A DNA stretch of 64,000 nucleotides, from assembly GCA_002633005.1 (NCBI GenBank), contig NMRA01000368.1, forward strand, positions 236,396-300,395. Direction: 5' to 3'. Position 1 is the stretch's first letter. The number at the start of each line of letters is the position of its first letter. The notes under the pieces were generated by a model. That model was not told the origin of the DNA. It did not search any database and saw nothing but the letters and a program-made list of their open reading frames with translations. Source of the DNA: Phoronis australis (taxonomy: Eukaryota > Animalia > Phoronida). Made by a program: the position numbers and the translations under genes. Positions 1 to 64,000 of this stretch are shown here, in pieces.

Positions 1-3000
1 TGCAGCAATCAAACTTGAAAATCAGCGACCAATACGCTGTAATTCAAAGGGGTCAGTCACTTACTGTAGAAATAATTCTCAGTTGTAAAAAGCATAGAGT
101 TTCTTGTTGACTGAGAACATGGCAAACTCCACTAATAGAAACATTCTCATTACAACAACAATATTCATTAACAATACTTTCTTTCATCAACGGCAAAATG
201 TATGAAATGCGATCGTTTATAAAACATGTGTCTTGAAAAAACTCACTGCTAATGAAAAACTAATATTTATTTTGCCCTCCGTTCCCATTCACGCTAAATT
301 TAAGCTATTCATCGCTACAGATAATCACCTATTCAAACTTTTTAGCGTACAATTTCGCAGAAATGAGTCACAGAAAAGGGGCTTCATGTGCGAAAGCAAG
401 ACTGCAGTAATTTTTTTTTTCAATGTCAATGTCAACTGCATATCCAAACACGAAAATGAGAACAAAATATCTGCGTGTTGATTTAGTTCTTAACCAATTG
501 TTGCTCATGCTGTCGCAAAATTGGCCTGAGTTTCAATGACAGCCATGGTTAAAACCAGGATGTCTCCAAAGTGTCTGAAAATCCGTCTAAACGTTTTATT
601 TTTGCAAAGACTTAACATTTTTTGCTACCCCAATAACATGTTGTTTTCTCTACCTTAGTACATATAAATAATATACTTATGTATCATATTTCCCAAGTAT
701 TTGATGTGAACTTTGAGAATAATGCAAAAAGTTGTTCATTATTCTAATAGCACGCTTGAAAGATTCCAAACAAGATATTCTTCCGTCCCAGTAACTACAG
801 CGTACGCTCTTCCATTTGGGGTACGATATTATTTGATGTATTGGACTGTATTTAGGTTACGTATTTGGTCTTTCATTGAACTAATAAACTTAGTATCAGG
901 AAAAGCATGCAGAGTGTAGTCCCTGAAATTGTGTTCTAAATTAAAGATTGTATGTTTGTTGTGAGAAATATGTTTTTGTTTGTTGCCATACTACTGGGAA
1001 CCCTTGATGGAATAATGTGTAAGCTCCCACCCGTGTCCGTTATTGTCTTGAAAATGCAACAAAATGCTTTGATAGAACTTCGGCTTAAAATGCATGAAAG
1101 GATGCGTTCCGTACGCGCAAAATTCTCGGGAAATCCCACTATCATGCAGTATTAGCGATCACATTAGCTTTTTTCGCGAAATTCTTAACTCTATGGTATG
1201 GCATGCAGTCCAGGATACCGGAATTTCGATTCCCTGATCTCAGCAGAGATGACATACGTTAGGCTTAATTTGTTCGTTCATTATACATGTAAGTTGTGTT
1301 TTTAAAATGTCACGTTTAATTTTGGATTAAATTAGTTTGTTCAATATAAAGTTGCTACTAACATTTCTATGTAAAGCGAGTCGAATTTTTTTTGAAAAAC
1401 TTAGATGAAGATCAGACTAACGTACATGTATCTGGACCATAAAAGTACTGAAATATATATTTTAGATTATTAGAAAAATTATGAAAAAGGACATCCATAA
1501 TAAGACCAGTTTATTGTAAATGTCTAGATATTTATCAATGGTCGTTGCTGCAGTAGATTTGCCGGATAGCACATTGTGTCATTTGTTGGGTATAGAGGAG
1601 AGGTCTTGCTATTGATTTCCATTATTTGTCGACGATTTTTTTATCACATGTCCGTTTTTTTGATGTAAACATACCTACACTATGAGTATAAGAATTATTA
1701 GTCCACGTACATGCCTCTGGTGCGTTGGTCACATCACGTGCCCTGTAGTGTAGCCCCAACGAACTCTTAAAGATAAACTCGAAAGGTTTGTCGTACAAAA
1801 ATAAGAGCAATAAATTTGCATACCCCAAAAGACCATCTTTAGTCTAGCGCGACAACTGATTAACAGTGAACAATCTTATGCCAGCCGCACACGACACGGC
1901 AACGGAAGTGCCTTACCCTGGCTTCACGGCATAGTCAACCTGTAGGTGGTGCTTCCCCATATGGAAACCCTCGGGTCTATTCCAAACCTCCAATTTTCCT
2001 TCGGTGGTGAATGTTGTTTGCACATAACTGGGCTTCAGTTACAAGAATGTCACGTGACTTTCAAATTGGCAAAACACACGTTACACTTATAACATTGAAA
2101 CAAAACAAAACTACTTCAGTCATAAACCTTTTCAACTCTTTACGGGATTTAATTTTACTCAAATTCCAATGGTGGAGCTGCAGCCCCGCCATATTGGACA
2201 TGTGCCGGAATGTTGCAATGTGGCTATAGAAGTACATGTATTATTCAATAAACGAATACGTCAACAAGAGAACGGGAGACGGTCACGCGGAGGCTATGCA
2301 TATACGTGTTGTGCCTGACTCCTTTAAAGAGTTCCCACCTTCCCACCATTCATAGTTTTTGAGATATCAGTTAGCTAATATGAAATGAATGCCATAAAAT
2401 CTAGCTACGTAAGCATTTTGTATGCCAAAGCAGGCTGATCGATGTAGGTTTGTGTAGGTTTAAAGTCATTGTATGGGCGCAGCAATCCAAAGAGACGTGC
2501 TTTTTCTTTCAGTTGTATTGACGTCAGAACCCCGTAATTGCGACAAATAGGCCTACATGTAAAAGTTTTATGCTAGTTGCAACAATACCAAAATCGAAAC
2601 ATAAAAGAGGTTATGCCAGTTGTAAAAACGCTATTCGGACGTCGCTCGACGGATTTCAATTGCATATCCACTGCTTACAAGTTGATTGCTGGTCGGACTC
2701 GGCGGGGTTGAAAGTTTGTTGCATTGACGTTATTTCTACGTCGATATTATGAGGGACCCAACGTCGGATAGACGTCGTACATGTAAATCGCCGTTGATTG
2801 TTGGTTGTACATGTGTTCTAACTTTGCTTCCACGTAGATGTTTTGTCGGATCCGAAAAGGCACAGACTTAGCAAAAGGAAGTTGATTGTTGGTTGGCGTT
2901 GCTTCAACGTTCATTATTTTTCATTAATTATTTCAGGGTAGCACGCAGGAGTTTACGCTTAGCCAAAACAAAGACGTTTTTTAAATGGCGTTTCGTTTTA

Positions 3001-3219
3001 GATAGTATTCCACCCCGAGTAGCAAAATCAACGATAAAAGAACGCTTTATGGCTTGGCGCCCTGTTATTTCTTTGCATTTTGTATACGGCACTACATCCT
3101 GATATCTACCATTTTTAACGGGTGTCTTACTTTCAGGCTCTTGCACTTGACAAGTGATGAAGCAATTGCCGGGTAATGTCAAAACATTAACCGGAACCAA
3201 AAGAACCAAAACTCTAACA

Positions 3220-3370
3220 ATGGCTGAATGCAGCCCCTCGCTGGATAACTGCAGAGTAGAAAATATAGATGAAACTCAAGAATCTAAATGCACATACACC
3301 GCTGGTGAAGAACCATCACCAGCGCCAACAAACAGTAGAAAGAAGGAGGAGGTGAATGAGGACGAAACAG
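3220..3370 (+). CDS. Coding exon 1 (MAECSPSLDN...EDET), acidic/disordered N-terminus
   Basis: ATG in acaATGg context; donor CAG|gtaacg at 3371; an acceptor ttactttcag ending at 3136 suggests an upstream non-coding exon. Confidence 0.7.
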
Positions 3371-6300
3371 GTAACGAATTGCAAGGCAGGTGATGTTATA
3401 CGAATGTTCCGTTCGTTGAGTTCCTTTACAAGAAACTGAAAATATCAATTCAATCTTGAGTACGATCATCGCCTATAAGGCGAACATATCACGTGTACAA
3501 AGTGTCATCTGACATCCCTGTCAACCTCCCTCATCCTTCTTACCTCCTTCTCACTCCCTTCTAAAACCGGGTTTTTTGGCTGTTTTGGAGATGAATAGGT
3601 CAAGAGTATTATTGTGGGCGTAAGTACATGTATGGACTGAGTAATGAGTAATTTCACTGGTTATCTGTGTGAATAGACATATGTTTGTATAAATAAATCT
3701 TTTTCAGTGAGGCGTGGAGATATGTTGGAAATGGTTTATCCCTGCACGGTTAGCAGAAGGTCATGGGTTCGAGTCCCGGTCAGGGGCAGAAATCTTTTCG
3801 GACTTACATTCATTAGGTCACGTCACGTGACCAAAAGATGGCGGGTTGAACGGGATAAACTATTTCCAACATATGCAGCCGATTTCATAAATGTGGATTA
3901 ACTTAAACCTGGTCTTCCTAAACCTGGTCTAATTTTAGACCTGACTTGCATTTCACCAACATGGTTTAAGAGTCTGAAAGCCTAGTTTTGCAGCTGGTTC
4001 AGTAAAACTGTTACTGTGTCAACCATATCACGTCTACTAGACAAAGTGTCATCTAATGTCAGAACAATTCTCGGACTCTTTACCGTCGGAGGTGTCCCCA
4101 CCTCCATCCCTCTCAACCTCCCTGCTCCTTCTTTGCTCCCCCTCTCTCCATTATGAAACCGGGTAATGTGGCTGTTTGAAAATGAGTAGGTCAACAGCAT
4201 TACGGATGGGTAAGTGTTGACTGAGTAATGAGTAATTTCACTGGTTATGTGTTGCTTTTTGAATTTGCTGGTTTGTCGGTGAAAACGTTTTTTCGATGTG
4301 AGAATCGTAAGTTAGGGCATATGTCTTGGGGGGAGGGGCAGCACCAGGATCACAAATGGGGTAGACGAGGAGATGATTTCACTGGCGGCTGTGGAAAGAT
4401 ATTGAAAATCACCAGGCATGGTATTTTGTGGACTCATTGTAAGCCTGGTACACCGATATGAAATGCCGACTTGGATATACATTTTTCATGACCCTTTATT
4501 TGTCAATCCAACATAATATTTCAGGAGAATCTGAACATGGATCGTATAGGCAAGGGCTTTCTGATGCAATCAATGGTCGAGTAATAAGTGGAGTGCATTC
4601 TCTCAGTATTTTTGACAACGTGGACAATCTCCAGATGGGGAACAACAATACTATGATTGAGTGTCAGGAGGAACCGGGAAATAGTGAGTACATGTGTTCA
4701 CAAGAAAGATTTGAATTTACAGGACACATAAGATATGACACAGTCCGAAACTTCATACAGAAAGGGTAAAAGGCAGGAATTTCTTGCTTTCATGCAACAC
4801 GAAAACGAAATATTTACTAAAAGTTATTTTAACCATCTTCTGATGGACTAATCAAAGTAAAAAATAAGGTGATTTTAGATAAAAGTCCAGCGCAATCAAT
4901 CAAATACTTTCTCGAATTCTACCAGTGAAGCCAACCCTAGACGTTCACCTGACTGAGGACAAAACCTTAATTCACAATGCACGCGGATATTTTCGTCCCT
5001 AATTCTTCCTGAAATGAATCCTGTTTGGTCTTCACTGATTAATTTTCCCATAACAGATTACTAAAAACGTTCAGCCACAGCCAATGATGTCATTTTTACG
5101 TTACATTTGGTAAACATACAATCTGTATTTTTAAATAATGATCACTTGTGCTTTGAAGATATAAGTAATCAGGTCCGTTTTCAATGTGCTTGATATTACT
5201 GAGCTTTAACTACACGTTAAACGCGAACGCGAACGTGGGTCGGAATTACTATGTCAAACCAATGACTTATACATTTCCGCGACAAGTCCTGTCACTCGTT
5301 TGGAAACAACGCGAAGACAACGAATCTCACGAAAGTGCAAAACGTGATTTTCAATTGTCCATTTATCATAAAAAGTCGTTTGATGCATGCAACTTTTTAA
5401 ACGTCTTTTGAAAAATTACCAATAGTGAAGTGTAGAGCATGATTGTGTCCCACACAGTTGGATGTCTGAAATATCATAGGAGGATCCAGAGGGTCAAGGA
5501 GATCCGAACTTCTTTTTACCCTTGATTTTGGAGAAATCAAATCTAAAAGTTTCAATCTTTTGACTTGAACCCCCTTTTCAAAAAATCTTTGATCCGACCC
5601 TCCCTTTAAAAATCCTGGATCCGCTCTTGAATATGACCTTTGTTTGGGGGCCCTTCTCCCATTGCGGATTTTTTCAGAAAATCCAAGGAAAACAGTGGCA
5701 ATAAGTGACACACATTTGCTGTCAAACACAGTAGCGTGTAGAGGTTTGATGATCTGTACTTAAATGCATGAGTCCTAGTACTAAGAAAGATGTTACATAA
5801 AGTTAAAGCTAAAGTAAACTAATCACTCCAAATTTCAAAAGGGATATGCGTAGTGACTGGAGGCTCCATCCCTGCCCGGGGCAGCAGCCCTGTCGCCCCC
5901 CTCCCCTCTTTCTGCCCTCCACTGCCAAAATATCTCTATCACGATAATATTCCAAGAAAGCAAATGAGATGAATGGCTTGATTAAACTGTAATGTTAGAG
6001 TTAAACACAAATCTTTTTTCTCAGTGCAATTTTGCTCAAAATCAGTGTTGGTATCACAAAAATGACAGCTTAAATTTTTTGATCATTTGGATGTTGATTG
6101 TTTTCACGGGGGACAGAACATAATGTTGTCACCATGGTCATATTTAGTTCCTCGAGCTGCCACCACTGTTTAACGCAGTTGCCGGTAACAGTCAACTTTA
6201 TGGATCCCTGAGGTCAGAATGACAGCATTATTCAATGGAAGTAACTGGTTCTGCTGAAATCTGGGACCAATCCGCGACCCAAAAAACCTACTAGTCAATG

Positions 6301-9300
6301 CCGTGCCACAGTGACATCACCACAGTGTCGCTCACACGGTGGCTATCATTAGGTAACCCTTCTCATGGGCGGCGCAGAACTGAAAAAAGTTGGGCTATAG
6401 CCCTCCAGTCCCTTTTTATGGGCCGCCCATGCTTTTTCAGCGGCGTTCGCGTTTGACGTGAAGCTAAAACTCACCAAAAGGAAACTCGACATTTTAGCAA
6501 ATAAAGAATCAAAGAAATTAATGACCGACGTTAGTCCAAGCAATTCAAACATTTGACTGAAAAACCTTCAGAACCTACATAACGTTGTTTTTCATTTTTT
6601 CTCAAACAGCGTGAATTCTCTTTGTATACACTATAAAAGACCTCCAATTTTCCTTTCCCGCACACACCTTATTACCTGAAGAAGAGTCTCTAAGGCAATA
6701 TCAGATACTTCTTACAACTCATCACCATTGGTTTCATGTCTCTAGAAAGTTAAGTGCGAAACTCTTGGTTGGCAAACCTTGGCTCTTTTGACCTCAGGTC
6801 ATAAGATATATCCTCCAACTGACTTTAGCTGCTGCAGGGAGCGTGCGTTGGCAACTGTTGTATCCCCTTCGCTTAAGTGTGGGTTTTGGTATTTGTACAT
6901 AATTAGTAGTGTACTCAGACGGTGGATATTCATCCAGGTGAATAAATAGATGCAAAAAAAATATATTTTACAACTTCTGTTGCCCAATTCTTAGTTCCAT
7001 TTCTGAGCAGAGAATGTTATTTGAAGTATTCACTAGAAAGCGAGAAATGAAAAGTTTACATATCAATCACGCCAAGCGATATTACGAGATCCTGACAGTA
7101 AAAGGCCCAGTTAGGTTTTCGTTCTTTGGGTAGGGAAACAAGGATAACTACAGGCTTATGTATACATATGAATGTAATTATATTTCAGATGAACTAAAAA
7201 AGGAGGACAGTAGCGGACAACCCTCCCATTGTACTACTAACACGCCTGGACGTGCGAATTCTTCTTGTGTCGCTGTTTTGCGTGACGTAAAGAACGCCCA
7301 GATAGGAAACTGTAACAAAATGATGGTTGCTGGTCAAATAAACAACGAAGACACAGAATACTTTAGGGCCCAACATGAACAAATTGGAAGTTCAAACCCA
7401 GACACGCCGTCTGGCCAGGTTTCATCAGACGGCAGCTCAGAGAGCACAATTAATGAAGGAATTAATAAAGGTAATGGCCCATGGACTGTATTTTGAAGGG
7501 TTCCAGCAAGGGCATTTCACAGTCTTATTATCGAAACACCACAGGTGTTACCTCTCAAGACCGACACTTTCAAGACATACACCTTCTTTAAATGAACAAT
7601 GTTGTCATCATATACAATTGTCAGAGCAATCTTATCCAACAGTTCATGTGACACTGGTGACATAGTCATTTGGTTTTATGTTGCAAGAGTGTAGTCACTT
7701 TTGTGCAAACTGATTTTGGCTAAAACTACTGCAAGGTCTTACAGTAGGCAGACAAGCGCCTTTGCTACATAGGGTATACCTTGTACAGAAAAGGAATCGT
7801 CTTTTGAGCAATGTCATGAACAATCAATGCAATGTTCTTCCAGAGTCACCATGGAATGTGGCTTACGTTATTTTATTATCCGTCCATTGATGCTCCGTTC
7901 CTCAAATTTCTTTGTCTTGTAAACTGGCATGTTATTCATGGTTCCATGTACTTACATCGTCTTCTGCCATCTGTAAGTTAACAAGTTAGTGGCTTATTGG
8001 TCCTGTAAAGTGTAAATTGGCCACGTTGGGTGTTGGCATATGAACAATGCGGATGGAGTGGCGTTATTGTGTGACCATAAGGAAGCCATGGTATTGCGTT
8101 TTAGGAACACTTAGACACCATAAATATCAGTGGATCTGTATTTGCCCATGTGGCTCACTTGCGCCCAAACAGACGTTCACAGAATATTTGAACGAAATTG
8201 TCCCCTTAACTTTGAGAACAACTTACTGAGTTAATGAACCCACCAAGTGGATCGCAAGTTTCACGAATCAAGTAAGGAGTAGTACGGGACATGGGCTGCA
8301 CATAATGGAGGGTTGGGGGGGGGGCTATGACCCCCTTTTATTTCAGTGCTGCGCCGCCCGCTGTCTACGCGGGGACTGGGGGGAGGGCATAACCCCAATT
8401 TTTCATTGATGCGCCGCCCTTGCTGGATACACGTGTAACTAAATGAAGTAGGAACTAAATGAAGTAGGCATCGTGTCCATAAGACCTTTGCTTTAATATC
8501 AATGATCACCGACAGAATGATAAACACAACAAATTTGCAAGTTTGCCTAAATACAACATCTTTTTGGTTTCAGGTGCCAGTGATGGTTGTTCTGCGGAGC
8601 CCGAACCAACACACGATATCAAATTAAATGAATTGGTGACAGAAGCGATCGATGGTAATTTATCAATGTACAAATGACACAGTTGACAATTACGGCGTAA
8701 ACACGTTGTAGCTTTAAAAATATGACACATAACTAATCATTATCGATAGAAATTTAAAGGTACAGGAAAAACCTATGTCACGTGGTAAATACTTTGCCGG
8801 TAGGCGTTTGAAATAACACAGTTTGACTGGAATGTAATTATGAGTTTATTGATCAAATGTTTAAATTTTCTCAAATAAATCGTAAAAATTCCCAAAGAAG
8901 GTTAATCTAATCAGTCTGTGATCACGTTTTCCCTTTCCCGTCGTTGTCATTGGATTCAACGTTACGTTTGTTGTCTGTGACGAGTTTCCTTTCTCTTGAT
9001 CAAGCCATCCATTGTTCCAAGTAGTCTTCATTTGACAGAATGCTTCGGAAAAAAACATAAAGTTCAGTCCGTCAAAGATTAGATATGTTAACATGAATTC
9101 AGTCCATCGAATTCTATATACGATGTATCCTATTGAAATTCGGTCCATCGAATTTCTGCTACAATGCATCGGATTGAAATTCAGTCCATCCAATTTCTAA
9201 CATTTGTGATATTTATGTAGCAATCCAGTGGCATCTCTTCAAGAAATATCTGCGATAACTCTATAGCTATCTGGTTGCCACTCTTCAAGAAATATACCTT

Positions 9301-12300
9301 CTTGAATAGCTAACAGAATATTCATACTGAACAGATTAAATGTGGCCGAGATAGATTAAAACATAAAACCCCAAAACTTCCTCCAAACGCTACTCGTAGT
9401 TAAAAACAATTCTCGGAACAAAATCGTATGATTCCAAATAAGAACCCATGCCGTCGCCAAACATGGTAACGGACAGCTACAGTTTTAAGTATTTTCTGAT
9501 CAATGATAACAAGATTATTGTTGTTGCATGAAATGGCTCGCCCCAAAGTTGACCAGTTCCCGTGAATTTAAAGTTACATAACTCTGCTAGCATAACATGA
9601 ACACATGGTCACAAATTTCGGTAAACAGCCAATACATTTAATTAATTACACATGCATTATTCGCATGCACATAATTAACTTTCTCATTCAAAACTTGCAT
9701 TTGAGTTTATTTGGGTAAAAATCCATGAGTGCGCATCAGTAGATATAAGTGCAGCACATGTATGAAATCTTTAATAACCGATACTGCACTCAAATCAAGA
9801 AAAATGTATGCATGTTCTCATTTCGTGATGACTGGCCAACTAATCATTTTGGTCATGGTGACAACCTGTACCTGAAGACACGTCTAAGGAAATAACGGAA
9901 ATATGATTAACGTGGAAACAAAGAAAAATGTCAAAGGTTCTGTTCTAGGGTAGCTCGTACTCTGGACGACACAATTATCTCCCTAAAAAATTATGTTTTT
10001 GCTTTTTCAGACGCTGAACATTTAGTTGACAGTAGCTCGAGATTGCTGCAGCACATTGACAGTGACTCGCAAGGTTCGTATGGAGTTGTCGTGCACACAT
10101 TATATCAATGCATAAAAATTTCTACTAACATTTTGGTGTGCAAACGCAGTTTTATTTGAAATAAAATTCGAGCACCATTTTGAACTGAAAGTAAAAAATA
10201 ATGACCAATTTGTTATTCTGAGCCGTCGGTGCGGGGAACATGGGCTGCAGGAGATACGGGTCTGAGAACAGTAAGACGACCGCCTTAAGCATCTAACAAG
10301 AATCTAATTTTTCAATACCTTAAAAAACAGAGCATGTGATGTATGAGCTACACTCTTCAAGGCTAACCTTCTAGGGAAAAGAGTTGGTTACAAGTATGTA
10401 ATGCAAATCCATATGGTTTTTGTTCCCAAATATCAATTTAAGCACATTAATGTGTCAATAAATAACATTCCTTTTATTGTTGATCAATCCTATAACATTT
10501 TCAAATTATTTGGTTGGGATGTTGCACAGAAATAGTGTCATATAGCTTCGTATAGATGTCTTTTTACATCTTCTACAAATCCATGTACTTATGAAGAACC
10601 AACAAACAAATGGTCGAAATCACACAACTTTAAAAGGGACTTACAACTAATCAAGTTACTGCTTAAGCTTGTGGGCTTCTGGTTAGAGTACGTATTGATG
10701 TGGTTAAGTTACATGTAGATAAATATTTCACTTGACATCAAATCATGTTTCAACGATTCAACGATCTTAAGCTCATTCTTGTCAATCACAGTTTTGGTAA
10801 TTCTCGACCAGTTGCTTGTATATCACGAAAAGTGGATGAGTCATGAAAGTTAAAACGTAAAGTTGGAAGTTCATTTCTTCCAGAAGACTACAAGTAGGCC
10901 TATAGAATTTGTTGCACCAGTGTTACAGTTGAAGGAATGAATCTACACATTATCTAATGCATAACGTTTTGGTGCGTCAGGTAACGATTCTCCTGCTAAA
11001 GAACACTCAAACGAAGGAAGGATGCGGACTGTGGAAAGCACGATAATAGAGCAACAAAATGCTGAGAACTCTCAGCTTCGGAAAGAAATTATTGTATTGT
11101 CACGTGGAAACTGGAAGGTGATTTTTTTAAAAAGTGGCTGCATCGAAATAACCTTTGAATGCACGAGTTTGGAAGATGTTGAAGACCTTAGAAAACAACT
11201 GTTGGATGGTCATTTAGATGGAAACCTCAAAAGAGCTTTCATGACCGAAGAAGTAACGAAATTGACCGAGGGTGTTGACTTTGACATCAGCATCGAGGTT
11301 GTCGATATACGTACAAGTAAGTGCAGTCACAACAGGATACTCGTGTAGTGCTTTAGATGGCAAATTCATGATGTAAATCGTTGGATAATTCAACTTTTCG
11401 CATTGCCATTCTCTGACAGGGCTTCATTTTCAGAAGTTTCAGAAATTGTACAATAAGCTTGTACTTGTCTGGCATGTACTGATAAAGCATTAGAACGGAA
11501 TAGAGAGTAAAGAAATCGTCTCTTGGTGTCTTAGCAGCTGTAACTCTGAGATAAAATCCTTCACGTGCTTATTGTAAACACTTCAGCACACAAGTTTGGA
11601 AATTTGTGTTCACTCTTCCGTGTTCTCCTTACTTTTGGTTTATTTAAAATAATCATGTTGCATTCCCTTTTTCAACAATATTACAATATGTCAACAAATT
11701 TTTGATGTGCCCAGTAATTTATTGCCACAGAGAGCGTGGTCTCAAAGTAAATGTTGCAAATTTCCCTGTTTTTGCCAAGTAGTGTCACCACGTGTGATGT
11801 GCTGGTGATTAACACTGGGGTGAGGGGTAAACACCAAATGTGTGAGACACTGTAGTAGCATAGAACCCCTGCTGTTAGGAAGCTCAATAAGAATCGCAAT
11901 TATGCAAATTGTGGTTGGAGTGTCCAGCTTGCAGCTTTCTTGAAATGTGAAAATTTGGTGTTCTGGCTCCAAGTATGCCACGTTTGCCTGAAACCGAGAA
12001 GGTCCGAGCTCTTGAACAAGTTGATGTTGATCTTCCCAGAATGTATTAGGCACCTCCTGACTCAGGAGTGGAATGCCATCACCCAGCTACGAATCACCAG
12101 GCTAGTAAACAGCATGCGAAGAAGATCTGTCGCTGTATTGACTGCGAGTAGATTGTCAACCCAATACTGGGAAGACCACTGTTATCTATCAGTCAGATCA
12201 TCACTATTGTCTATCAGTTGGTTGTTTAAAAAATAAAGTGATTAAGTGTTGCCTAATTGTCATTAGTTTTTAGTTCCATGGAACCAGCATTGAAATTGCT

Positions 12301-15300
12301 ATTGAAAAAGATGAATGCTTTAACTTGAATACACATTTAGCTCCAACTGAATTTGCAACATTCACTTTGAGACCAAGCCTTCTTTGGCCGGGCAGAAGAG
12401 TAACTAATCATAATAACCATTTATTGACGGAAAGTGGTATCATTGGATAGGAGAATGACTGGGGTTTCTATTGGTATGCAATATGATTTACTTAAAACAG
12501 AAATAATGAAAACACTGAAGAGTGAACACAAATTTCCGAACTTTTGGATATGTGTTTATTTTGTTGCCTATACACGTACGTGCTCGAAATTAACTCGGCT
12601 CATTGGTCATGTCATAAATTGTGCCCCACGATACAGTGAGACGAATATCTCACTTTATCTGACAAGCGTAAATTCTTGCAGCATGCAGGCGAGCTGGGTT
12701 AAGTGCTTAGCCTATTATAATTCATAATTGCATTTCCTGGCAACAACCAATCTCTCTCGCTGGAACTCCCTAACCGTGTGTACTACATTTATTTCGTTTA
12801 CTACCAACGTAAATAACAAGTCAGTCTGCATTTCGCTAGCGTTGAGTTGTAACCTGAGCTAAAGTTCACTCAAAGACGACAGGTCAGCCTGAGCAATCCT
12901 CAGCGCTTGTCCTAATTTCAGTACAATCAGCGTTGCTTTTTCGTAACGAGAGTCGTATAAAGGAGGTAGACATGCATATCGGTTTTTCATATTCTTCTAT
13001 AAAATGTGTAAAATTTATTGTTACAGGGTGTTAGATGTTTCGGAAATCCCGAGGAAACATGGAACAAGTTTTTGGGTCATCCATTGATCCAAAGAAAAAT
13101 ACCGTTTTTTTAATCCCTCTTCCAACAAATGCTGTCACGTGTTTTCAAAAACTTACCGTGGTCCCGTTCATGGCACCAATAATTACTTAAAGGTGTAAAT
13201 CTATTGTGTATGTATCTTACTGTACTTTTTGGATTTGCCAAATACGTAATATTCACTTCATAACCCTAGGAGGGCTTTGAAGTTCCTTTATATAAGATTT
13301 CAAATTGTACCATGATTTGGTTTGATCAATTCATGACAGAAAAAAATTCATCAATTGTATTGCCTCTACCGTCAAATAATGAATTGGGATCAATGCGTTC
13401 GAAGTTTTGCAAACATCACATTCTTCTTTTGGTCACCTCAGACTGAAAAGTATGCATGTAATGCTCCAGTGTTACCAGTGTGCATGGATAACTGTACAAT
13501 TGTTCATTCTGACATAGATTTTACGTGTAGTGGTGTGAAAATTGGCAATTTGTGGTTAAAACGTATGTGCTATCGTGTGGGTTGTGTAGTCAGATTCCGT
13601 TCAAATGAGCTGAACCGTTTTGTAGGGTAATGGAATTTTCAAATTTTATCAAAATGACCACTTTGCAATTTTTCGAATTAATTAAAATGTTCACGGCGAA
13701 ACGCAACTGAAGAATCAAAGCCTATGTTTATGAAAAAGTTTTTGAATTGTGAAAAAATTCTAAAATATAGTGTTAAGACAGAATTTTCTTCTACAAGTAA
13801 ATTTGTTTTAGACGGGCATAAAACAGTACTAGGATGGCAAGGGATCGTACAATTTTAAAGTAAATGAGAGCTGGCTGTATGAATTGCTTTGTGAGAATGA
13901 CTTTTTGCTGTGATGCCTTTGTACTGTTTCAGTTCACGTTGACGAAATTATGACCAAAGCAAAGGAAATAGAAGAAGGAATTTCGAGGTTGCATCAGAAA
14001 AAAGGCAATGTGATGGATCTATTGCCTAAAGCGGGAAAAATTGACTCCTGCACGGGTAAGTTCAATCTTTAGCCTGGTTATCGCTCCTCTCCAAAATTCA
14101 CAGTGGCTGTATTTCACTATTTGCTAATGATGTTCCATAATCTCACTATTGCAGTTTACCTGGAATTCACAGGAGGCTCAGTTTCTTCTCGCAGTGATTT
14201 TGTGTGTGTCCATGTATCCTCCCAGGACAATTTGTGACTCCACAGTAAAGATTTTTGAATCGATAGTATGAGTTGTTTACTCACCACACTGGTTCACAAA
14301 GGTTGCAAGAGATAAGAACTTAATTATACATGTACATATACATATATTCACTGCCTTGTACATCTAAGGTACAGTGGGGTGTTCGGTTGACTAGTACCAT
14401 CTCACCATAGCAGAGCTTAGAGAACTCGGATCCGGCGGTTAATCTGCCTCCTCTTGGTCATAGAAATGACTTGGCAAGGTAGACTGGCCCTCCCAATAAG
14501 TGCACAGGCTGCTCCCCAATCACAAAACATTTTTATACTTTTATATTTTACTCCATGTTGATGTCCTCTGGATAACAGCAACGCATTGATGAATTCACTC
14601 TACGCAAATCCTGTGCTGTTCGTTCTTATTAAATAAGCAGAAATGAAGCGAGACGTAACAGGCTAGTGATTTTCCAAATAAAGAAGTCAATCACTAAGGA
14701 ACCTGACTGTATTTTTGGCTTGAACGAAGCCGACTGCACGATGCAAGTTGGAGTCAAACTAACATTACGGTTGTGAACTATCAGCCTAGATGTAAAGTGT
14801 ATGACTTATATGCCAAGACAAAGGTCCCGGACACAAAAACAGCTGTTCCGTGCCCAAACTCAAAACAATTCCACCACGGGGGTTTGGTCTAGGACTACAC
14901 AGAGTTTCAGGACGATCGGCCACGTCGTCTCGGCGCCTTAGTGGGTACTTAAAGAATTTTGCTTACCGGGTATTAAATTCACAGGATCGCTTCTCATGGT
15001 GCCTTCAAACTTTTGTTTCCTATTTTGTATCAAGACTACTCTTAAAATTCCTTGTGAACCGCCCGGGCGTTCTGCTTATCACAGTTCTTTTCTCATGAAC
15101 ACGCCGGATTACCCGCTGCAATTGTTTTTTTGTGTACCACCATGAATCTGTTCTCTCTGTATCATTCGTACATGTAGTTGAAATTCTGAAAACTAGGGCA
15201 ACCTCCCTGGGTGTGCACGGTCGCATTCTTGCTGCCCCATATCCCACACGAATATGCATGGTGTCATTTGTCTCCGAGGGTTTTCGTTGTTATTAGTGTT

Positions 15301-18300
15301 TTTATTTTAAGTGGCAGTTATTATCACACGTGCGTAAATGTAGCCGCACCAGCAGTCGTGGTGGTGGTACTGATGCTTGTACCGTTGGTATTTTTAGATG
15401 ATCAACTTAAGCAGCTTTCGGAGAAAGAGGAGAAATTGAAGAGTAATTACAAGAAACTCACAGAAATCATCCAGAAGGAAGAAATAAAACAAAAACATGA
15501 AAGTATGTAGAAGCTATATTTGTTCCTTATACATGTATGTGTCCTTGGAGCATGTGTCAGTCTAAGAATCCTTCACAAAAAGAATTCATCCCCGAAGCTT
15601 GAAAAAACAAGCAGAATTTGAAATCATGTGACAATTACGTTTTTGTAAATGCATTTATGTCTCATTTCTGAAAAAATAGCATTGTTTTATCAAGCCATGG
15701 ATATGTTCGCATGCTCTTCAAACTGGAACAATCCGTCTCGAATGGGTGGTTAACCTGAAACTGGCGCCTCTTTTTTGAAATTCCATATAATATGCAAATC
15801 CGCAGTTGCGAGTCTGATGTCTGTTATCGATGCTTTAACATAAATTGTGGGTTAATTTTTGATAAGTTTCTACTAGATATGTGTTAAGAGTAATTGTGAA
15901 CGAGAACCGTTATGGAGGGACCCTGTTTTGTTTCCACTATATTGGCGATTTCTCGGTTAAGAGTTATATTGTTTGCAGGCCAATCTTCAGTTGATTACAG
16001 TTCCGAGAGTAACTCTAGGAAAGAAAATTTGCAGTTAATAGCACGAGTGAATCTTATTGAAAAGGGCGTTTTCGAGGAAGCAGGTTAGTATACGTTTCTT
16101 GTTAGAATGGAAATTTTCCCTTTTCAGATTGAAAAGTTACTTGCCGTATGACGCGTTTTGACACCCACGCGCCTTCTTGGGACAACTTTTTGACACATAG
16201 TTTTATCCAAAATAGTAATTTGGTACACGGTGTATTCAGTTACCAATCCTTTACACGGCGATCGTTATTCCATAACAGTGAAACTATGATACTGGTCAAT
16301 TTCAATAAAAGCAAGTGCTATCAACAGCAAATAATCAAGTTTGCATTTCAGAGCGACAACTTGAAAGGTTGGAGGCGAGGGAAGCAGAATTGGCAGCATC
16401 ATTCAGAGATCGTTCTGCGACTGGAGGATCGTCATCAGTATGTGAAATACTTCAGCAACTGGGAGATGTTTACAAAGAACGAGGTTTGCTGACTAAGTCC
16501 ACACAACACATCGCAACAGCTTCTGCATTATATAACGCGGCTTTCGTTGGTGAAAAGGAAGCTGATTCTGTTCGGAATCTTGAAATGCTGTTGAGAGAAA
16601 ACGAAACCGCTTTCTGCCGAATTTTATCCTTATCAGATGGTATGCTACCAGTTGAGTTCAGGTCAAAGGTTATTGACAGGTTAGAGACTCTTAGACTTGG
16701 CGTGACCTCTGAAAGTAAACAGTTACTGGACAACTTTTCGGAAAATCTTAAATTTGATGCACCACACGATGAAAGAACTGATATAGAAAAGGCGTTTGTG
16801 ATCGAGACCAGAAAGCTCTCTCAACGTGTAAGCGATGAAATAGCATCTTTGTGTGAAGAGTTCTTGTCAAAAAGTTGCGAAATACTGGGTCCACCACCTC
16901 ACGAATATGCTGTCATTGCCTTTGGGTCCTTGGCAAGGGGCGATATTACACCAAGTTCAAGTAGGCCTATTAAACTGGGTATTCTTTGTGAAAACGATTG
17001 CAGAGATGTCGAGTATTTTAAAAACATGATGAATCTTGTCCACGTATTTGGCCATAATGTGGGAGAAACAGATGTTAGTACTTTGAACATCAAATCACTG
17101 AACGACAATGTTACACTAGGTCGTGTAACAACTCCCGGATTCTCACTCGACAGTTCTTTTCCTCATTCGGACGCAACAGGGCAGGAAAGAAACACATTAA
17201 TTGCGACTCCCACCCAAATGACAGAGATACTTGACTATGGCTCATCGTCATCACGTGGTCATGAGTTCATTGATGTCGTTCAAATCCATGGTAGCGCTGG
17301 CGGCGATTCACTATTTAAGGAATTTGAGTACATGAAATCTAAAAAATCGGCAAGCAGAAAAGGAAATCTCTTGTCGGAAATTCAAAATTGCAAAGGAGAC
17401 ATGTTTGTCGTAAGCCTTTTTAAACCACTCTTTCGTCTGGAAAACAACAATGTGTGGGAAAGGCTTAATGAAATGAGATCCAAGGCATTTTTGTCAGACG
17501 AAGCCACGCACAATTTACAAGTGGCGTTATCGATAAGCGCGCTCTTCAGACTGCACGGACAGACTAGTGACGGGGAGCAGAATGAATGGCACACTGTAAG
17601 CCAGCTCTTATCAATTCTTGCGAGCGGTAACTCTGAACAAGGAGAAGCGCCGAAGTACAGCAAATACAACCCTGTCATTATCAGATACTGTTGTACGGCT
17701 TTGCCTTTTTTTGCCTTTTTGTGCAAACAGGGTTCTGATTTTGAGCTGGACACCGAAATAAAAAAACAGAAGTTCTGCGATGAGTTTCTATTAAAAATGG
17801 GTGGGGTACTCATATTGTCACAGGTCAGTGAAGACAAAGGTGAGCATAGTATTGAAGAGTATCTTAAATCCTTAAGTGTCGCAGGTGAGGCTAGCAGTGA
17901 TACTATGGAGGAGATAGCAACGGAATGGTTGAACCGAATAACTGGGACAGACCACAGCAATACCTCTTCCCAGGACTCGGCAGACGTTGGGTTTTCAAGT
18001 AGTTTTGACGATGCCGGGTGTCATATACTAGCGCCATGTTTGTACATTATGGGACAAATGTACAGTAAAATGGGTAAGCATCAATTGGCCTTGAATTATT
18101 ACCACAAATCACTGATTCTCTGGAAAAGACTTTATGGTGAACGCGATAGGCACGAAGTTGCTGCATGTTTCAATGGCATCGGATGTGCACACGTGAGTTT
18201 GGGCGATTACAACCAGGCCCTAAAGTTCCTTAAGGAATCCTTGGATGTGACGAAGAGAATCACTGGAAACAGAGATGACAGCAAAATTGCTCTATGCTTA

Positions 18301-19296
18301 AATAACATGGGGAACGTTTACTTGGACAGGGGAGATTACAAATCCGCTCTGGAATGTTACAATAACTCGCTGAGTATGATGAAACGACTTCCTGGAGATG
18401 AAAATCGAGCTGATATGGCGTCTTGCTTGAACAACATGGGTAACTTGTGTAAAACGTTGGGCCAGCACGATTTAGCCATGGAACACCTTGAGGAGTCGTT
18501 GAGGTTAATGCGAAGAAAGTACGGTGAAGTAGATCACCCGGAAGTTGCATCGGCATTGAACAATATTGCAAGTGTATACCTGGCTAAGGGCAAATACCAA
18601 GTTGCATTGGAATCTTTTAAAAAGGCTTTGGCAATGAGGAAGAGAATACTTGGAGATGTTGAAGATTCTGACATTGCATCATCTATGAATAACATAGGTG
18701 GTGCGTACTATGAAATGGGAAACTACAATGAAGCTTTAACATACTTAAAACAATCACTGAAAACTTTAAAGAAAATAATTGAAAAAAAAGATCACCCTGA
18801 CATCGCGCACTGTTTGAGTAACATAGGAAGTGTGTATAGTAAAACGAATCAATACGAAAAAGCTTTGGGATATTTCAAAGAATCATTGGCTATGTTGAGA
18901 AAGATCCATGGTGATGCTCATCCAGATGTTGCGTCATTTTTGAATAATATTGGGAATGTGTACAGTCGGATGGGGAATTACGGAAGCGCGCTGAAGAACT
19001 ACAAAGATGCACTGACGATCTGGCAGAAGGTCCATGGAGATAATTACCATCCTAACATGGTCACGTGCTTACAGAATATGTCGGCTATGTGTGCAGGACT
19101 CGACAAAGTTGATCTAGCCAAGCAGTATGCAAGAGACTCGCACTATGTTAGGAACAAACTTGAGTCTGGTGGACATAAGGTGGATGTTAATTCAAGACTA
19201 GCAAAGGGTAATTTGAATGCAGCTTCTTCCTCAAGTTCGTTTTTACCTTTCACAGTAAACCAAATAGGACATCCTCTAAGGTACTGGCGGTGTTAG
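3220..19296 (+). CDS. Predicted 9-exon gene (~1414 aa): 2x RHIM - TRADD-N-like - coiled coil - DUF294/GlnD-GlnE-like nucleotidyltransferase (degenerate active site) - 9 TPR. join(3220..3370,4525..4683,7189..7470,8574..8654,10011..10073,10981..11316,13933..14055,15398..15502,16352..19296)
   Basis: Each internal exon has a pyrimidine-rich AG acceptor and a GT donor; all junctions are phase 1 and the joined frame (4245 nt) has no internal stop. Domain calls are from motif recognition. Confidence 0.8.
3486..4250. repeat. Diverged direct repeat in intron 1 (copies ~3486-3670 and ~4024-4250) flanking a tRNA-like segment with a B-box (GGTTCGAGTCC, ~3766)
   Basis: Both copies share catatcacgt..caaagtgtcatct and gactgagtaatgagtaatttcactggttat. 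Confidence 0.7.
4525..4683 (+). CDS. Exon 2, contains RHIM 1 (SIFDNVDNLQMGNNNTMI)
   Basis: Acceptor aatatttcag, donor A|gtgagt; 159 nt, phase 1-1; the motif matches the RHIM pattern (I/V/L)Q(I/V/M)GxxNx(M/L). Confidence 0.8.
5476..5630. mobile_element. Short MITE-like element of the GGCGGATCCAG family
   Basis: ataggaggatccag at the left and ctggatccgctcttg at the right form imperfect inverted ends; related to the element at 31232. Confidence 0.5.
7189..7470 (+). CDS. Exon 3, contains RHIM 2 (VLRDVKNAQIGNCNKMMV)
   Basis: Acceptor tatatttcag, donor AAG|gtaatg; 282 nt, phase 1-1. Confidence 0.8.
8574..8654 (+). CDS. Exon 4, acidic linker (ASDGCSAEPEPTHDIKLNELVTEAID)
   Basis: Acceptor tttttggtttcag, donor ATG|gtaatt; 81 nt, phase 1-1, open frame. 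Confidence 0.65.
9060..9200. repeat. Degenerate ~40-bp tandem repeat (core ttcagtccatcgaatt)
   Basis: Four cores at ~9063, 9098, 9139 and 9180. Confidence 0.6.
10011..10073 (+). CDS. Exon 5, linker (AEHLVDSSSRLLQHIDSDSQ)
   Basis: Strong acceptor gtttttgctttttcag, donor AAG|gttcgt; 63 nt, phase 1-1. Confidence 0.65.
10981..11316 (+). CDS. Exon 6, TRADD-N-like domain
   Basis: GCIEITFECTSLEDVEDLRKQLLDGHLDGNLKRAFMTEEV...DFDISIEV fits the invertebrate TRADD-like N pattern (G[CS]IxxxxxCxxxxxLxxLxxxxxxGxLxxxLxxxxxT); donor A|gtaagt; 336 nt, phase 1-1. Confidence 0.75.
11575..12558 (+). mobile_element. Internally deleted Tc1/mariner transposon in intron 6
   Basis: Long imperfect TIRs (ggaaatttgtgttcactctt / aagagtgaacacaaatttcc); transposase N-terminus MPRLPETEKVRAL at 11975 lies directly before the Tc1 C-terminal motif LTQEWNAITQLRITRLVNSMRRRSVAVLTAS..STQY. 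Confidence 0.85.
13933..14055 (+). CDS. Exon 7, helical/coiled-coil segment (HVDEIMTKAKEIEEGISRLHQKKG...)
   Basis: Acceptor tgtactgtttcag, donor CGG|gtaagt; 123 nt, phase 1-1. Confidence 0.75.
15398..15502 (+). CDS. Exon 8, coiled coil (DQLKQLSEKEEKLKSNYKKLTEIIQKEEIKQKHE)
   Basis: Acceptor gtatttttag, donor AAA|gtatgt; 105 nt, phase 1-1; heptad-like charged sequence. Confidence 0.75.
16352..19296 (+). CDS. Terminal exon: TPR-like cap, DUF294-like nucleotidyltransferase and helical domain, 9 TPRs
   Basis: 993-codon ORF with acceptor tttgcatttcag at 16351; YAVIAFGSLARGDITP (polbeta-fold GS motif), HNVGET, PGFSLD and LIATP motifs; repeats of the type ASCLNNMGNxYxxxGxYxxALxxxxxSL...HPDV. Confidence 0.93.
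18031..19160 (+). repeat. Array of 9 TPR units (43-aa period, one 42-aa), kinesin-light-chain/TPR_12 type
   Basis: Directly visible in the translation, from APCLYIMGQMY to VTCLQNMSAM. Confidence 0.93.
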
Positions 19297-21193
19297 TACT
19301 CCGAACGAGGATACCCATGTGTTGCGTCATGCATTCGAACACTTGTCCAGCGTAGATACAAATCCTTCAATGGTGCACTATACAGGACCAGGTGTATTAG
19401 GCACCATCCTCGTTTGGTTGTGTTCTTATGTTATTGTACTATGTTGAACAAAATGTATTTGGTGAAGAAAACACGGTAGTCTAGTAATCGAGAGAGCGTG
19501 TTCTGGAATTTAAACATTTACATGTACATGTACGTTGAATTTTAAAGAATTGGAAGCACGTGACGTAAAAAAGATTTGGCAATTTTGTTGATTTTGGCTT
19601 GATTAAGCGTTGCTTTTTGTGGGTGATTTATTTTTCCATGGAGACAAGAAAACAACACAATTCGATTAGAATTGATAGCTTAGACAACACAGGAAAATTG
19701 GCAAAGAATTCCCAGTGTGGCGGAATCGAAGGAATCATTATCGGCGACAAAATCCCAACTCTGCACTACAAGTTGACTTTCTTAATATTGTTTGCCCAAC
19801 AACTTTTTCAGTTTGATGGTACGTTTACGGAGGTCATGACAGAGGCACGTCTGTATAGTGAATGCATTTCTCAGGGGCTTGCTAATGAGACCTATTTTAA
19901 AACATAGCTTTCTTGACAAAGCGTCCATCAAATGTAAACAATATGTGTTGTACTGTTATAAAACTGGCTATGTTATGCAGACCAGTTTCACGAACTAATC
20001 ATGTTTATGCTAATGCACTCTTCATTTTTATTACCTTCAAATTAGTGTTTTCAACAGACAATCGTGTTTAAGGCATGTTTGCCGAGCACAAAGTTTGTAC
20101 GTCCGTGTGTATGTTTCACTACTAAAATGCTCTGGTTGTCTTGATGGCATATGCACGTTAGATTTGCGTCAGTTTGGGCGTATATACTCCACTTCCACTT
20201 AGCTTTTGATTAGGTTAAGTCATCACTATGCGTGTACTGTGGATTAATAGAATGACGTAGTTTGTAAAGAAGGTTCTGCGATCACACCGTTTCTAGGACT
20301 CACATTAATTATGAAGTCGTTCCATCACTTCCTTACCGATTTGTCCATGCTTCAGCCCATTATACATATTTCTTACAGTTCTTGAGAGCAACATTTCGTT
20401 TGGTGGTCTTAAAGTAAATTTGACCACTAAAAAAGCTTAGCTAAGTGATGCCGTATAAAGACGAAATTTGATCTTCGAATTATTTATTTTACCTGATCCA
20501 GGTCAGCTGGTCTAAACAAATGTCTTAAAGTCGCTATATCTCATTAAATCGTGAATATGTGAATGGACTACTAGTTTACAAACAATTCTGGGTCATCCGG
20601 TGTGCCGGAAAACAAACAAGAACCAGATACCATTTCACTCTTGCGAAAGTTTCGTTTTGCGAGACTAAGTTTTGTAAATGAGTATGGTAATATCTCATCT
20701 TTACCTCATCAAAACAAGGCACAGTTTATATTATTTGTTCCTTTCGCTATCAATAACGATTGCGTAATACTTGGATTTACTAGATTTTCTACATGTTCAC
20801 ACTTGATTTTAATTGTATCAAATCTGGTGTTTTCTTTTAAACCTTACTTTATTTATAACTTGTTTCTTTTCCTGATTATACTTGTACACACAGTTCTCCA
20901 GGAAATCACAAGGTGGGGCTTGCTAAAAATATAAATATTCACGGTTTTAGTGAGACATAGCATGTTTAAGACCAAACATGTATAACGATAGAAGGAAGTC
21001 TTAATCTACGCTTTGATTATTAAGTTTAAAGTAGGTGAATTCTATTGGATAACTAGATCACAGTTAACATCAACATTGACTTACTGTGTTTGAATTTGAT
21101 GCATAAAAATTGACGATGATACACATGTATCTATCCAATCGAGTGGCTTTAACACATTTGTGTGACTATTTTGTCTTATATAGATGTGTGATC

Positions 21194-21199
21194 AATAAA
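21194..21199 (+). promoter_or_regulatory. Candidate polyadenylation signal (AATAAA) for the TPR gene, implying a ~1.9-kb 3' UTR
   Basis: AATAAA followed by T/GT-rich sequence, just before the TE-rich region starts. Confidence 0.3.
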
Positions 21200-21389
21200 T
21201 ATTTGTGCTTAATAATCTGTATTTTACAATTTCACATGTTCATCTTGCGTTAGTCCGTAACAAAATCAATTTATATTTTTCAAAATTCTCTTCGTCACGG
21301 TGTTAACCTTGAAGCTAACCAGATACGATAAAAATGCCGATAGTGATAAGCGGTTTTCCACCGAAAACACATTCAATTCGAGATCTTAA

Positions 21390-24300
21390 GAGCAATTCCA
21401 TATAAAAACCAGATGGTGGGCTATAATATATATGCAAAATCACCATTTTTTTTGAAACTTAGCACATCAGCTGGCCATGTCAAAGAAGCCTGAGCCTGAT
21501 TTTTTAAGAGTTTTTGAGTTTTCTGAACCCTTTTTACGACCACTTTGTACTTTTTCTAAAAAATAGCAAATAAAAGTAGGTGACTTTTTGTCAGCAACAA
21601 CACATCATCGCTTCACGCTATTGAAAAAATAACTATATAGCACAAAGAAGAAAGAATAACATACAAGAAAAATTAGTTCGGATGGATTTATTGATTTTTG
21701 ATGTCTTCCCATTTTAGCCTACAAAAATGTCATTTTCACTGTTTATTATTAAGGCTATTTTTACGCATTTTTATCGCTCTCCCAAATCTATATCGGATTC
21801 TTTTGGAACATGAGTTAACTTCCGTCTGTTACTGCTGTCTTTGTTCAGCCAAACGCAAGAATAAAAAATTTTGTCTCTTTTTACATAACTCACTTACACA
21901 CTTTTCTGCCAATCTGTGACTGTCAGTTAGATTAAAAGACTCTAGGAGGAGCTACTCGATTGAGTAATTATCTGTCGACCAAGATGCCAAATAGAACAAA
22001 TATCATTCGTTTTGCTACATCAGTGACGAAGGAGATCACGGGAAGCTGTATGAGAGATTTTTTCTTCGCGGATTTTCAGTTTTGCTGGTGCAAAAATAAA
22101 AATCTATTATAGGATTACAGAACTCAAAAAAGTCAATTTTAATGTACTGTTGAGTTAATAATATAACCCCCATCACCATCTCATACTTCAGAGAAGCTGG
22201 TTTTATTCTTATTAAGGGTGCCCATTCCCCCTTGCTTGGTCAGTTTTTGAACTCCGTAATGGACTAAGAATCCCACGCACTACCTGCAGTGCATGCTGGT
22301 CCATGTTCAGACCTCCTGGACATGTCCCTGTATATGCGCTTGAAAAAGTCAACTCAAACTATATGCAAAGTTCGTACTAAAACTAATCAAGATCTTCGAG
22401 ATCACAAGTGAAAAGAGAACGGTGGATACGACCAGAAGTGTCGTGTTATGGGACACACAAAGGGTCACGCAATGCTTCTTGTACTACACAAAAGCGGCCG
22501 AGCATGGTGGCAGTGCGCCAATGGAATTTGCAGTTTCAGAAAAATAACAGATACGGATATTTACGATTGAAAACATAATACTTTCAGTTACCGGCTTTCC
22601 AAACCAGTATTTAAACAATTGGGTGTTGTTGCGACTTACCAGCTAAAAGTTTCATTATATGTAAATTCCGTTGATGCGGCGGACTCAAAACCACAGTTTT
22701 TTGAAAGTATGCTAGATTTAGTGTATGATGCATTTCCAAAAACACTTCAAAAAATCGCAAAATACGTCAAATCCATCCCTAAACGGGAACATGTCATTGT
22801 TTCTTTAATAGAAAGCTATTTAACAAATCCAATAAAAATCCGTCAAAGAACTTAGAAGTAAAAGAGGAAAACAAAAAAATGAAATTTCCACTAGGGGGCA
22901 CAGATTCATTGGAAAGTCATCGTCGTCCGTTGTTAACTTCACACAAGTACACTTACTAAAATTAATCAAGATACTGCAGTGGGTTTAGGAGATACAGCTA
23001 TGGGCGCAAAAATCAAAAATGCCACAGTAGTCGATGTCGTTGGAAAATCATCATTAACCGTCCTCTTCACACTAAGAACGTATATGCTAATTTTCAAAAT
23101 TATGCTTAGAGTGGTTTGGTTGGCAGAGCGGCGGACGCCAAAAACTGACTAGAAAACAATAAAAGTGGCCCCTAGATGGCGTAAAATATGTCAAATCCTC
23201 CAAAAACACCGTTTCTGTAATAGAAAGCTGTTTAGCAAATTTCATAAAAATCCATTAAGGAACTTCAGAGAAACAGGGGAAAACGGAAAACATGAAATTG
23301 CCACTAGGGGGCACAACGCTTGTTGGATCCGTCTGAAAAATGTCTGCGTCCGCTGTCAACTTCATATCAATACATTATTGCTAAATTCAATATAGACCCT
23401 GCAATGGGTTTAGTAGAAACAGCCATGGGCGCTACAAAAAACAAAACTGCCACTAGGAGGAGTCAAAGTAGTCAAAGTCGTCGGAAGGTTATCGTCAACC
23501 CTTCTCTTCACACTAAGAACATATATGCCAATTTCCACAATCATTCTACGGATGGTTTCTTTGATAGAGGGGCAGACTCGAAAACAGTAAAAATGGCCAC
23601 TGGATGGAACAGAATACCTCAAATACATCCGAAAATGGGAGGATAACGCCATCTCCCTAATAGATGGTTACATGTATGTGCCAAATTTCATGAAAATCCG
23701 TTGAGCTTTGAAGATACAGAGGTAACAAAATGTATAAAACTAGGATTGCCACTAGGGAGCACACCAGTTGTTGGATCCGTCCTAAATTTGTCGTCATCTG
23801 TCAGGTGAACTCATAAAAACCCGTGTTTTATTCAGAAACTGATGAGGTGCACATCTGAATACGACTGACCGACAAGTCAGAGATGACTGCATGGCAAAAA
23901 GTACCGCACTGAATAAGTGGAAAATTATGATCAACTGCCATTACAATTTTAAAGGGAAGTGAACTGTATTGTCATTATTTGAGTCGTGGGGTATAATCAT
24001 GAATGGAGCTTATTTCCATACTTAGAAAATATTTTGACGTAAATATTAAAGTACAAATTACGGCAAGCAATCACCTCAGGAATGGTCGCCATCATTGCTC
24101 TGGCATAATCTACTACTGTAGCTTCAATGGCGATCCGAGCAGACTAGTGGAATGGCAAATCTGGTGACAATTTCACCAGCTGTCACAAGTCATATGTACT
24201 AAAGATGTGTATAAAGATGGGTCACCTTTTGTACAAGTATGGTAATACTTTTTCATGGTCTTTCGGTATAAAGATGGGTCACACCATTGAACCATTTGAA

Positions 24301-25669
24301 TAAATATGGAACACAATTTTCAGATTTGCAATATATAACATGTTTGCAATTTCCAAAGCCCAGCAGCCCACCTTAACCCGATAACCGGATAGGCCTATCA
24401 GGTGTGTGCACCTGTGGGCAGTTAGTAGGTCGAAAGTTGTCAGCGAGAGCTAATACAATATTCTGAACTGAAGTCATGGCCAACAGTTGTGATAAATATG
24501 AAGTAACTTTTTAACAATTGCTACTAATATCTTACTTGCACCAACAGGGACTAACAAATCAAACTGGCGAAAAATCTTTTGTGACATGCAAAAGTCATCG
24601 CCCCGTTCAATTTTCCGCTTCGTTCTAGCTGTGTGTTCTGGATAACAGCACGTCAATTTTTGTCTAAAGCCAAGTTCAAACTCACGTCGATGTAAAACAT
24701 ATAACGGCGCATATCCATTGGTTTGCCAGCCCAGCCTCCTCTCTCCAGCTCTGGCAAGAATCAACTGTAATTCCGATATACTTTCAAACTTCTGTGGCAC
24801 TTTGCACGACCTCAGATGACTTCTGACGTCTTTAACACAGCTAATGAAGGCAACATTTCCTCCGCGATCCCAATTTAGTAACGAAAATTGACCAAATGTA
24901 CAAGAAGGAAATTCCTCCCTATTCTTTGCAGTGACAGAAAGAGCATGTAATTTTGAACCCTAAAGTGCTATTGCTAAAGTTAAACAGAGTGTTTCAGAAA
25001 ATTGGGGTCTCAAAAGTGAAACTTAAATTTTTGTGATATTGCATTGTTGATATTAGATCAAATATTTTAGGTGACATCTCTGAACTAAAAGAGTAGCCTC
25101 AATTCTCTTGTCAGTCAGAGTAAGGACACATCACAAAAATTCCCAAATTCGAGGGCTACGTTTAGCACTAAATATATAAGAGACAAGTTTTTTTAAAAAA
25201 AATTATCAAAGATCAGTCTTAGAACTGTCTACACAGAGAATTTCGACTTCAAATATATTCCGATATAGCAGGCAGGTTAAGCAACACCTTGCCACTTGTG
25301 ACTGACCTGAAAAGTGGTCTCGGAGTTTTCTCCCCTGCTGGAAATTTAAATGTAACTATGAGTTTCAAATTTCATTTTCTCACTAACCTTACATGAGTCC
25401 TTATGAACATTAATGTCAAACTTTGTCACCAGTTTTCCAAGTTTGATCTTTTGCCGTTCCTAAAGTGCAATTTTACTGACATGAAAATGCAAAATAAGCC
25501 TTTATAGCCAAATAGGTCATATCTCGGTAACCAAAGGTCATTAAGTGCAAATATTGCAGCAGTGTACTTTGGGCCAACATCCCAACACATGCACAAAATA
25601 TTAGCTCTGTATGAATTTTTGAGTATATAGTGATTTTTAATTTTCATATCGTTTTATATGGAATCATTC
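21390..25669. mobile_element. Possible degenerate TTAA-flanked DNA transposon (Sola3-like termini), with nested repeats
   Basis: TTAA|GAGCAATTCCATATAAAA at the left and TTTTATATGGAATCATTC|TTAA at the right; decayed minus-strand Cys-containing coding remnant near 24474-24800. Confidence 0.4.
22870..23800. repeat. Complex tandem repeat (about 2.2 units of ~415-450 bp) with recurring CCACTAGGGGGCAC-like motifs
   Basis: Units share atgaaatt.ccactagggggcac, gcaatgggtttag..ga.acagc.atgggcgc and ctcttcacactaagaac.tatatgc.aattt. Confidence 0.75.
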
Positions 25670-26979
25670 TTAAAGTAACCCTTTCCTTTACATTCAAAAA
25701 TTTAAAGAAAAAACGAAACGTAGCTGTGAATCTGCAAACAATTATTGGCCAATTGTATCTCTTTTAGTTTCATTCATTACTTCAAATCAAATATAGTGCG
25801 CGTCCTAAAACAGGGGCTGGTGCACGCAAAAACGGAAATATGACACAATTTGTCATTACGTCCTTCGTTTCGTGGTGGCAGACAAGGTGAAATATAGAGA
25901 ATCGTACACTCGTCTCACGTTTATGACATGAGCAAAACCCCTTGGAAATTTCTCACATGAACCGTAAAAACGCGTCTTCTTGTCAAAAAACTCGACGTGT
26001 CTATAACTTTTAACCACGTGACGCAACTTTCGTAAAAACATGCTTGCGCAATGTAAAGTGAACTCAGTTAATTTTTGAGTTGGGATTAGTCTCCGTTTGA
26101 ATGAACGTCAGGCCCGTAGCCAGGGGGGTTCGATATAGCTAGGCTATATACAACTGTAGCAGCGAGAGAGCTCCTAAAAAGTAGTGCTGTGTGAATGTTT
26201 TCACATCGACCTGCTAGCATAGTACGGTTAAGTGCAGGCATTTTCAAATTTGTAATTGAAAATTGTCGTCAAATATGTTGTTCATAGAGTTTTCACTTTG
26301 TGGATTGGTAGATTGACATGCCTGCGTGTACACGAGTGTGCGTTTCCATTCTTTTAAATTCAGTGCACGCCGACGGAAAGTTCACTATAGACAGTCCTCC
26401 GTCGTTGCTCAAAAAACAGACATTTAACTGACGTGTTTTGTTAAACTTAGAAAGCCCTGACGAGCATGTTCAAATTATTAGGGAAAAGTAGGTCGAGATC
26501 TAATAAAAAGTTTGGTCAATGAAGAAAGAGTTCTCTCCTCAATCAGTGCCTATGGTCTCGTAGCCTTCATATGAGCAAAAAAACTAGATGGAAAAGATTT
26601 CCAAGGTTACGTGTCACTATTCCGACAGTTCATTAGCCTACTCTGTGACTCTGATTGTTTGCTAATGAGTCGGAACTGACATGGATAAAGTATTGTATTT
26701 TTACTTAGTAACCATTTAAAAGGTGTGCAAATGTTGACTAGTTCTTAAAACTTTTACAAATGATCTCAGTTCCAATCATAGCCTTGGTACAAAGCTGTAT
26801 ACTAAATATACAGCTTTGCGCCGATGTGGGTAAAAAGTGTCAAGATAAAATCTGACACAAAAGTAGTGTCGTCAAAACCTACAGTCCTGCTTGAGTAAAT
26901 ATAGATTATTACATGTTCTCAGTCCTTATCCCCCGTATTCTAGAGCCCAAGTGGATTTTGGAGAATTATTGTCCGAGGT

Positions 26980-27330
26980 GCGTCCTTACATCTTTCGCTG
27001 CTTAGACGCAAGTTTCGACGAAGAAAGCCCACAGTTGTATTTGCTTTTTTATGATGTTGCTTATGTGGGACGACCATTTGAGGTCATGTGATATGGCAAG
27101 GCCCAAATATTTAGCCTCCTTGACCGACTTTAGCGCGTGTGATTGTGGACTACATAGGTGGTGGACTGGATCTGTCGTTTTCTGGTCAGACAGAGGGAAC
27201 TACTGTTGTCCGGGTGGAAAGCCACATGTCCCTCTTCAGAAGACTATATAGATCTTTCTGCAGAGCGGCTCTATGTAAGCGGCTGAGTTGGCAATGTTGC
27301 AACTTATTGTATCGTCTGCAAATAGTCTAG
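26980..27330 (-). mobile_element. Non-LTR retrotransposon (CR1/L2-group LINE) reverse transcriptase fragment
   Basis: The minus strand reads RLFADDT..., LQKDL..., KEAKYLGLAISHDLKWSSHISNIIKK..GFLRRNLR, with frameshifts. Confidence 0.85.
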
Positions 27331-27379
27331 GCAAGCACTTAGCTCCGGTAGGTGTACATGTAGGTCTGTTTCAAAAGTT

Positions 27380-28260
27380 AAATTAACGCATGGAATTGGC
27401 CGTAATTCCGTGCACCATAAAGACATTTAAGGCCAACCGTCTGAAGGAACTTCATATTTTTTTGTAGTTTCATGGCATAAAAGTAGTTTGCATTTAATTT
27501 TAAACGTACCATGATCACTAAGCTGTGATATGGTAACAAAAGATGACATGTCTGGTGTAGTGGCAAAAAGTGTCCATTTACAAAAATAACTAAAATTGTT
27601 TTTAAAAGCTTCATAAATCCACGTATTGTGTTTGAACAACTAGAAAATGAGCTCCCCTTAACTCTACAGGCGAAGTGTATTCTAAAGGTTTTCATGACAA
27701 TGTAATTCAACTGTTTATTTTTTCGTGACAACAGATTCGAACGAGGCCTTGAGTTCAGTAATCTAGCGCCCTCCCAGAATGTACCAATTTTGGTGAGAAG
27801 TTCAGTTGAACACCAGCCTACGGGTATATTATATGAATAACAAAAATGTACCTGTACTACGAAACAGAAAGATGTCCATTGTAGGCCGAAATAAATGAAA
27901 AACAATAAAAATGTCCTTAAGAACAACTTTCCGGGGACTACCTAGACCAGTCTTGGGATATCCAGCAGATAAAACTCCGGAGTCAAATTCAGATAGGCCT
28001 ACAGTACATGTATAGCCACCAAACTGAGAAGTACGTATCTTGTAACAAATATATTTGTATTTAACCTTCGAGAAATCCAGCAACATTGTTAAGTTTAGGT
28101 GATCGTGTGTCGTGCGGTCGTCCACACACTTTGACCCATCCTTTACACAGTCTACAACACTTTTCGGCTTAGGGAATAATCAAAAAGTAGCGGGATATTC
28201 TTCTCGAGCTGTATAACGGGGGCCAGAACTACACACACCATATCAACACCGTCTCACCAT
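27380..28260 (-). mobile_element. Decayed THAP-domain DNA transposon gene (ISL2EU/Harbinger- or P-like)
   Basis: From ATG at 28260 on the minus strand: MVRRC*YGVCSS..RY...LFPKPK...WVKVCGRPH...YIC, a THAP zinc-finger pattern with stops and frameshifts. Confidence 0.7.
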
Positions 28261-28737
28261 TCGTATCGCGCATTTTTTTAGCTATAGACTAAAATAAGCT
28301 TTAAGGACAACGACATCGTTTGTCGGGTAAAATGGAGGCTTGGGAAACGAAGACGAAGGTGTGCCAAGAATGCTGCGTTCTGATTGGCCAAGCCGTCAGT
28401 CATAAGCCTGGCTATAGGTCAATTAAGCTGCGTCAAAGGCCTTACAAAAAACTCTAGTGTCGACATTTCCAAAGGTCTGCCTTTCTAGAAATTCGAACGT
28501 GGATATAATACGGAATTTGCCGTTGAAGATGCGTTCGTTGAAGAAGTTGTGTACATGTCTTTCCGACTGGGACTAGTACGTGCAGTTACGACACCTGACA
28601 ATGTCACCTTCACGGACTTCCGGCATTGTTTGGCTAGCGCGCGTTTGGTTGTTGGTATTAGTGTTTTGCAGGCGATAAACTGAAAGGCGTATGAATTTCT
28701 ACTTTGCACAGCTTTGTGATTAGCACATGTAATATAT

Positions 28738-29610
28738 ATAGATTATTACATGGCGAAGTCGTTATCCCCCGTTATCTAGAGCCCGAGTGGATTTTGGAGA
28801 ATTATCGCCCGAGGGGCGTTAGCCCCGAGGGTGATAATTCTCCAAAATCCACGAGGGCTCTAGATAAGGGGGATAACGGCTGAGAACATGTAATAATCTA
28901 TTTATACCACATACTAAACGAGAAACATTGCAATGAATCGATTTACCTTTTCTGACTCTCCACGGCTTTGTAACTACTTTCTATGTCAGAGGCCCGGGGT
29001 CGGAGGTCGTGACCTTTTAAGAAAAGCCGAGCTATTTTTGTCAAATAATGCTTATACTCAAAACCAATTGGAAATTAAAACAAAATAGAAATGAAGTGAA
29101 TCTCTAAATTAAGGTTAAGCAACTATTATAACTTAGAACACGTTTTTTACACGCTAAGCTTCGACCGGGAAATTATCGTCTGCTAAAGTAGGTTACCACT
29201 GGTAACTGAATATAATTCTCAAGTCAATGATCCTGACGACACGATACCCGCATTCAAACTGGAGATCGGTGATTTACAAGTAAGAGGACATGAGAGAAAA
29301 ATTTCACTGAATTAAGATATCATTTTTATGGAAATTATGTGTCTTATTTTTCGTAACGTATAAGTACAGTACAATGCGGTTTGTTGAACGTGCGATTATT
29401 GCGCGTGCTCATTTAAGTACTCTATTTTCACTCTTGATGACGTCAGTCGCTGCGTGGTGTAGTGGTTAAAGACGGCGATCAGCAATACCAAGGTCCCGGG
29501 TTCGACTCCGTTCTCGGTTTCCCGCCAAATCGTTATCTCACTAGTGAGATAACTTTATGGGTTATTACACGGTTTTATCTGCCATTTGACGCTAATATTG
29601 TGGTATAATA
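28738..29610. mobile_element. Non-autonomous element with a 164-bp terminal palindrome, internal inverted repeat TATACCACA/TGTGGTATA and a tRNA-like segment
   Basis: Hairpin at 28738-28901; an inverted half copy at ~26899-26978; perfect 22-bp palindrome at 29532-29553. Confidence 0.65.
29447..29517 (+). other. tRNA-derived (SINE-head-like) sequence; not a functional tRNA
   Basis: A-box TGGTGTAGTGG and B-box GGTTCGACTCC at tRNA spacing, with poor acceptor and anticodon stems. Confidence 0.65.
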
Positions 29611-29839
29611 AAAATTACGTACTCGGTGTTCTTAACCAGCCGTGTCGTAACACATTCCAGCTCATGCTGTACGTAGTTTATGAATTAAACGTGACATTTA
29701 TCACTGATAGGACTTCACTTAATATTCATTTTGTTGAAACCATCGAATGCGGGGGATGTCGAAAACACATAATCAAAGCTTGAAAACCCGCTGACTTTTA
29801 AGCAAAAAACGATTTCAAATATTTTTAACAAGAAAGTGT

Positions 29840-30228
29840 AAGGTCAACTGAATGGGCAATTAAACGTGAAATAATTAGATTATTCCTTGTGTTTCGGACA
29901 ACAAACCTGAAAATTGTACAATTTGTTTTTTATAGCAACGTATATCAAAATGTATTAGAGTTAAATCTTCACCGATTACAAAATACATGTAGGTGATTGA
30001 ACGTGTCTTTCAATTCCTCGAAATCGCCTTTTTGTCGGTGCCACTGGAGACGTGTCAAACGGTAATTGTGAGCACTTAAATCACTTAATATGTAATCTTT
30101 GCGCGACTAAAGTCTGGTGAAAACCGTTGAATGACACAGAATAGTAGGTAAAATGTCTCACTAAATTTCACTGTAAAATTTTAGTAAAAATTATTTTTTA
30201 AAAACTCGTAACTTATGCCGCTGTTCCC
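29840..30228 (+). repeat. Dispersed repeat, copy 1 (non-autonomous DNA transposon end; copy 2 at 46921-47325)
   Basis: Collinear shared blocks: gttaaatcttcac, ttgtcggtgcc, aattgtgagcac, cagaatagta, aaactcgtaacttat.ccgctgt. Confidence 0.8.
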
Positions 30229-31231
30229 AAGGGCGGCGCAGCAGTGAAAAAAGTGGGGCTATTCTGTTATTCCTCTTCAAATGCCAACGCCAGTTAAATT
30301 AAAACTATGATATTTAAATTCGCGAGAAAACGCTAGAACTTTTGACACAAATCAGTGGAGAAAATCTACCGACTCGGTGTTGCATGGTACACGTTTCACG
30401 TAAGTAACGCATTTTCTGAAGATAACCGAAGTTGACATTTTCTTGTTCTCAGAATGTTGTGGGGCAACTGGGAGCATTTTTTAAACGAAATATACACGAA
30501 TTGCGGAATGAAATAAGAAAAATATGGTTCATGAAGAAGCTTTATTCATAGTCACGACGTGTGTATACATGTACATCTTAAGAACAACAAATTAGGTCTC
30601 AGTCTATCACTGTAAGTTTTTGTTGGACCTTACTGACTAGTTTTTGAATTTGGCAAAATATGTACAAAACTACAGAATTTAACTTCGTGAATGAGAACAT
30701 TTTATGAAAGTAGAAACTATAGATGTAACTATAACCACTTAGGTGTGGTGATCATGTCTTTTTAATAAAAGTTAAGTAAAAGAAAACTCCTAGCTAAACA
30801 GCGTGAGTGGGTGGTGTTAGTCTGGCGGTTTTGCCCCCTCTCGGGGGCACTCCTTGTTAGTGGGGCTGCCTCACTCATCATTTCCAACTTGGTTATGGAT
30901 GGTATTGCTGCTCTAAACTTTGGTGCAATAAATAAAAACGAGTCGTCTACAACTCGATAACTTTATTTCTGTGATCGTATTGTATCGGTTTCCATCGATT
31001 CGTATCGTTTTGTATCGTATCAGTGAGTCGTATCGTAACACATGTACCGCTTATCTGAAATGTTACAAAAGCAAGCGGTCCAAGTTATGCGGAATGAATT
31101 AACTATATCATCACGATATCGTTACACTTTGTAGATACTCTATAGCTATTATCTAATAACAAATCTAAGTCAACTCAAACAATAGTCTGCATGCAGCGTC
31201 AAACACTAACTAAATAAATAAAAAGGGGTGG

Positions 31232-31524
31232 CAGGGGCGGATCCAGGATTTTGAGTTAGGGGGGCCAGTGCATAAGAATAACCAAAATTTTGGCAGATGC
31301 GCGCGCCCTAAAATGTAGGGATGCAGGGGTCTCAAATTTTTGGGTTTGGGGACCTGTTGACCAAAAAATAAAAGAGGAAACAGCGTTTGTTGAGGGCCTA
31401 TGCATTGTTTAAAACCCCCGAGCCCCCCTGATTGTGCGCATGTGCTAGTCAGCAATTCTCACCCGAACTGCCAAATGGTATCTGGTAGAATTTTAGGGGG
31501 GCATGCCCCCCTAAATCCGCTACT
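31232..31524. mobile_element. MITE with CAGGGGCGGATCCAG / AAATCCGCTACTG ends
   Basis: Imperfect TIRs and G/C-run-rich interior. Confidence 0.6.
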
Positions 31525-32039
31525 GGGTTAATTAAGCTGTGAGTTATCCCGAGACAACGCCCTAAAATATACTCGACGCACTATGAGATCAAGAACGCCA
31601 CCTCTAGGATAACTGGGAAAACACTGTGTACACTGTCTGCATTTACAAATGGTTGCGCGCATTCAAGGGGGCTCAGGGGGCTCGAGCAAGCCCGTCATTT
31701 GACCAAGTGGACAAAAAGGTCCGAATTATTTCATTGCTCAAAACTTCGACTACATTTTTGTTTGCGAGCTTGATACTGTTACGTTGCCGGGTAATTTCGG
31801 AACAGTCTCCTTTCTTCTGGTGTGCAGGTATGAATTGTAAAACACCGAGAGACGTAACAAACAAACACTTAAATAAAAACACTATATTTCGTGACCGCAA
31901 AAGGTAGGCAAAGAGTGGAATGAACTTATCACAGGTTATCAGTTCGAACCGGAATACAGTGATCAAGAAATACAAGAGAGGCGCCGTGAACATGCACAGG
32001 CAAAGGAACGAAGGCCTATATGGTGAGTTGTTTGAAAAG

Positions 32040-32220
32040 CCGGCATACGGTCGGACTCACTCGTTGTCCAGTCGACGACTGCCAGCCACAGACACGGCCT
32101 CATACTTGCTATTAACAGCGTACTTTTCATTCTTCACTACCGCGAGCCACTTCCTAAGCATTTCGGACTCTCGAGGAAGTCGAAAGAACGATATACCTGC
32201 CTCCCGTTCAGTAACGCTAG
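32040..32220 (-). mobile_element. THAP-domain-like fragment of a DNA transposon
   Basis: The minus strand reads EREAGISFFRLPRESEMLRKWLAVVKNEKY, matching the THAP FxxP...W pattern. Confidence 0.5.
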
Positions 32221-33159
32221 GACCTCGCTAAAAAGCAAGACTTCGCGAGATTACGTGAGATATAGCCGTGCATGTTAAATGAGAGCACGTGACTTTGACT
32301 AGGTTTTAGCTAGGTCCTAGCGTAGGTCCTAGCGTCTACTGAACGCACGCCCGCTTTCCTCGCAGCTGCATTGTTTGGACACTGCGGGAACCGTATGCAC
32401 CGCGACACATAGCGGCATTCACTCTGCAAATGAGCCACAGACGTCGCTGCGTCGTTTCTCATCTTCCTCACAGGTTAACGGGACACCTCTCAGCAAGGAA
32501 AGTTCGAGCGTATGCGAGGCGATGTGAATACACAGGCGTCCCCAGCTTCTGATCGTCCCCAGTACACTATATATAATACTACAAGGTATGACACTCCCGA
32601 CCAGAAATTACACGGGTGCTCCACTTCAGCCGTCCATATCAAACTCAAAACTCAATAAATTTATACAAAACAGGGTTTCAACAAACCATTACTTATTGTT
32701 CTTTCTTCTAATACCATTCACGGTGTCTTGCTCCAGCGAGATTGCAACAAATTCGCGGTCAAAGCACAAAAATGTTCCCAAAAAGCTCACGCATCGAGCC
32801 TCCTTGGACGGTTCGAGGTCAAGGACGTTTCAGCAGTTCAAAACACTGGTTAGTGGTGTCAATTTATCTCTTGATTTCATCGTTTAACACCAAAAATCAT
32901 CAAACTTCGTTGAACCCTTAAAAATATACCGAGTTCTTATAAAAACTTGCTGTTTTATTTCGCTGTTACGGATTTATTGGTATTTGGACACACCGTAGCC
33001 TACAAATGAGTTCGGCAGGCCAATTTACCAAGGTCCGTATCAGGAGTTTGGGGTCTGTCCGGAGATACGGACTATTCTTACGTGAAATACAGACAGGAGA
33101 ATCTATATCTGTGTTGATTATATACTTGTGATTTTTGAGTTGTACACAAAACGCTTGTT

Positions 33160-33262
33160 ATCCCGGCCAGTGGCTCAGAATCCGATCAGACCCGTCGCGG
33201 CCGGACTGATCTCGTTAGATCCCGGCCAGTGGCTCGGAACCCGATCGGCCCGTCGCGTCCGC
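33160..33262. repeat. Tandem duplication of ~58 bp (atcccggccagtggctc.gaa.ccgatc..cccgtcgcg), GC-rich, possibly a TE subterminal repeat
   Basis: Two copies starting at ~33160 and ~33219. Confidence 0.75.
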
Positions 33263-34311
33263 AGGGACTGGCACGAACAGCTTGAGTTGGAAACTAAAGC
33301 TCCAGTCACCAAAAGACTATAATAGTGAGCCAAAGAAATAATGTGCACGTAATCATTTAGGTGAATTGGCCACGAAAAATCTACTTACTTGTCGGAGGCC
33401 GAGATATCGGCCCCTAGCTTCCACAGACCGTCAGGGCAAAGGCTGTACAGTAGGCCTAACAATGATTTGAATAACGTATTTGTATTTCTAAATAAAGATT
33501 CCCCTAACATGTGACAATAGCATATAAAATCAAGTAATTGTTTCACAACAGCTTCTGTCAGTAAACACTGAATTAGCATGCGCTCACACGGCCTCGGTGC
33601 CCGGTCAGTTACCTTTGTTGACGGCATCAAAAGTCGGCAACGCAGTCGTTTATTCATTGCTGGCTTCTCAAAACATTTGCACTCACGAGCACTCCAAGGC
33701 ATTACAAATTGTATCTAATGAGACATACTTTGTTTCAGTTTCTGATAAGCATTGGTTAGGATCATTTTAGGGTGAGAATAATTCATTTTGAAACAGAACG
33801 CAGAATAATAAACTTGTACATGGCAACTCGCGAAAAGGCCACGCTTCTTTTCCCCGCTACGCCACCGGAAAAGCTGGGGTCTGTGCGCGCGCAAGGAGGC
33901 CAAGTAGGTGACATCCACATTAACCTATTTATTGCCGGATGCTCTATGTGACCTCCCTCTGGTTTCCTGCATTGCTGAGACAGAAACTCAACTGCGATTT
34001 CAAGCCATTATTTAGCGAAAATCTACCTGCCTTACTACTTCTACTGCAAAATTACTCGATTGTGCTCATTATTATTGTGTTCAGGATTCCTGTTGTGTAG
34101 TCGTAATTACCTTGTTGTGCATCATCTTTCAGCTTGAGAGTCATTTTTGGCTCGTTTGATTTAATTGTGTTTTAAAGGCTAGAATAATTGTTTTGTTGCC
34201 TTGGTAACTACTTATAAGTTATTGTTTCCATAGTATTTCTGTGTATTAGTTGATTCTATTATAAGTTTTAGACTTTCAGACATCAGATCAGCTTTGAAAA
34301 ATCAGGTCAGA

Positions 34312-37300
34312 ATGAGGGTGAGTTCTTGGAACATTATTTTCTCAAAAAATATCTTGTGTAGTTTTTACTACTATTTTCTCAAATAATATCTTGTGTAGTT
34401 TTTACTACATGCCCATGGCATTAATCCTAGGTAGAGTTCCGTAACGTCGCTAGTACCATCCTAGAAAAGCTTGACGGAAGCAATTCAAATTCGTCAAACT
34501 CAGCACTGAGATTAGTTAAAACAGTTTGTGAGGAACACTGTGCAGTATACTAATTGTCATTAATCTTCATTTAATACTGATTCTTAGGTTAAGGTGATCA
34601 CTGATAGCATTTACAAGTACAGTGAGAGTAGCCGCAACATCAGCATCGACTTGGATGTACGCAGTGGAAGATGTGTTAGTTTTTGCTCAGATGGTGAGTT
34701 TAACATTACAACAAAATTAAAATTTCATTTCGCCCTAAGTCTGGCTAAAAATGAAAATCAAATTTGGAATGAAATTTAAATTTGCTCTTTTTAAGCTTAT
34801 AAAGGCACATATAACAATTATTTTATGCTAATTACCTCACCTTAGTACCACCTTATTTCTGAAATGTTTAAAAATCCGATCACGTTGTGTGATTACTATT
34901 GTTGAATTTGTCGTTCGATGTGAATTAAAATAACATTGTTGTTGAGTTTATTATTCTCATGTTTCATTACTTCTTCTTTGCAACAGGCTGTTGTATAAGT
35001 ATAAATATTATAAGTATAATTTCTATTTTATTAATATCTGTTATTATTTTAATCATTGATATTGCCATTTTATTAATATTATTGAAGTAAAAACCACATG
35101 ACACTTGAGTTGTTTAAAAATGATTTCTTTTTCATTGTTGCAGAGACTGACATCACGGGAAGAAATGACGCTGTCGTGCTTCATGCAGGGACAAATGACG
35201 TGGCCAAAAGACATCACCCCATGGCGACAGCAAGGGATCACGGCGCATGGATTGCCAAAACCAGGGAAATGTTTGATGGACCAATATTTGTGTCCTCTCT
35301 TTTACCACGACTGGATGAGTAAGTAGACGAATGTATCAAGTGGTTGTCCTACGAAATAACATCATTTTGTCACCTTTTTCACTGTTTTTGTGTTCACTTC
35401 GATGAAATGTCCCAATACTGTAATGGAAATTTCAGAGTATGAGTACATTATAAACACATCCAGTATCATACGTGAACTAGAATCAGAAAAATCCACTATT
35501 TAATCCAATTTAATTTGCTCTTTTATCAAACTGTTCGATCATGTTGTTATTCAAAGCAGTCTATTTGTTAATACTTGTCATATAAAGTGATTGCCCTCCT
35601 GAGACCGTTGGCTAATACAGCATTTATCCATTAATAATATATAATTATTTATTCATTTTACAGCTGACAGTCAGGTAATTTTATTTGTGACCTTGTTGTG
35701 TACTTTTCCTCACTGTGTGCCGTGGCTTTGCCTAAACCCTTGCTTTTCATTAACTTCTCATCGGGTGTGGGTGCCTGTTGTACATATAACGTGCAATAGC
35801 TCAATGCTACGTTCGTTTCACATATTCCTCGCTGAAGCTACTACAATGATATTCATTTTATGCTTCTTTTGCAGCATGAGCAAGCACTTGTACCTCACCA
35901 TATTTGTGATGCGTAACTTTTCTTATTGTCTGTGTTTCCTTAATAAGGGGCATTGTGGTAATTTTAAAAACTGTCATCATTGTATGGGTTATGTCTTTTT
36001 TGTGAGGGTATTGAATGAATTTGTGAATTTATAAATTGATGGTGTTAATCTGCTAGATCTTGTATCCTTATCCCATAAACATTATGTGATATTTCTTTAC
36101 ATTTTAAAAGGCAGGCAGCAGAAGCAGACAACTACAATAAGGGGTATCTGTAGCCGCTGATGAGGAGGATGCCACTAATGGACAACAAGATTTTCTACGT
36201 TGACTACACCACATGTTTTGACAGGCAGCGACTTCGGAGACTTTTGTCAAGGTATGTTTTTGTCAGTCATGGGACATTCCATGTAAGTCCTGTCTAGTTT
36301 CAGATGTCTTGTAAATGCTTTAAGCTCATCAGTCAAAATAATCATCAAAAGACTCAAACTAGTGCAAGGTGCAAATAAATCATCACATGCACTCACACCT
36401 TCTGTGTTGAGAGGTTTTGGTAAGCATCCTGTCTGCATATTATCTGTTGCTTCCTTGAAACATTGGTTTAGTAGTGATGTGTCAGCACCAGTTGAATTTT
36501 GGACATCTTGGAGTATCAAACCATCCCCATTTTAAATTTACAACACAGTATTCCTTGTCTGTGACCATTTCAAAATGACTTTATCTTAACTACTTTTCCG
36601 GATATTTTTGTTATTTGGTTTCAGAGACGACGGACTTCATCCATCGAGCGAGGGTAACCGGGTCCTTCATGAACACTTAAACTCTACTCTCGCTGCAACG
36701 TTGGACGACAGATACTTTATATGGACTAAAAGTGACTTTCCTGCACTTTCAGATGAGCAGTGCGTATCTGTATTTATACTCATTTAAATTTTTGAAATTT
36801 CCAAAAAATGCAACTAGAGGTAATGTAGTATTGTGTGTATTTGGTACCTTTTATGATTTTGCTGCATTTACTCCTAGTACCGGGCCCTTATGCCAAACAG
36901 GTGTTGGTTACCGAGATGCACTGCTGAGACTGCCACCAAAGACTGGTATGTACAGAATTGTGTTTCCAATCGTTTAAGCTCGAATTTTTGAGATTATATG
37001 TCGAGCTGTGCCTCAATTCAAAATTTGAGAAATAACTCAGAGGTTATTAAGTGTGTTTGAGCGTGCATGTGTGTGTGCTTGTGCTAGTGTTGGAGTAGGG
37101 GTTTGGTAGACACATATATAGCAAAATGAAAATGTTGGGCCTTTATCATGATATTATAGATCCACCTCTAGATTGCAGCACTGTGTAGCAATTATTTTCA
37201 CTTCAACATTTATCTATGATTGCGCGTACTGTACATTGCTCTGTGATAAATGTTATCCCAGATACGGCATTGACAGAGGCTCCAGTGCTGTCGGGACGTT

Positions 37301-38088
37301 ACCAACCTTCGAGGTACTTAACACTTATGGCATGCAAGTGGACAACTACTTCGACTTCCAGATACATAACCCTTTGTACAAGACTGTAATCTCATGCATG
37401 TAGTAGTCAAAGATTTAATGGATTGCTAAGTTCATTCACTACAGATTTACAATTGCAAGCCCTGACTTAGAGAATTAGTAAGCAAAATATCATAACGTAG
37501 TCGCTGGGACATGAAACACTGAATCTGTGATCTTTAGCATGCACAACAAGACGAGAAGACCAGACATACAACCAGTGAACAAGGTTGGGAAGGTGCGAAG
37601 AAATGGTATGAGGAGAAGGGTCTCAAAGGGAGAGTTTGATGGGCAGCTAGCATCATCCGCTGATTTTCTTATTATTATGTCCGATGGACGCTGGATTGGA
37701 GTGAGTGTCAGACTTTCAGAAATTATGTGGTTGCTTTTGCTTTATTGAGACTAAAACATGTTCAGTCATACATTTTGTTGCAAATATTGTAAGCTTCTGT
37801 TACACTGTAAACACTAAAATGATACAGAATTCATTATTTTGTACCAATGCTCATTGTTGCCCCTTTTGCCTCATATCCTTGATTTTTCAGAATGAAGCAG
37901 CATGTCAAGAAGGCAGAGACTTAGCTCAACCAGCGCAACCAGGACGTAATGTGACGGCAGCGACATTCTCCAAACAACAGACAGCTAAGAAGAGGCCATA
38001 TACTGACAGACCATCATGCCATATCAGCAGAGAACTCCACGGGAATGATCTCACAGCAATAGTTGCTCACATGAAGTCAACTCACTAC
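34312..38088 (+). pseudogene. Spliced SGNH/GDSL-type hydrolase gene with a premature stop. join(34312..34317,34588..34693,35144..35318,36111..36251,36625..36759,36878..36945,37262..37313,37538..37583,37891..38088)
   Basis: Phase-consistent GT-AG exons give MRVKVITDSI (block I Ser), VVLHAGTND (block III), VSSLLPR and DGLHP (block V); in-frame TAG at 36151-36153. Exons after 36759 are less certain. Confidence 0.75.
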
Positions 38089-38722
38089 GTAAACCTCACT
38101 TCAATACAGTATTTTATTTATGTAGGACCTTATTCAAAAATCTATATATTTAGCAATATAACTACTAAACTATAGATTACTAGAGTTATGACTATATCAA
38201 GTGGGTCAAAAATTCAAAACTTTAGCTTTAATTTTTCAGAAAATATGTTTTGGTCAATGGATATCATGAGTTGTTAATTGACATGCAGCCACAGTATATC
38301 GCGTTTCTTTTTAAAAAGACATTGTGTGCGAAGACCAGACCGAGAGGCTAGTTGCAATGTCATGTATGTCATGGCCTGTTGCCGACACATATTGTCGAGT
38401 TGTTGGTGAGTTGAATACCACTGATGCATATGTACAGGTTATCTCTATTACGCAAGACAAATCTCTTAATCAGGTTTTCTTTTTTGTGACTTTTCAAATG
38501 ATTGAAATGTATGTTGAAATGCATCAAACTTGATCTTCCTTATACATCCACGCGTGTTTGCGTATGTGTGGGTGCTATGTGCTGTTATCCTCACCCGTTC
38601 AATAACTGCATCACAACTAAACCTAGTCTACATTTCATTTTAAGGAGCAACGAGGTACCTCAGGCTGTTCACAGCCAAGAAGCAAGTCCGCTTTTCAGCA
38701 GAATCTAGAGTGTACATGACTG

Positions 38723-41584
38723 GTGGTGGTGGTAGGAGTGATGACACTGGTGATGCTGGTGACAGTGATGGTGGTAACCTTCGATAATTGCTGTGGTAGT
38801 AATGCACCTATTAAGTATACTAACAAATCGTATGAAGGTAAATGCATTTGCATTTATGATGATGATGATGAGGATGGTAGTTCACTTACCCCTTTTCTCA
38901 GTAGTATTAGTAAAAGGGAAGCTTTATCTCAAATAGCTTATCCAGTAGTGTTACCCACACACCGAATCACAGTATGCAATATAAATCAATTTAAAGAAGT
39001 CCAAACATGCAAATTTATGCCACGACAAACTGATATTAACAGCAGTTTTGACCTTTTGAACAAATATCCTACAATGAATGAAGTTAAACTAAGATTTGGT
39101 ACCTTCCACAAACGAGATCTTCAATACTTTGGCAACTTACATAACTGTAAGGTCATTTCACGCAAAGTAAATGCAGAAAAGTTGTGGTTTAGGAATGCAT
39201 ACACTATTATCGAGCAGTCAAATAATATGAGGGCTCCAATAAACAGAAAGAACATTGAGACATTTCAACGCCAATCATTGCAGGGCAAAGACATAGACCA
39301 GGTCATGAACCACCCTGACTTAATTGTGGCAGATGCTGTGGACCTGCTTTGTAAATATTGGTTAAATAAAATTTGCAGCTTTTTTGAATTTGGATCAGGC
39401 TAACACTTTGTGTAGCCTTTTTAATTTCCATTACGATTTGGATGTATTTAAGACCAAAGTACATTACCAGTGTGGTAGTGACCTTTCCCAAAGTAAGCTT
39501 ATATTTGTTGTACATGTAGGAATCAACAGTAACAAATCTACCTTTCTAAGTGGTGAGAATGGGGAGGCTGGTAACCACTGGGCGTTACTTGTATATTCGT
39601 TTAGAAATCAAACCTTAATTTATGCAGACACAAATGGATGGGCAATACAAAATGTTCTCTCAGAGAACTTTAATGTTTTAGTCCAAAGTTTGGGTGGGTC
39701 AATTGAGTTAACTCATTATGTACACAGTCCTAATAATACACAAATGCGAAGGAAAAAATCACACATTTGTTTGCAGACTTGTTCTCATACATATCCTATC
39801 CAAACATGTGGAACAGTGTGCGGTGTGGCTGCAACTGTTGGGATGGCACTTGCTGTCTGTAATTTTGACATCTTCACTAATTTAGCTTATGGTCAAATGG
39901 TCTCCTCACTGCACTATCTCAGAAACATAAGCAGTCATCCTTCGTTTTTGAGATTGGTTTTGATAGACTGGTTGGTTTCCAAAAAAGTTGACCATGAACA
40001 AATTAGGGTAAATGATAATGAAGTAGAGGAGAATCATGGCAATCAAACTTCGGGTCAAAATTATTCTCTATAGTCCCATAGTAGTCTTATACTTGAGACG
40101 GTAATTGCACAAACACCAGAAACTGCCAGCTCTGACATGTCTAAAATGACACACAATTTCACTTATCGGCTTACTGAACTTGATAAGGAGACTAGACATT
40201 CAAAACCAAATGGTGAACATGAACATCCTGTCGATATGAATCATCTGGCAAACAACACTGCTGAACAGAAAAAGAGTTGCATTGCAAAAAACAAACTCAA
40301 GTTAACAAAAAAACAACTGGCACCAAGTAGCCATAGTATAGGAAATGATGAGTCTGTATTTCCTCAAGTTAATTCTGACAATGTCAACAGTGACAAATAA
40401 CAATAATCACAATAATACCATCACCAACAGCAGCCCTGCTCTTACTAAGGACACCATAGATTTTTCTAGTATATTACCATTTGTTAATGGAAGGTCAAAA
40501 ATTTACGGAGATGGTGTTTTTTACAACTCTGTTTAGTCTTAAGGAGTGGTTCCAAAATTCAAAAGAAGTTTAAAAAGTCAAAGGAATGTTTCCGGACTTT
40601 ATTAACAGTTGCGAGTGTGCTTATTGGATTCATAACAAGCAAGACCAAAACAGTGCAAAATTGGTAAATAGAATTGAAAATGTAGATTTTTCTAATATTT
40701 CTTCTTTCATTTCCAATAAGACAAAGATTTACAGAGATGGTAATTTTATGCGACTCTTTTTAGTTTTAAACAATGGTGCACACCTTTCCAAGAGATTTGC
40801 TGGCTCTAATGGTGATACATACAGGACAATACAAAATTTCATCAACAGTAACGACTGCATTGATTGGATTAATGAAAATCAGCAACAGGTGGAAATAAGA
40901 GATGACATTATTGATGCCAGTTTGGTATCAACTTTTATTGCTTCACCGCCGTCACTCTCTTATGATCCATAGTCACACTTACCACAGATACATCTAAAAT
41001 TGTTGCTAAACAATGGCAAAATTTGCAGTCGGTATTTAACTTGCACAAACCAAGGATTGGATGATTGCAGCAGTGTGCAAAAGATTCAGGACTATGTTAA
41101 CAGCAGACATTGCCAGTATTGGTTGGCTTCAGCTTCAGCAGAATTTCAAAAAAATAGGTCACTACAGGTTCGCGTTGGTTCAGATGCACTAAATTACATT
41201 GAAGAACTTCCATTTTCTGTGAATCAGGAATTAGTTATTTCAGAGCCACTCTACACGTCTTAGGAGTACCTCAAAGGGACGTCATGTGTGTCAGTAACCA
41301 AGTATCCTAACTGGGGGAAAACAAATAGACTGGACCAAAAATTTATTTATACAGGGAACTCTGTAAACAAGAACATTATCCATTGGAACTTAACATGCAC
41401 TTCAAGCACAAATGGATGTAGAAGCAGGTATGGTGAACTTCTTTGTAACATCAGACAGAACATAACAGATGATAAATGTCCCATCTGTCACGCTGATTTA
41501 AGCAGTAACAAAGTGTGTGGCAACTGCAATAGAAAACATTCTAGCCAGTGTAGTCCAGTCATTCTACGGATAACCCGGGAATAA
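38723..41584 (+). pseudogene. Long frameshifted coding region: Ulp1/SENP (clan CE)-type cysteine protease, 3x ~70-aa repeat and Cys-rich region; probably continues the SGNH gene and is transposon-borne
   Basis: Chain of same-strand ORFs; NHWALLVY (His, 39576), LIYADTNG (Asp) and PIQTCGTVCGV (Gln 39801, Cys 39819); CPIC...CGNC near 41480-41530. Confidence 0.7.
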
Positions 41585-41614
41585 TTGCAACAGAAGGTTT
41601 TATTGCATAAATCG

Positions 41615-44600
41615 TATCCTCTCACATCCCTTAGTGTGAGAAAAAAGTCTGCCGGAATCGGAGTGGCGGAAGTTGGTTTTTCAAGATGGCGGAAAAAATG
41701 GCCGCCATATTTGCAATGACCATTATAACTCGAGAGTGAAATGTGGTAGAGTAAAAATTCAAAAAGGTTTACATATCTTTTGTGGGTCAACAACTCCATT
41801 GAAAATAATTTTGCATGGCTGCGGTGACACCGTCCGCCATTTTCCAAGATGGCCGCCAAAACTGCTTCGAGTTGCACAATTGGCATCAACAAATTAGTGC
41901 GTCGTCTTCATTTAAACATAGCCTCATAGGTTTTCTGGGTCGAATAATCCATTGAGACTTATTGCATTTGGCTCTAATGATAACTTTCGCTATTTTCCAA
42001 GATGGCCACCAAATAGTTGCTTGGTGTAATAACTTCAGATTCTAGAAACACGCCACCTTCACAGATTTCATATCCTGAGTTTCATAGGTCAACATGTCCA
42101 TTAAAATTATTTTTTTTGTCGTGCTCTGATTTATACGACTACCATTTTCAAGATTGTTAAACAAATAATAACTTATTTGGGTGAAAAGCATCAGGTTCGC
42201 CTGGACTGAAGGCTCAATGTCTGGAAAATATGTGCTGTATCGAAAATAATTATCTGCAATTAATTTAGTAATCTACTATCCACACCAATTAACCGTCTGT
42301 GTCACCTCCAGTTAGCTGTAAATATTAGTGAATACAGCAGCAGTTGAGACATGAGAACGGTTTAACAAGGTCTGTTTAGCAAATTAAACAGTTTATAAGC
42401 GCTTGTTCAGCTTCCACTAGGCTTCTGTCTAATGATGTTACATGTGCGTTCGAAGCAGTAATTCTCAGTCTGTGATCAAAATCTATACACAATCAACAAG
42501 TATTTACACAACTAATGTTTTTCAACTGAGAATGAATTGCTGCAGCTTATATGACTGTATTCTCCGCATGCAACCGAGCACGGCAATCCTAACTTCTTGC
42601 GAGTATATCTCTTGGAACTGCGGTTGGTCTTGCACGAGCATCTTGCTACTTTCAACAGGTTCTCTGGTGCTGTTGGCTGGTCCATCGTCGTGGGAATGAA
42701 TTTTCCACTTGCCAGCATCCATCCCCAATACAGCGAGTCTAGGCTATTGCCACGGAAACTTGACCACTCTTTTTCTTGATAATATGTCCCGGCAGAATGG
42801 AATTTAGCTACTGAAGAAAGTTGGTGGTAATGACTATTTTGACTGTGGCTAGTCTGACACCTCATCCACAAATCGCTTGTATCGCAAGCCATCTAAATTT
42901 CCAGAGCCAGTACCGCCATAAAGCATAGACAAAACTCTTCCCAGCTTCAAATATGTCTTGCTTCAGCTTCATGGGTCTTGTGGGTACTCCAGCGTTTTCG
43001 CAGAATTCTCAATCACACAGTTTCTTGAATGGGAGAGCCTTTGCTAATACCGAACAGGCGTAATGTTTTATTGCAACCACCTATTGCATGCGCAAATGGC
43101 AAAACTGTGCAAGTTTCGGCACCAAGAGACAACTGTAGTTTCTTGATGTCACAGACTCTCCTCTTGAGCATTGGAAATTGTTGTGAAGTAGCATGGTAAC
43201 GCAAAAGAGCCAACAAGTCTGTCAGTGTATCGTCTGCAATAAGGGTAGTTGGACCTTGTGCTGCATTCTCTACTGATGCTTCTACAATTAAAACCTCTGT
43301 ATCACCTTGAACTTTTACCACTGTGAAACCAGCATTTCCTAGCAAACTTGACAAAAAGTGAATGAATCATTGTTTGTTTTTGCTCTTTGCCAAAAATGTT
43401 CCTTCTTTGACTTGATCACCATGTCACCATTGAAGTGAACTTCAGTTCCAACCACCCCACCCAGTCTTCGAAAATGGGAGTCACCTTTAGTTGATGGTCC
43501 ATCTCAGTAACCATCAAAAACAACAGTAGGCTGGGTGCTCTTGCTGAAGTAATCCACATAAGGTCTACCAAACGACTGAAACGTTGCACCTCTAGGCCAT
43601 GGAATACGGTGATGGAGAGAACCCCCTTCGATGCATGCATAACCGTGTTGTCTGGAAATTGAAATCCTCAGGTAGTCCCCCACTGGACTAGAGCGCATCA
43701 GCTAATATTGCTTTATTTGCACCTGTGGGAAGACCAGATGTATCAAAAAAGAGCCGGGGAACCAACACACAGCTCAAACTTCAAAAGGCACGATGAACTT
43801 TCACTGTTGTCTTTTGCAGTTGTCAGGATTTGCTGAAATAGCAGTCGTGGATCCACTTCTGCAAAATTACTATTACCAACATGAACTGATTGACTTGTCA
43901 TTGTCACAACCTTGTCTTTCTTTCTGAATGTGAAGTCTTTCACACTTGACTCCTCCATAGTCAAGTGAATCGCCTTCCCCACTTCTTTGGCATTTTTGGC
44001 ATTGACGCGTGTGCCTGAAGTCACACCAGTGGCTATGTTCTGTAGTGTTTCTCTTTAAAATGGGTTTCTGTTGCGGAGGAATTCAACAAGGCTGAGGATG
44101 TCTTTGCCATCCCACGACTGTCTAGCCTGGGTACATTCTTTATGATGCTGGCAGCCACGGTGCACACTGCGCATCTCCCATTTTGGAACCTTTATTAAAC
44201 CTCCTGTTGCTTTAATACTTTTCATGAGCGTTTGTTCAATTACAAGATCATATGACAAGCCTGCCCAGAATCTGTCACTTTGTCTTAGGGCTTGTAATGG
44301 CCGTAGACGTCTGGGCGGGTGCCTTTGAGTTGCTGCATCTGCTGCAAGTGTATGTATGCAGATTTTGCATAAGAGTTGTGACCATGCAGCTGCAAAATAA
44401 GGCAGCATTTCAAAAATTGCTTTTAGGCGGAACTCCCAATCTGACGTTATTTCTGCTCTTAAGAAATTCAAAGGATGTCAAGCACCTTCATATACTGTTG
44501 TCAAAGACTGGTGATTCGACTTTGCGAGGACAAGTCTGATTTATGTGCTTCGACTTTTATGGATACCTACAAGACACTCCGACGAGCATACATCACCGCG

Positions 44601-45255
44601 CAAACGCCATGCCAGCAATAAGATCTGCAGCTTCAGACCAGCTCTCAAATCATCATCAAGTATATAATTGGCTTTCGACGAACTATCTTTTCTGTCACTG
44701 CGAATTCTGAAGACCTATACTCTGATTCAGTCGTGTTTGAGTTTACCAGTGGCCGTAGTTCAGAAGCCGGAAGTGAACTCTCGTGAGGGTATTCCACTGT
44801 TATCCAAGGTTTAGAATCGGAAGACACTCGCTGTGCATTGCATACCCAAGCGTACATGTATACATCTAGTTGTGTGATCATTTGGGATGTCTAAAGAATC
44901 TGTCTCCATATTCTGACGAGCCAACATTTGTGTACAGACATTGAATTGCTCCACCCCTTGGCACGGAATCTGTGTGCTCTGTGTTGCTGACATTCTGGAC
45001 TCCTAGAATTTTTGAAGAACCGGAACTTCTTTCTTCATTGGTTCTGGATTGGCGTAACTTAATCTGTCAATATTTGGAAGTGGGATGTTGAATGCCCTGG
45101 CTTTTATGATAGCATTCAGTGCTGAGTACCAATATACATGTATGCCCCCTCACTGCTCTGTCCACACTTTTTCCATTTAACATAAGGATCACACTGTTTG
45201 ATGCATGCACCGTCTCAAGAACTTCTTGAAGCCCTGTGCCTGACATTACAGTCAA
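41615..45255 (-). mobile_element. Degenerate Academ (AcademX-type) DNA transposon
   Basis: Minus-strand fragments in Academ order: MSGTGLQEVLETV..MLNGKSVDRAVRGH; FLRAE..MLPYFAAA; SDRFWAGLSYDLVIEQTLMKSIKATGGL; RNPF; DGG-like/VVFDGY XPG domain; HAIGGC; WGW..APENLLKVARCSCK..GLPCSVACG. The subterminal region has repeated aagatggccgcc. Confidence 0.88.
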
Positions 45256-46920
45256 GTGACCTAATTATCGGACTTTTTTTGGCACATTTTGCATTATATT
45301 TGATTGAAAATACTACGGATTGTTGTAAATCCTTTGCTGAAATAAAGACTTACCTTCACGGAATTGTTCTGTTACTATGTATTGTCACTGAAAGCCACAT
45401 TTACTTTCCGACTGATCTTTAAAAAAACACAACAAGCTAACCTTCGGAGAACCTAAATATCGGACACCATGTTTCACTATACGCCACACCGCGGAAAACG
45501 GACTAACCACGTAATGGCCGCGGGCACCTTGCAGCCAAATTTCAGCTCGAGCGTATTGACATACATGTATATGCTGCTAGAACACAGGTCCATTCGCAAC
45601 AAAATTATCCATAAAATGAAATCTGATGACGGCGCCAAGTCATTTCGATGAATTAGTGCAGACGACTAAAGCACGTGCAAACTCATTGCAGTTTTTAGTA
45701 TAACTTTGGCTTTTTGATATGACACCCGCACGTGCGCGGTAGGGGTTTGACTTGAGTTTAAAGTCCTACTCTCACGCGTTCTGAACCATTATTACATGGT
45801 TAGAGGATGTTATGAGAATCCAAGAAGTACTTACCCCATAACTATTACACAATCCGTGCTCGAAAAAAATTTAAATGAACGGGCCACTCACGATTCGCAC
45901 CCGAAGAGCCACCGCCATTCTGAACTTGCCGCAAACCCGGAAGTACAATTCATTCAGGAACCCAGGCCGAGAAAACGCCGTCAGTGCGACTGGAGCAGTG
46001 CCTGTACTGTTACCAGCCAGCAAACGGGGATAAAATAATCGACAGCGTGACTTAATTTTAATAAAATCAAACTACGGACAATTTTATCGAATTTTCTGAA
46101 GAAATCTGGTTTATTTAGAACTTGGGTACTTCTGGCGAACTGTGCAAAGTTGTTGGCTTTCAATATAAATTTTCCCAGACTTTGTATGAGCGCACCAAGC
46201 CTAAAAGAATGGGGGGCTGGAATTTTTGGGAATGTCCTTTTTTCTACTATAAGATTCAGTGGGTATGTTCAGAGCTATGAATTGCAGACTCTAAATTTTG
46301 GTACTTCCTGTCTTCTAGTGGAATATTGTCTCATTTTCTACTTTTTCGGAATTCGTGCTTCTGTGACTGAGGCAGACCTTTTTCCAGTTCTCCAAAAAGG
46401 GGGCTCGTTCGAGCACATAAGTATGACAAGTCCAATACAACATGTTATCATTTTTTATTCTTTAAGCCAAAATGATTCAAACTTTTAACATAATAAGTAA
46501 CTTAAAATGCACAATACTTTACAACATTTAGCATTACAAACACTATTCAACAGCAACAGTTTCCATGATATGAAAGTGGACATACATGTAACTATTAGCA
46601 TGGTGACGGAATAGTGTTTCCTTACACCAGAATTTGACAAGCATCATTTAAAAAATATGAAGTTGCAAGGAACAAGAATTAGAGGCTTGAAGCTTCTCAA
46701 TCCAACATAGCTTATTTCTCAAATTAAGATTATTCATATTGTTGACTTGATAACCTGAATTAAGAAGCAATAAGTTGCAAAACATGACTTGAAAGCAATT
46801 GAGACTTAAAATTTTTAAAAATATGAATCATTTTGTGACACCGAATCAAGTCTTGAACAGCAGTTGACAGTCAAACAAAAAAACCATTTCAAAATTATTT
46901 CAACTATTTTTAGCTTGGTG

Positions 46921-47325
46921 TAAGATCACCTGAATGGGAAATTTACAATAACATAATTCGAATATATCTTATATTTTTGCACAAAAAACACGAAAATTGA
47001 ACAAAGTTTCTTTTTTTAGCAACGTTTGTCAAAATGTATCAACGTTAAATCTTCACAAATCGCAAAGTAGCCGATTGAACATGCCTTTCAGTTCAGCAAA
47101 AGTCGCCATGTTGTCGGTGCCGCCAGAAATGAGACGAAGTCCAACGGAAATTGTGAGCACATTTATCACTTAATGAGTAACAACTGCGAGGCTGAAATTT
47201 GGTGAACACTGTTAAATCGTGCAGAATAGTAAGTAAAGAGATGTCTACCTAAATTTCACCGTAATTTGTTGGCGAAAACAATTTACACAAAGTTTTAAAC
47301 TCGTAACTTATCCCGCTGTCCTTTA
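46921..47325 (+). repeat. Dispersed repeat, copy 2, ending CCTTTAA (Kolobok-like non-autonomous terminus)
   Basis: Similar to 29840-30228; ends gctgtcctttaa. Confidence 0.7.
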
Positions 47326-48346
47326 ATATGGCCGACGCGATCCAAACAAAGTGACCCAAATTTCGCCACAAAACTTGCAATAACTTTACACTGCTTGACC
47401 CGATTTTGATACATTTTCGATTTTTACTGAGTAGAATGCACTGCCTTTCCGATGATAGCAAAGTACTTTTTCAATACGAGACAAAAATAAAACTGAAAAA
47501 ATTGGTTCGACCCATATTGGTTCCCAGGTTCGACCGGCCTACGTAAGGAACTAAACACCAATGCTATTTTAACATACTAAGTACGCGTAACATTCCAAAA
47601 AAATCAGCGACCACTAACTACAAACTATAAATACACTACATATGCAATCAAATCACGAGATATTACTAATAAAACAAAATAATGAAGACTTTTCGAGCAA
47701 GCCATAGCACATTCAGTTACAAGGAAAAAATGGCGGCGTTCAGGACAAGTTCCTGAACTGATGAGCCGGAAATGTGGTACGGAGATAACCGATGACAGCC
47801 GGTAATTATACGCTCACAGAGAAGGGTCAAATACTGTTAATCGCTTTTGGCAAGAAAGGCGAAAAGAATATAAAGAAAGGGTGTCGAAAATAAGATTTTA
47901 TGTAGTAAGTATTTTCGGATACTGGAACCACATGGGCAGTTTGAGAGAAGGACTTTAAAAACAAATGAAAAAATGGAACAGTGACATATTGTCAGTTCAA
48001 TGAGATGGTTTCATTGTGGAAAAGATTTTTTCAACTTTGATAACCGATTTATGCGATCGTCCATTTTAGGCGGACTTGGGGGTCTAAATTGCAACCTCTC
48101 TCGGTGAAATCAAAACCAGGCAACGCTGTAAAAAACGAGACGGTGCCGGACATTGAATGCATTACAACGGAACAAAAATTGGTGTCATTTAATTCGCAGA
48201 TTATGCTTCAAGTATGGTTTTGTGAAATGTCCGATATTTAGGTTCCGTCCGATAATTAGGTACACTATGTGTACGAATCCCATACATCCCAGAAAGCTCA
48301 TCTCAGTATGAAATCTGCCAAGCCTGACTAAGAACAAGTGACTGGG

Positions 48347-48657
48347 TCTACGGTCCAAGGTAGTATACAAAATTATCTGTGCTGGATGTGGCTCCAGTTA
48401 TATGGGCGAAACTATTCGCCATTTGAAAACCAGGACCAAGGAACATCTCATGAAATTCTGACAGAAATTCACATGTAAATATTCATCTACAGAGCTCCAG
48501 TCATTGTTATCAGCAGTGCTCTTTCAATGACTTTGCAATAATAGACCAGGCAGTAACAACAAAGGAGCTTAAAATTCGTGAGGCTTTACACATCAGTTGG
48601 TGCAAGCCCAATCTCAATGGGCAACTGACACACCACAGGTTGTCATTGTTGGTCTAG
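48347..48657 (+). mobile_element. Penelope-like element, GIY-YIG endonuclease 3' fragment
   Basis: LRSKVVYKIICAGCGSSYMGETIRHLKTRTKEH...KELKIREALHISWCKPNLN...LLV*, with a frameshift. Confidence 0.88.
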
Positions 48658-49479
48658 TTCATTGTCACTTTCTGTAACTGACTGTATCTGTGCTTCATTA
48701 CTTGTTGCTGGGCCTAGCTAGGTGGCCACTGTATTATCACTGTAGGATAACCGGGAAAACAGATTATGCATTGTCTGCATATACATGTACATGTACAGAT
48801 GGTTTACCAGGCGCACACCCAGGGGAGCTCGGGGGGCTCCAAGTGCAACCTAGCCTGACAGAAATACACTGTACCTATTATGCAGTGTGTTCTGATAGAG
48901 CGGCATGGAATGCAAACTTCAATCTCGCTGCAGAGGTTGCGCCGCGCATGCGTAGCATTTGTTTGTATTCGGTTGTTTTTGTGTTGGTTATTGCTATTGA
49001 ATTTACTGTCACTAAAATTTGTGCAACTCCGCCGCTTTTCAACTGAACTGCAAACTAGTCATATCATTTAGAAAGCAATTAATCAGTTCTTGATGGTGTA
49101 TGATTATAGCAGAAGCAAACGATAAAAAATTTACCTCATAAATAATCTTCCTTTCGCATATCTGACAGGTTTAATTTTTTAATTCTAAAAACCAAGTGTT
49201 ACAAAAGTGCTTATAATAACATGATGTAATAGTAACATAAGAAAGGAAATGAATCAGAGAGGTTATATAAAGGCAAATAATTGCATTGATTCAAAAGATT
49301 TTTACCCTATCAAGACAAAGGTTTTAGAATATGGATCGTTCACAGTTGCTGTGAAGAATTTAGTGAGGCACTCATTCAAAATTATACATCTTTATATAAT
49401 AATTGGACCTTCGGTGCCGTTGATACATTTTTTAATTAAAAAATCAGGATCCAGTGACATTTGGAAAAATAATTGCTAC

Positions 49480-50150
49480 AACTACCTACTACACGCTTCA
49501 ACGTTCCACTGCATTCAATGGGAAGAATTTATCACGAACACGATCGTCCACAAGTTGCGTCATGCTTAACTTGCATCGGATGTGCACACTTTGAAATAAA
49601 CATGCAATCACATATACTGGCCTTGAAGTTCTACCTAGCCTCCTTCAATATGAGGAAGAGGGTGATCAGCATTAGAGATGACAGCAATGTTGCTTCATGC
49701 TTAATTAACATAGGTGAATGCGTACTTGCTAAAAACAGATTACGGCTCCATCCTGGAAAGTTATGCGGATTCGCTGACTATGATGAAACGACTTCATAGA
49801 GACACACGCACGCTTGACCAACATGGGCAACGTACCACAAGATGAATTAACATGAATTGGCCTTAGAATGTCATCAAGAATCGGAAGAAAAGGGTTCTTG
49901 GACAATGATGTTTCGTCGTTATATTGCATAGACACATTGTCTGTCGATATCAAGAAACGGGCAAACTTCAGTCAATATTTCAATCATTTGAAGAGGATAT
50001 GACGAACAAGGTGTTTGGAGTTGCACAGCTGATGGCAGTGAGATTGCAATGCTGTTGAATAACCTTGGAGGTGGGTGTTGTTTATGGACAAGCTTGGAGA
50101 AGCTTTGACGGTGTATCTTAAAAATCATTTGAAATAGCAAAAAGATTAAA
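49480..50150 (+). pseudogene. Decayed paralog of the TPR array of the 3220-19296 gene
   Basis: Nucleotide blocks shared with 18130-18500 (gcatcggatgtgcacac, agagatgacagcaa, tcgctga.tatgatgaaacgacttc, aacatggg.aac); HDRPQVASCLTCIGCAH aligns to RDRHEVAACFNGIGCAH; frameshifts and deletions. Confidence 0.88.
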
Positions 50151-50457
50151 GGAACCTGATTGTCAGTAATTTTTGTACAGCAACCAGAAGGTCATCGCCC
50201 TGTCTTTTGCCATATTTTGTCACCTCCGTCACACGGGAATCGTTTGCACTTATACGGTCTTTCAGTTTCAATTGACCTCCATTGTTATCTAGAAATTGCA
50301 GCCCTATTTGAAAAATCTGGACTTTTCTTGCCTTCATTTTAATAAAAGTCAAAGGCTGGAACAATATTCCTTTATGGTTCTGCCGAATCATATTTTAACA
50401 TGGTAGTTATTAACTGCAAGAACAGTGTGAATTTAGCGGGTTTCGTGCAATGGTAAA

Positions 50458-50717
50458 CATGCGCGCACCCAGGGGGTGATCGGGGGGGCTCATCTGAGCC
50501 CCCATTTGGCGAAGTGAGCAAAAAGGTCCGCCCCTGGGAGACAAAAAGTCAAAGAAAATGGGACAAAAGTCCACTAAATAAGCGCAAAGACGCAATTAAC
50601 AATGGTGCTCCCGTTATTTTTTTATTTTTTTTTTAGTCCGCCTCCTCTTCTGTAAGCAAAACGTCCACAACGTCAGGAATTCGAGCCCCCCCATATTGAA
50701 GGCCGGGTGCGCGCATG
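50458..50717. mobile_element. MITE with perfect 13-bp TIR CATGCGCGCACCC and 6-bp target duplication GGTAAA
   Basis: ggtaaa|catgcgcgcaccc ... gggtgcgcgcatg|ggtaaa. Confidence 0.85.
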
Positions 50718-52163
50718 GGTAAATTACAACGCAAACACACAGTGCTCATTGCAGCCTTGCAGCCTTGCTTATATTTTGTATCTGGAGAATGCCGCCTGAG
50801 CATCGCTAATGTACAGCATGATACTTTGGTTAGATTTCAAGGCATACTCCTAATTTTTAATGCTGCAACTGGTTTTCTGTTAAAAATACATGTACTCATG
50901 AGTTATCCTCTGACGTCTTGCCCAGATAAAACATCTCAATGTACATTGCTAACTGTGAGCAAGCCTGTTTACGGCTGTTGGGACACCGCTCCTCTTATTT
51001 AGTTTTTTTATTCTCCAGCCTTCATTGTCCTTGCTCCCTTACTAACTATTGCTCGGTGAGCTTGAGCAAGATAACCCCATAATAGTCGTCAGAATTGTAA
51101 GCCACATGTAGATTGTCGGAGTTTGGAAACACTTGTTCACTAGTTGGACTATTTACCTTTTTCTACGTTGAAGTTTAAGTTTGAAAACCATTGCTGATGG
51201 ATAAACTCCATAGACTGTTACGTTATTACGGCGCTTTTCCGTTGCTCCCAAACTTGTTCGATTCTATAGCCCAACAACAAATAGGGAAGATGACCCCTGT
51301 AGCCAATATCTTACACGACTGATAAACTCCATTCTGGCATGTAAGGTTGGAGGGCCAGTTCTCTTTTGATCGATTATTGCTCTAATCCAGTGGATTTAGG
51401 GGGNGGGGGGGTGTTCGGGAGTTCGGGTGCGAATTACTGACTAGCAGATGCGCGCAACCATGCATAGGCATACATGTAGCACTCCAATGATCTTGTTTGC
51501 TTGTCTGTTGTACTTTGGGCCGATGGCCATGTGTACAAATAAATAAAGGAAAGTAAAGGTAAGCTCCAATAATATTGGCCAAGCTTACATGTAATAAAGT
51601 TGACCGAGCTTGAACAATATTGACCAGTCTTGAATAATATTGACCAAGCATGAATAATATTGGTCACTCAGCTTGAGAATGAAGATATGCTTTAACTTGA
51701 AAAAGATTATCGAGTAAGGATTGTTCAATTTTGTCGTAGACACTGAGAACCTTGTGTGAATATAATATTATATTCCAGTTGCCTGTAATTGACAGCTGCA
51801 CGATGATGAGCATATCGACACCGAGACTGACGTTATCCATTGTATGGGATTGATGTTACAGGCTTGTACTATAGTTGCATGCACAACGTTTTTCAAACCG
51901 TGTATTTCATCATAGAAATATATACTGATACACTTACCGCCCACACATAGAAAACCTTATGTGCAGGCTGGTTAACAAATGTAAAAACAACAAATATAGA
52001 TAGGATCACTACTGAAAGATATCAAAATAAAATGATCACATGCGATGTTTCCGAGAAAGTTATAAGTTTATGTCACCAACAGCATTTGACTTCCCTTGTA
52101 TGGCAGGTGATTGCAATGAGTAACACTGTGTCATGTACGAAGAATGTTTGTGCTACGTCATGT

Positions 52164-52198
52164 CGTGCGTTCGTGCGTGCGTGCGTGCGTGCGTGTGT
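52164..52198. repeat. (GCGT)n microsatellite
   Basis: gtgcgttcgtgcgtgcgtgcgtgcgtgcgtgtgt. Confidence 0.85.
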
Positions 52199-54923
52199 GA
52201 GTCGAAATTTCAAGGTTTGTCATTTCATTGACCTTCATTAAAATAGATTGTTATTTTTGTGCTCCCGGAGACGTGAACAGAAAAACGAAATTTGAAGTTG
52301 GATTCAAAGTCGCTCATTACCTCTTAAAATCATTATAGCCTTAAAAATTACCAAAGTTCTGAGTTAATTGTGGTGGCTTAGCTGTGAGTGTTGGGTGTCC
52401 TCCTGTCCTTGGCGGCACCTTTACCAGCAGGCTTGGCAATTGCAGGCATTCAGGGCGTCCAATGGACACCCCGACTTAAACTTACACACTTTATCATGGA
52501 CGCTCTGTTCATTTTTGGATGCCCTGTTCATCATAATGCCCAAGTGAAGGAAACGAAACTTTATTACAGACCCATACTGCATTATAACAGTAAACTGATG
52601 TTGGACGCCTCATACTTTTAATGTGGATTAACCCCTGCCGTGGTGGAGGGGAACAATTTGGCCACCCTATGACGACTGCTTTTATGAGTATTATTTTTTT
52701 CTCTTTTAAGGTAATCTCAAACCTTATTATTTGACCTTCATACTAATTCACATGTCAAAATAGGCTATGTCAAATGGTGAAAGTGTATATTTTCTGAAAG
52801 AAAAAAGACGAGATATTATAAAAATGTTTTATATTCATGGGTCATTAATGTTATTATCTAACCACATAATTCAAAACGCAGTTAAGGAATTTTCGATTAC
52901 TCATCTACCGGTAGTTTTTTCTACGTCAACTCACAAACGTAAGGTATTTCTGTAAAAAATAGCAGTAGTATTGGTCTATCTTACGGTACGCAAAAACTAG
53001 GCGTTTAAAACCAAAATCCTAATAGACTTTTGAGACTGACAAATAAATATATAAAACAGGAAATTTTCAGCTAAATTCACGTCGTCATTTTCGAGAACTC
53101 GTGTTCCTAAGATCAAATAAAGTCCATTTAAGTGACGATTTATCTCATTTCACAACTTGCTGGTGCATTCTTTCATAACGGTCGTATACATGCACTAGGC
53201 AGATATACAATGACCCCCTGAGGATCAAAACTACGTTTTGTCTTCGTGTTCCGCGGCACCTTTTCACGCAATGTTCAACTCATTGACTCTCAAAATTCAC
53301 AAGGAACTGCTCTGGCTGGCGAATAGGATTTGAGTGACAGCCCTGTAACCTTTGACCTCGAATAAGTACATGTGGTCAACAAATTTACACGCGGTTGAAG
53401 TTCAGTTGGAGCCGGAGTGACTTGACGAAATTATTTATCTGGTGGTATTTTTGCGTGTTACTTAAGTTTCTTACACAGGTTCACTACTCCAAAAGCTCAT
53501 GCACTATTCCATAGGTTCACTGCTCCGTAAATATCTAAACTTTCAGACTCAGGTTTAATTTCTATACTTTTACATGCAATAATAAACGATACTTCTGTTA
53601 TTAGATGCTTTGAGTGGTGTACATTTACTTATATAGCGAAACGCCCGCATACTTAAACACTTTGCTTGGAAATCATGCGTATGCGAAATTGCCCGCATGT
53701 CTTGATAGGGATGATGTAGTTGCACTTTTAAAGAATATGAATTAGGAGTGTGGATGAATTATCAACCACGATACATTCATCAAATCCATGTCAAGATCAC
53801 ATCACAGCGCTGAAAAAGACTAGGTTTCTGGTTTTTGCTCATTTTGAATTCATTTGTTCAGGAAATTTCATTTTTTAGAATTATTTCAAAATCTACTGGA
53901 GCAAAAGAAACATGTTCACTAAACCATAGTTATTCTTGAAGTGTTTTGTCATTTTCAAGGTAATTAGTTGCTCTCTTTTTAAAACATCGCTTGTTCAACT
54001 TGGCTTCAGGGGCAAAAATGTCCCGTCACAAGTCGAATGGTGAATTTTTCAATTTTTGTTGTTCTTGTTCGTGCAAAATATAATTTGTGGTTTGGTGTCT
54101 ATGCCATGTTGTTAACCTAGTTGAAAATCACTCTCCATCTTGCTTTAGAAACACAGTGAGTTATGGATTCCCAAATATAGTTGTCAAAACTTGCCATTTT
54201 CTGTGGCTTGAAATTTTTGGGTGCTGTTTGTTGAACAAAAGGCTATTTTTGAGGCTCTAAAATTTAAATAAATCGAGAATCGCCAAACTGATTTGAAAAT
54301 TTCAAAAAATTGTCAAACGGCATGTATAAAGCTATCATTTAGCATTTTTTAAAGAATTTCTGATGAAATTTGTATTTGTGTTTGCTCACCCTAGCATCGG
54401 CAGAGAAGTGGTGATTTTGGGGTGATCAAGTGCCGATTTTGTGTTGTTTGCCCCTTAGCCTACCTTGCTTTTCAGTAGGAGTGAAAGGCTAAAACGAAAA
54501 AAAAAACATGAAGTTTCTGTGCTCATCTGTAGGGCTCTTTACGTGAAATCACTGAAAACATTCCATTTTTTGGCTTTGCATCACGTTTTCGATAGAGTGA
54601 AGACAAGGTAACAAATCCAATGATATGTGTTTTGCTGGGCAAAACCCAGAACTGTTCTGTGCCCCCTTAATCCCCGCATTGTCTGACAACATTGTTGTCA
54701 TCGAACGGCTGCTAACAGCAGAATTCGTCACGTTTAAGAAAATTTAAGACCCTGAACTTGAGAAGATTAATCTGCTAGGAATTGGGAACTGAATGAAATT
54801 CGATAATGTGTCCTAGTCTGAAGCAGTTTCATGTGGTACTACATTTTGATTTATAAAATCAGTTCTTGGCCACAATAAGATTAAAAACCGGACGATCGCC
54901 GCACAAATGAAGAAGTTCATGTT

Positions 54924-54966
54924 AAATCAACGTTTCGTCTATTCATTAGACATCATCAGGATATTT
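54924..54966 (-). ncRNA. Minimal type I hammerhead ribozyme motif associated with the Penelope element
   Basis: The minus strand reads aaatatc-CTGATGA-T-GTCTA-atgaa-TAGAC-GAAAC-GTT-gattt, just 3' of the GIY-YIG ORF. Confidence 0.7.
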
Positions 54967-55089
54967 ACAAAGGACAGCAAGTGCCAACTTGCACCTCAGG
55001 TGACATTCATAAAGTGAAGTGAGAGATACAGAGAGTATAGTCAGTAAGTAGCTGGTCATCACCATAGTTGCAGGGTCACTGAGCTCTAC

Positions 55090-55780
55090 ATGTTGTTCGG
55101 AGAATCAGTAGCATACCGGTTCTGAATGGCCAATGACTCTTAAATGTACAGTAATTCCTTATTAGTTTCTCTGCAGATAACACTAACTGAATTGGCTTGG
55201 TGATTGTTGCTATAACACAATGCCTATATATGTTGCTTTTCTTTGAGGTGTGATGTTCTTTCAGCCTGTCACGACAGAGGCGTCTCTGTGTGAGTCCGAT
55301 ATAGAATACCTAACAGTTGTCACATTCAACCTTATAAACAACATTGCTATTGTTCAATAAAGGGATGGGTGACTTCAGTTTACATAGCATATTGGAAAGT
55401 TTCCGAAGAGGTTTGAAAACAACTATCAGTTCAACGGCTGGGTCTATGCAATGAATAAGGCGAGATAATTGACGTTTCAATTTCATACTACTTGGCCCAG
55501 TGTAACTAAGAGAAAAGATAACTTTCTTTTTCTCGGGTCCAATAACAGCTACCTTATCCGCCCCATTCATTTTGAAAGGAAGTGCCTTTTACAGCTATTC
55601 AAAAAATTCAGAGGGTAACCATTGACACACAATAACTAGAAAATCTTAGCTACGTCGCTATCAAAACTTAAATTGGTGGAACAAATTCTCCAGGCACGAT
55701 GTAACAATGCTAGACCTCTCTTGTATTGAATCGGTACAAAACTAAAAAATTAAGATAAGCCCAGAAAAACTGGGCTTACG
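55090..55780 (-). mobile_element. Penelope-like element: RT C-terminal/linker region and GIY-YIG endonuclease, decayed
   Basis: LLHRAWRICS...NGYP...LSYTGPSSMKLKRQL...NVVYKVECDNC*VFYIGLTQRRL...LKEH...ESLAI. Confidence 0.88.
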
Positions 55781-56369
55781 CGGCTAAATCACAATCAAGG
55801 TCCATATTAGAGAGTTGGCTGTGTTACGGTCTCAAATAATTTTTGGTTACTTACCAAATGACGACTGAATCTCATATGCAAAGAGTTACTTAGTAGTGCA
55901 AATTAAAAAAAGAATTATCAAAAACGGACAATGTTTGAGAAATTTATGCATGTTCTTGTATATGAATTTTGTGCATTTTTAGCGTTACGAGTGGCCATTT
56001 TAAAAATAACAATTTTCAACTGTCAAGAGTAGAAAAGACATTTATTTTATCAAGTAAGCAATTGCTTAGATATGACTGGGAATAACTTGAGTCACTTTCA
56101 GAATCACTAAGATGAAGTTGTGTTTAATCATTGATAAATGGTAGGGTTCATCATAAAATGGGCACTCGTTACGATATTTGTAAATTCTGTGTTTCTAACC
56201 CTCACCTACAGTAAAGAAGGATAAAACCTAAAGTTCACACTCTGTAATAAAAAGAACTGCAAAATATGTTAGCCTAGGCAACATAGCAAATTATTCAATA
56301 TCTAAACAAACCAAAAGTTTGGATATTGACTGGGTTCTGCTATGTTGAAAATGGGCAAAAAAAGGCTAA

Positions 56370-57250
56370 CAAAATGTAGTGTACGTATCCCCATGTGGAA
56401 TTCAGTAACACAAATGGTGATTGCAAATGAAATTATTGCCTTTCAAATAACAACATGGTGCTTATTATCATGAAAGAAAAATAAATGGCCATACAACGTT
56501 ATGTTACCATGTGATGCACAAAAAGTGATGTAGTGTACGTACCCCCATGTTAACAAATGCCGTGAAATTCAAATATCACTTGGTAAGTGAGCAATATTGG
56601 TCATAGACAGTTAGGTTAAAAGGGTGTTTGTTGCAAATACATTTGTTTTGAGTGAAATATTAGCATTTGTGTAGTGTACGTACCCCTATATTTTAATTTA
56701 TGCCTATTTTCAAAGTACGGCAGATATGCACATCAATGCTGTGCTTTTTATTTTTTCTGTTTGAATTGATTTAGTAAATCAACTAACTTTCAGTAGATTC
56801 TTAGTATTTAGTTACAAACTTGACATGTCATTGAAATGTAGTGTACGTACCCCTGTGTAGTGTACGTACCTCGATGTGAACAAGTACCATAAAATTAAAA
56901 TATTGCCTGGAGTGCACAGCAAGTAAGCAACGTTTGTCACAGACAGTTTCCTCCATTAAAAATTCTAGGTTAAAAGGGTATTAATTATAAATACATTTGT
57001 TTTGAGTGAAATATTAGCATTTGTGTAGTGTACATAACCCTATATTTTAACATGTGCCTGTTTTCAAAGAATGACAGAGAGAAATACACAATTATGGTGT
57101 ACTTTTTGTTTGTTCTTCTTTGAATAGATTTGGTAAATTAATTAACTCTCAGTAGATTCTAAGTATTTTTATATACCTGACAAATCACTGAAATGTAGTG
57201 TACGTACCCCTGTGTAGTGTACATGCCCCTGTGTAGTGTACATACCTTCA
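56370..57250. repeat. Nine copies of a ~17-bp motif TGTAGTGTACGTACCCC within a ~355-bp duplication; likely transposon subterminal repeats
   Basis: Copies near 56374, 56529, 56670, 56837, 56856, 57024, 57194, 57213 and 57232. Confidence 0.8.
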
Positions 57251-58854
57251 ACCTCTGTGCTATAAAGTATTGCCCACAAGAATTTTTATATACTGCTGTT
57301 CTCATGAACAATACTGATATTTCCAAAGTAAATCCAGTCTGACAAAAAAAACAATGGACATTATCAAATTTGTGGACAATAAAATGCCACACAGGACTTG
57401 GCTGGTACTTAACATCCTGGAAGACACGTCATGTGACAACTGATGTTGCAGAGGCAGGCTCTTTATCTCCCAAGACAACTTGCAACAAACCAACCAGTAG
57501 AGGCAGCACAAAACTTGAGACATACATTTGTAACTTAGTCAAAATTTAACGTTGATTGACTGTGCGTATTGTACGTATCCTCCAACCAGTACCGTTTTTA
57601 CTGTTTACAAGTGGAACACTGGTCCTAACATTGCTTTAACTATTTTGACCAACTGGTGAATGTATTGAAAACTAAGCAAATAGCACCAATAAAGTTTTTT
57701 GGAAAAAAGTAGTCACTATAGTCATTTTCTTTTTGTAAGAATCACATTGCAAGAGAAGAAGTTCTCATTATACTGTGTTAAGATATGTAATGTATCATCA
57801 CCCAGAACAACTTGATCAGCACGGTATAATAGCATTTCTTACTTTAGTATGTGATACTTCTTCAAGTTAATCAAAAAGTTATTAAACTACAGCTACCTTA
57901 CGAATTTTTGCCTGGTAGAAGTGGTCTGTGTCCATGAGTTGTAATGTATGTACCCTTTCCCACAATTGCGATGCATTAGGCCATAAAATTTTATTCGGTG
58001 GTTCTTGTGCAAAAATATTTTAGATTACAAACCTGGAATTTACAGTTATATGCCCAACCATCATTTTTCACCAAAAGTGGCCACCGAATATGGTCCTCGA
58101 TTGCGATTTGGCCGACGATACACAGATGTAACAACGGTGCATATTGTTCATGGGATTGAAAAAAGTGTTGACTGTACAGTAGTTAAGGAAATCTCAAACC
58201 TGGACAAAATTTGGCTGTTCAGATTTATTTTACATACATGTCTAGTAGCAAAATATCTTATCTTCATTCTCAGGGAACTTCAAATATGAAGTATATACCA
58301 AGTAGCGAGAAAAAAGATTTAGCAGAACCACCTTCGAACTGCAAAACCGCGTGCAAATTTGTTTACTACTTATCCGAGGTCAAAGGTTATAGGACTGTCA
58401 CTCAAATCGAATGCCCACCAGGTATTGAGCAACTCTGTGTGTACTGTCACTCAGCGAGTCGCCACAGTACTCAGTGAACGAGGTGTACAAAGAAAGAGAG
58501 ATGATGGTGAAAACGAAGACGAAGCATAGTTTTAATCCTGAGTCCTGAGAGAGTTGTGCGTCTGCTTTTATATAACCATTGAGAACGAATGCTCAGAGTT
58601 GCCGCACGCCTCTGTGTGTTTGTGTTCACTGAGGTATCCACGGTTTTACTATAGTATTCTAGTTGGCCGCCAGAGGCCAGTAACTTGTAGAAGGTCAAGG
58701 TCAGGTAATAAAAGTATTGAAATATTTGCCACTTAGTCCGTAATATTTCCTGTAATTGACCCCGAAGGTTAAGATATAACATTCGGTGACAAGGAAATTG
58801 GAAACCTAAACGACATGGGGACTCTTTAAACTATAATTTAAAGCCGTCACTTCT

Positions 58855-59375
58855 GTTGTAGATGTGCTTGCAGTGAATCATGGGAGCCTCTCTAGCTCTC
58901 TGCCCGGCTAGTAAAGTAACAATGGTTAGCTCACTCGCTGGCTTTATGGGGGTCGTTGGTTCGATTCCCAGTTTGGGTAATCTAGGCTATTATTACGAAT
59001 GGCGTAGTTGGAAAACAGGTGTACCGATTGAGCACTACCAAGTAGAACCTGTTTACCTGGGACAGCGTGCAAGGTTAATACCGTTAATGGTGAGGACCTG
59101 TATGAGAGACAACCGTCCTTGTGTGTACCTGTGTTGTGGTAGTAAAGGTATCAAGTTGGTAATCTGTATGCGAGACAACCTGTTATTCACATTCCTGGTG
59201 GTGCACCTGTTCCACAGGAAAGGGGGAATCTTGTAGATGTGCTTCCGGTGAATCTCATGAGCCTCTGTTAGCCACTCACTAAATGGCAATTGCCTATTAG
59301 CTGAATGATTAGCGCACACACCAGTTTTATGGAGGTTGCTGATTCGATAACTGTGTTGGGTAATCTTGGCCAAAA
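58855..59375 (+). repeat. Diverged direct repeat with a tRNA-like B-box (copies ~58855-58990 and ~59230-59372)
   Basis: Both copies share ttgtagatgtgctt..gtgaatc..gagcctct and tttatgg.ggt.g.tg.ttcgat...tgggtaatct.ggc. Confidence 0.6.
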
Positions 59376-61029
59376 TGGCGATAGTACCCGTTGGTCCGTT
59401 CGACCTGCACATGGACAATTGAGAATACTTTTCAAGAGTGGATATGTGGTTTTTGGATGACGATGCAGCAGGCTGCACTGACTCAAATCAGCGTTGACAA
59501 CTACTGTTGCACTGTGCAGCCCTCGACTTTCGAGGGCATTTTGAAAATGTATGCTCCTGCCAAACAGAAAGTCACTGGCCATTTCATACCCTTCACAAAC
59601 CTACCATATATGAGACACATGTTATGACAATCAAAAATAAGTGAGGGTGAGACAATCTTACAGTTCGTCACGCGACTTCGTCAACTGGTGAACTACTGTG
59701 ATTTTGGCGACCAGCCGACCACCATGATGCCTTTATAACTGATCAGGTCATTGATAAGTGTCTGCATGGGTGGTGCACCATAAGGGGCTTACTTCAGTGC
59801 TGTGCCACCCATGCAATGTTGCGGAAGATTACGTATCTTTCTTGGCACACAGTGGAATCCCGTTGACGAAGGGTTATCTTAAGGTTACTCCGGATGTTGG
59901 CATATGATCTATGACAACTTGCCTTAGGACATTCATTGCATTTTTGCCAGATTTCTGTGCCATCAAAGATGAACAACTCATTATATAATAATTAGGTATG
60001 ATTGGAATTTTACTGCGAGGTACACGTGTCGTCATTCCTTAAGCTTTGCAACGTGGAACTGTGGAACTGGATTATCACGTTGATGTTGTTTATTGGAATT
60101 ATTAGTCTTCATACACATCATATGTTGGTCACGTCATGTGACCTATATTTAAATCTCAAAGATCTTTGGGGCATGGTTAGCTCAGTCATTAATGTCTTTC
60201 CCATGAACCAGTCACACAATCTGATTTGAAGTTTGCCGTGCCATGGTATTGCTGCTTGAGTTTACACAATGCAGCTGAAGCCTGGGAAACAGTATTTCAC
60301 CTGACGGATGCTCTTATTTACTTCCGATGTTGCCCATTTCTATCCAAATAAATATTTTTTTCAAATTTCGCAGCAATAGATCAATTAAAAATTATTTGAC
60401 TTGTTTTGTAGTATGCAGATATCATAAAATGGCAGTTAGTAATTATTTGCAACAAGGTAATCGCCTTTTGAAGAATAGACAAATGACAATTTTGACAATA
60501 TTTTTGCGGAATGAATAAAGAATTATTGTACGGATGGCAGTAGTCACTTACAGGGGGACACTTGAATTTTGAGAACTAGTAATATGCTTGTTATCCAAGG
60601 GGAAATGCTGGCCTGAAAATGCAGGGAACCTGGAAGTGTCTTGTACCATATGACTGTTGTGTTGCCTGTGCATAGAGGAAAAGCTCAGTCATTATGGACA
60701 ATGTATCAGTTTATCCTTGTGGATATATCAGTGCTGGTTTTCACATTTCAGGAAAGCAGTGTTTCTTTGTCCTACGCCAACAACAGTTCACACGCTGCCG
60801 TGGGTGATCATGTCAGTGAACAGATGGTTTGTCCCTGGGTAAGCTTGATATACATGTATGCAGCACTTGGTGCTTCCTGTAGGCCCTGAGGTGTTGGTTT
60901 TGACTGAAGCCACATACGCCGCCATCATAAATCTTGGGTTTTCAATAGTGCCAGATGCTGTCGGTGTTTTACATATCCACTGCAATAGATGTAATGGAGT
61001 TTAGTCGTTGTTCCTTTTGCTAGATTTGC

Positions 61030-61433
61030 CTCTTTAAAATTATTCCACCTATAGCAGATAGTTCGTTCTTGGTGATTTTGGCTTGATCTTTTTATTTCAG
61101 CATGAGATTCATTGTTAAAAATGTTTTTGTAGCGCAGTCTAATTTACTGAGTAAATTGGAACTTTTTGATAAATTTTCAATTTTGTGATTGCTTTGCAAT
61201 GTCTGTCAACATTGAATGTGTGCAAAAACCTCCCATAAAGTTTTCTTTGCTAGTAAGAGTACATGTTGTATGTGTCTTCTATTGTTTGTTTTAGGATCAC
61301 GAAGGAGTCCATTATTGATGTTGAGGGCTTTGTTTGGTGTGTCCTGCAGAAGATTTAAGGGTACTCCCAGCAGGATGTGGAAATTCATGTTACTCAGGTG
61401 GACACAGTTGATAAAGTAATAGGCTACATTCAT
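61030..61433 (-). mobile_element. Possible L1/Tx1-type LINE ORF2 C-terminal remnant
   Basis: C...HILLG...HVLLLAKKTLW resembles the L1/Tx1 C-terminal pattern. Confidence 0.4.
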
Positions 61434-61725
61434 TACTAACGATCAAATTTTAAGTTACTTTATAAGTATTAATTGTAGAGCTTAAAACTTCTTCCTTGAC
61501 GATTACAAATTTTATTGTGCACGATAGCAATGCCCATTTGTTCGTAATCACATGATTACATTTCTCTCAAACATTATTATTTCACGTAATTAATTTATAC
61601 AAGCATGAATTTGTTTGTAAAAAACTCACAAATTCTGTTTCTTTATTGTTTTAGTTTCAAAATGTATTGCCTAGTTACAAATGTATTGCGTTTTAGGTCA
61701 AGAACTCTGCAGTCAAAAATTAATA

Positions 61726-63234
61726 CCATATTCGCCGTAATAACCGCCCTAGCCCCTATAAGCGCCCCCTCCACGCATTTTCAGACTTTGCTAAAATAAG
61801 CGCCCAGTCCATGAACATGTACGTGCGAAAAATCCCTTACCTTCAGTCCTAAAATTCTACAGTAACGTCTTCAATTTATCAGCAATATCCGACAGTCCTG
61901 AACAAAATCATTGTGCGCAGAATTTGTAGACCACGAGCCTTGCCGCTATGTCGGTATTTAGCTTTGACTATAGGCCTACACTTCAAACTTCCGCCATGCC
62001 TCAAAACGAACATAAAAGTTTTGCTGATCTTGTGAGGACCAATGATCTGGCCTTTCAGAACAGACGTAGTGTACTTGTGTACGGGATTGGTTTGTAGATA
62101 TTTCCCGCTTTCAACAGGAATCCAAATTTCTTTGTACACATAAAAATCGCGAATCGAAGACTAATAAAAAGCTTGACTGGAGTTAAAAGCACGTGGCCAG
62201 GAAGTGCGCGCTACATACATGAATCTGTCATCAAAGACATTAGTCGGGAACTATTCATTCATGAAACGGGTAGCATAGCATCGGCAAGAAATGAATATTG
62301 GCACTAATTTTCGACAGTTTCTAATACTATTAAAAATGTTTGCGTTATTTTTAACATGGATTGTTTGATCAACCATAATTGATGTTTTTAAGCCAAATAT
62401 CCGATAAAATGACCACTGACAGTGAATGCTTACACACCCTCACTCCGAAAAATAACTGTCAGATAGTCATGTATGCATCCACCCACACGGCGACTAATAT
62501 TGGCCTTACCGAGACAAATGTTGAACGTTTTTAGCACTATGAGACTGGCAAGTGCTGAATGAAACACGCTCTGGTTTAGGCCTACTGCTTGTGCAAATTT
62601 CTTTTGACACAATGCACATCTTGCTCGTTAGATTGCGTGGCTCTTGCCAAAAGACGGTCTTTGCTCTGGTGACATGCACGCGCTCGCTTACTCACAAACG
62701 TAGACAAACTTCAAAACAAACGTCACATGACAACAACATGTGTGTTCGTCCAGACATTTTTCTCGTGTTGCCGATCATACATGTAGATGGCACGATGTAG
62801 CACAGATTTGTACTTAAACCTGCCGTTAATCCCGACTCCACGGGAACTTAAAAATCTTTGTGACGCAACTTGGAAAACTTTAGGAGGATTTCAGGTAATT
62901 TGCTTGAGTTGAAACTGTATTTTTATTCAAGCATTCAAGTCGCCATATCGACGATTGCGAGGCAGTCAGTTGGCGAGTTTTCGCCCTGGGATTTCAGCAC
63001 AATTATCTGTAAAATGAGCGTAATTTAGCAGCAAAGTTTGAGAGCAATGCACCACAGTTTTGTAGAAAGTTTTTCATAAATTACAGATACGTCACAGAAC
63101 GTAAATACGATGAATCTTAGCTGTCGATTTCACCCGTTTCGGAGACCGGGTTTCAACCACCTTGGGTTGTAATAAGCTCCGTCCCTGAAACGCACTTTTC
63201 TAAGCGCCCTGGGTGGTTATTACGGCGAACACGG
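61726..63234 (-). mobile_element. TA-flanked Tc1/mariner-superfamily (CCGT-type TIR) element carrying a decayed HIRAN-like ORF
   Basis: TA|CCATATTCGCCGTAATAACCGCCC ... GGGTGGTTATTACGGCGAACACGG|TA; the minus ORF 61879-62139 reads VYKEIWIP...N...KIS...LRHGGSLKC...GLQI. Confidence 0.8.
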
Positions 63235-63725
63235 TACTTCATTTTTTCAAGTACTGTTCATGTCTTCATTTTTGACAGCGGAGTTCTTGTCCTAAAAGGC
63301 GTTAATAAAAAACCCATGTGTGCTTTTGTTGCTAAGAAATAAGGAAACAAAATTTGCATGTTTCCTGTTAAATGTTTCATGTTGATAAAATCAGGATTTT
63401 TAGACAAAAATGCAGTCACATGATTACGAACATCTGGGTATTTTGTATGCCCATAAGCGACGCTTGCTATAAATATTTAAAATGATTTTGAAGTAATTTG
63501 ATCAGCATGGAGGAGTAATTAACAAAGCAGACATCGTTAAGAGTTTTTTCCAATAAATATCACAGCTTTCTGTAGCACCATGGAGTTGGTAAAGCCTGGG
63601 TATAGGTAGGTGTGAATTATGGTACTATCTTAGTTTTAAGTTTTAAAGCGAGACTGCACTGACATGCTTTCAGAAGCCCAAAAATTCTTCACTTTCTAAT
63701 AAAGATATACCGGTAACCACTTTAA

Positions 63726-64000
63726 CCCTTATCCTGCGCTAGGCGAGGTCAGCCGACAAGCCTATTATCCTATTAAAATGCGTCGGGTGTACTCAATCGC
63801 CTAAAATAAGCTACGGCTAGGCTGCGCAAGGAGAGTGTACTCACCCCAGGACACTGGTGTTTTTCATTCAGAAATTGTGAAAGCCCCGTATGCTGTTTAT
63901 ATATGTGAGCATGCGCATTCCACAGTTCATAGTTTCCTGTACACTTTTCTGATTTACAACATATGGCTGTGATTATCTGTTTCCGAGATATTTGAAAGTT
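63726..64000 (+). mobile_element. Possible left end of a piggyBac-type element running off the window
   Basis: TTAA|CCCT terminus only. Confidence 0.3.

Follow-up and report, generated by a model that had tools for sequence, protein, structure and literature searches.

A gene of ten exons in Phoronis australis encodes a protein of 1449 residues in which two RHIM-like motifs and a TRADD-N adaptor domain probably precede a nucleotidyltransferase (NTase) core and an array of TPRs. The core, predicted to fold like GlnE and DrrA, is without the acidic residues of the catalytic motif, and this loss in a copy of the family is the new point. The window that was analysed is the whole stretch of 64,000 nucleotides; all positions refer to it.

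The gene itself is real, and the first model of it was one exon short. The original prediction had joined nine exons into about 1414 residues. Its splice sites, phase and frame were confirmed (exactly 1414 aa, GT-AG ends, phase 1 introns, no internal stop), but an exon of 105 nt had been missed. With this exon added, all nine introns are GT-AG and in phase 1, 18 of 18 splice sites are canonical, and the frame is open through the ten exons with no stop in 1449 codons. The predicted long terminal ORF was present, with 995 codons from stop to stop at 16309-19296. The start codon is either the ATG at 3220 or a second in-frame ATG at 3157, 21 codons 5' of it and preceded by an in-frame stop. When the introns were scanned for further phase-1 exons, 5 weak candidates appeared, all without support, and Rfam gave 0 matches. 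The features are listed in Table 1.

Table 1. Exons and protein features of the gene, with the basis of each assignment.
Feature	Position	Strand	Basis
Coding part of exon 1; N-terminus acidic and of low complexity	3220..3370	+	inferred: GT donor, open frame
Exon 2, phase 1-1; contains RHIM-like motif 1	4525..4683	+	frame, splice sites, motif search
RHIM-like motif 1, core	4629-4655 (aa 86-94)	+	core pattern; family-derived profile
Exon 3, phase 1-1; contains RHIM-like motif 2	7189..7470	+	frame, splice sites, motif search
RHIM-like motif 2, core	7296-7322 (aa 140-148)	+	core pattern; family-derived profile
Exon 4, phase 1-1; linker	8574..8654	+	open frame; acceptor in top 1% of AG sites (simple score)
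Exon 5, phase 1-1; linker	10011..10073	+	open frame; strong acceptor
Exon 6, phase 1-1; TRADD-N-like domain	10981..11316 (domain about 11043-11316)	+	profile matches, sense-strand depth
Exon 7, phase 1-1; charged, E/K-rich, likely coiled-coil	13933..14055	+	coiled coil assigned by visual inspection
Exon 8, phase 1-1; charged, likely coiled-coil	15398..15502	+	reads spliced to exon 9
Exon 9, phase 1-1, symmetric, 105 nt	15979..16083	+	junction reads on both sides; open frame
Exon 10, intron-free; helical cap, NTase, helical partner domain, TPR array, stop	16352..19296	+	
TPR-like helical cap 5' of the NTase, kept across the family	16357..16632	+	model residues 2-93 against TPR folds, Z about 10-11
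GlnE/DrrA-type NTase fold and C-terminal helical (DUF294_C/HEPN-like) domain	16636..17733	+	predicted structure
Degenerate catalytic motif (aa 672 and 676 of the 1449-aa model)	16924..16974	+	alignment to relatives
About nine TPRs of 42-43 residues, kinesin-light-chain type	18028..19130	+	Pfam, pattern, translation

RNA runs were chosen by their species label, and 18-19% of each raw run (X1 and X2) was analysed in one alignment at 90% likeness. A skip from 15491 to 15982 was found in 8 reads of X1, 1 read of X2 and 1 contig of X4, and a skip from 16064 to 16349 in 4 reads of X1 and 5 of X2. The numbers of intervening letters (14 and 16) agree with the junctions 15502/15979 and 16083/16352 exactly, and these junction reads therefore define the additional exon. 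Most aligned reads were 90-95% alike to the window; only 7 of the 1631 aligned raw reads were at least 99% alike, and most aligned reads were intronic repeats. The reads derive from a close but diverged homolog, which shares these two splice junctions and whose reads fall on one strand. Among the 40 best-supported of 241 rows, 15 of the 21 codons that differ between window and reads change the residue, and none of the 22 coding differences listed is a stop.

The core was modelled with 70 relatives (pLDDT 83, pTM 0.86). The model was matched to GlnE (3k7d, 1v4a) with Z 21.1 and to DrrA (6yx5) with Z 20.6, at an rmsd of 3.2-3.9 over 282-291 residues and an identity of 9-12%; Foldseek gave E values of 3.9e-5 to 2e-4. 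When the PDB was searched, alignment A1 was dominated by the TPRs and alignment A2 brought out DrrA. Pfam at E<=10 matched only DUF294 (E 0.0018, short of the Pfam cut-off), AbiH and PUL on 16354-18000, with no NACHT or NB-ARC. The central region is, by this model, a GlnE/DrrA-type NTase fold with a helical partner domain. The DUF294-like NTase that had been predicted thus held as a fold, but its acids are lost. In the catalytic motif G-X11-D-x-E, the G-S start is retained and both acidic positions are non-acidic in the window protein. A D/E-x-D/E is present in 158 of the 163 aligned domains of relatives and absent here, where the alignment places a two-residue insertion and a lysine in the catalytic strand. 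The core retains the GS..TP loop and two later acids of the family, E at aa 707 and D at aa 735; other residues that hardly vary in the family are lost, among them those of the K-x-P-x-G loop and one conserved Asp. According to the accessible part of PMC8097203, DrrA requires its motif G-X11-D-x-D for AMPylation, and mutation of either acid leaves none. In DrrA, these acids bind the metal and act as base, and the window core, as aligned, is without both. Since the metal-binding D-x-E is lost, the window copy is most likely a pseudoenzyme, and a working enzyme was rejected as the lead reading.

A full HMMER search with the core returned 578 clusters with E<=0.001, which make up its family. The family is expanded in amphioxus and also occurs in hemichordates and one annelid, and Neochlamydia NEX2 proteins were matched. 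A family profile built without the query scored the window core at 165 bits (E 6.6e-52) and found only one core in the window. We assign the protein to this NTase-HEPN-TPR family (NEX2-like), with cap, NTase, helical domain and TPRs as homologous parts. Word-based homolog searches for the core and exon 6 gave no matches, which means little because the full HMMER search found relatives of the core. When GTDB was scanned with P0181, 2 loci emerged among 132 candidate stretches, both aligned through the TPR part alone. TPRs lie 3' of the core in 97 of the 147 matched proteins that have one (93 of the 111 with at least 800 aa), an N-terminal extension of more than 150 aa is present in 59 of the 147, and 13 contain several cores. 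The N-termini are swapped on one core and comprise CARD (P0032), CARD and FN3 (P0038), IRF (P0044), HEPN_DZIP3 (P0116) and RHIM-like motifs (P0024). The acids were also lost, on separate branches, in P0045 (Ptychodera), P0116 (amphioxus), P0142 (a Bacteroidota MAG), P0122 and P0135; the 7 sequences in the 90% cluster of P0116 come from various species of Branchiostoma or from hybrids. The branch of the window core measured 1.78 against a median of 0.28 (FastTree, 172 rows), and its best identity to any relative was 33%. Because of this long branch, we do not single out a closest relative or a donor, or say which way a transfer went.

The N-terminal motifs were searched with a RHIM pattern, which we take to be a core tetrad followed by x-x-N-x-hydrophobic and which was picked after the motifs had been seen. 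It matched twice in aa 1-245; 132 of 200000 shuffles had at least one match and 0 had two. Over the 127996 six-frame positions of the window, 4 matches occurred, 2 of them motifs 1 and 2. Against a family-derived profile, motif 1 scored 17.4 bits, reached by 0 of 5000 shuffles (best 17.0), and the weaker motif 2 scored 4.6 bits, reached by 40 of 5000. Pfam RHIM (PF12721) gave no match at E<=10, and HMMER filters lose weak matches of such a 22-position model. The PDB at E<=10 gave no RHIM match for either motif, and the Atlas no usable match for exon 2. Of the tandem RHIM in the original prediction, two putative RHIM-like motifs above chance remain, but Pfam and PDB do not call them.

For exon 6, three moderate tests agree with the TRADD-N domain that had been predicted. 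Pfam TRADD-like_N (PF20694) matched with E 0.082, below the cut-off. The top three Atlas matches (0.91-0.94) were all TRADD-like_N, and the best one (0.94) had 214 of 256 features in common with the exon. A profile of relatives gave 30.7 bits, compared to 10.4 for the best of 2000 shuffles, and 19.6 bits versus 8.5 for the best shuffle when the seed chosen for its likeness to exon 6 was left out. The single-sequence model was poor (pLDDT 54, best Z 4.5) and matched no TRADD-N structure, and BLASTP to P0024 reached only E 0.11. Exon 6 likely encodes a TRADD-N adaptor domain. The TPR array was confirmed by Pfam TPR_12 (E 6.5e-77) and TPR_10 (8 stretches, E 6.9e-76); 8 repeats were counted by pattern and a ninth was read from the translation. 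Elsewhere in the window, positions 49479-49818 contain a relic of a TPR with a frameshift.

We tentatively propose a cytosolic immune or cell-death sensor in which the acid-less, enzyme-like core likely serves as a scaffold and the RHIM-like motifs carry the signal, and would put this slightly short of an even chance. A microbial or damage ligand would bind to the TPR array or in the cleft of the dead active site, and the protein would then cluster by way of its charged helical segment and of TRADD-N. Amyloid nucleation is described for RIPK1/RIPK3, ZBP1 and fungal NWD2/HET-s. By analogy, the paired RHIM-like motifs in the disordered tail could nucleate amyloid with a downstream RHIM protein, and the output would be death or NF-kB-type signalling. 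In relatives whose motif is intact, AMPylation of proteins would be a further output, but not in the window copy. We favour this proposal because the constant core carries variable immune adaptors in relatives, because the D-x-E is lost here and kept in nearly all aligned domains of relatives, because the frame is intact and a close homolog has spliced reads that fall on one strand, and because amphioxus RHIMs occupy the usual CARD-like position, often in two or three copies and in unfolded regions (accessible text of PMC4262963). Against it stand the RHIM-like motifs without a Pfam or PDB call, of which motif 2 is weak, the poor model of exon 6, the long branch of the core and the residue-changing codons, which fit relaxed as well as diversifying selection, and the junctions of exons 1-8, which were unseen in the reads.

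These junctions bear on whether the N-terminus belongs to the protein. Junction reads, proposed originally as a check, supported the last two junctions, in diverged reads, but none among exons 1-8 (18-19% of each raw run, 90% likeness). We infer the joins that link exons 1-8 in one transcript, and the upstream exons with the RHIM-like motifs and TRADD-N are likely part of the same protein as the core. Exons 1-7 might instead lie outside the transcript, the true gene comprising coiled coil, core and TPRs as in relatives with short N-termini, which have at most 150 aa in 88 of 147 cases. Such a gene would fit the missing junction reads 5' of exon 8, the several acceptors that are merely average by the simple score, and a read depth far lower upstream than on exon 10, with zero depth for exon 1 in the bin 3001-3601. 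However, the exons all lie on one strand, each is of phase 1-1 and no stop interrupts them, exon 8 opens with an acceptor and without an ATG, and P0024 repeats the order of RHIM-like, RHIM-like, TRADD-N, core and TPR. The bins of exons 5 and 6 also have low depth, with the mates oriented as they are on exon 10, the sense-strand depth of exon 6 being 0.54 in X1 and 0.25 in X2. We regard a separate transcript as quite unlikely.

The core can be read in other ways as well. It is highly improbable that it is still an active NTase using other acidic residues, in a sensor-gated AMPylase: the fold is intact and the GS motif and the two later acids are retained, but the acids for metal binding and base function are absent, DrrA mutants in either are inactive, and the insertion and the lysine lie within that strand. 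A decoy or brake is unlikely, too. Here the dead core would bind substrate or pair with active paralogs, damping or guarding them, as a pseudoenzyme regulator, which cFLIP is for caspases, or as an integrated decoy for the target of a bacterial effector, and the RHIM-like motifs would serve to inhibit a signal or to pass it on instead of starting it. The recurrent loss of the acids on separate branches and the kept fold and GS..TP loop are consistent with this, and the proteins with several cores suggest that cores pair; no active paralog lies within the window, however, where the family profile finds one core. A serious rival, if an improbable one, is a decaying paralog of a birth-and-death family in which the enzyme died recently and the unbroken rest is drifting. 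The lost K-x-P-x-G loop and conserved Asp, the scarcity of reads at least 99% alike among mostly intronic repeats, the TPR relic, the long branch and the residue-changing codons among the best-supported rows all point this way, the last two fitting relaxed as well as diversifying selection. Yet an identity of 33% means long divergence, over which 1449 codons have acquired no stop and all splice sites have stayed canonical, and the diverged homolog retains two junctions with no stop among its listed coding differences. The sensor with a scaffold core remains our preferred reading.

On a wider scale, it is conceivable but doubtful that marine invertebrates possess a large receptor class on a DrrA/GlnE-type AMPylase core common with intracellular bacteria. 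It would follow NLR grammar without a STAND ATPase and include active sensor-AMPylases beside dead-core RHIM-amyloid sensors or decoys for bacterial AMPylating effectors. If true, a non-STAND scaffold joins the amyloid-signalling receptors, and the family, with its hundreds of members, would point to protein AMPylases of a third kind in animals, next to Fic and SelO. A 2015 survey described DrrA-like proteins as very rare and limited to Legionella (PMC4454073, accessible part). With a dead copy in the window and an active motif in P0024 of the same layout, the need of signalling for catalysis is directly testable. The window gene alone matters less, as the layout is already in databases and its function is predicted only.

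It had been claimed that no animal receptor of this architecture was described. We rejected this, since P0024, amphioxus entries in Kaur et al. 2021 (PMC8195603, as far as accessible) and NEX2 have parts or all of it. The proposed architecture search found that the layout is not unique: P0024 (1962 aa) starts with a pair of RHIM-like motifs (Pfam RHIM E 0.03), which TRADD-like_N (E 0.0014), the core and a TPR array follow in the order of the window protein. It differs by retaining D-L-E and by a longer linker, and the cores are about 30% identical. In the tree, P0024 falls within the amphioxus proteins and away from the window protein, so that this layout may have evolved on two occasions. In the accessible source data to their Figure 4, Kaur et al. 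2021 (PMC8195603) list XP_002605446.1 and XP_019613615.1 as CARD+FN3+TRADDN-DEDD2+NTase+HEPN+TPRs and XP_002600337.1 as TIR+TRADDN-DEDD2+coiled-coil+NTase. These proteins have in common with the window protein the order of adaptor, TRADD-N, NTase, HEPN-like helical domain and TPR, whereas here RHIM-like motifs replace CARD or TIR and the catalytic acids are lost. In the accessible part of that paper, they are table entries without discussion as a system. By its length and domains, P0038 (1299 aa, CARD and FN3) is probably XP_002605446.1; its TRADD-N-like stretch had no Pfam match at E<=1. In the literature covered, which was partial so that a description may exist, no paper regards the animal family as a system of receptors or of enzymes.

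The Neochlamydia NEX2 family combines an F-box, sometimes an OTU, with DUF294 and TPR (Domman et al. 2014, PMC4209131). NEX2 (P0181, P0182) and the window protein have the core, the TPR tail and a swappable N-terminal module in common, but NEX2 is bacterial and presumed host-directed, with a ubiquitin-system N-terminus and intact acids. The AMPylase domain of DrrA/SidM and GlnE share with the window core the fold of NTase and helical domain, and a search with the family profile recovers DrrA (E 0.00093), whose G-X11-D-x-D matches; DrrA/SidM differs in its GEF and lipid-binding domains and its catalytic acids. Amyloid-motif NLRs (NWD2/HET-s and amphioxus RHIM-NACHT; accessible text of PMC4262963) and ZBP1 are arranged as amyloid motif, central domain and repeat array, and tandem RHIM or RHIM-like motifs in a disordered region are common to this group and the window protein. 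The NLR-like layout predicted originally stood as an order of variable adaptor, constant core and repeats, but membership of the NLR or STAND proteins was rejected because the central region has the GlnE/DrrA fold and no NACHT or NB-ARC. The likeness is one of domain order alone, a polymerase-beta-type NTase fold taking the place of the STAND P-loop ATPase. With its C-terminal repeats and the N-terminal signalling module that is presumably joined to them, the window protein has an NLR-like grammar and is not an NLR.

The gene at 3220 to 19296 on the plus strand was originally predicted as nine exons. Exons taken at those coordinates had GT-AG ends, were separated by introns all of phase 1 and encoded 1414 amino acids without a stop. 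Four RNA runs, chosen by species label only, were aligned to the window at 90% likeness. A joint from 15491 to 15982 was found in 8 reads of read set X1, 1 read of X2 and one contig of X4, and a joint from 16064 to 16349 in 4 reads of X1 and 5 reads of X2. At both joints, every read had its first mate in minus orientation, as most stranded libraries give for plus-strand RNA. The letters between the joint ends had the lengths expected for the junctions 15502/15979 and 16083/16352, showing that a 105-nt exon had been missed and that the model comprises 1449 amino acids. Since this independently found exon follows the same phase-1 rule, it supports the ten-exon model. The gene is real and one exon longer than first described.

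Splicing was seen at the two joints flanking the new exon; no joint among exons 1 to 8 was found in the four runs at 90% likeness, and read depth was zero over exon 1 and over 18026-18626. Most of the aligned reads were intronic repeats, and 7 of the 1631 raw aligned reads were at least 99% alike to the window. Because their sequence differs from the window, the reads stem either from a close paralog or from an allele that has diverged. Translation could start at 3157 or 3220. Charged, likely helical sequence makes up exons 7 to 9 and the beginning of exon 10. The entire core and the TPR array lie in a single 2.9-kb exon (16352-19296), whereas small exons, each of phase 1-1, encode the N-terminus. 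Such a layout is what one would predict for an intron-free core that had arrived by transfer or retroposition and then acquired shuffled modules.

For the core, the original prediction had proposed a DUF294/GlnE-type nucleotidyltransferase (NTase) fold. Pfam found strong TPRs in the gene but a weak DUF294 match (E 0.0018). The predicted core structure (pLDDT 83, pTM 0.86) matched GlnE and DrrA with Z scores of 20.6-21.1, the next unrelated row scoring 11.7, and Foldseek was concordant. DrrA was also recovered by sequence (E 0.00093) with a profile from 19 short family members. The helical domain, Pfam DUF294_C, was classed as HEPN-like by Anantharaman et al. (PMC3710099). By the fold match and the DrrA match, the core consists of an NTase and this DUF294_C/HEPN-like helical domain. 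The gene belongs to the NTase-HEPN-TPR family; membership of the NLRs was rejected on the GlnE/DrrA-type fold of the central domain, and a working enzyme is most unlikely given the loss of the catalytic acids.

A HMMER search with 16354-18000 gave 578 clusters at E<=0.001. Among 30 matches looked up, the top ten were all from Branchiostoma; the others were two more Branchiostoma proteins, two from Ptychodera, one each from Saccoglossus, Owenia and a Bacteroidota MAG, a JGI domain-named protein and unnamed records. Neochlamydia members were added by profile search. Among the matches listed, a TPR tail follows the core in 97 of 147 relatives and in 93 of the 111 long ones. Their N-termini vary, with CARD, CARD plus FN3, IRF or HEPN_DZIP3, and an F-box in the Neochlamydia proteins. 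Ahead of its core, the relative P0044 carries an IRF DNA-binding domain (E 1.7e-18) together with a RHIM-like motif and a TRADD-N-like stretch. Two or three cores were present in 13 of the 147 proteins among the matches listed (e.g. P0001-P0005, P0014 and P0019); in some of these, the gene model may have fused tandem copies.

The family motif G-S-x5-T-P-Y-S-D-x-E corresponds to the G-X11-D-x-D motif described for DrrA (PMC8097203). Among 163 domains, which were taken for alignment from 147 of the 150 matches listed, 158 keep both acids; five domains on separate branches are without one or both. In the window protein, Ser and Lys stand at these positions, with a two-residue insertion; the original prediction made no mention of this loss. 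It is also without one conserved Asp and the K-x-P-x-G loop, while two later acids are kept. The domain is most likely a pseudoenzyme, judged from these residues, and the gene product most likely not an enzyme. In P0116, an amphioxus HEPN_DZIP3, core and TPR protein, D-x-N replaces D-x-E, and the single 90% cluster to which it belongs spans several Branchiostoma species or hybrids. P0116 is likely a conserved pseudoenzyme, in contrast to the fast-changing rest of the family.

The N-terminus had been proposed to carry a TRADD-N domain and tandem RHIMs. Exon 6 matched Pfam TRADD-like_N at E 0.082 and scored 0.94 in Atlas, where the top three matches were all of the TRADD-N family. Against a profile of four relatives' domains it reached 30.7 bits (best of 2000 shuffles, 10.4), and 19.6 bits (best shuffle, 8.5) when the seed picked for its likeness to exon 6 was left out. 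By these three moderate tests, exon 6 is TRADD-N-like. A single-sequence structure model of the exon (pLDDT 54) reached a best Z of 4.5 and hit none of the TRADD-N structures. Exons 2 and 3 each contain a RHIM-like motif in polar, low-hydrophobic surroundings. A RHIM core pattern, chosen after the motifs had been seen, matched the N-terminus twice, and none of 200000 shuffles had two matches. With a profile from three RHIM-like motifs of relatives, motif 1 beat all 5000 shuffles and the weaker motif 2 all except 40. Neither motif was called as RHIM in Pfam, PDB or Atlas. The tandem RHIMs stand as a candidate pair.

The coordinates of the new exon and of the other features are collected below. 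Near the TPR relic no NTase core was found, and its sequence reads as a dead paralog fragment. The intronic repeat, read by eye, is probably a tRNA-derived SINE. The long interrupted frames gave no Pfam match at E<=0.01 (four frames tested) and are likely a decayed DNA transposon; the Cys-rich frames, also without a Pfam match in four frames tested, are likely a decayed transposase.

Coordinates of features in the window
Feature	Position	Strand	Remarks
Extra exon, 105 nt	15979-16083	+	phase 1-1; junction reads on both sides; absent from the original prediction
Frameshifted relic, two to three TPRs of the type seen in exon 10	49479-49818	+	299 bases 69% identical to 18110-18398 at the DNA level
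Intronic repeat	3696-3990		many reads, both strands; loose ends resembling tRNA A and B boxes
Direct repeat, ~150 bases	3513-3668 and 4105-4252		78% alike; within intron 1
Chain of long frames interrupted by stops and shifts	38720-41584	+	part resembles Ulp1-type protease by eye
Broken frames with Cys-rich motif at end	42512-44477	-	

We tentatively favour, at somewhat below even chances, a cytosolic sensor or scaffold that signals via the paired RHIM-like motifs. Ligand binding would fall to the TPR array or to the dead cleft, the protein would then cluster, and the paired motifs would seed amyloid with a downstream partner; all these steps are inferred from the domain layout and by analogy to RHIM systems already known (PMC4262963). 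The protein could instead be a decoy or brake acting on active paralogs, which we consider unlikely. A decaying paralog is a serious rival of equally low probability. In its favour, the core sits on a long branch in the tree, 15 of 21 differing codons between window and reads are non-synonymous (in the best-supported 40 of 241 difference rows) and a broken TPR relic lies at 49.5 kb; against it, the 1449-codon frame is unbroken although the nearest relative compared is only 33% identical. With its catalytic acids lost, a core that is still an active enzyme is highly improbable.

That the N-terminal exons are unlinked to the core is improbable, too. In P0024, which nests among amphioxus proteins, a pair of RHIM-like motifs is followed by TRADD-like_N (E 0.0014), the core and TPRs, the order of the window gene; this independent case supports the RHIM reading as well as the linkage of the exons. 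The linkage, RHIMs and function of the window copy itself are putative. Because P0024 shares this layout, the architecture of the window gene is not unique. In the parts of Kaur et al. 2021 (PMC8195603) covered here, invertebrate TRADD-N expansions have varied immune partners, and three amphioxus rows combine TRADD-N with an NTase, two of them with HEPN and TPRs; the term RHIM has 0 occurrences in its main text and the searched part of supplement file 4. NEX2, as described by Domman et al. 2014 (PMC4209131), comprises 50 proteins with F-box, DUF294 and TPR, and Khater and Mohanty 2015 (PMC4454073) describe DrrA-like proteins as very rare and confined to Legionella. The portions covered of PMC13350694 and PMC3482391 hold nothing on the NTase-HEPN-TPR family, and our literature search, with most subscription journals outside its scope, found no publication that presents the family as a system. 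For work on animal AMPylation outside Fic and on amyloid signalling outside the STAND receptors, the family offers a promising lead. While the general architecture is already catalogued, the apparent novelty of the window gene is a RHIM-like pair and TRADD-N on a dead core, unlike P0024, whose core is intact.

Follow-up and report, generated by a model that had tools for sequence, protein, structure and literature searches.

A pair of RHIM-like motifs, the second degenerate, precedes a TRADD-N-like domain in a predicted nucleotidyltransferase-TPR protein of Phoronis australis

A chain of ten open exons in the 64,000-nucleotide stretch of Phoronis australis DNA analysed here (the window) was found to specify a predicted protein of 1,470 amino acids that contains, in order, two RHIM-like motifs, a TRADD-N-like domain, a DUF294-type nucleotidyltransferase region and TPR repeats, and the same order was seen in amphioxus proteins. 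We somewhat favour the interpretation that the RHIM-like pair fronts a predicted intracellular immune receptor-adaptor, in the slot that a CARD or death-type domain has in related proteins, with motif 1 nucleating an amyloid polymer and motif 2 acting as a weaker helper. The N-terminal position of the motifs, together with the recognisable RHIMs at this position in amphioxus proteins of the same layout, points to a likely invertebrate immune receptor that signals via amyloid.

All ten exons are on the forward strand. The predicted coding exon 1 (3137..3370), in which an in-frame stop at 3148 is followed by the first in-frame ATG at 3157, encodes a polar, probably disordered segment. Exons 2 (4525..4683) and 3 (7189..7470), both AG/GT-bounded and of phase 1-1, hold motif 1 and motif 2, respectively. 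The first-pass annotation had placed each main motif on its own exon, and both this placement and its positions for the cores (4629-4640 and 7296-7307) were exact, the peptides lying at 4605-4658 and 7275-7328. Exons 4 (8574..8654) and 5 (10011..10073), whose prediction is based solely on splice sites and phase, supply a linker to the TRADD-N-like domain of exon 6 (10981..11316), which is followed by a predicted exon 7 (13933..14055; probably helical, as judged from sequence), exon 8 (15398..15502; probably helical or coiled-coil), exon 9 (15979..16083) and exon 10 (16352..19296), the 980 codons of which run to the stop and encode the nucleotidyltransferase-like region and then the TPR array. 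The predicted model was intact: no stop interrupted the 1,470 codons, and every intron was phase 1, with matching phases and canonical AG/GT splice sites. A second possible donor for exon 6, at 11310, was left out of the model. By composition only, polar residues made up 65-76% of exons 1-3 compared with 62% of the folded exon 6. A broken TPR fragment was noted near the gene, and no effector gene was seen beside it within the window.

Motif 1 (4605..4658; core LQMG, aa 107) was evaluated with a PSSM built from 20 amphioxus motifs, from which the window sequence was excluded, as was a regular-expression match that fell within a P0164 ankyrin repeat. It was the top match in all six frames of the window, with a score of 19.9 compared with 8.6 for the runner-up, and this score was reached by none of 500 window shuffles; the training motifs themselves scored 15.1-38.3 when clusters were left out one at a time. 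With an earlier PSSM of 10 motifs, the motif-1 score was reached in 6 of 300 shuffles. The score of motif 1 on the HMM made for this analysis was 13.2 bits, a value as high being obtained from 1 of 2000 exon shuffles. By these measures of sequence, motif 1 is convincingly RHIM-like. The cores LQMG and AQIG, previously described as non-canonical, indeed fell outside the strict tetrad (V/I)-Q-(V/I/L/C)-G, the consensus given in excerpts of PMC9444067. Neither exon 2 nor exon 3 matched Pfam RHIM (PF12721) at E up to 10, and PDB searches with the two motif peptides separately gave no match, while the RIPK3 peptide quoted for comparison in the first-pass annotation agreed with the PDB RIPK3 chain. 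Because both motifs miss the strict tetrad and the Pfam RHIM family, they are named RHIM-like here. The RHIM HMM scan proposed earlier was negative for both motifs with Pfam and positive for motif 1 with our own HMM, on which motif 2 scored 0.5 bits.

Motif 2 (7275..7328; core AQIG, aa 161) had a PSSM score of 6.5, lower than that of every left-out training motif and reached by 466 of 500 window shuffles and 937 of 20,000 N-terminal shuffles; its HMM score was equalled or exceeded in 104 of 2000 shuffles. Compared with motif 1, however, it had 7 identities in 19 positions, the best among 1247 windows of the other exons scanned, and a BLOSUM score of 35 (20 for the next window) that was reached by 10 of 20,000 exon-3 shuffles. 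This likeness was missed when the two exons were compared by BLASTP, and an ESM Atlas query with motif 2 gave no usable match. Motif 2 is thus, on sequence comparison, a worn internal copy of motif 1 that is not significant as a RHIM by itself on either profile, so that the claim of two RHIMs holds insofar as both are RHIM-like and motif 1 exceeds 500 of 500 window shuffles but not insofar as they were presented as equally good. A third core proposed in exon 3 (EQIGSSN, 7377-7397; core 7377-7388) scored -9.1 on the PSSM and was rejected. The core-to-core spacing from motif 1 to motif 2 was 54 aa, within the 40-74 aa spanned by nine amphioxus pairs, while core 2 was separated from TRADD-N by 158 aa as opposed to 65-73 aa in relatives.

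Assignment of exon 6 was based on ESM Atlas (0.94 to PF20694 clusters), on alignment and on a match (E 3.6e-6) to an amphioxus-only TRADD-N HMM, the seeds of which included the three TRADD-N-positive relatives described below. The Gly-Ser/Cys turn motif of the TRADD-N superfamily was present as Gly-Cys at aa 319-320 (position 11136); according to excerpts of PMC8195603, TRADD-N binds TRAF2 through this motif. Exon 6 had no direct Pfam match (TRADD-like_N was not listed). As for the RRM-like alpha+beta fold of the superfamily, two structure models of low confidence (pLDDT 49 and 57) had three strands followed by helices and matched nothing in Foldseek.

Homology of the enzyme region was indicated by 574 phmmer matches (clusters, E up to 0.001) and by the presence of DUF294 in 26 of 26 relatives scanned. 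The nucleotidyltransferase signature pattern was found in 137 of 150 relatives; in the window protein (16921..16980) Gly-Ser was retained and both acidic residues of SD-x-E were replaced, which is not the signature of an active enzyme, and the region is thus predicted from its sequence to be a catalytically dead pseudo-enzyme. A Pfam scan of six exons listed no RHIM, TRADD-like_N or DUF294 (for exon 10, among the best 25 of 45 families), and a word-index search with the enzyme region returned one bacterial protein only and no close relative or orthologue. The TPR array (approximately 18150..19050) comprised eight stretches identified as TPR_10 or TPR_1 in the Pfam scan.

Among the 150 relatives, which were retrieved by the enzyme region alone, a TRADD-N match was noted in three, two of which carried two tandem RHIM-like motifs upstream and one a CARD; the strict RHIM pattern occurred in none of the remaining 147, the patterns having been drawn up after the relatives were inspected. 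Loose-pattern matches in P0012, P0018 and P0059 were set aside, two because they fell among the C-terminal repeats and one because the upstream pattern was missing. In 11 amphioxus cassette proteins, the tandem pair preceded TRADD-N in nine, RHIM-TRADD-N occurred twice in one and no RHIM was present in one, and four of the 11 passed the Pfam RHIM cut-off. The only PDB matches of the cassette profile were RIPK3 RHIM chains, at borderline significance (E 0.05-0.07). The same cassette was also noted at the front of amphioxus proteins with SH2, helicase, ankyrin or death domains.

Two uncharacterised amphioxus proteins, XP_035692194.1 (P0025) and XP_078621836.1 (P0044), shared the complete order of RHIM, RHIM, TRADD-N, DUF294 nucleotidyltransferase and TPR, although they were only about 30% identical to the window protein. 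Canonical tetrads were present in three of their four motifs, at the same position as the non-canonical ones of the window protein. The amphioxus proteins also keep the acidic residues that the window protein has lost (SDLE and SELE) and have a shorter spacer to TRADD-N, and P0044 adds an IRF domain that is absent from the window protein. The cores of one amphioxus relative were MQVG and LQFG, which indicates that some drift at these tetrad positions is normal.

RNA reads were taken from four runs with the same species label. Sense-strand reads of a diverged copy of exon 2, covering motif 1, were present in two of the four runs, whereas exon 3 had trace reads at its 5' end in one run and none over motif 2, and no RNA support was seen for exon 1. 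Spliced reads connected exon 8 to exon 9 and exon 9 to exon 10, and exon 10 had sense reads; among the matches listed for the four runs, none joined exon 2 to exon 3 or the motifs to exon 6. The expressed, spliced copy was approximately 85-90% alike to the window gene and there were almost no reads at 99% identity to show transcription of this exact copy. The listed core residues were kept in the expressed copy, in which a Met to Ile change gives LQIG and a Gly change is silent, and its motif 1 scored 10.8 bits on the HMM, slightly under the window version. The tetrad LQIG occurs naturally in RIPK3, and in human RIPK3 NF-kB activity was kept by most of the variants tested, TQIG and VQSG excepted (PMC12119088, in part). 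Nine of ten listed exon-2 differences from the expressed copy change an amino acid, and purifying selection was therefore not evident.

In the receptor-adaptor interpretation, the TPR array and the dead nucleotidyltransferase-like region would sense a ligand or keep the protein closed, and activation would cause the protein to cluster. The clustered motifs could then seed the growth of a cross-beta polymer, to which a further RHIM protein, e.g., a RIPK1-like kinase, would be recruited, while TRADD-N would recruit TRAF, with mainly NF-kB-type signalling and possibly cell death as the result. More tentatively, tandem RHIM plus TRADD-N may be a module for amyloid signalling that is mobile among the genes of marine invertebrates and can take the place of CARD or DED plus TRADD-N. 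Exon shuffling, aided by symmetric phase-1 boundaries, would have joined it to many kinds of sensor (nucleotidyltransferase-TPR, RIG-I-like helicase, SH2, ankyrin and death domain), this gene coupling amyloid nucleation to a dead nucleotidyltransferase as a ligand-binding switch. The RHIM proteins of mammals number four; if the cassette reading is true, some invertebrates use combinatorial amyloid-signalling receptors in which a RHIM polymer is linked directly to a TRAF-binding domain, and the natural variants LQMG, AQIG, LQIG, MQFG and LQFG bear on how much drift the RHIM core tolerates and on whether the ancestral RHIM output was NF-kB or death. The same reading would also point to a large, apparently unstudied family of animal nucleotidyltransferase-TPR proteins (the 574 clusters) as immune receptors. 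The surprise is limited in that the motif class and its occurrence in amphioxus were already known.

Non-canonical cores and the loss of catalytic acids would also suit a decoy or brake that joins RHIM polymers and caps or dampens rather than starts them. Inhibitory RHIM proteins are known, namely Pirk/Rudra (PMC4262963, in excerpt) and the viral M45 and ICP6 (bioRxiv 10.1101/2025.06.06.658343, in excerpt), and the loss of NF-kB activity with TQIG is in line with this. We nevertheless consider such a role unlikely, given that an intact TRADD-N turn motif and full TPR array suit a receptor, that the core of the expressed copy is LQIG and that drifted cores also occur in the amphioxus relative with MQVG and LQFG. 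Relaxed selection on a formerly functional RHIM-TRADD-N-nucleotidyltransferase-TPR duplicate, leaving the motifs as relics, would account for the lost catalytic motif, the drift of motif 2, the predominance of non-synonymous exon-2 differences, the near absence of 99%-alike reads and the broken TPR fragment nearby; decay of this kind appears improbable for a gene with 1,470 codons open over ten exons, canonical splice sites and matching phase, a copy of which, approximately 85-90% alike, is spliced and transcribed.

Still less probable is a ZBP1-like trigger with an output mainly of necroptosis, by a RIPK3/MLKL-like route, or of an Imd-like kind. The tandem arrangement of the RHIM-like motifs, within polar sequence, and the match of the cassette profile to RIPK3 RHIM chains agree with such a trigger, but no Z-alpha domain was listed in the six of ten exons scanned (for exon 10, among the best 25 of 45 families), the other four exons being of 20-34 aa, and the adjoining TRADD-N points to TRAF. 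Further, excerpts of PMC12119088 report that ZBP1 originated as an innovation of tetrapods and propose that the ancestral function of RIPK1/3 was to activate NF-kB. The analogy to ZBP1 drawn in the first-pass annotation thus extends to the tandem repeats and not to the rest of a TRADD-N/pseudo-nucleotidyltransferase/TPR protein, and the link to ZBP1 and necroptosis was unsupported. Coincidental likeness, under which the motifs would amount to short beta repeats, rich in Asn and Gly, that form no amyloid, would fit the failure of the window's own peptides to match Pfam or PDB and the chance-level scores of motif 2, yet is highly improbable considering the rank of motif 1 above every window shuffle and its position in the slot of Pfam-positive RHIMs in relatives with the same downstream domain.

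Invertebrate proteins with tandem RHIMs have already been published, as have, separately, expansions of TRADD-N; the pairing of the two was not found in the literature searched. The Branchiostoma RHIM proteins of Kajava et al. (2014; PMC4262963) are likewise invertebrate and immune-type, with RHIMs in unfolded regions, and carry two or three RHIMs where CARD-like domains usually sit, whereas the cores of the window protein are non-canonical. In the excerpted text of that paper TPR was not mentioned for these proteins and TRADD-N and nucleotidyltransferase were not named with them, and the grey 'other domains' of its Figure 1 might include all three. The invertebrate TRADD-N expansions of the DEDD2 and NCOA6 clades (Kaur et al., 2021; PMC8195603, in part) similarly combine a constant adaptor and TRADD-N with variable C-termini, among them TTC28-like TPRs, but the constant partner is a death-fold, usually DED, as opposed to the RHIM-like pair seen here; 'RHIM' had no occurrence in the main text or in the text searched of 12 of 13 supplements. 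With ZBP1 (RHIM-A, B and C), the window protein shares several RHIMs per chain, one strong and the others accessory, one of them Ala-initial, the third ZBP1 RHIM (ATIG) starting with Ala and contributing partly (bioRxiv 10.1101/2025.06.06.658343, in excerpt); ZBP1 differs in its Z-alpha domains and other sensor region, and the two proteins are not homologous beyond the motif. The layout of an N-terminal amyloid motif, a central nucleotide-related domain and C-terminal repeats also resembles that of fungal NWD2/HET-s as outlined in excerpts of PMC4262963, with the difference that the central domain is a NACHT ATPase in NWD2 and a predicted pseudo-nucleotidyltransferase in the window protein.

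The gene that carries both motifs lies on the plus strand and reaches far outside the stretch noted in the first-pass annotation, whose placement of motif 1 (core LQMG, exon 2, 4605-4658), motif 2 (core AQIG, exon 3, 7275-7328) and a third core, EQIGSSN (exon 3, 7377-7397), was confirmed in the window sequence. Our own prediction from splice sites and phase has 10 coding exons, with 1,470 uninterrupted codons between the start ATG (3157) and the stop codon (19296), exon ends AG/GT throughout and every intron in phase 1; the junctions supported by RNA were those of exons 8-9-10 only. Exons 1-5 are polar in composition, with motif cores at residues 107 and 161. A fragment in intron 6 (11859-12233, plus strand) is reminiscent of a Tc1-type transposase C-terminus.

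The window was scored against profiles of 20 amphioxus motifs, window sequence excluded. The profile score of motif 1, 19.9, was the highest of any site across six frames, was equalled in none of 500 shuffles and fell within the leave-one-out range of the amphioxus motifs (15.1-38.3), and its HMM score was 13.2 bits (1 of 2000 shuffles as high). Corresponding values for motif 2 were 6.5 and 0.5 bits, levels reached in approximately 5% of local shuffles, and its score was equalled in most window-wide shuffles. Of 1247 sequence windows compared with motif 1, motif 2 was nonetheless the closest (10 of 20,000 shuffles as good), and the 54-residue spacing of the two falls inside the 40-74 residues of nine amphioxus pairs. 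Thus, of the two RHIM motifs originally proposed, motif 1 holds as a good RHIM-like sequence while motif 2 appears to be a worn duplicate with a chance-level profile score. The third core, which scored -9.1, was rejected as a RHIM. Pfam RHIM did not match the window's own motif peptides, a PDB search with them gave no match, and both tetrads fall outside the consensus given in PMC9444067. The motifs are therefore designated RHIM-like, rather than strict family members, on the basis of relatives' motifs and not of Pfam or PDB recognition.

Exon 6 scored 0.94 against TRADD-like_N clusters of the ESM Atlas, matched a TRADD-N HMM built from amphioxus sequences alone (E 3.6e-6) and contains the Gly-Cys turn motif described as a conserved TRADD-N interface in the portion of Kaur et al. 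consulted (PMC8195603). It had no direct Pfam match to TRADD-N, and structure models were too low in confidence to judge the fold; the domain is best termed TRADD-N-like. The first 560 residues of exon 10 (16352-19296) retrieved 574 clusters with E-values of 0.001 or below, and DUF294 was present in all 26 top relatives scanned. The nucleotidyltransferase pattern of this family, found in 137 of 150 listed relatives, is reduced in the window to Gly-Ser, both acidic residues being missing, and the region is therefore predicted to be inactive. The C-terminal end of exon 10 is a TPR array. A frameshifted fragment resembling this array (49479-49818, plus strand; 39-53% identity, E 3e-17) is probably a broken duplicate. 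Elsewhere, broken ORFs occur at 38720-41907 (plus strand), with His, Asp, Gln and Cys spacing at 39366-40070 reminiscent of a Ulp1-type cysteine protease; ORF fragments at 43016-44477 (minus strand) resemble, by eye, a single interrupted transposon-type gene, and others at 55079-55588 (minus strand) are reminiscent of a Penelope-like retroelement at its GIY-YIG end.

Named relatives were from amphioxus in nine of ten cases looked up, and from an annelid as well. Among 150 relatives gathered with the enzyme region alone as query, three matched TRADD-N: two amphioxus proteins, P0025 (XP_035692194.1) and P0044 (XP_078621836.1), each with two RHIM-like motifs upstream of TRADD-N, and a third protein, P0033, with a CARD in that slot. 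The strict RHIM pattern was absent from the other 147; since these three proteins seeded the TRADD-N HMM and the pattern was composed after viewing them, divergent cases may have escaped. The distance from the core of motif 2 to TRADD-N is 158 residues in the window's protein as opposed to 65-73 in relatives. With the RHIM-TRADD-N cassette as query, which favours proteins of that layout, 11 amphioxus proteins were found, with a tandem RHIM pair before TRADD-N in nine, RHIM-TRADD-N twice in one and no RHIM in one. Pfam RHIM recognised four of the 11 above cut-off and three more below it, and the cassette profile matched only three RIPK3 RHIM chains in PDB (E 0.05-0.07). C-terminal parts comprised nucleotidyltransferase-TPR, SH2, DDX58-like helicase, ankyrin, death domain, and death with SRCR and fibrinogen, in automatic gene models of which some are possibly misjoined. 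In P0044, an IRF DNA-binding domain (residues 601-705) lies between cassette and nucleotidyltransferase-TPR region. In amphioxus P0161 the RHIM pair and TRADD-N are joined to a DDX58-like helicase, presumably standing in place of RIG-I's CARDs.

Expression was assessed with RNA from four runs of the same species label (about one fifth of each raw run, 80% likeness). Sense-strand reads covered motif 1 in two of four runs (10-14 reads), a trace appeared at the start of exon 3 in one, and none covered motif 2 in any. All reads covering the listed exon 2 positions carried the alternative letter and so derive from a divergent version of the gene (allele, paralogue or lineage); they are not shown to stem from the window's copy. 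Nine of ten listed differences on exon 2 change amino acids, and there may be more differences than those listed; in the core they are Met to Ile, giving LQIG (10.8 bits on the HMM), and a silent Gly change, which is compatible with a kept motif 1 core, purifying selection not being evident. Dense reads on both strands also marked an intronic repeat at 3690-3990, with tRNA-like flanks in loose read ends; ARAGORN found no tRNA there, and we take the repeat to be probably a SINE.

The window's protein is most likely a receptor-adaptor, with a decoy protein, a decaying duplicate and a coincidental RHIM likeness as rival readings. We infer the steps from RIPK1/RIPK3, ZBP1, TRADD-TRAF2 and fungal NWD2/HET-s: sensing or autoinhibition would fall to the TPR array together with the inactive enzyme region, clustering would allow motif 1, with motif 2 as helper, to nucleate an amyloid polymer jointly with another RHIM protein, and a TRAF would be recruited through TRADD-N. 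For such a receptor-adaptor, an NF-kB-type output is favoured over the rival of a necroptosis trigger because TRADD-N is present and because the original role of RIPK1/3 is proposed to have been NF-kB activation (PMC12119088). The same text lists LQIG among natural tetrads and TQIG as lacking NF-kB activity, so AQIG is doubtful.

The literature searched, including PMC3710099, yielded no report of RHIM-TRADD-N pairing and no study of this animal nucleotidyltransferase-TPR family; subscription papers, Figure 1 of PMC4262963 or one supplement of PMC8195603 might contain such a report. According to the parts of each source consulted, amphioxus immune proteins with tandem RHIMs in the usual place of CARD-like domains were published in 2014 (PMC4262963), and TRADD-N expansions in invertebrates, in which the domain has partners of the death fold and occurs in TPR fusions, in 2021 (PMC8195603).
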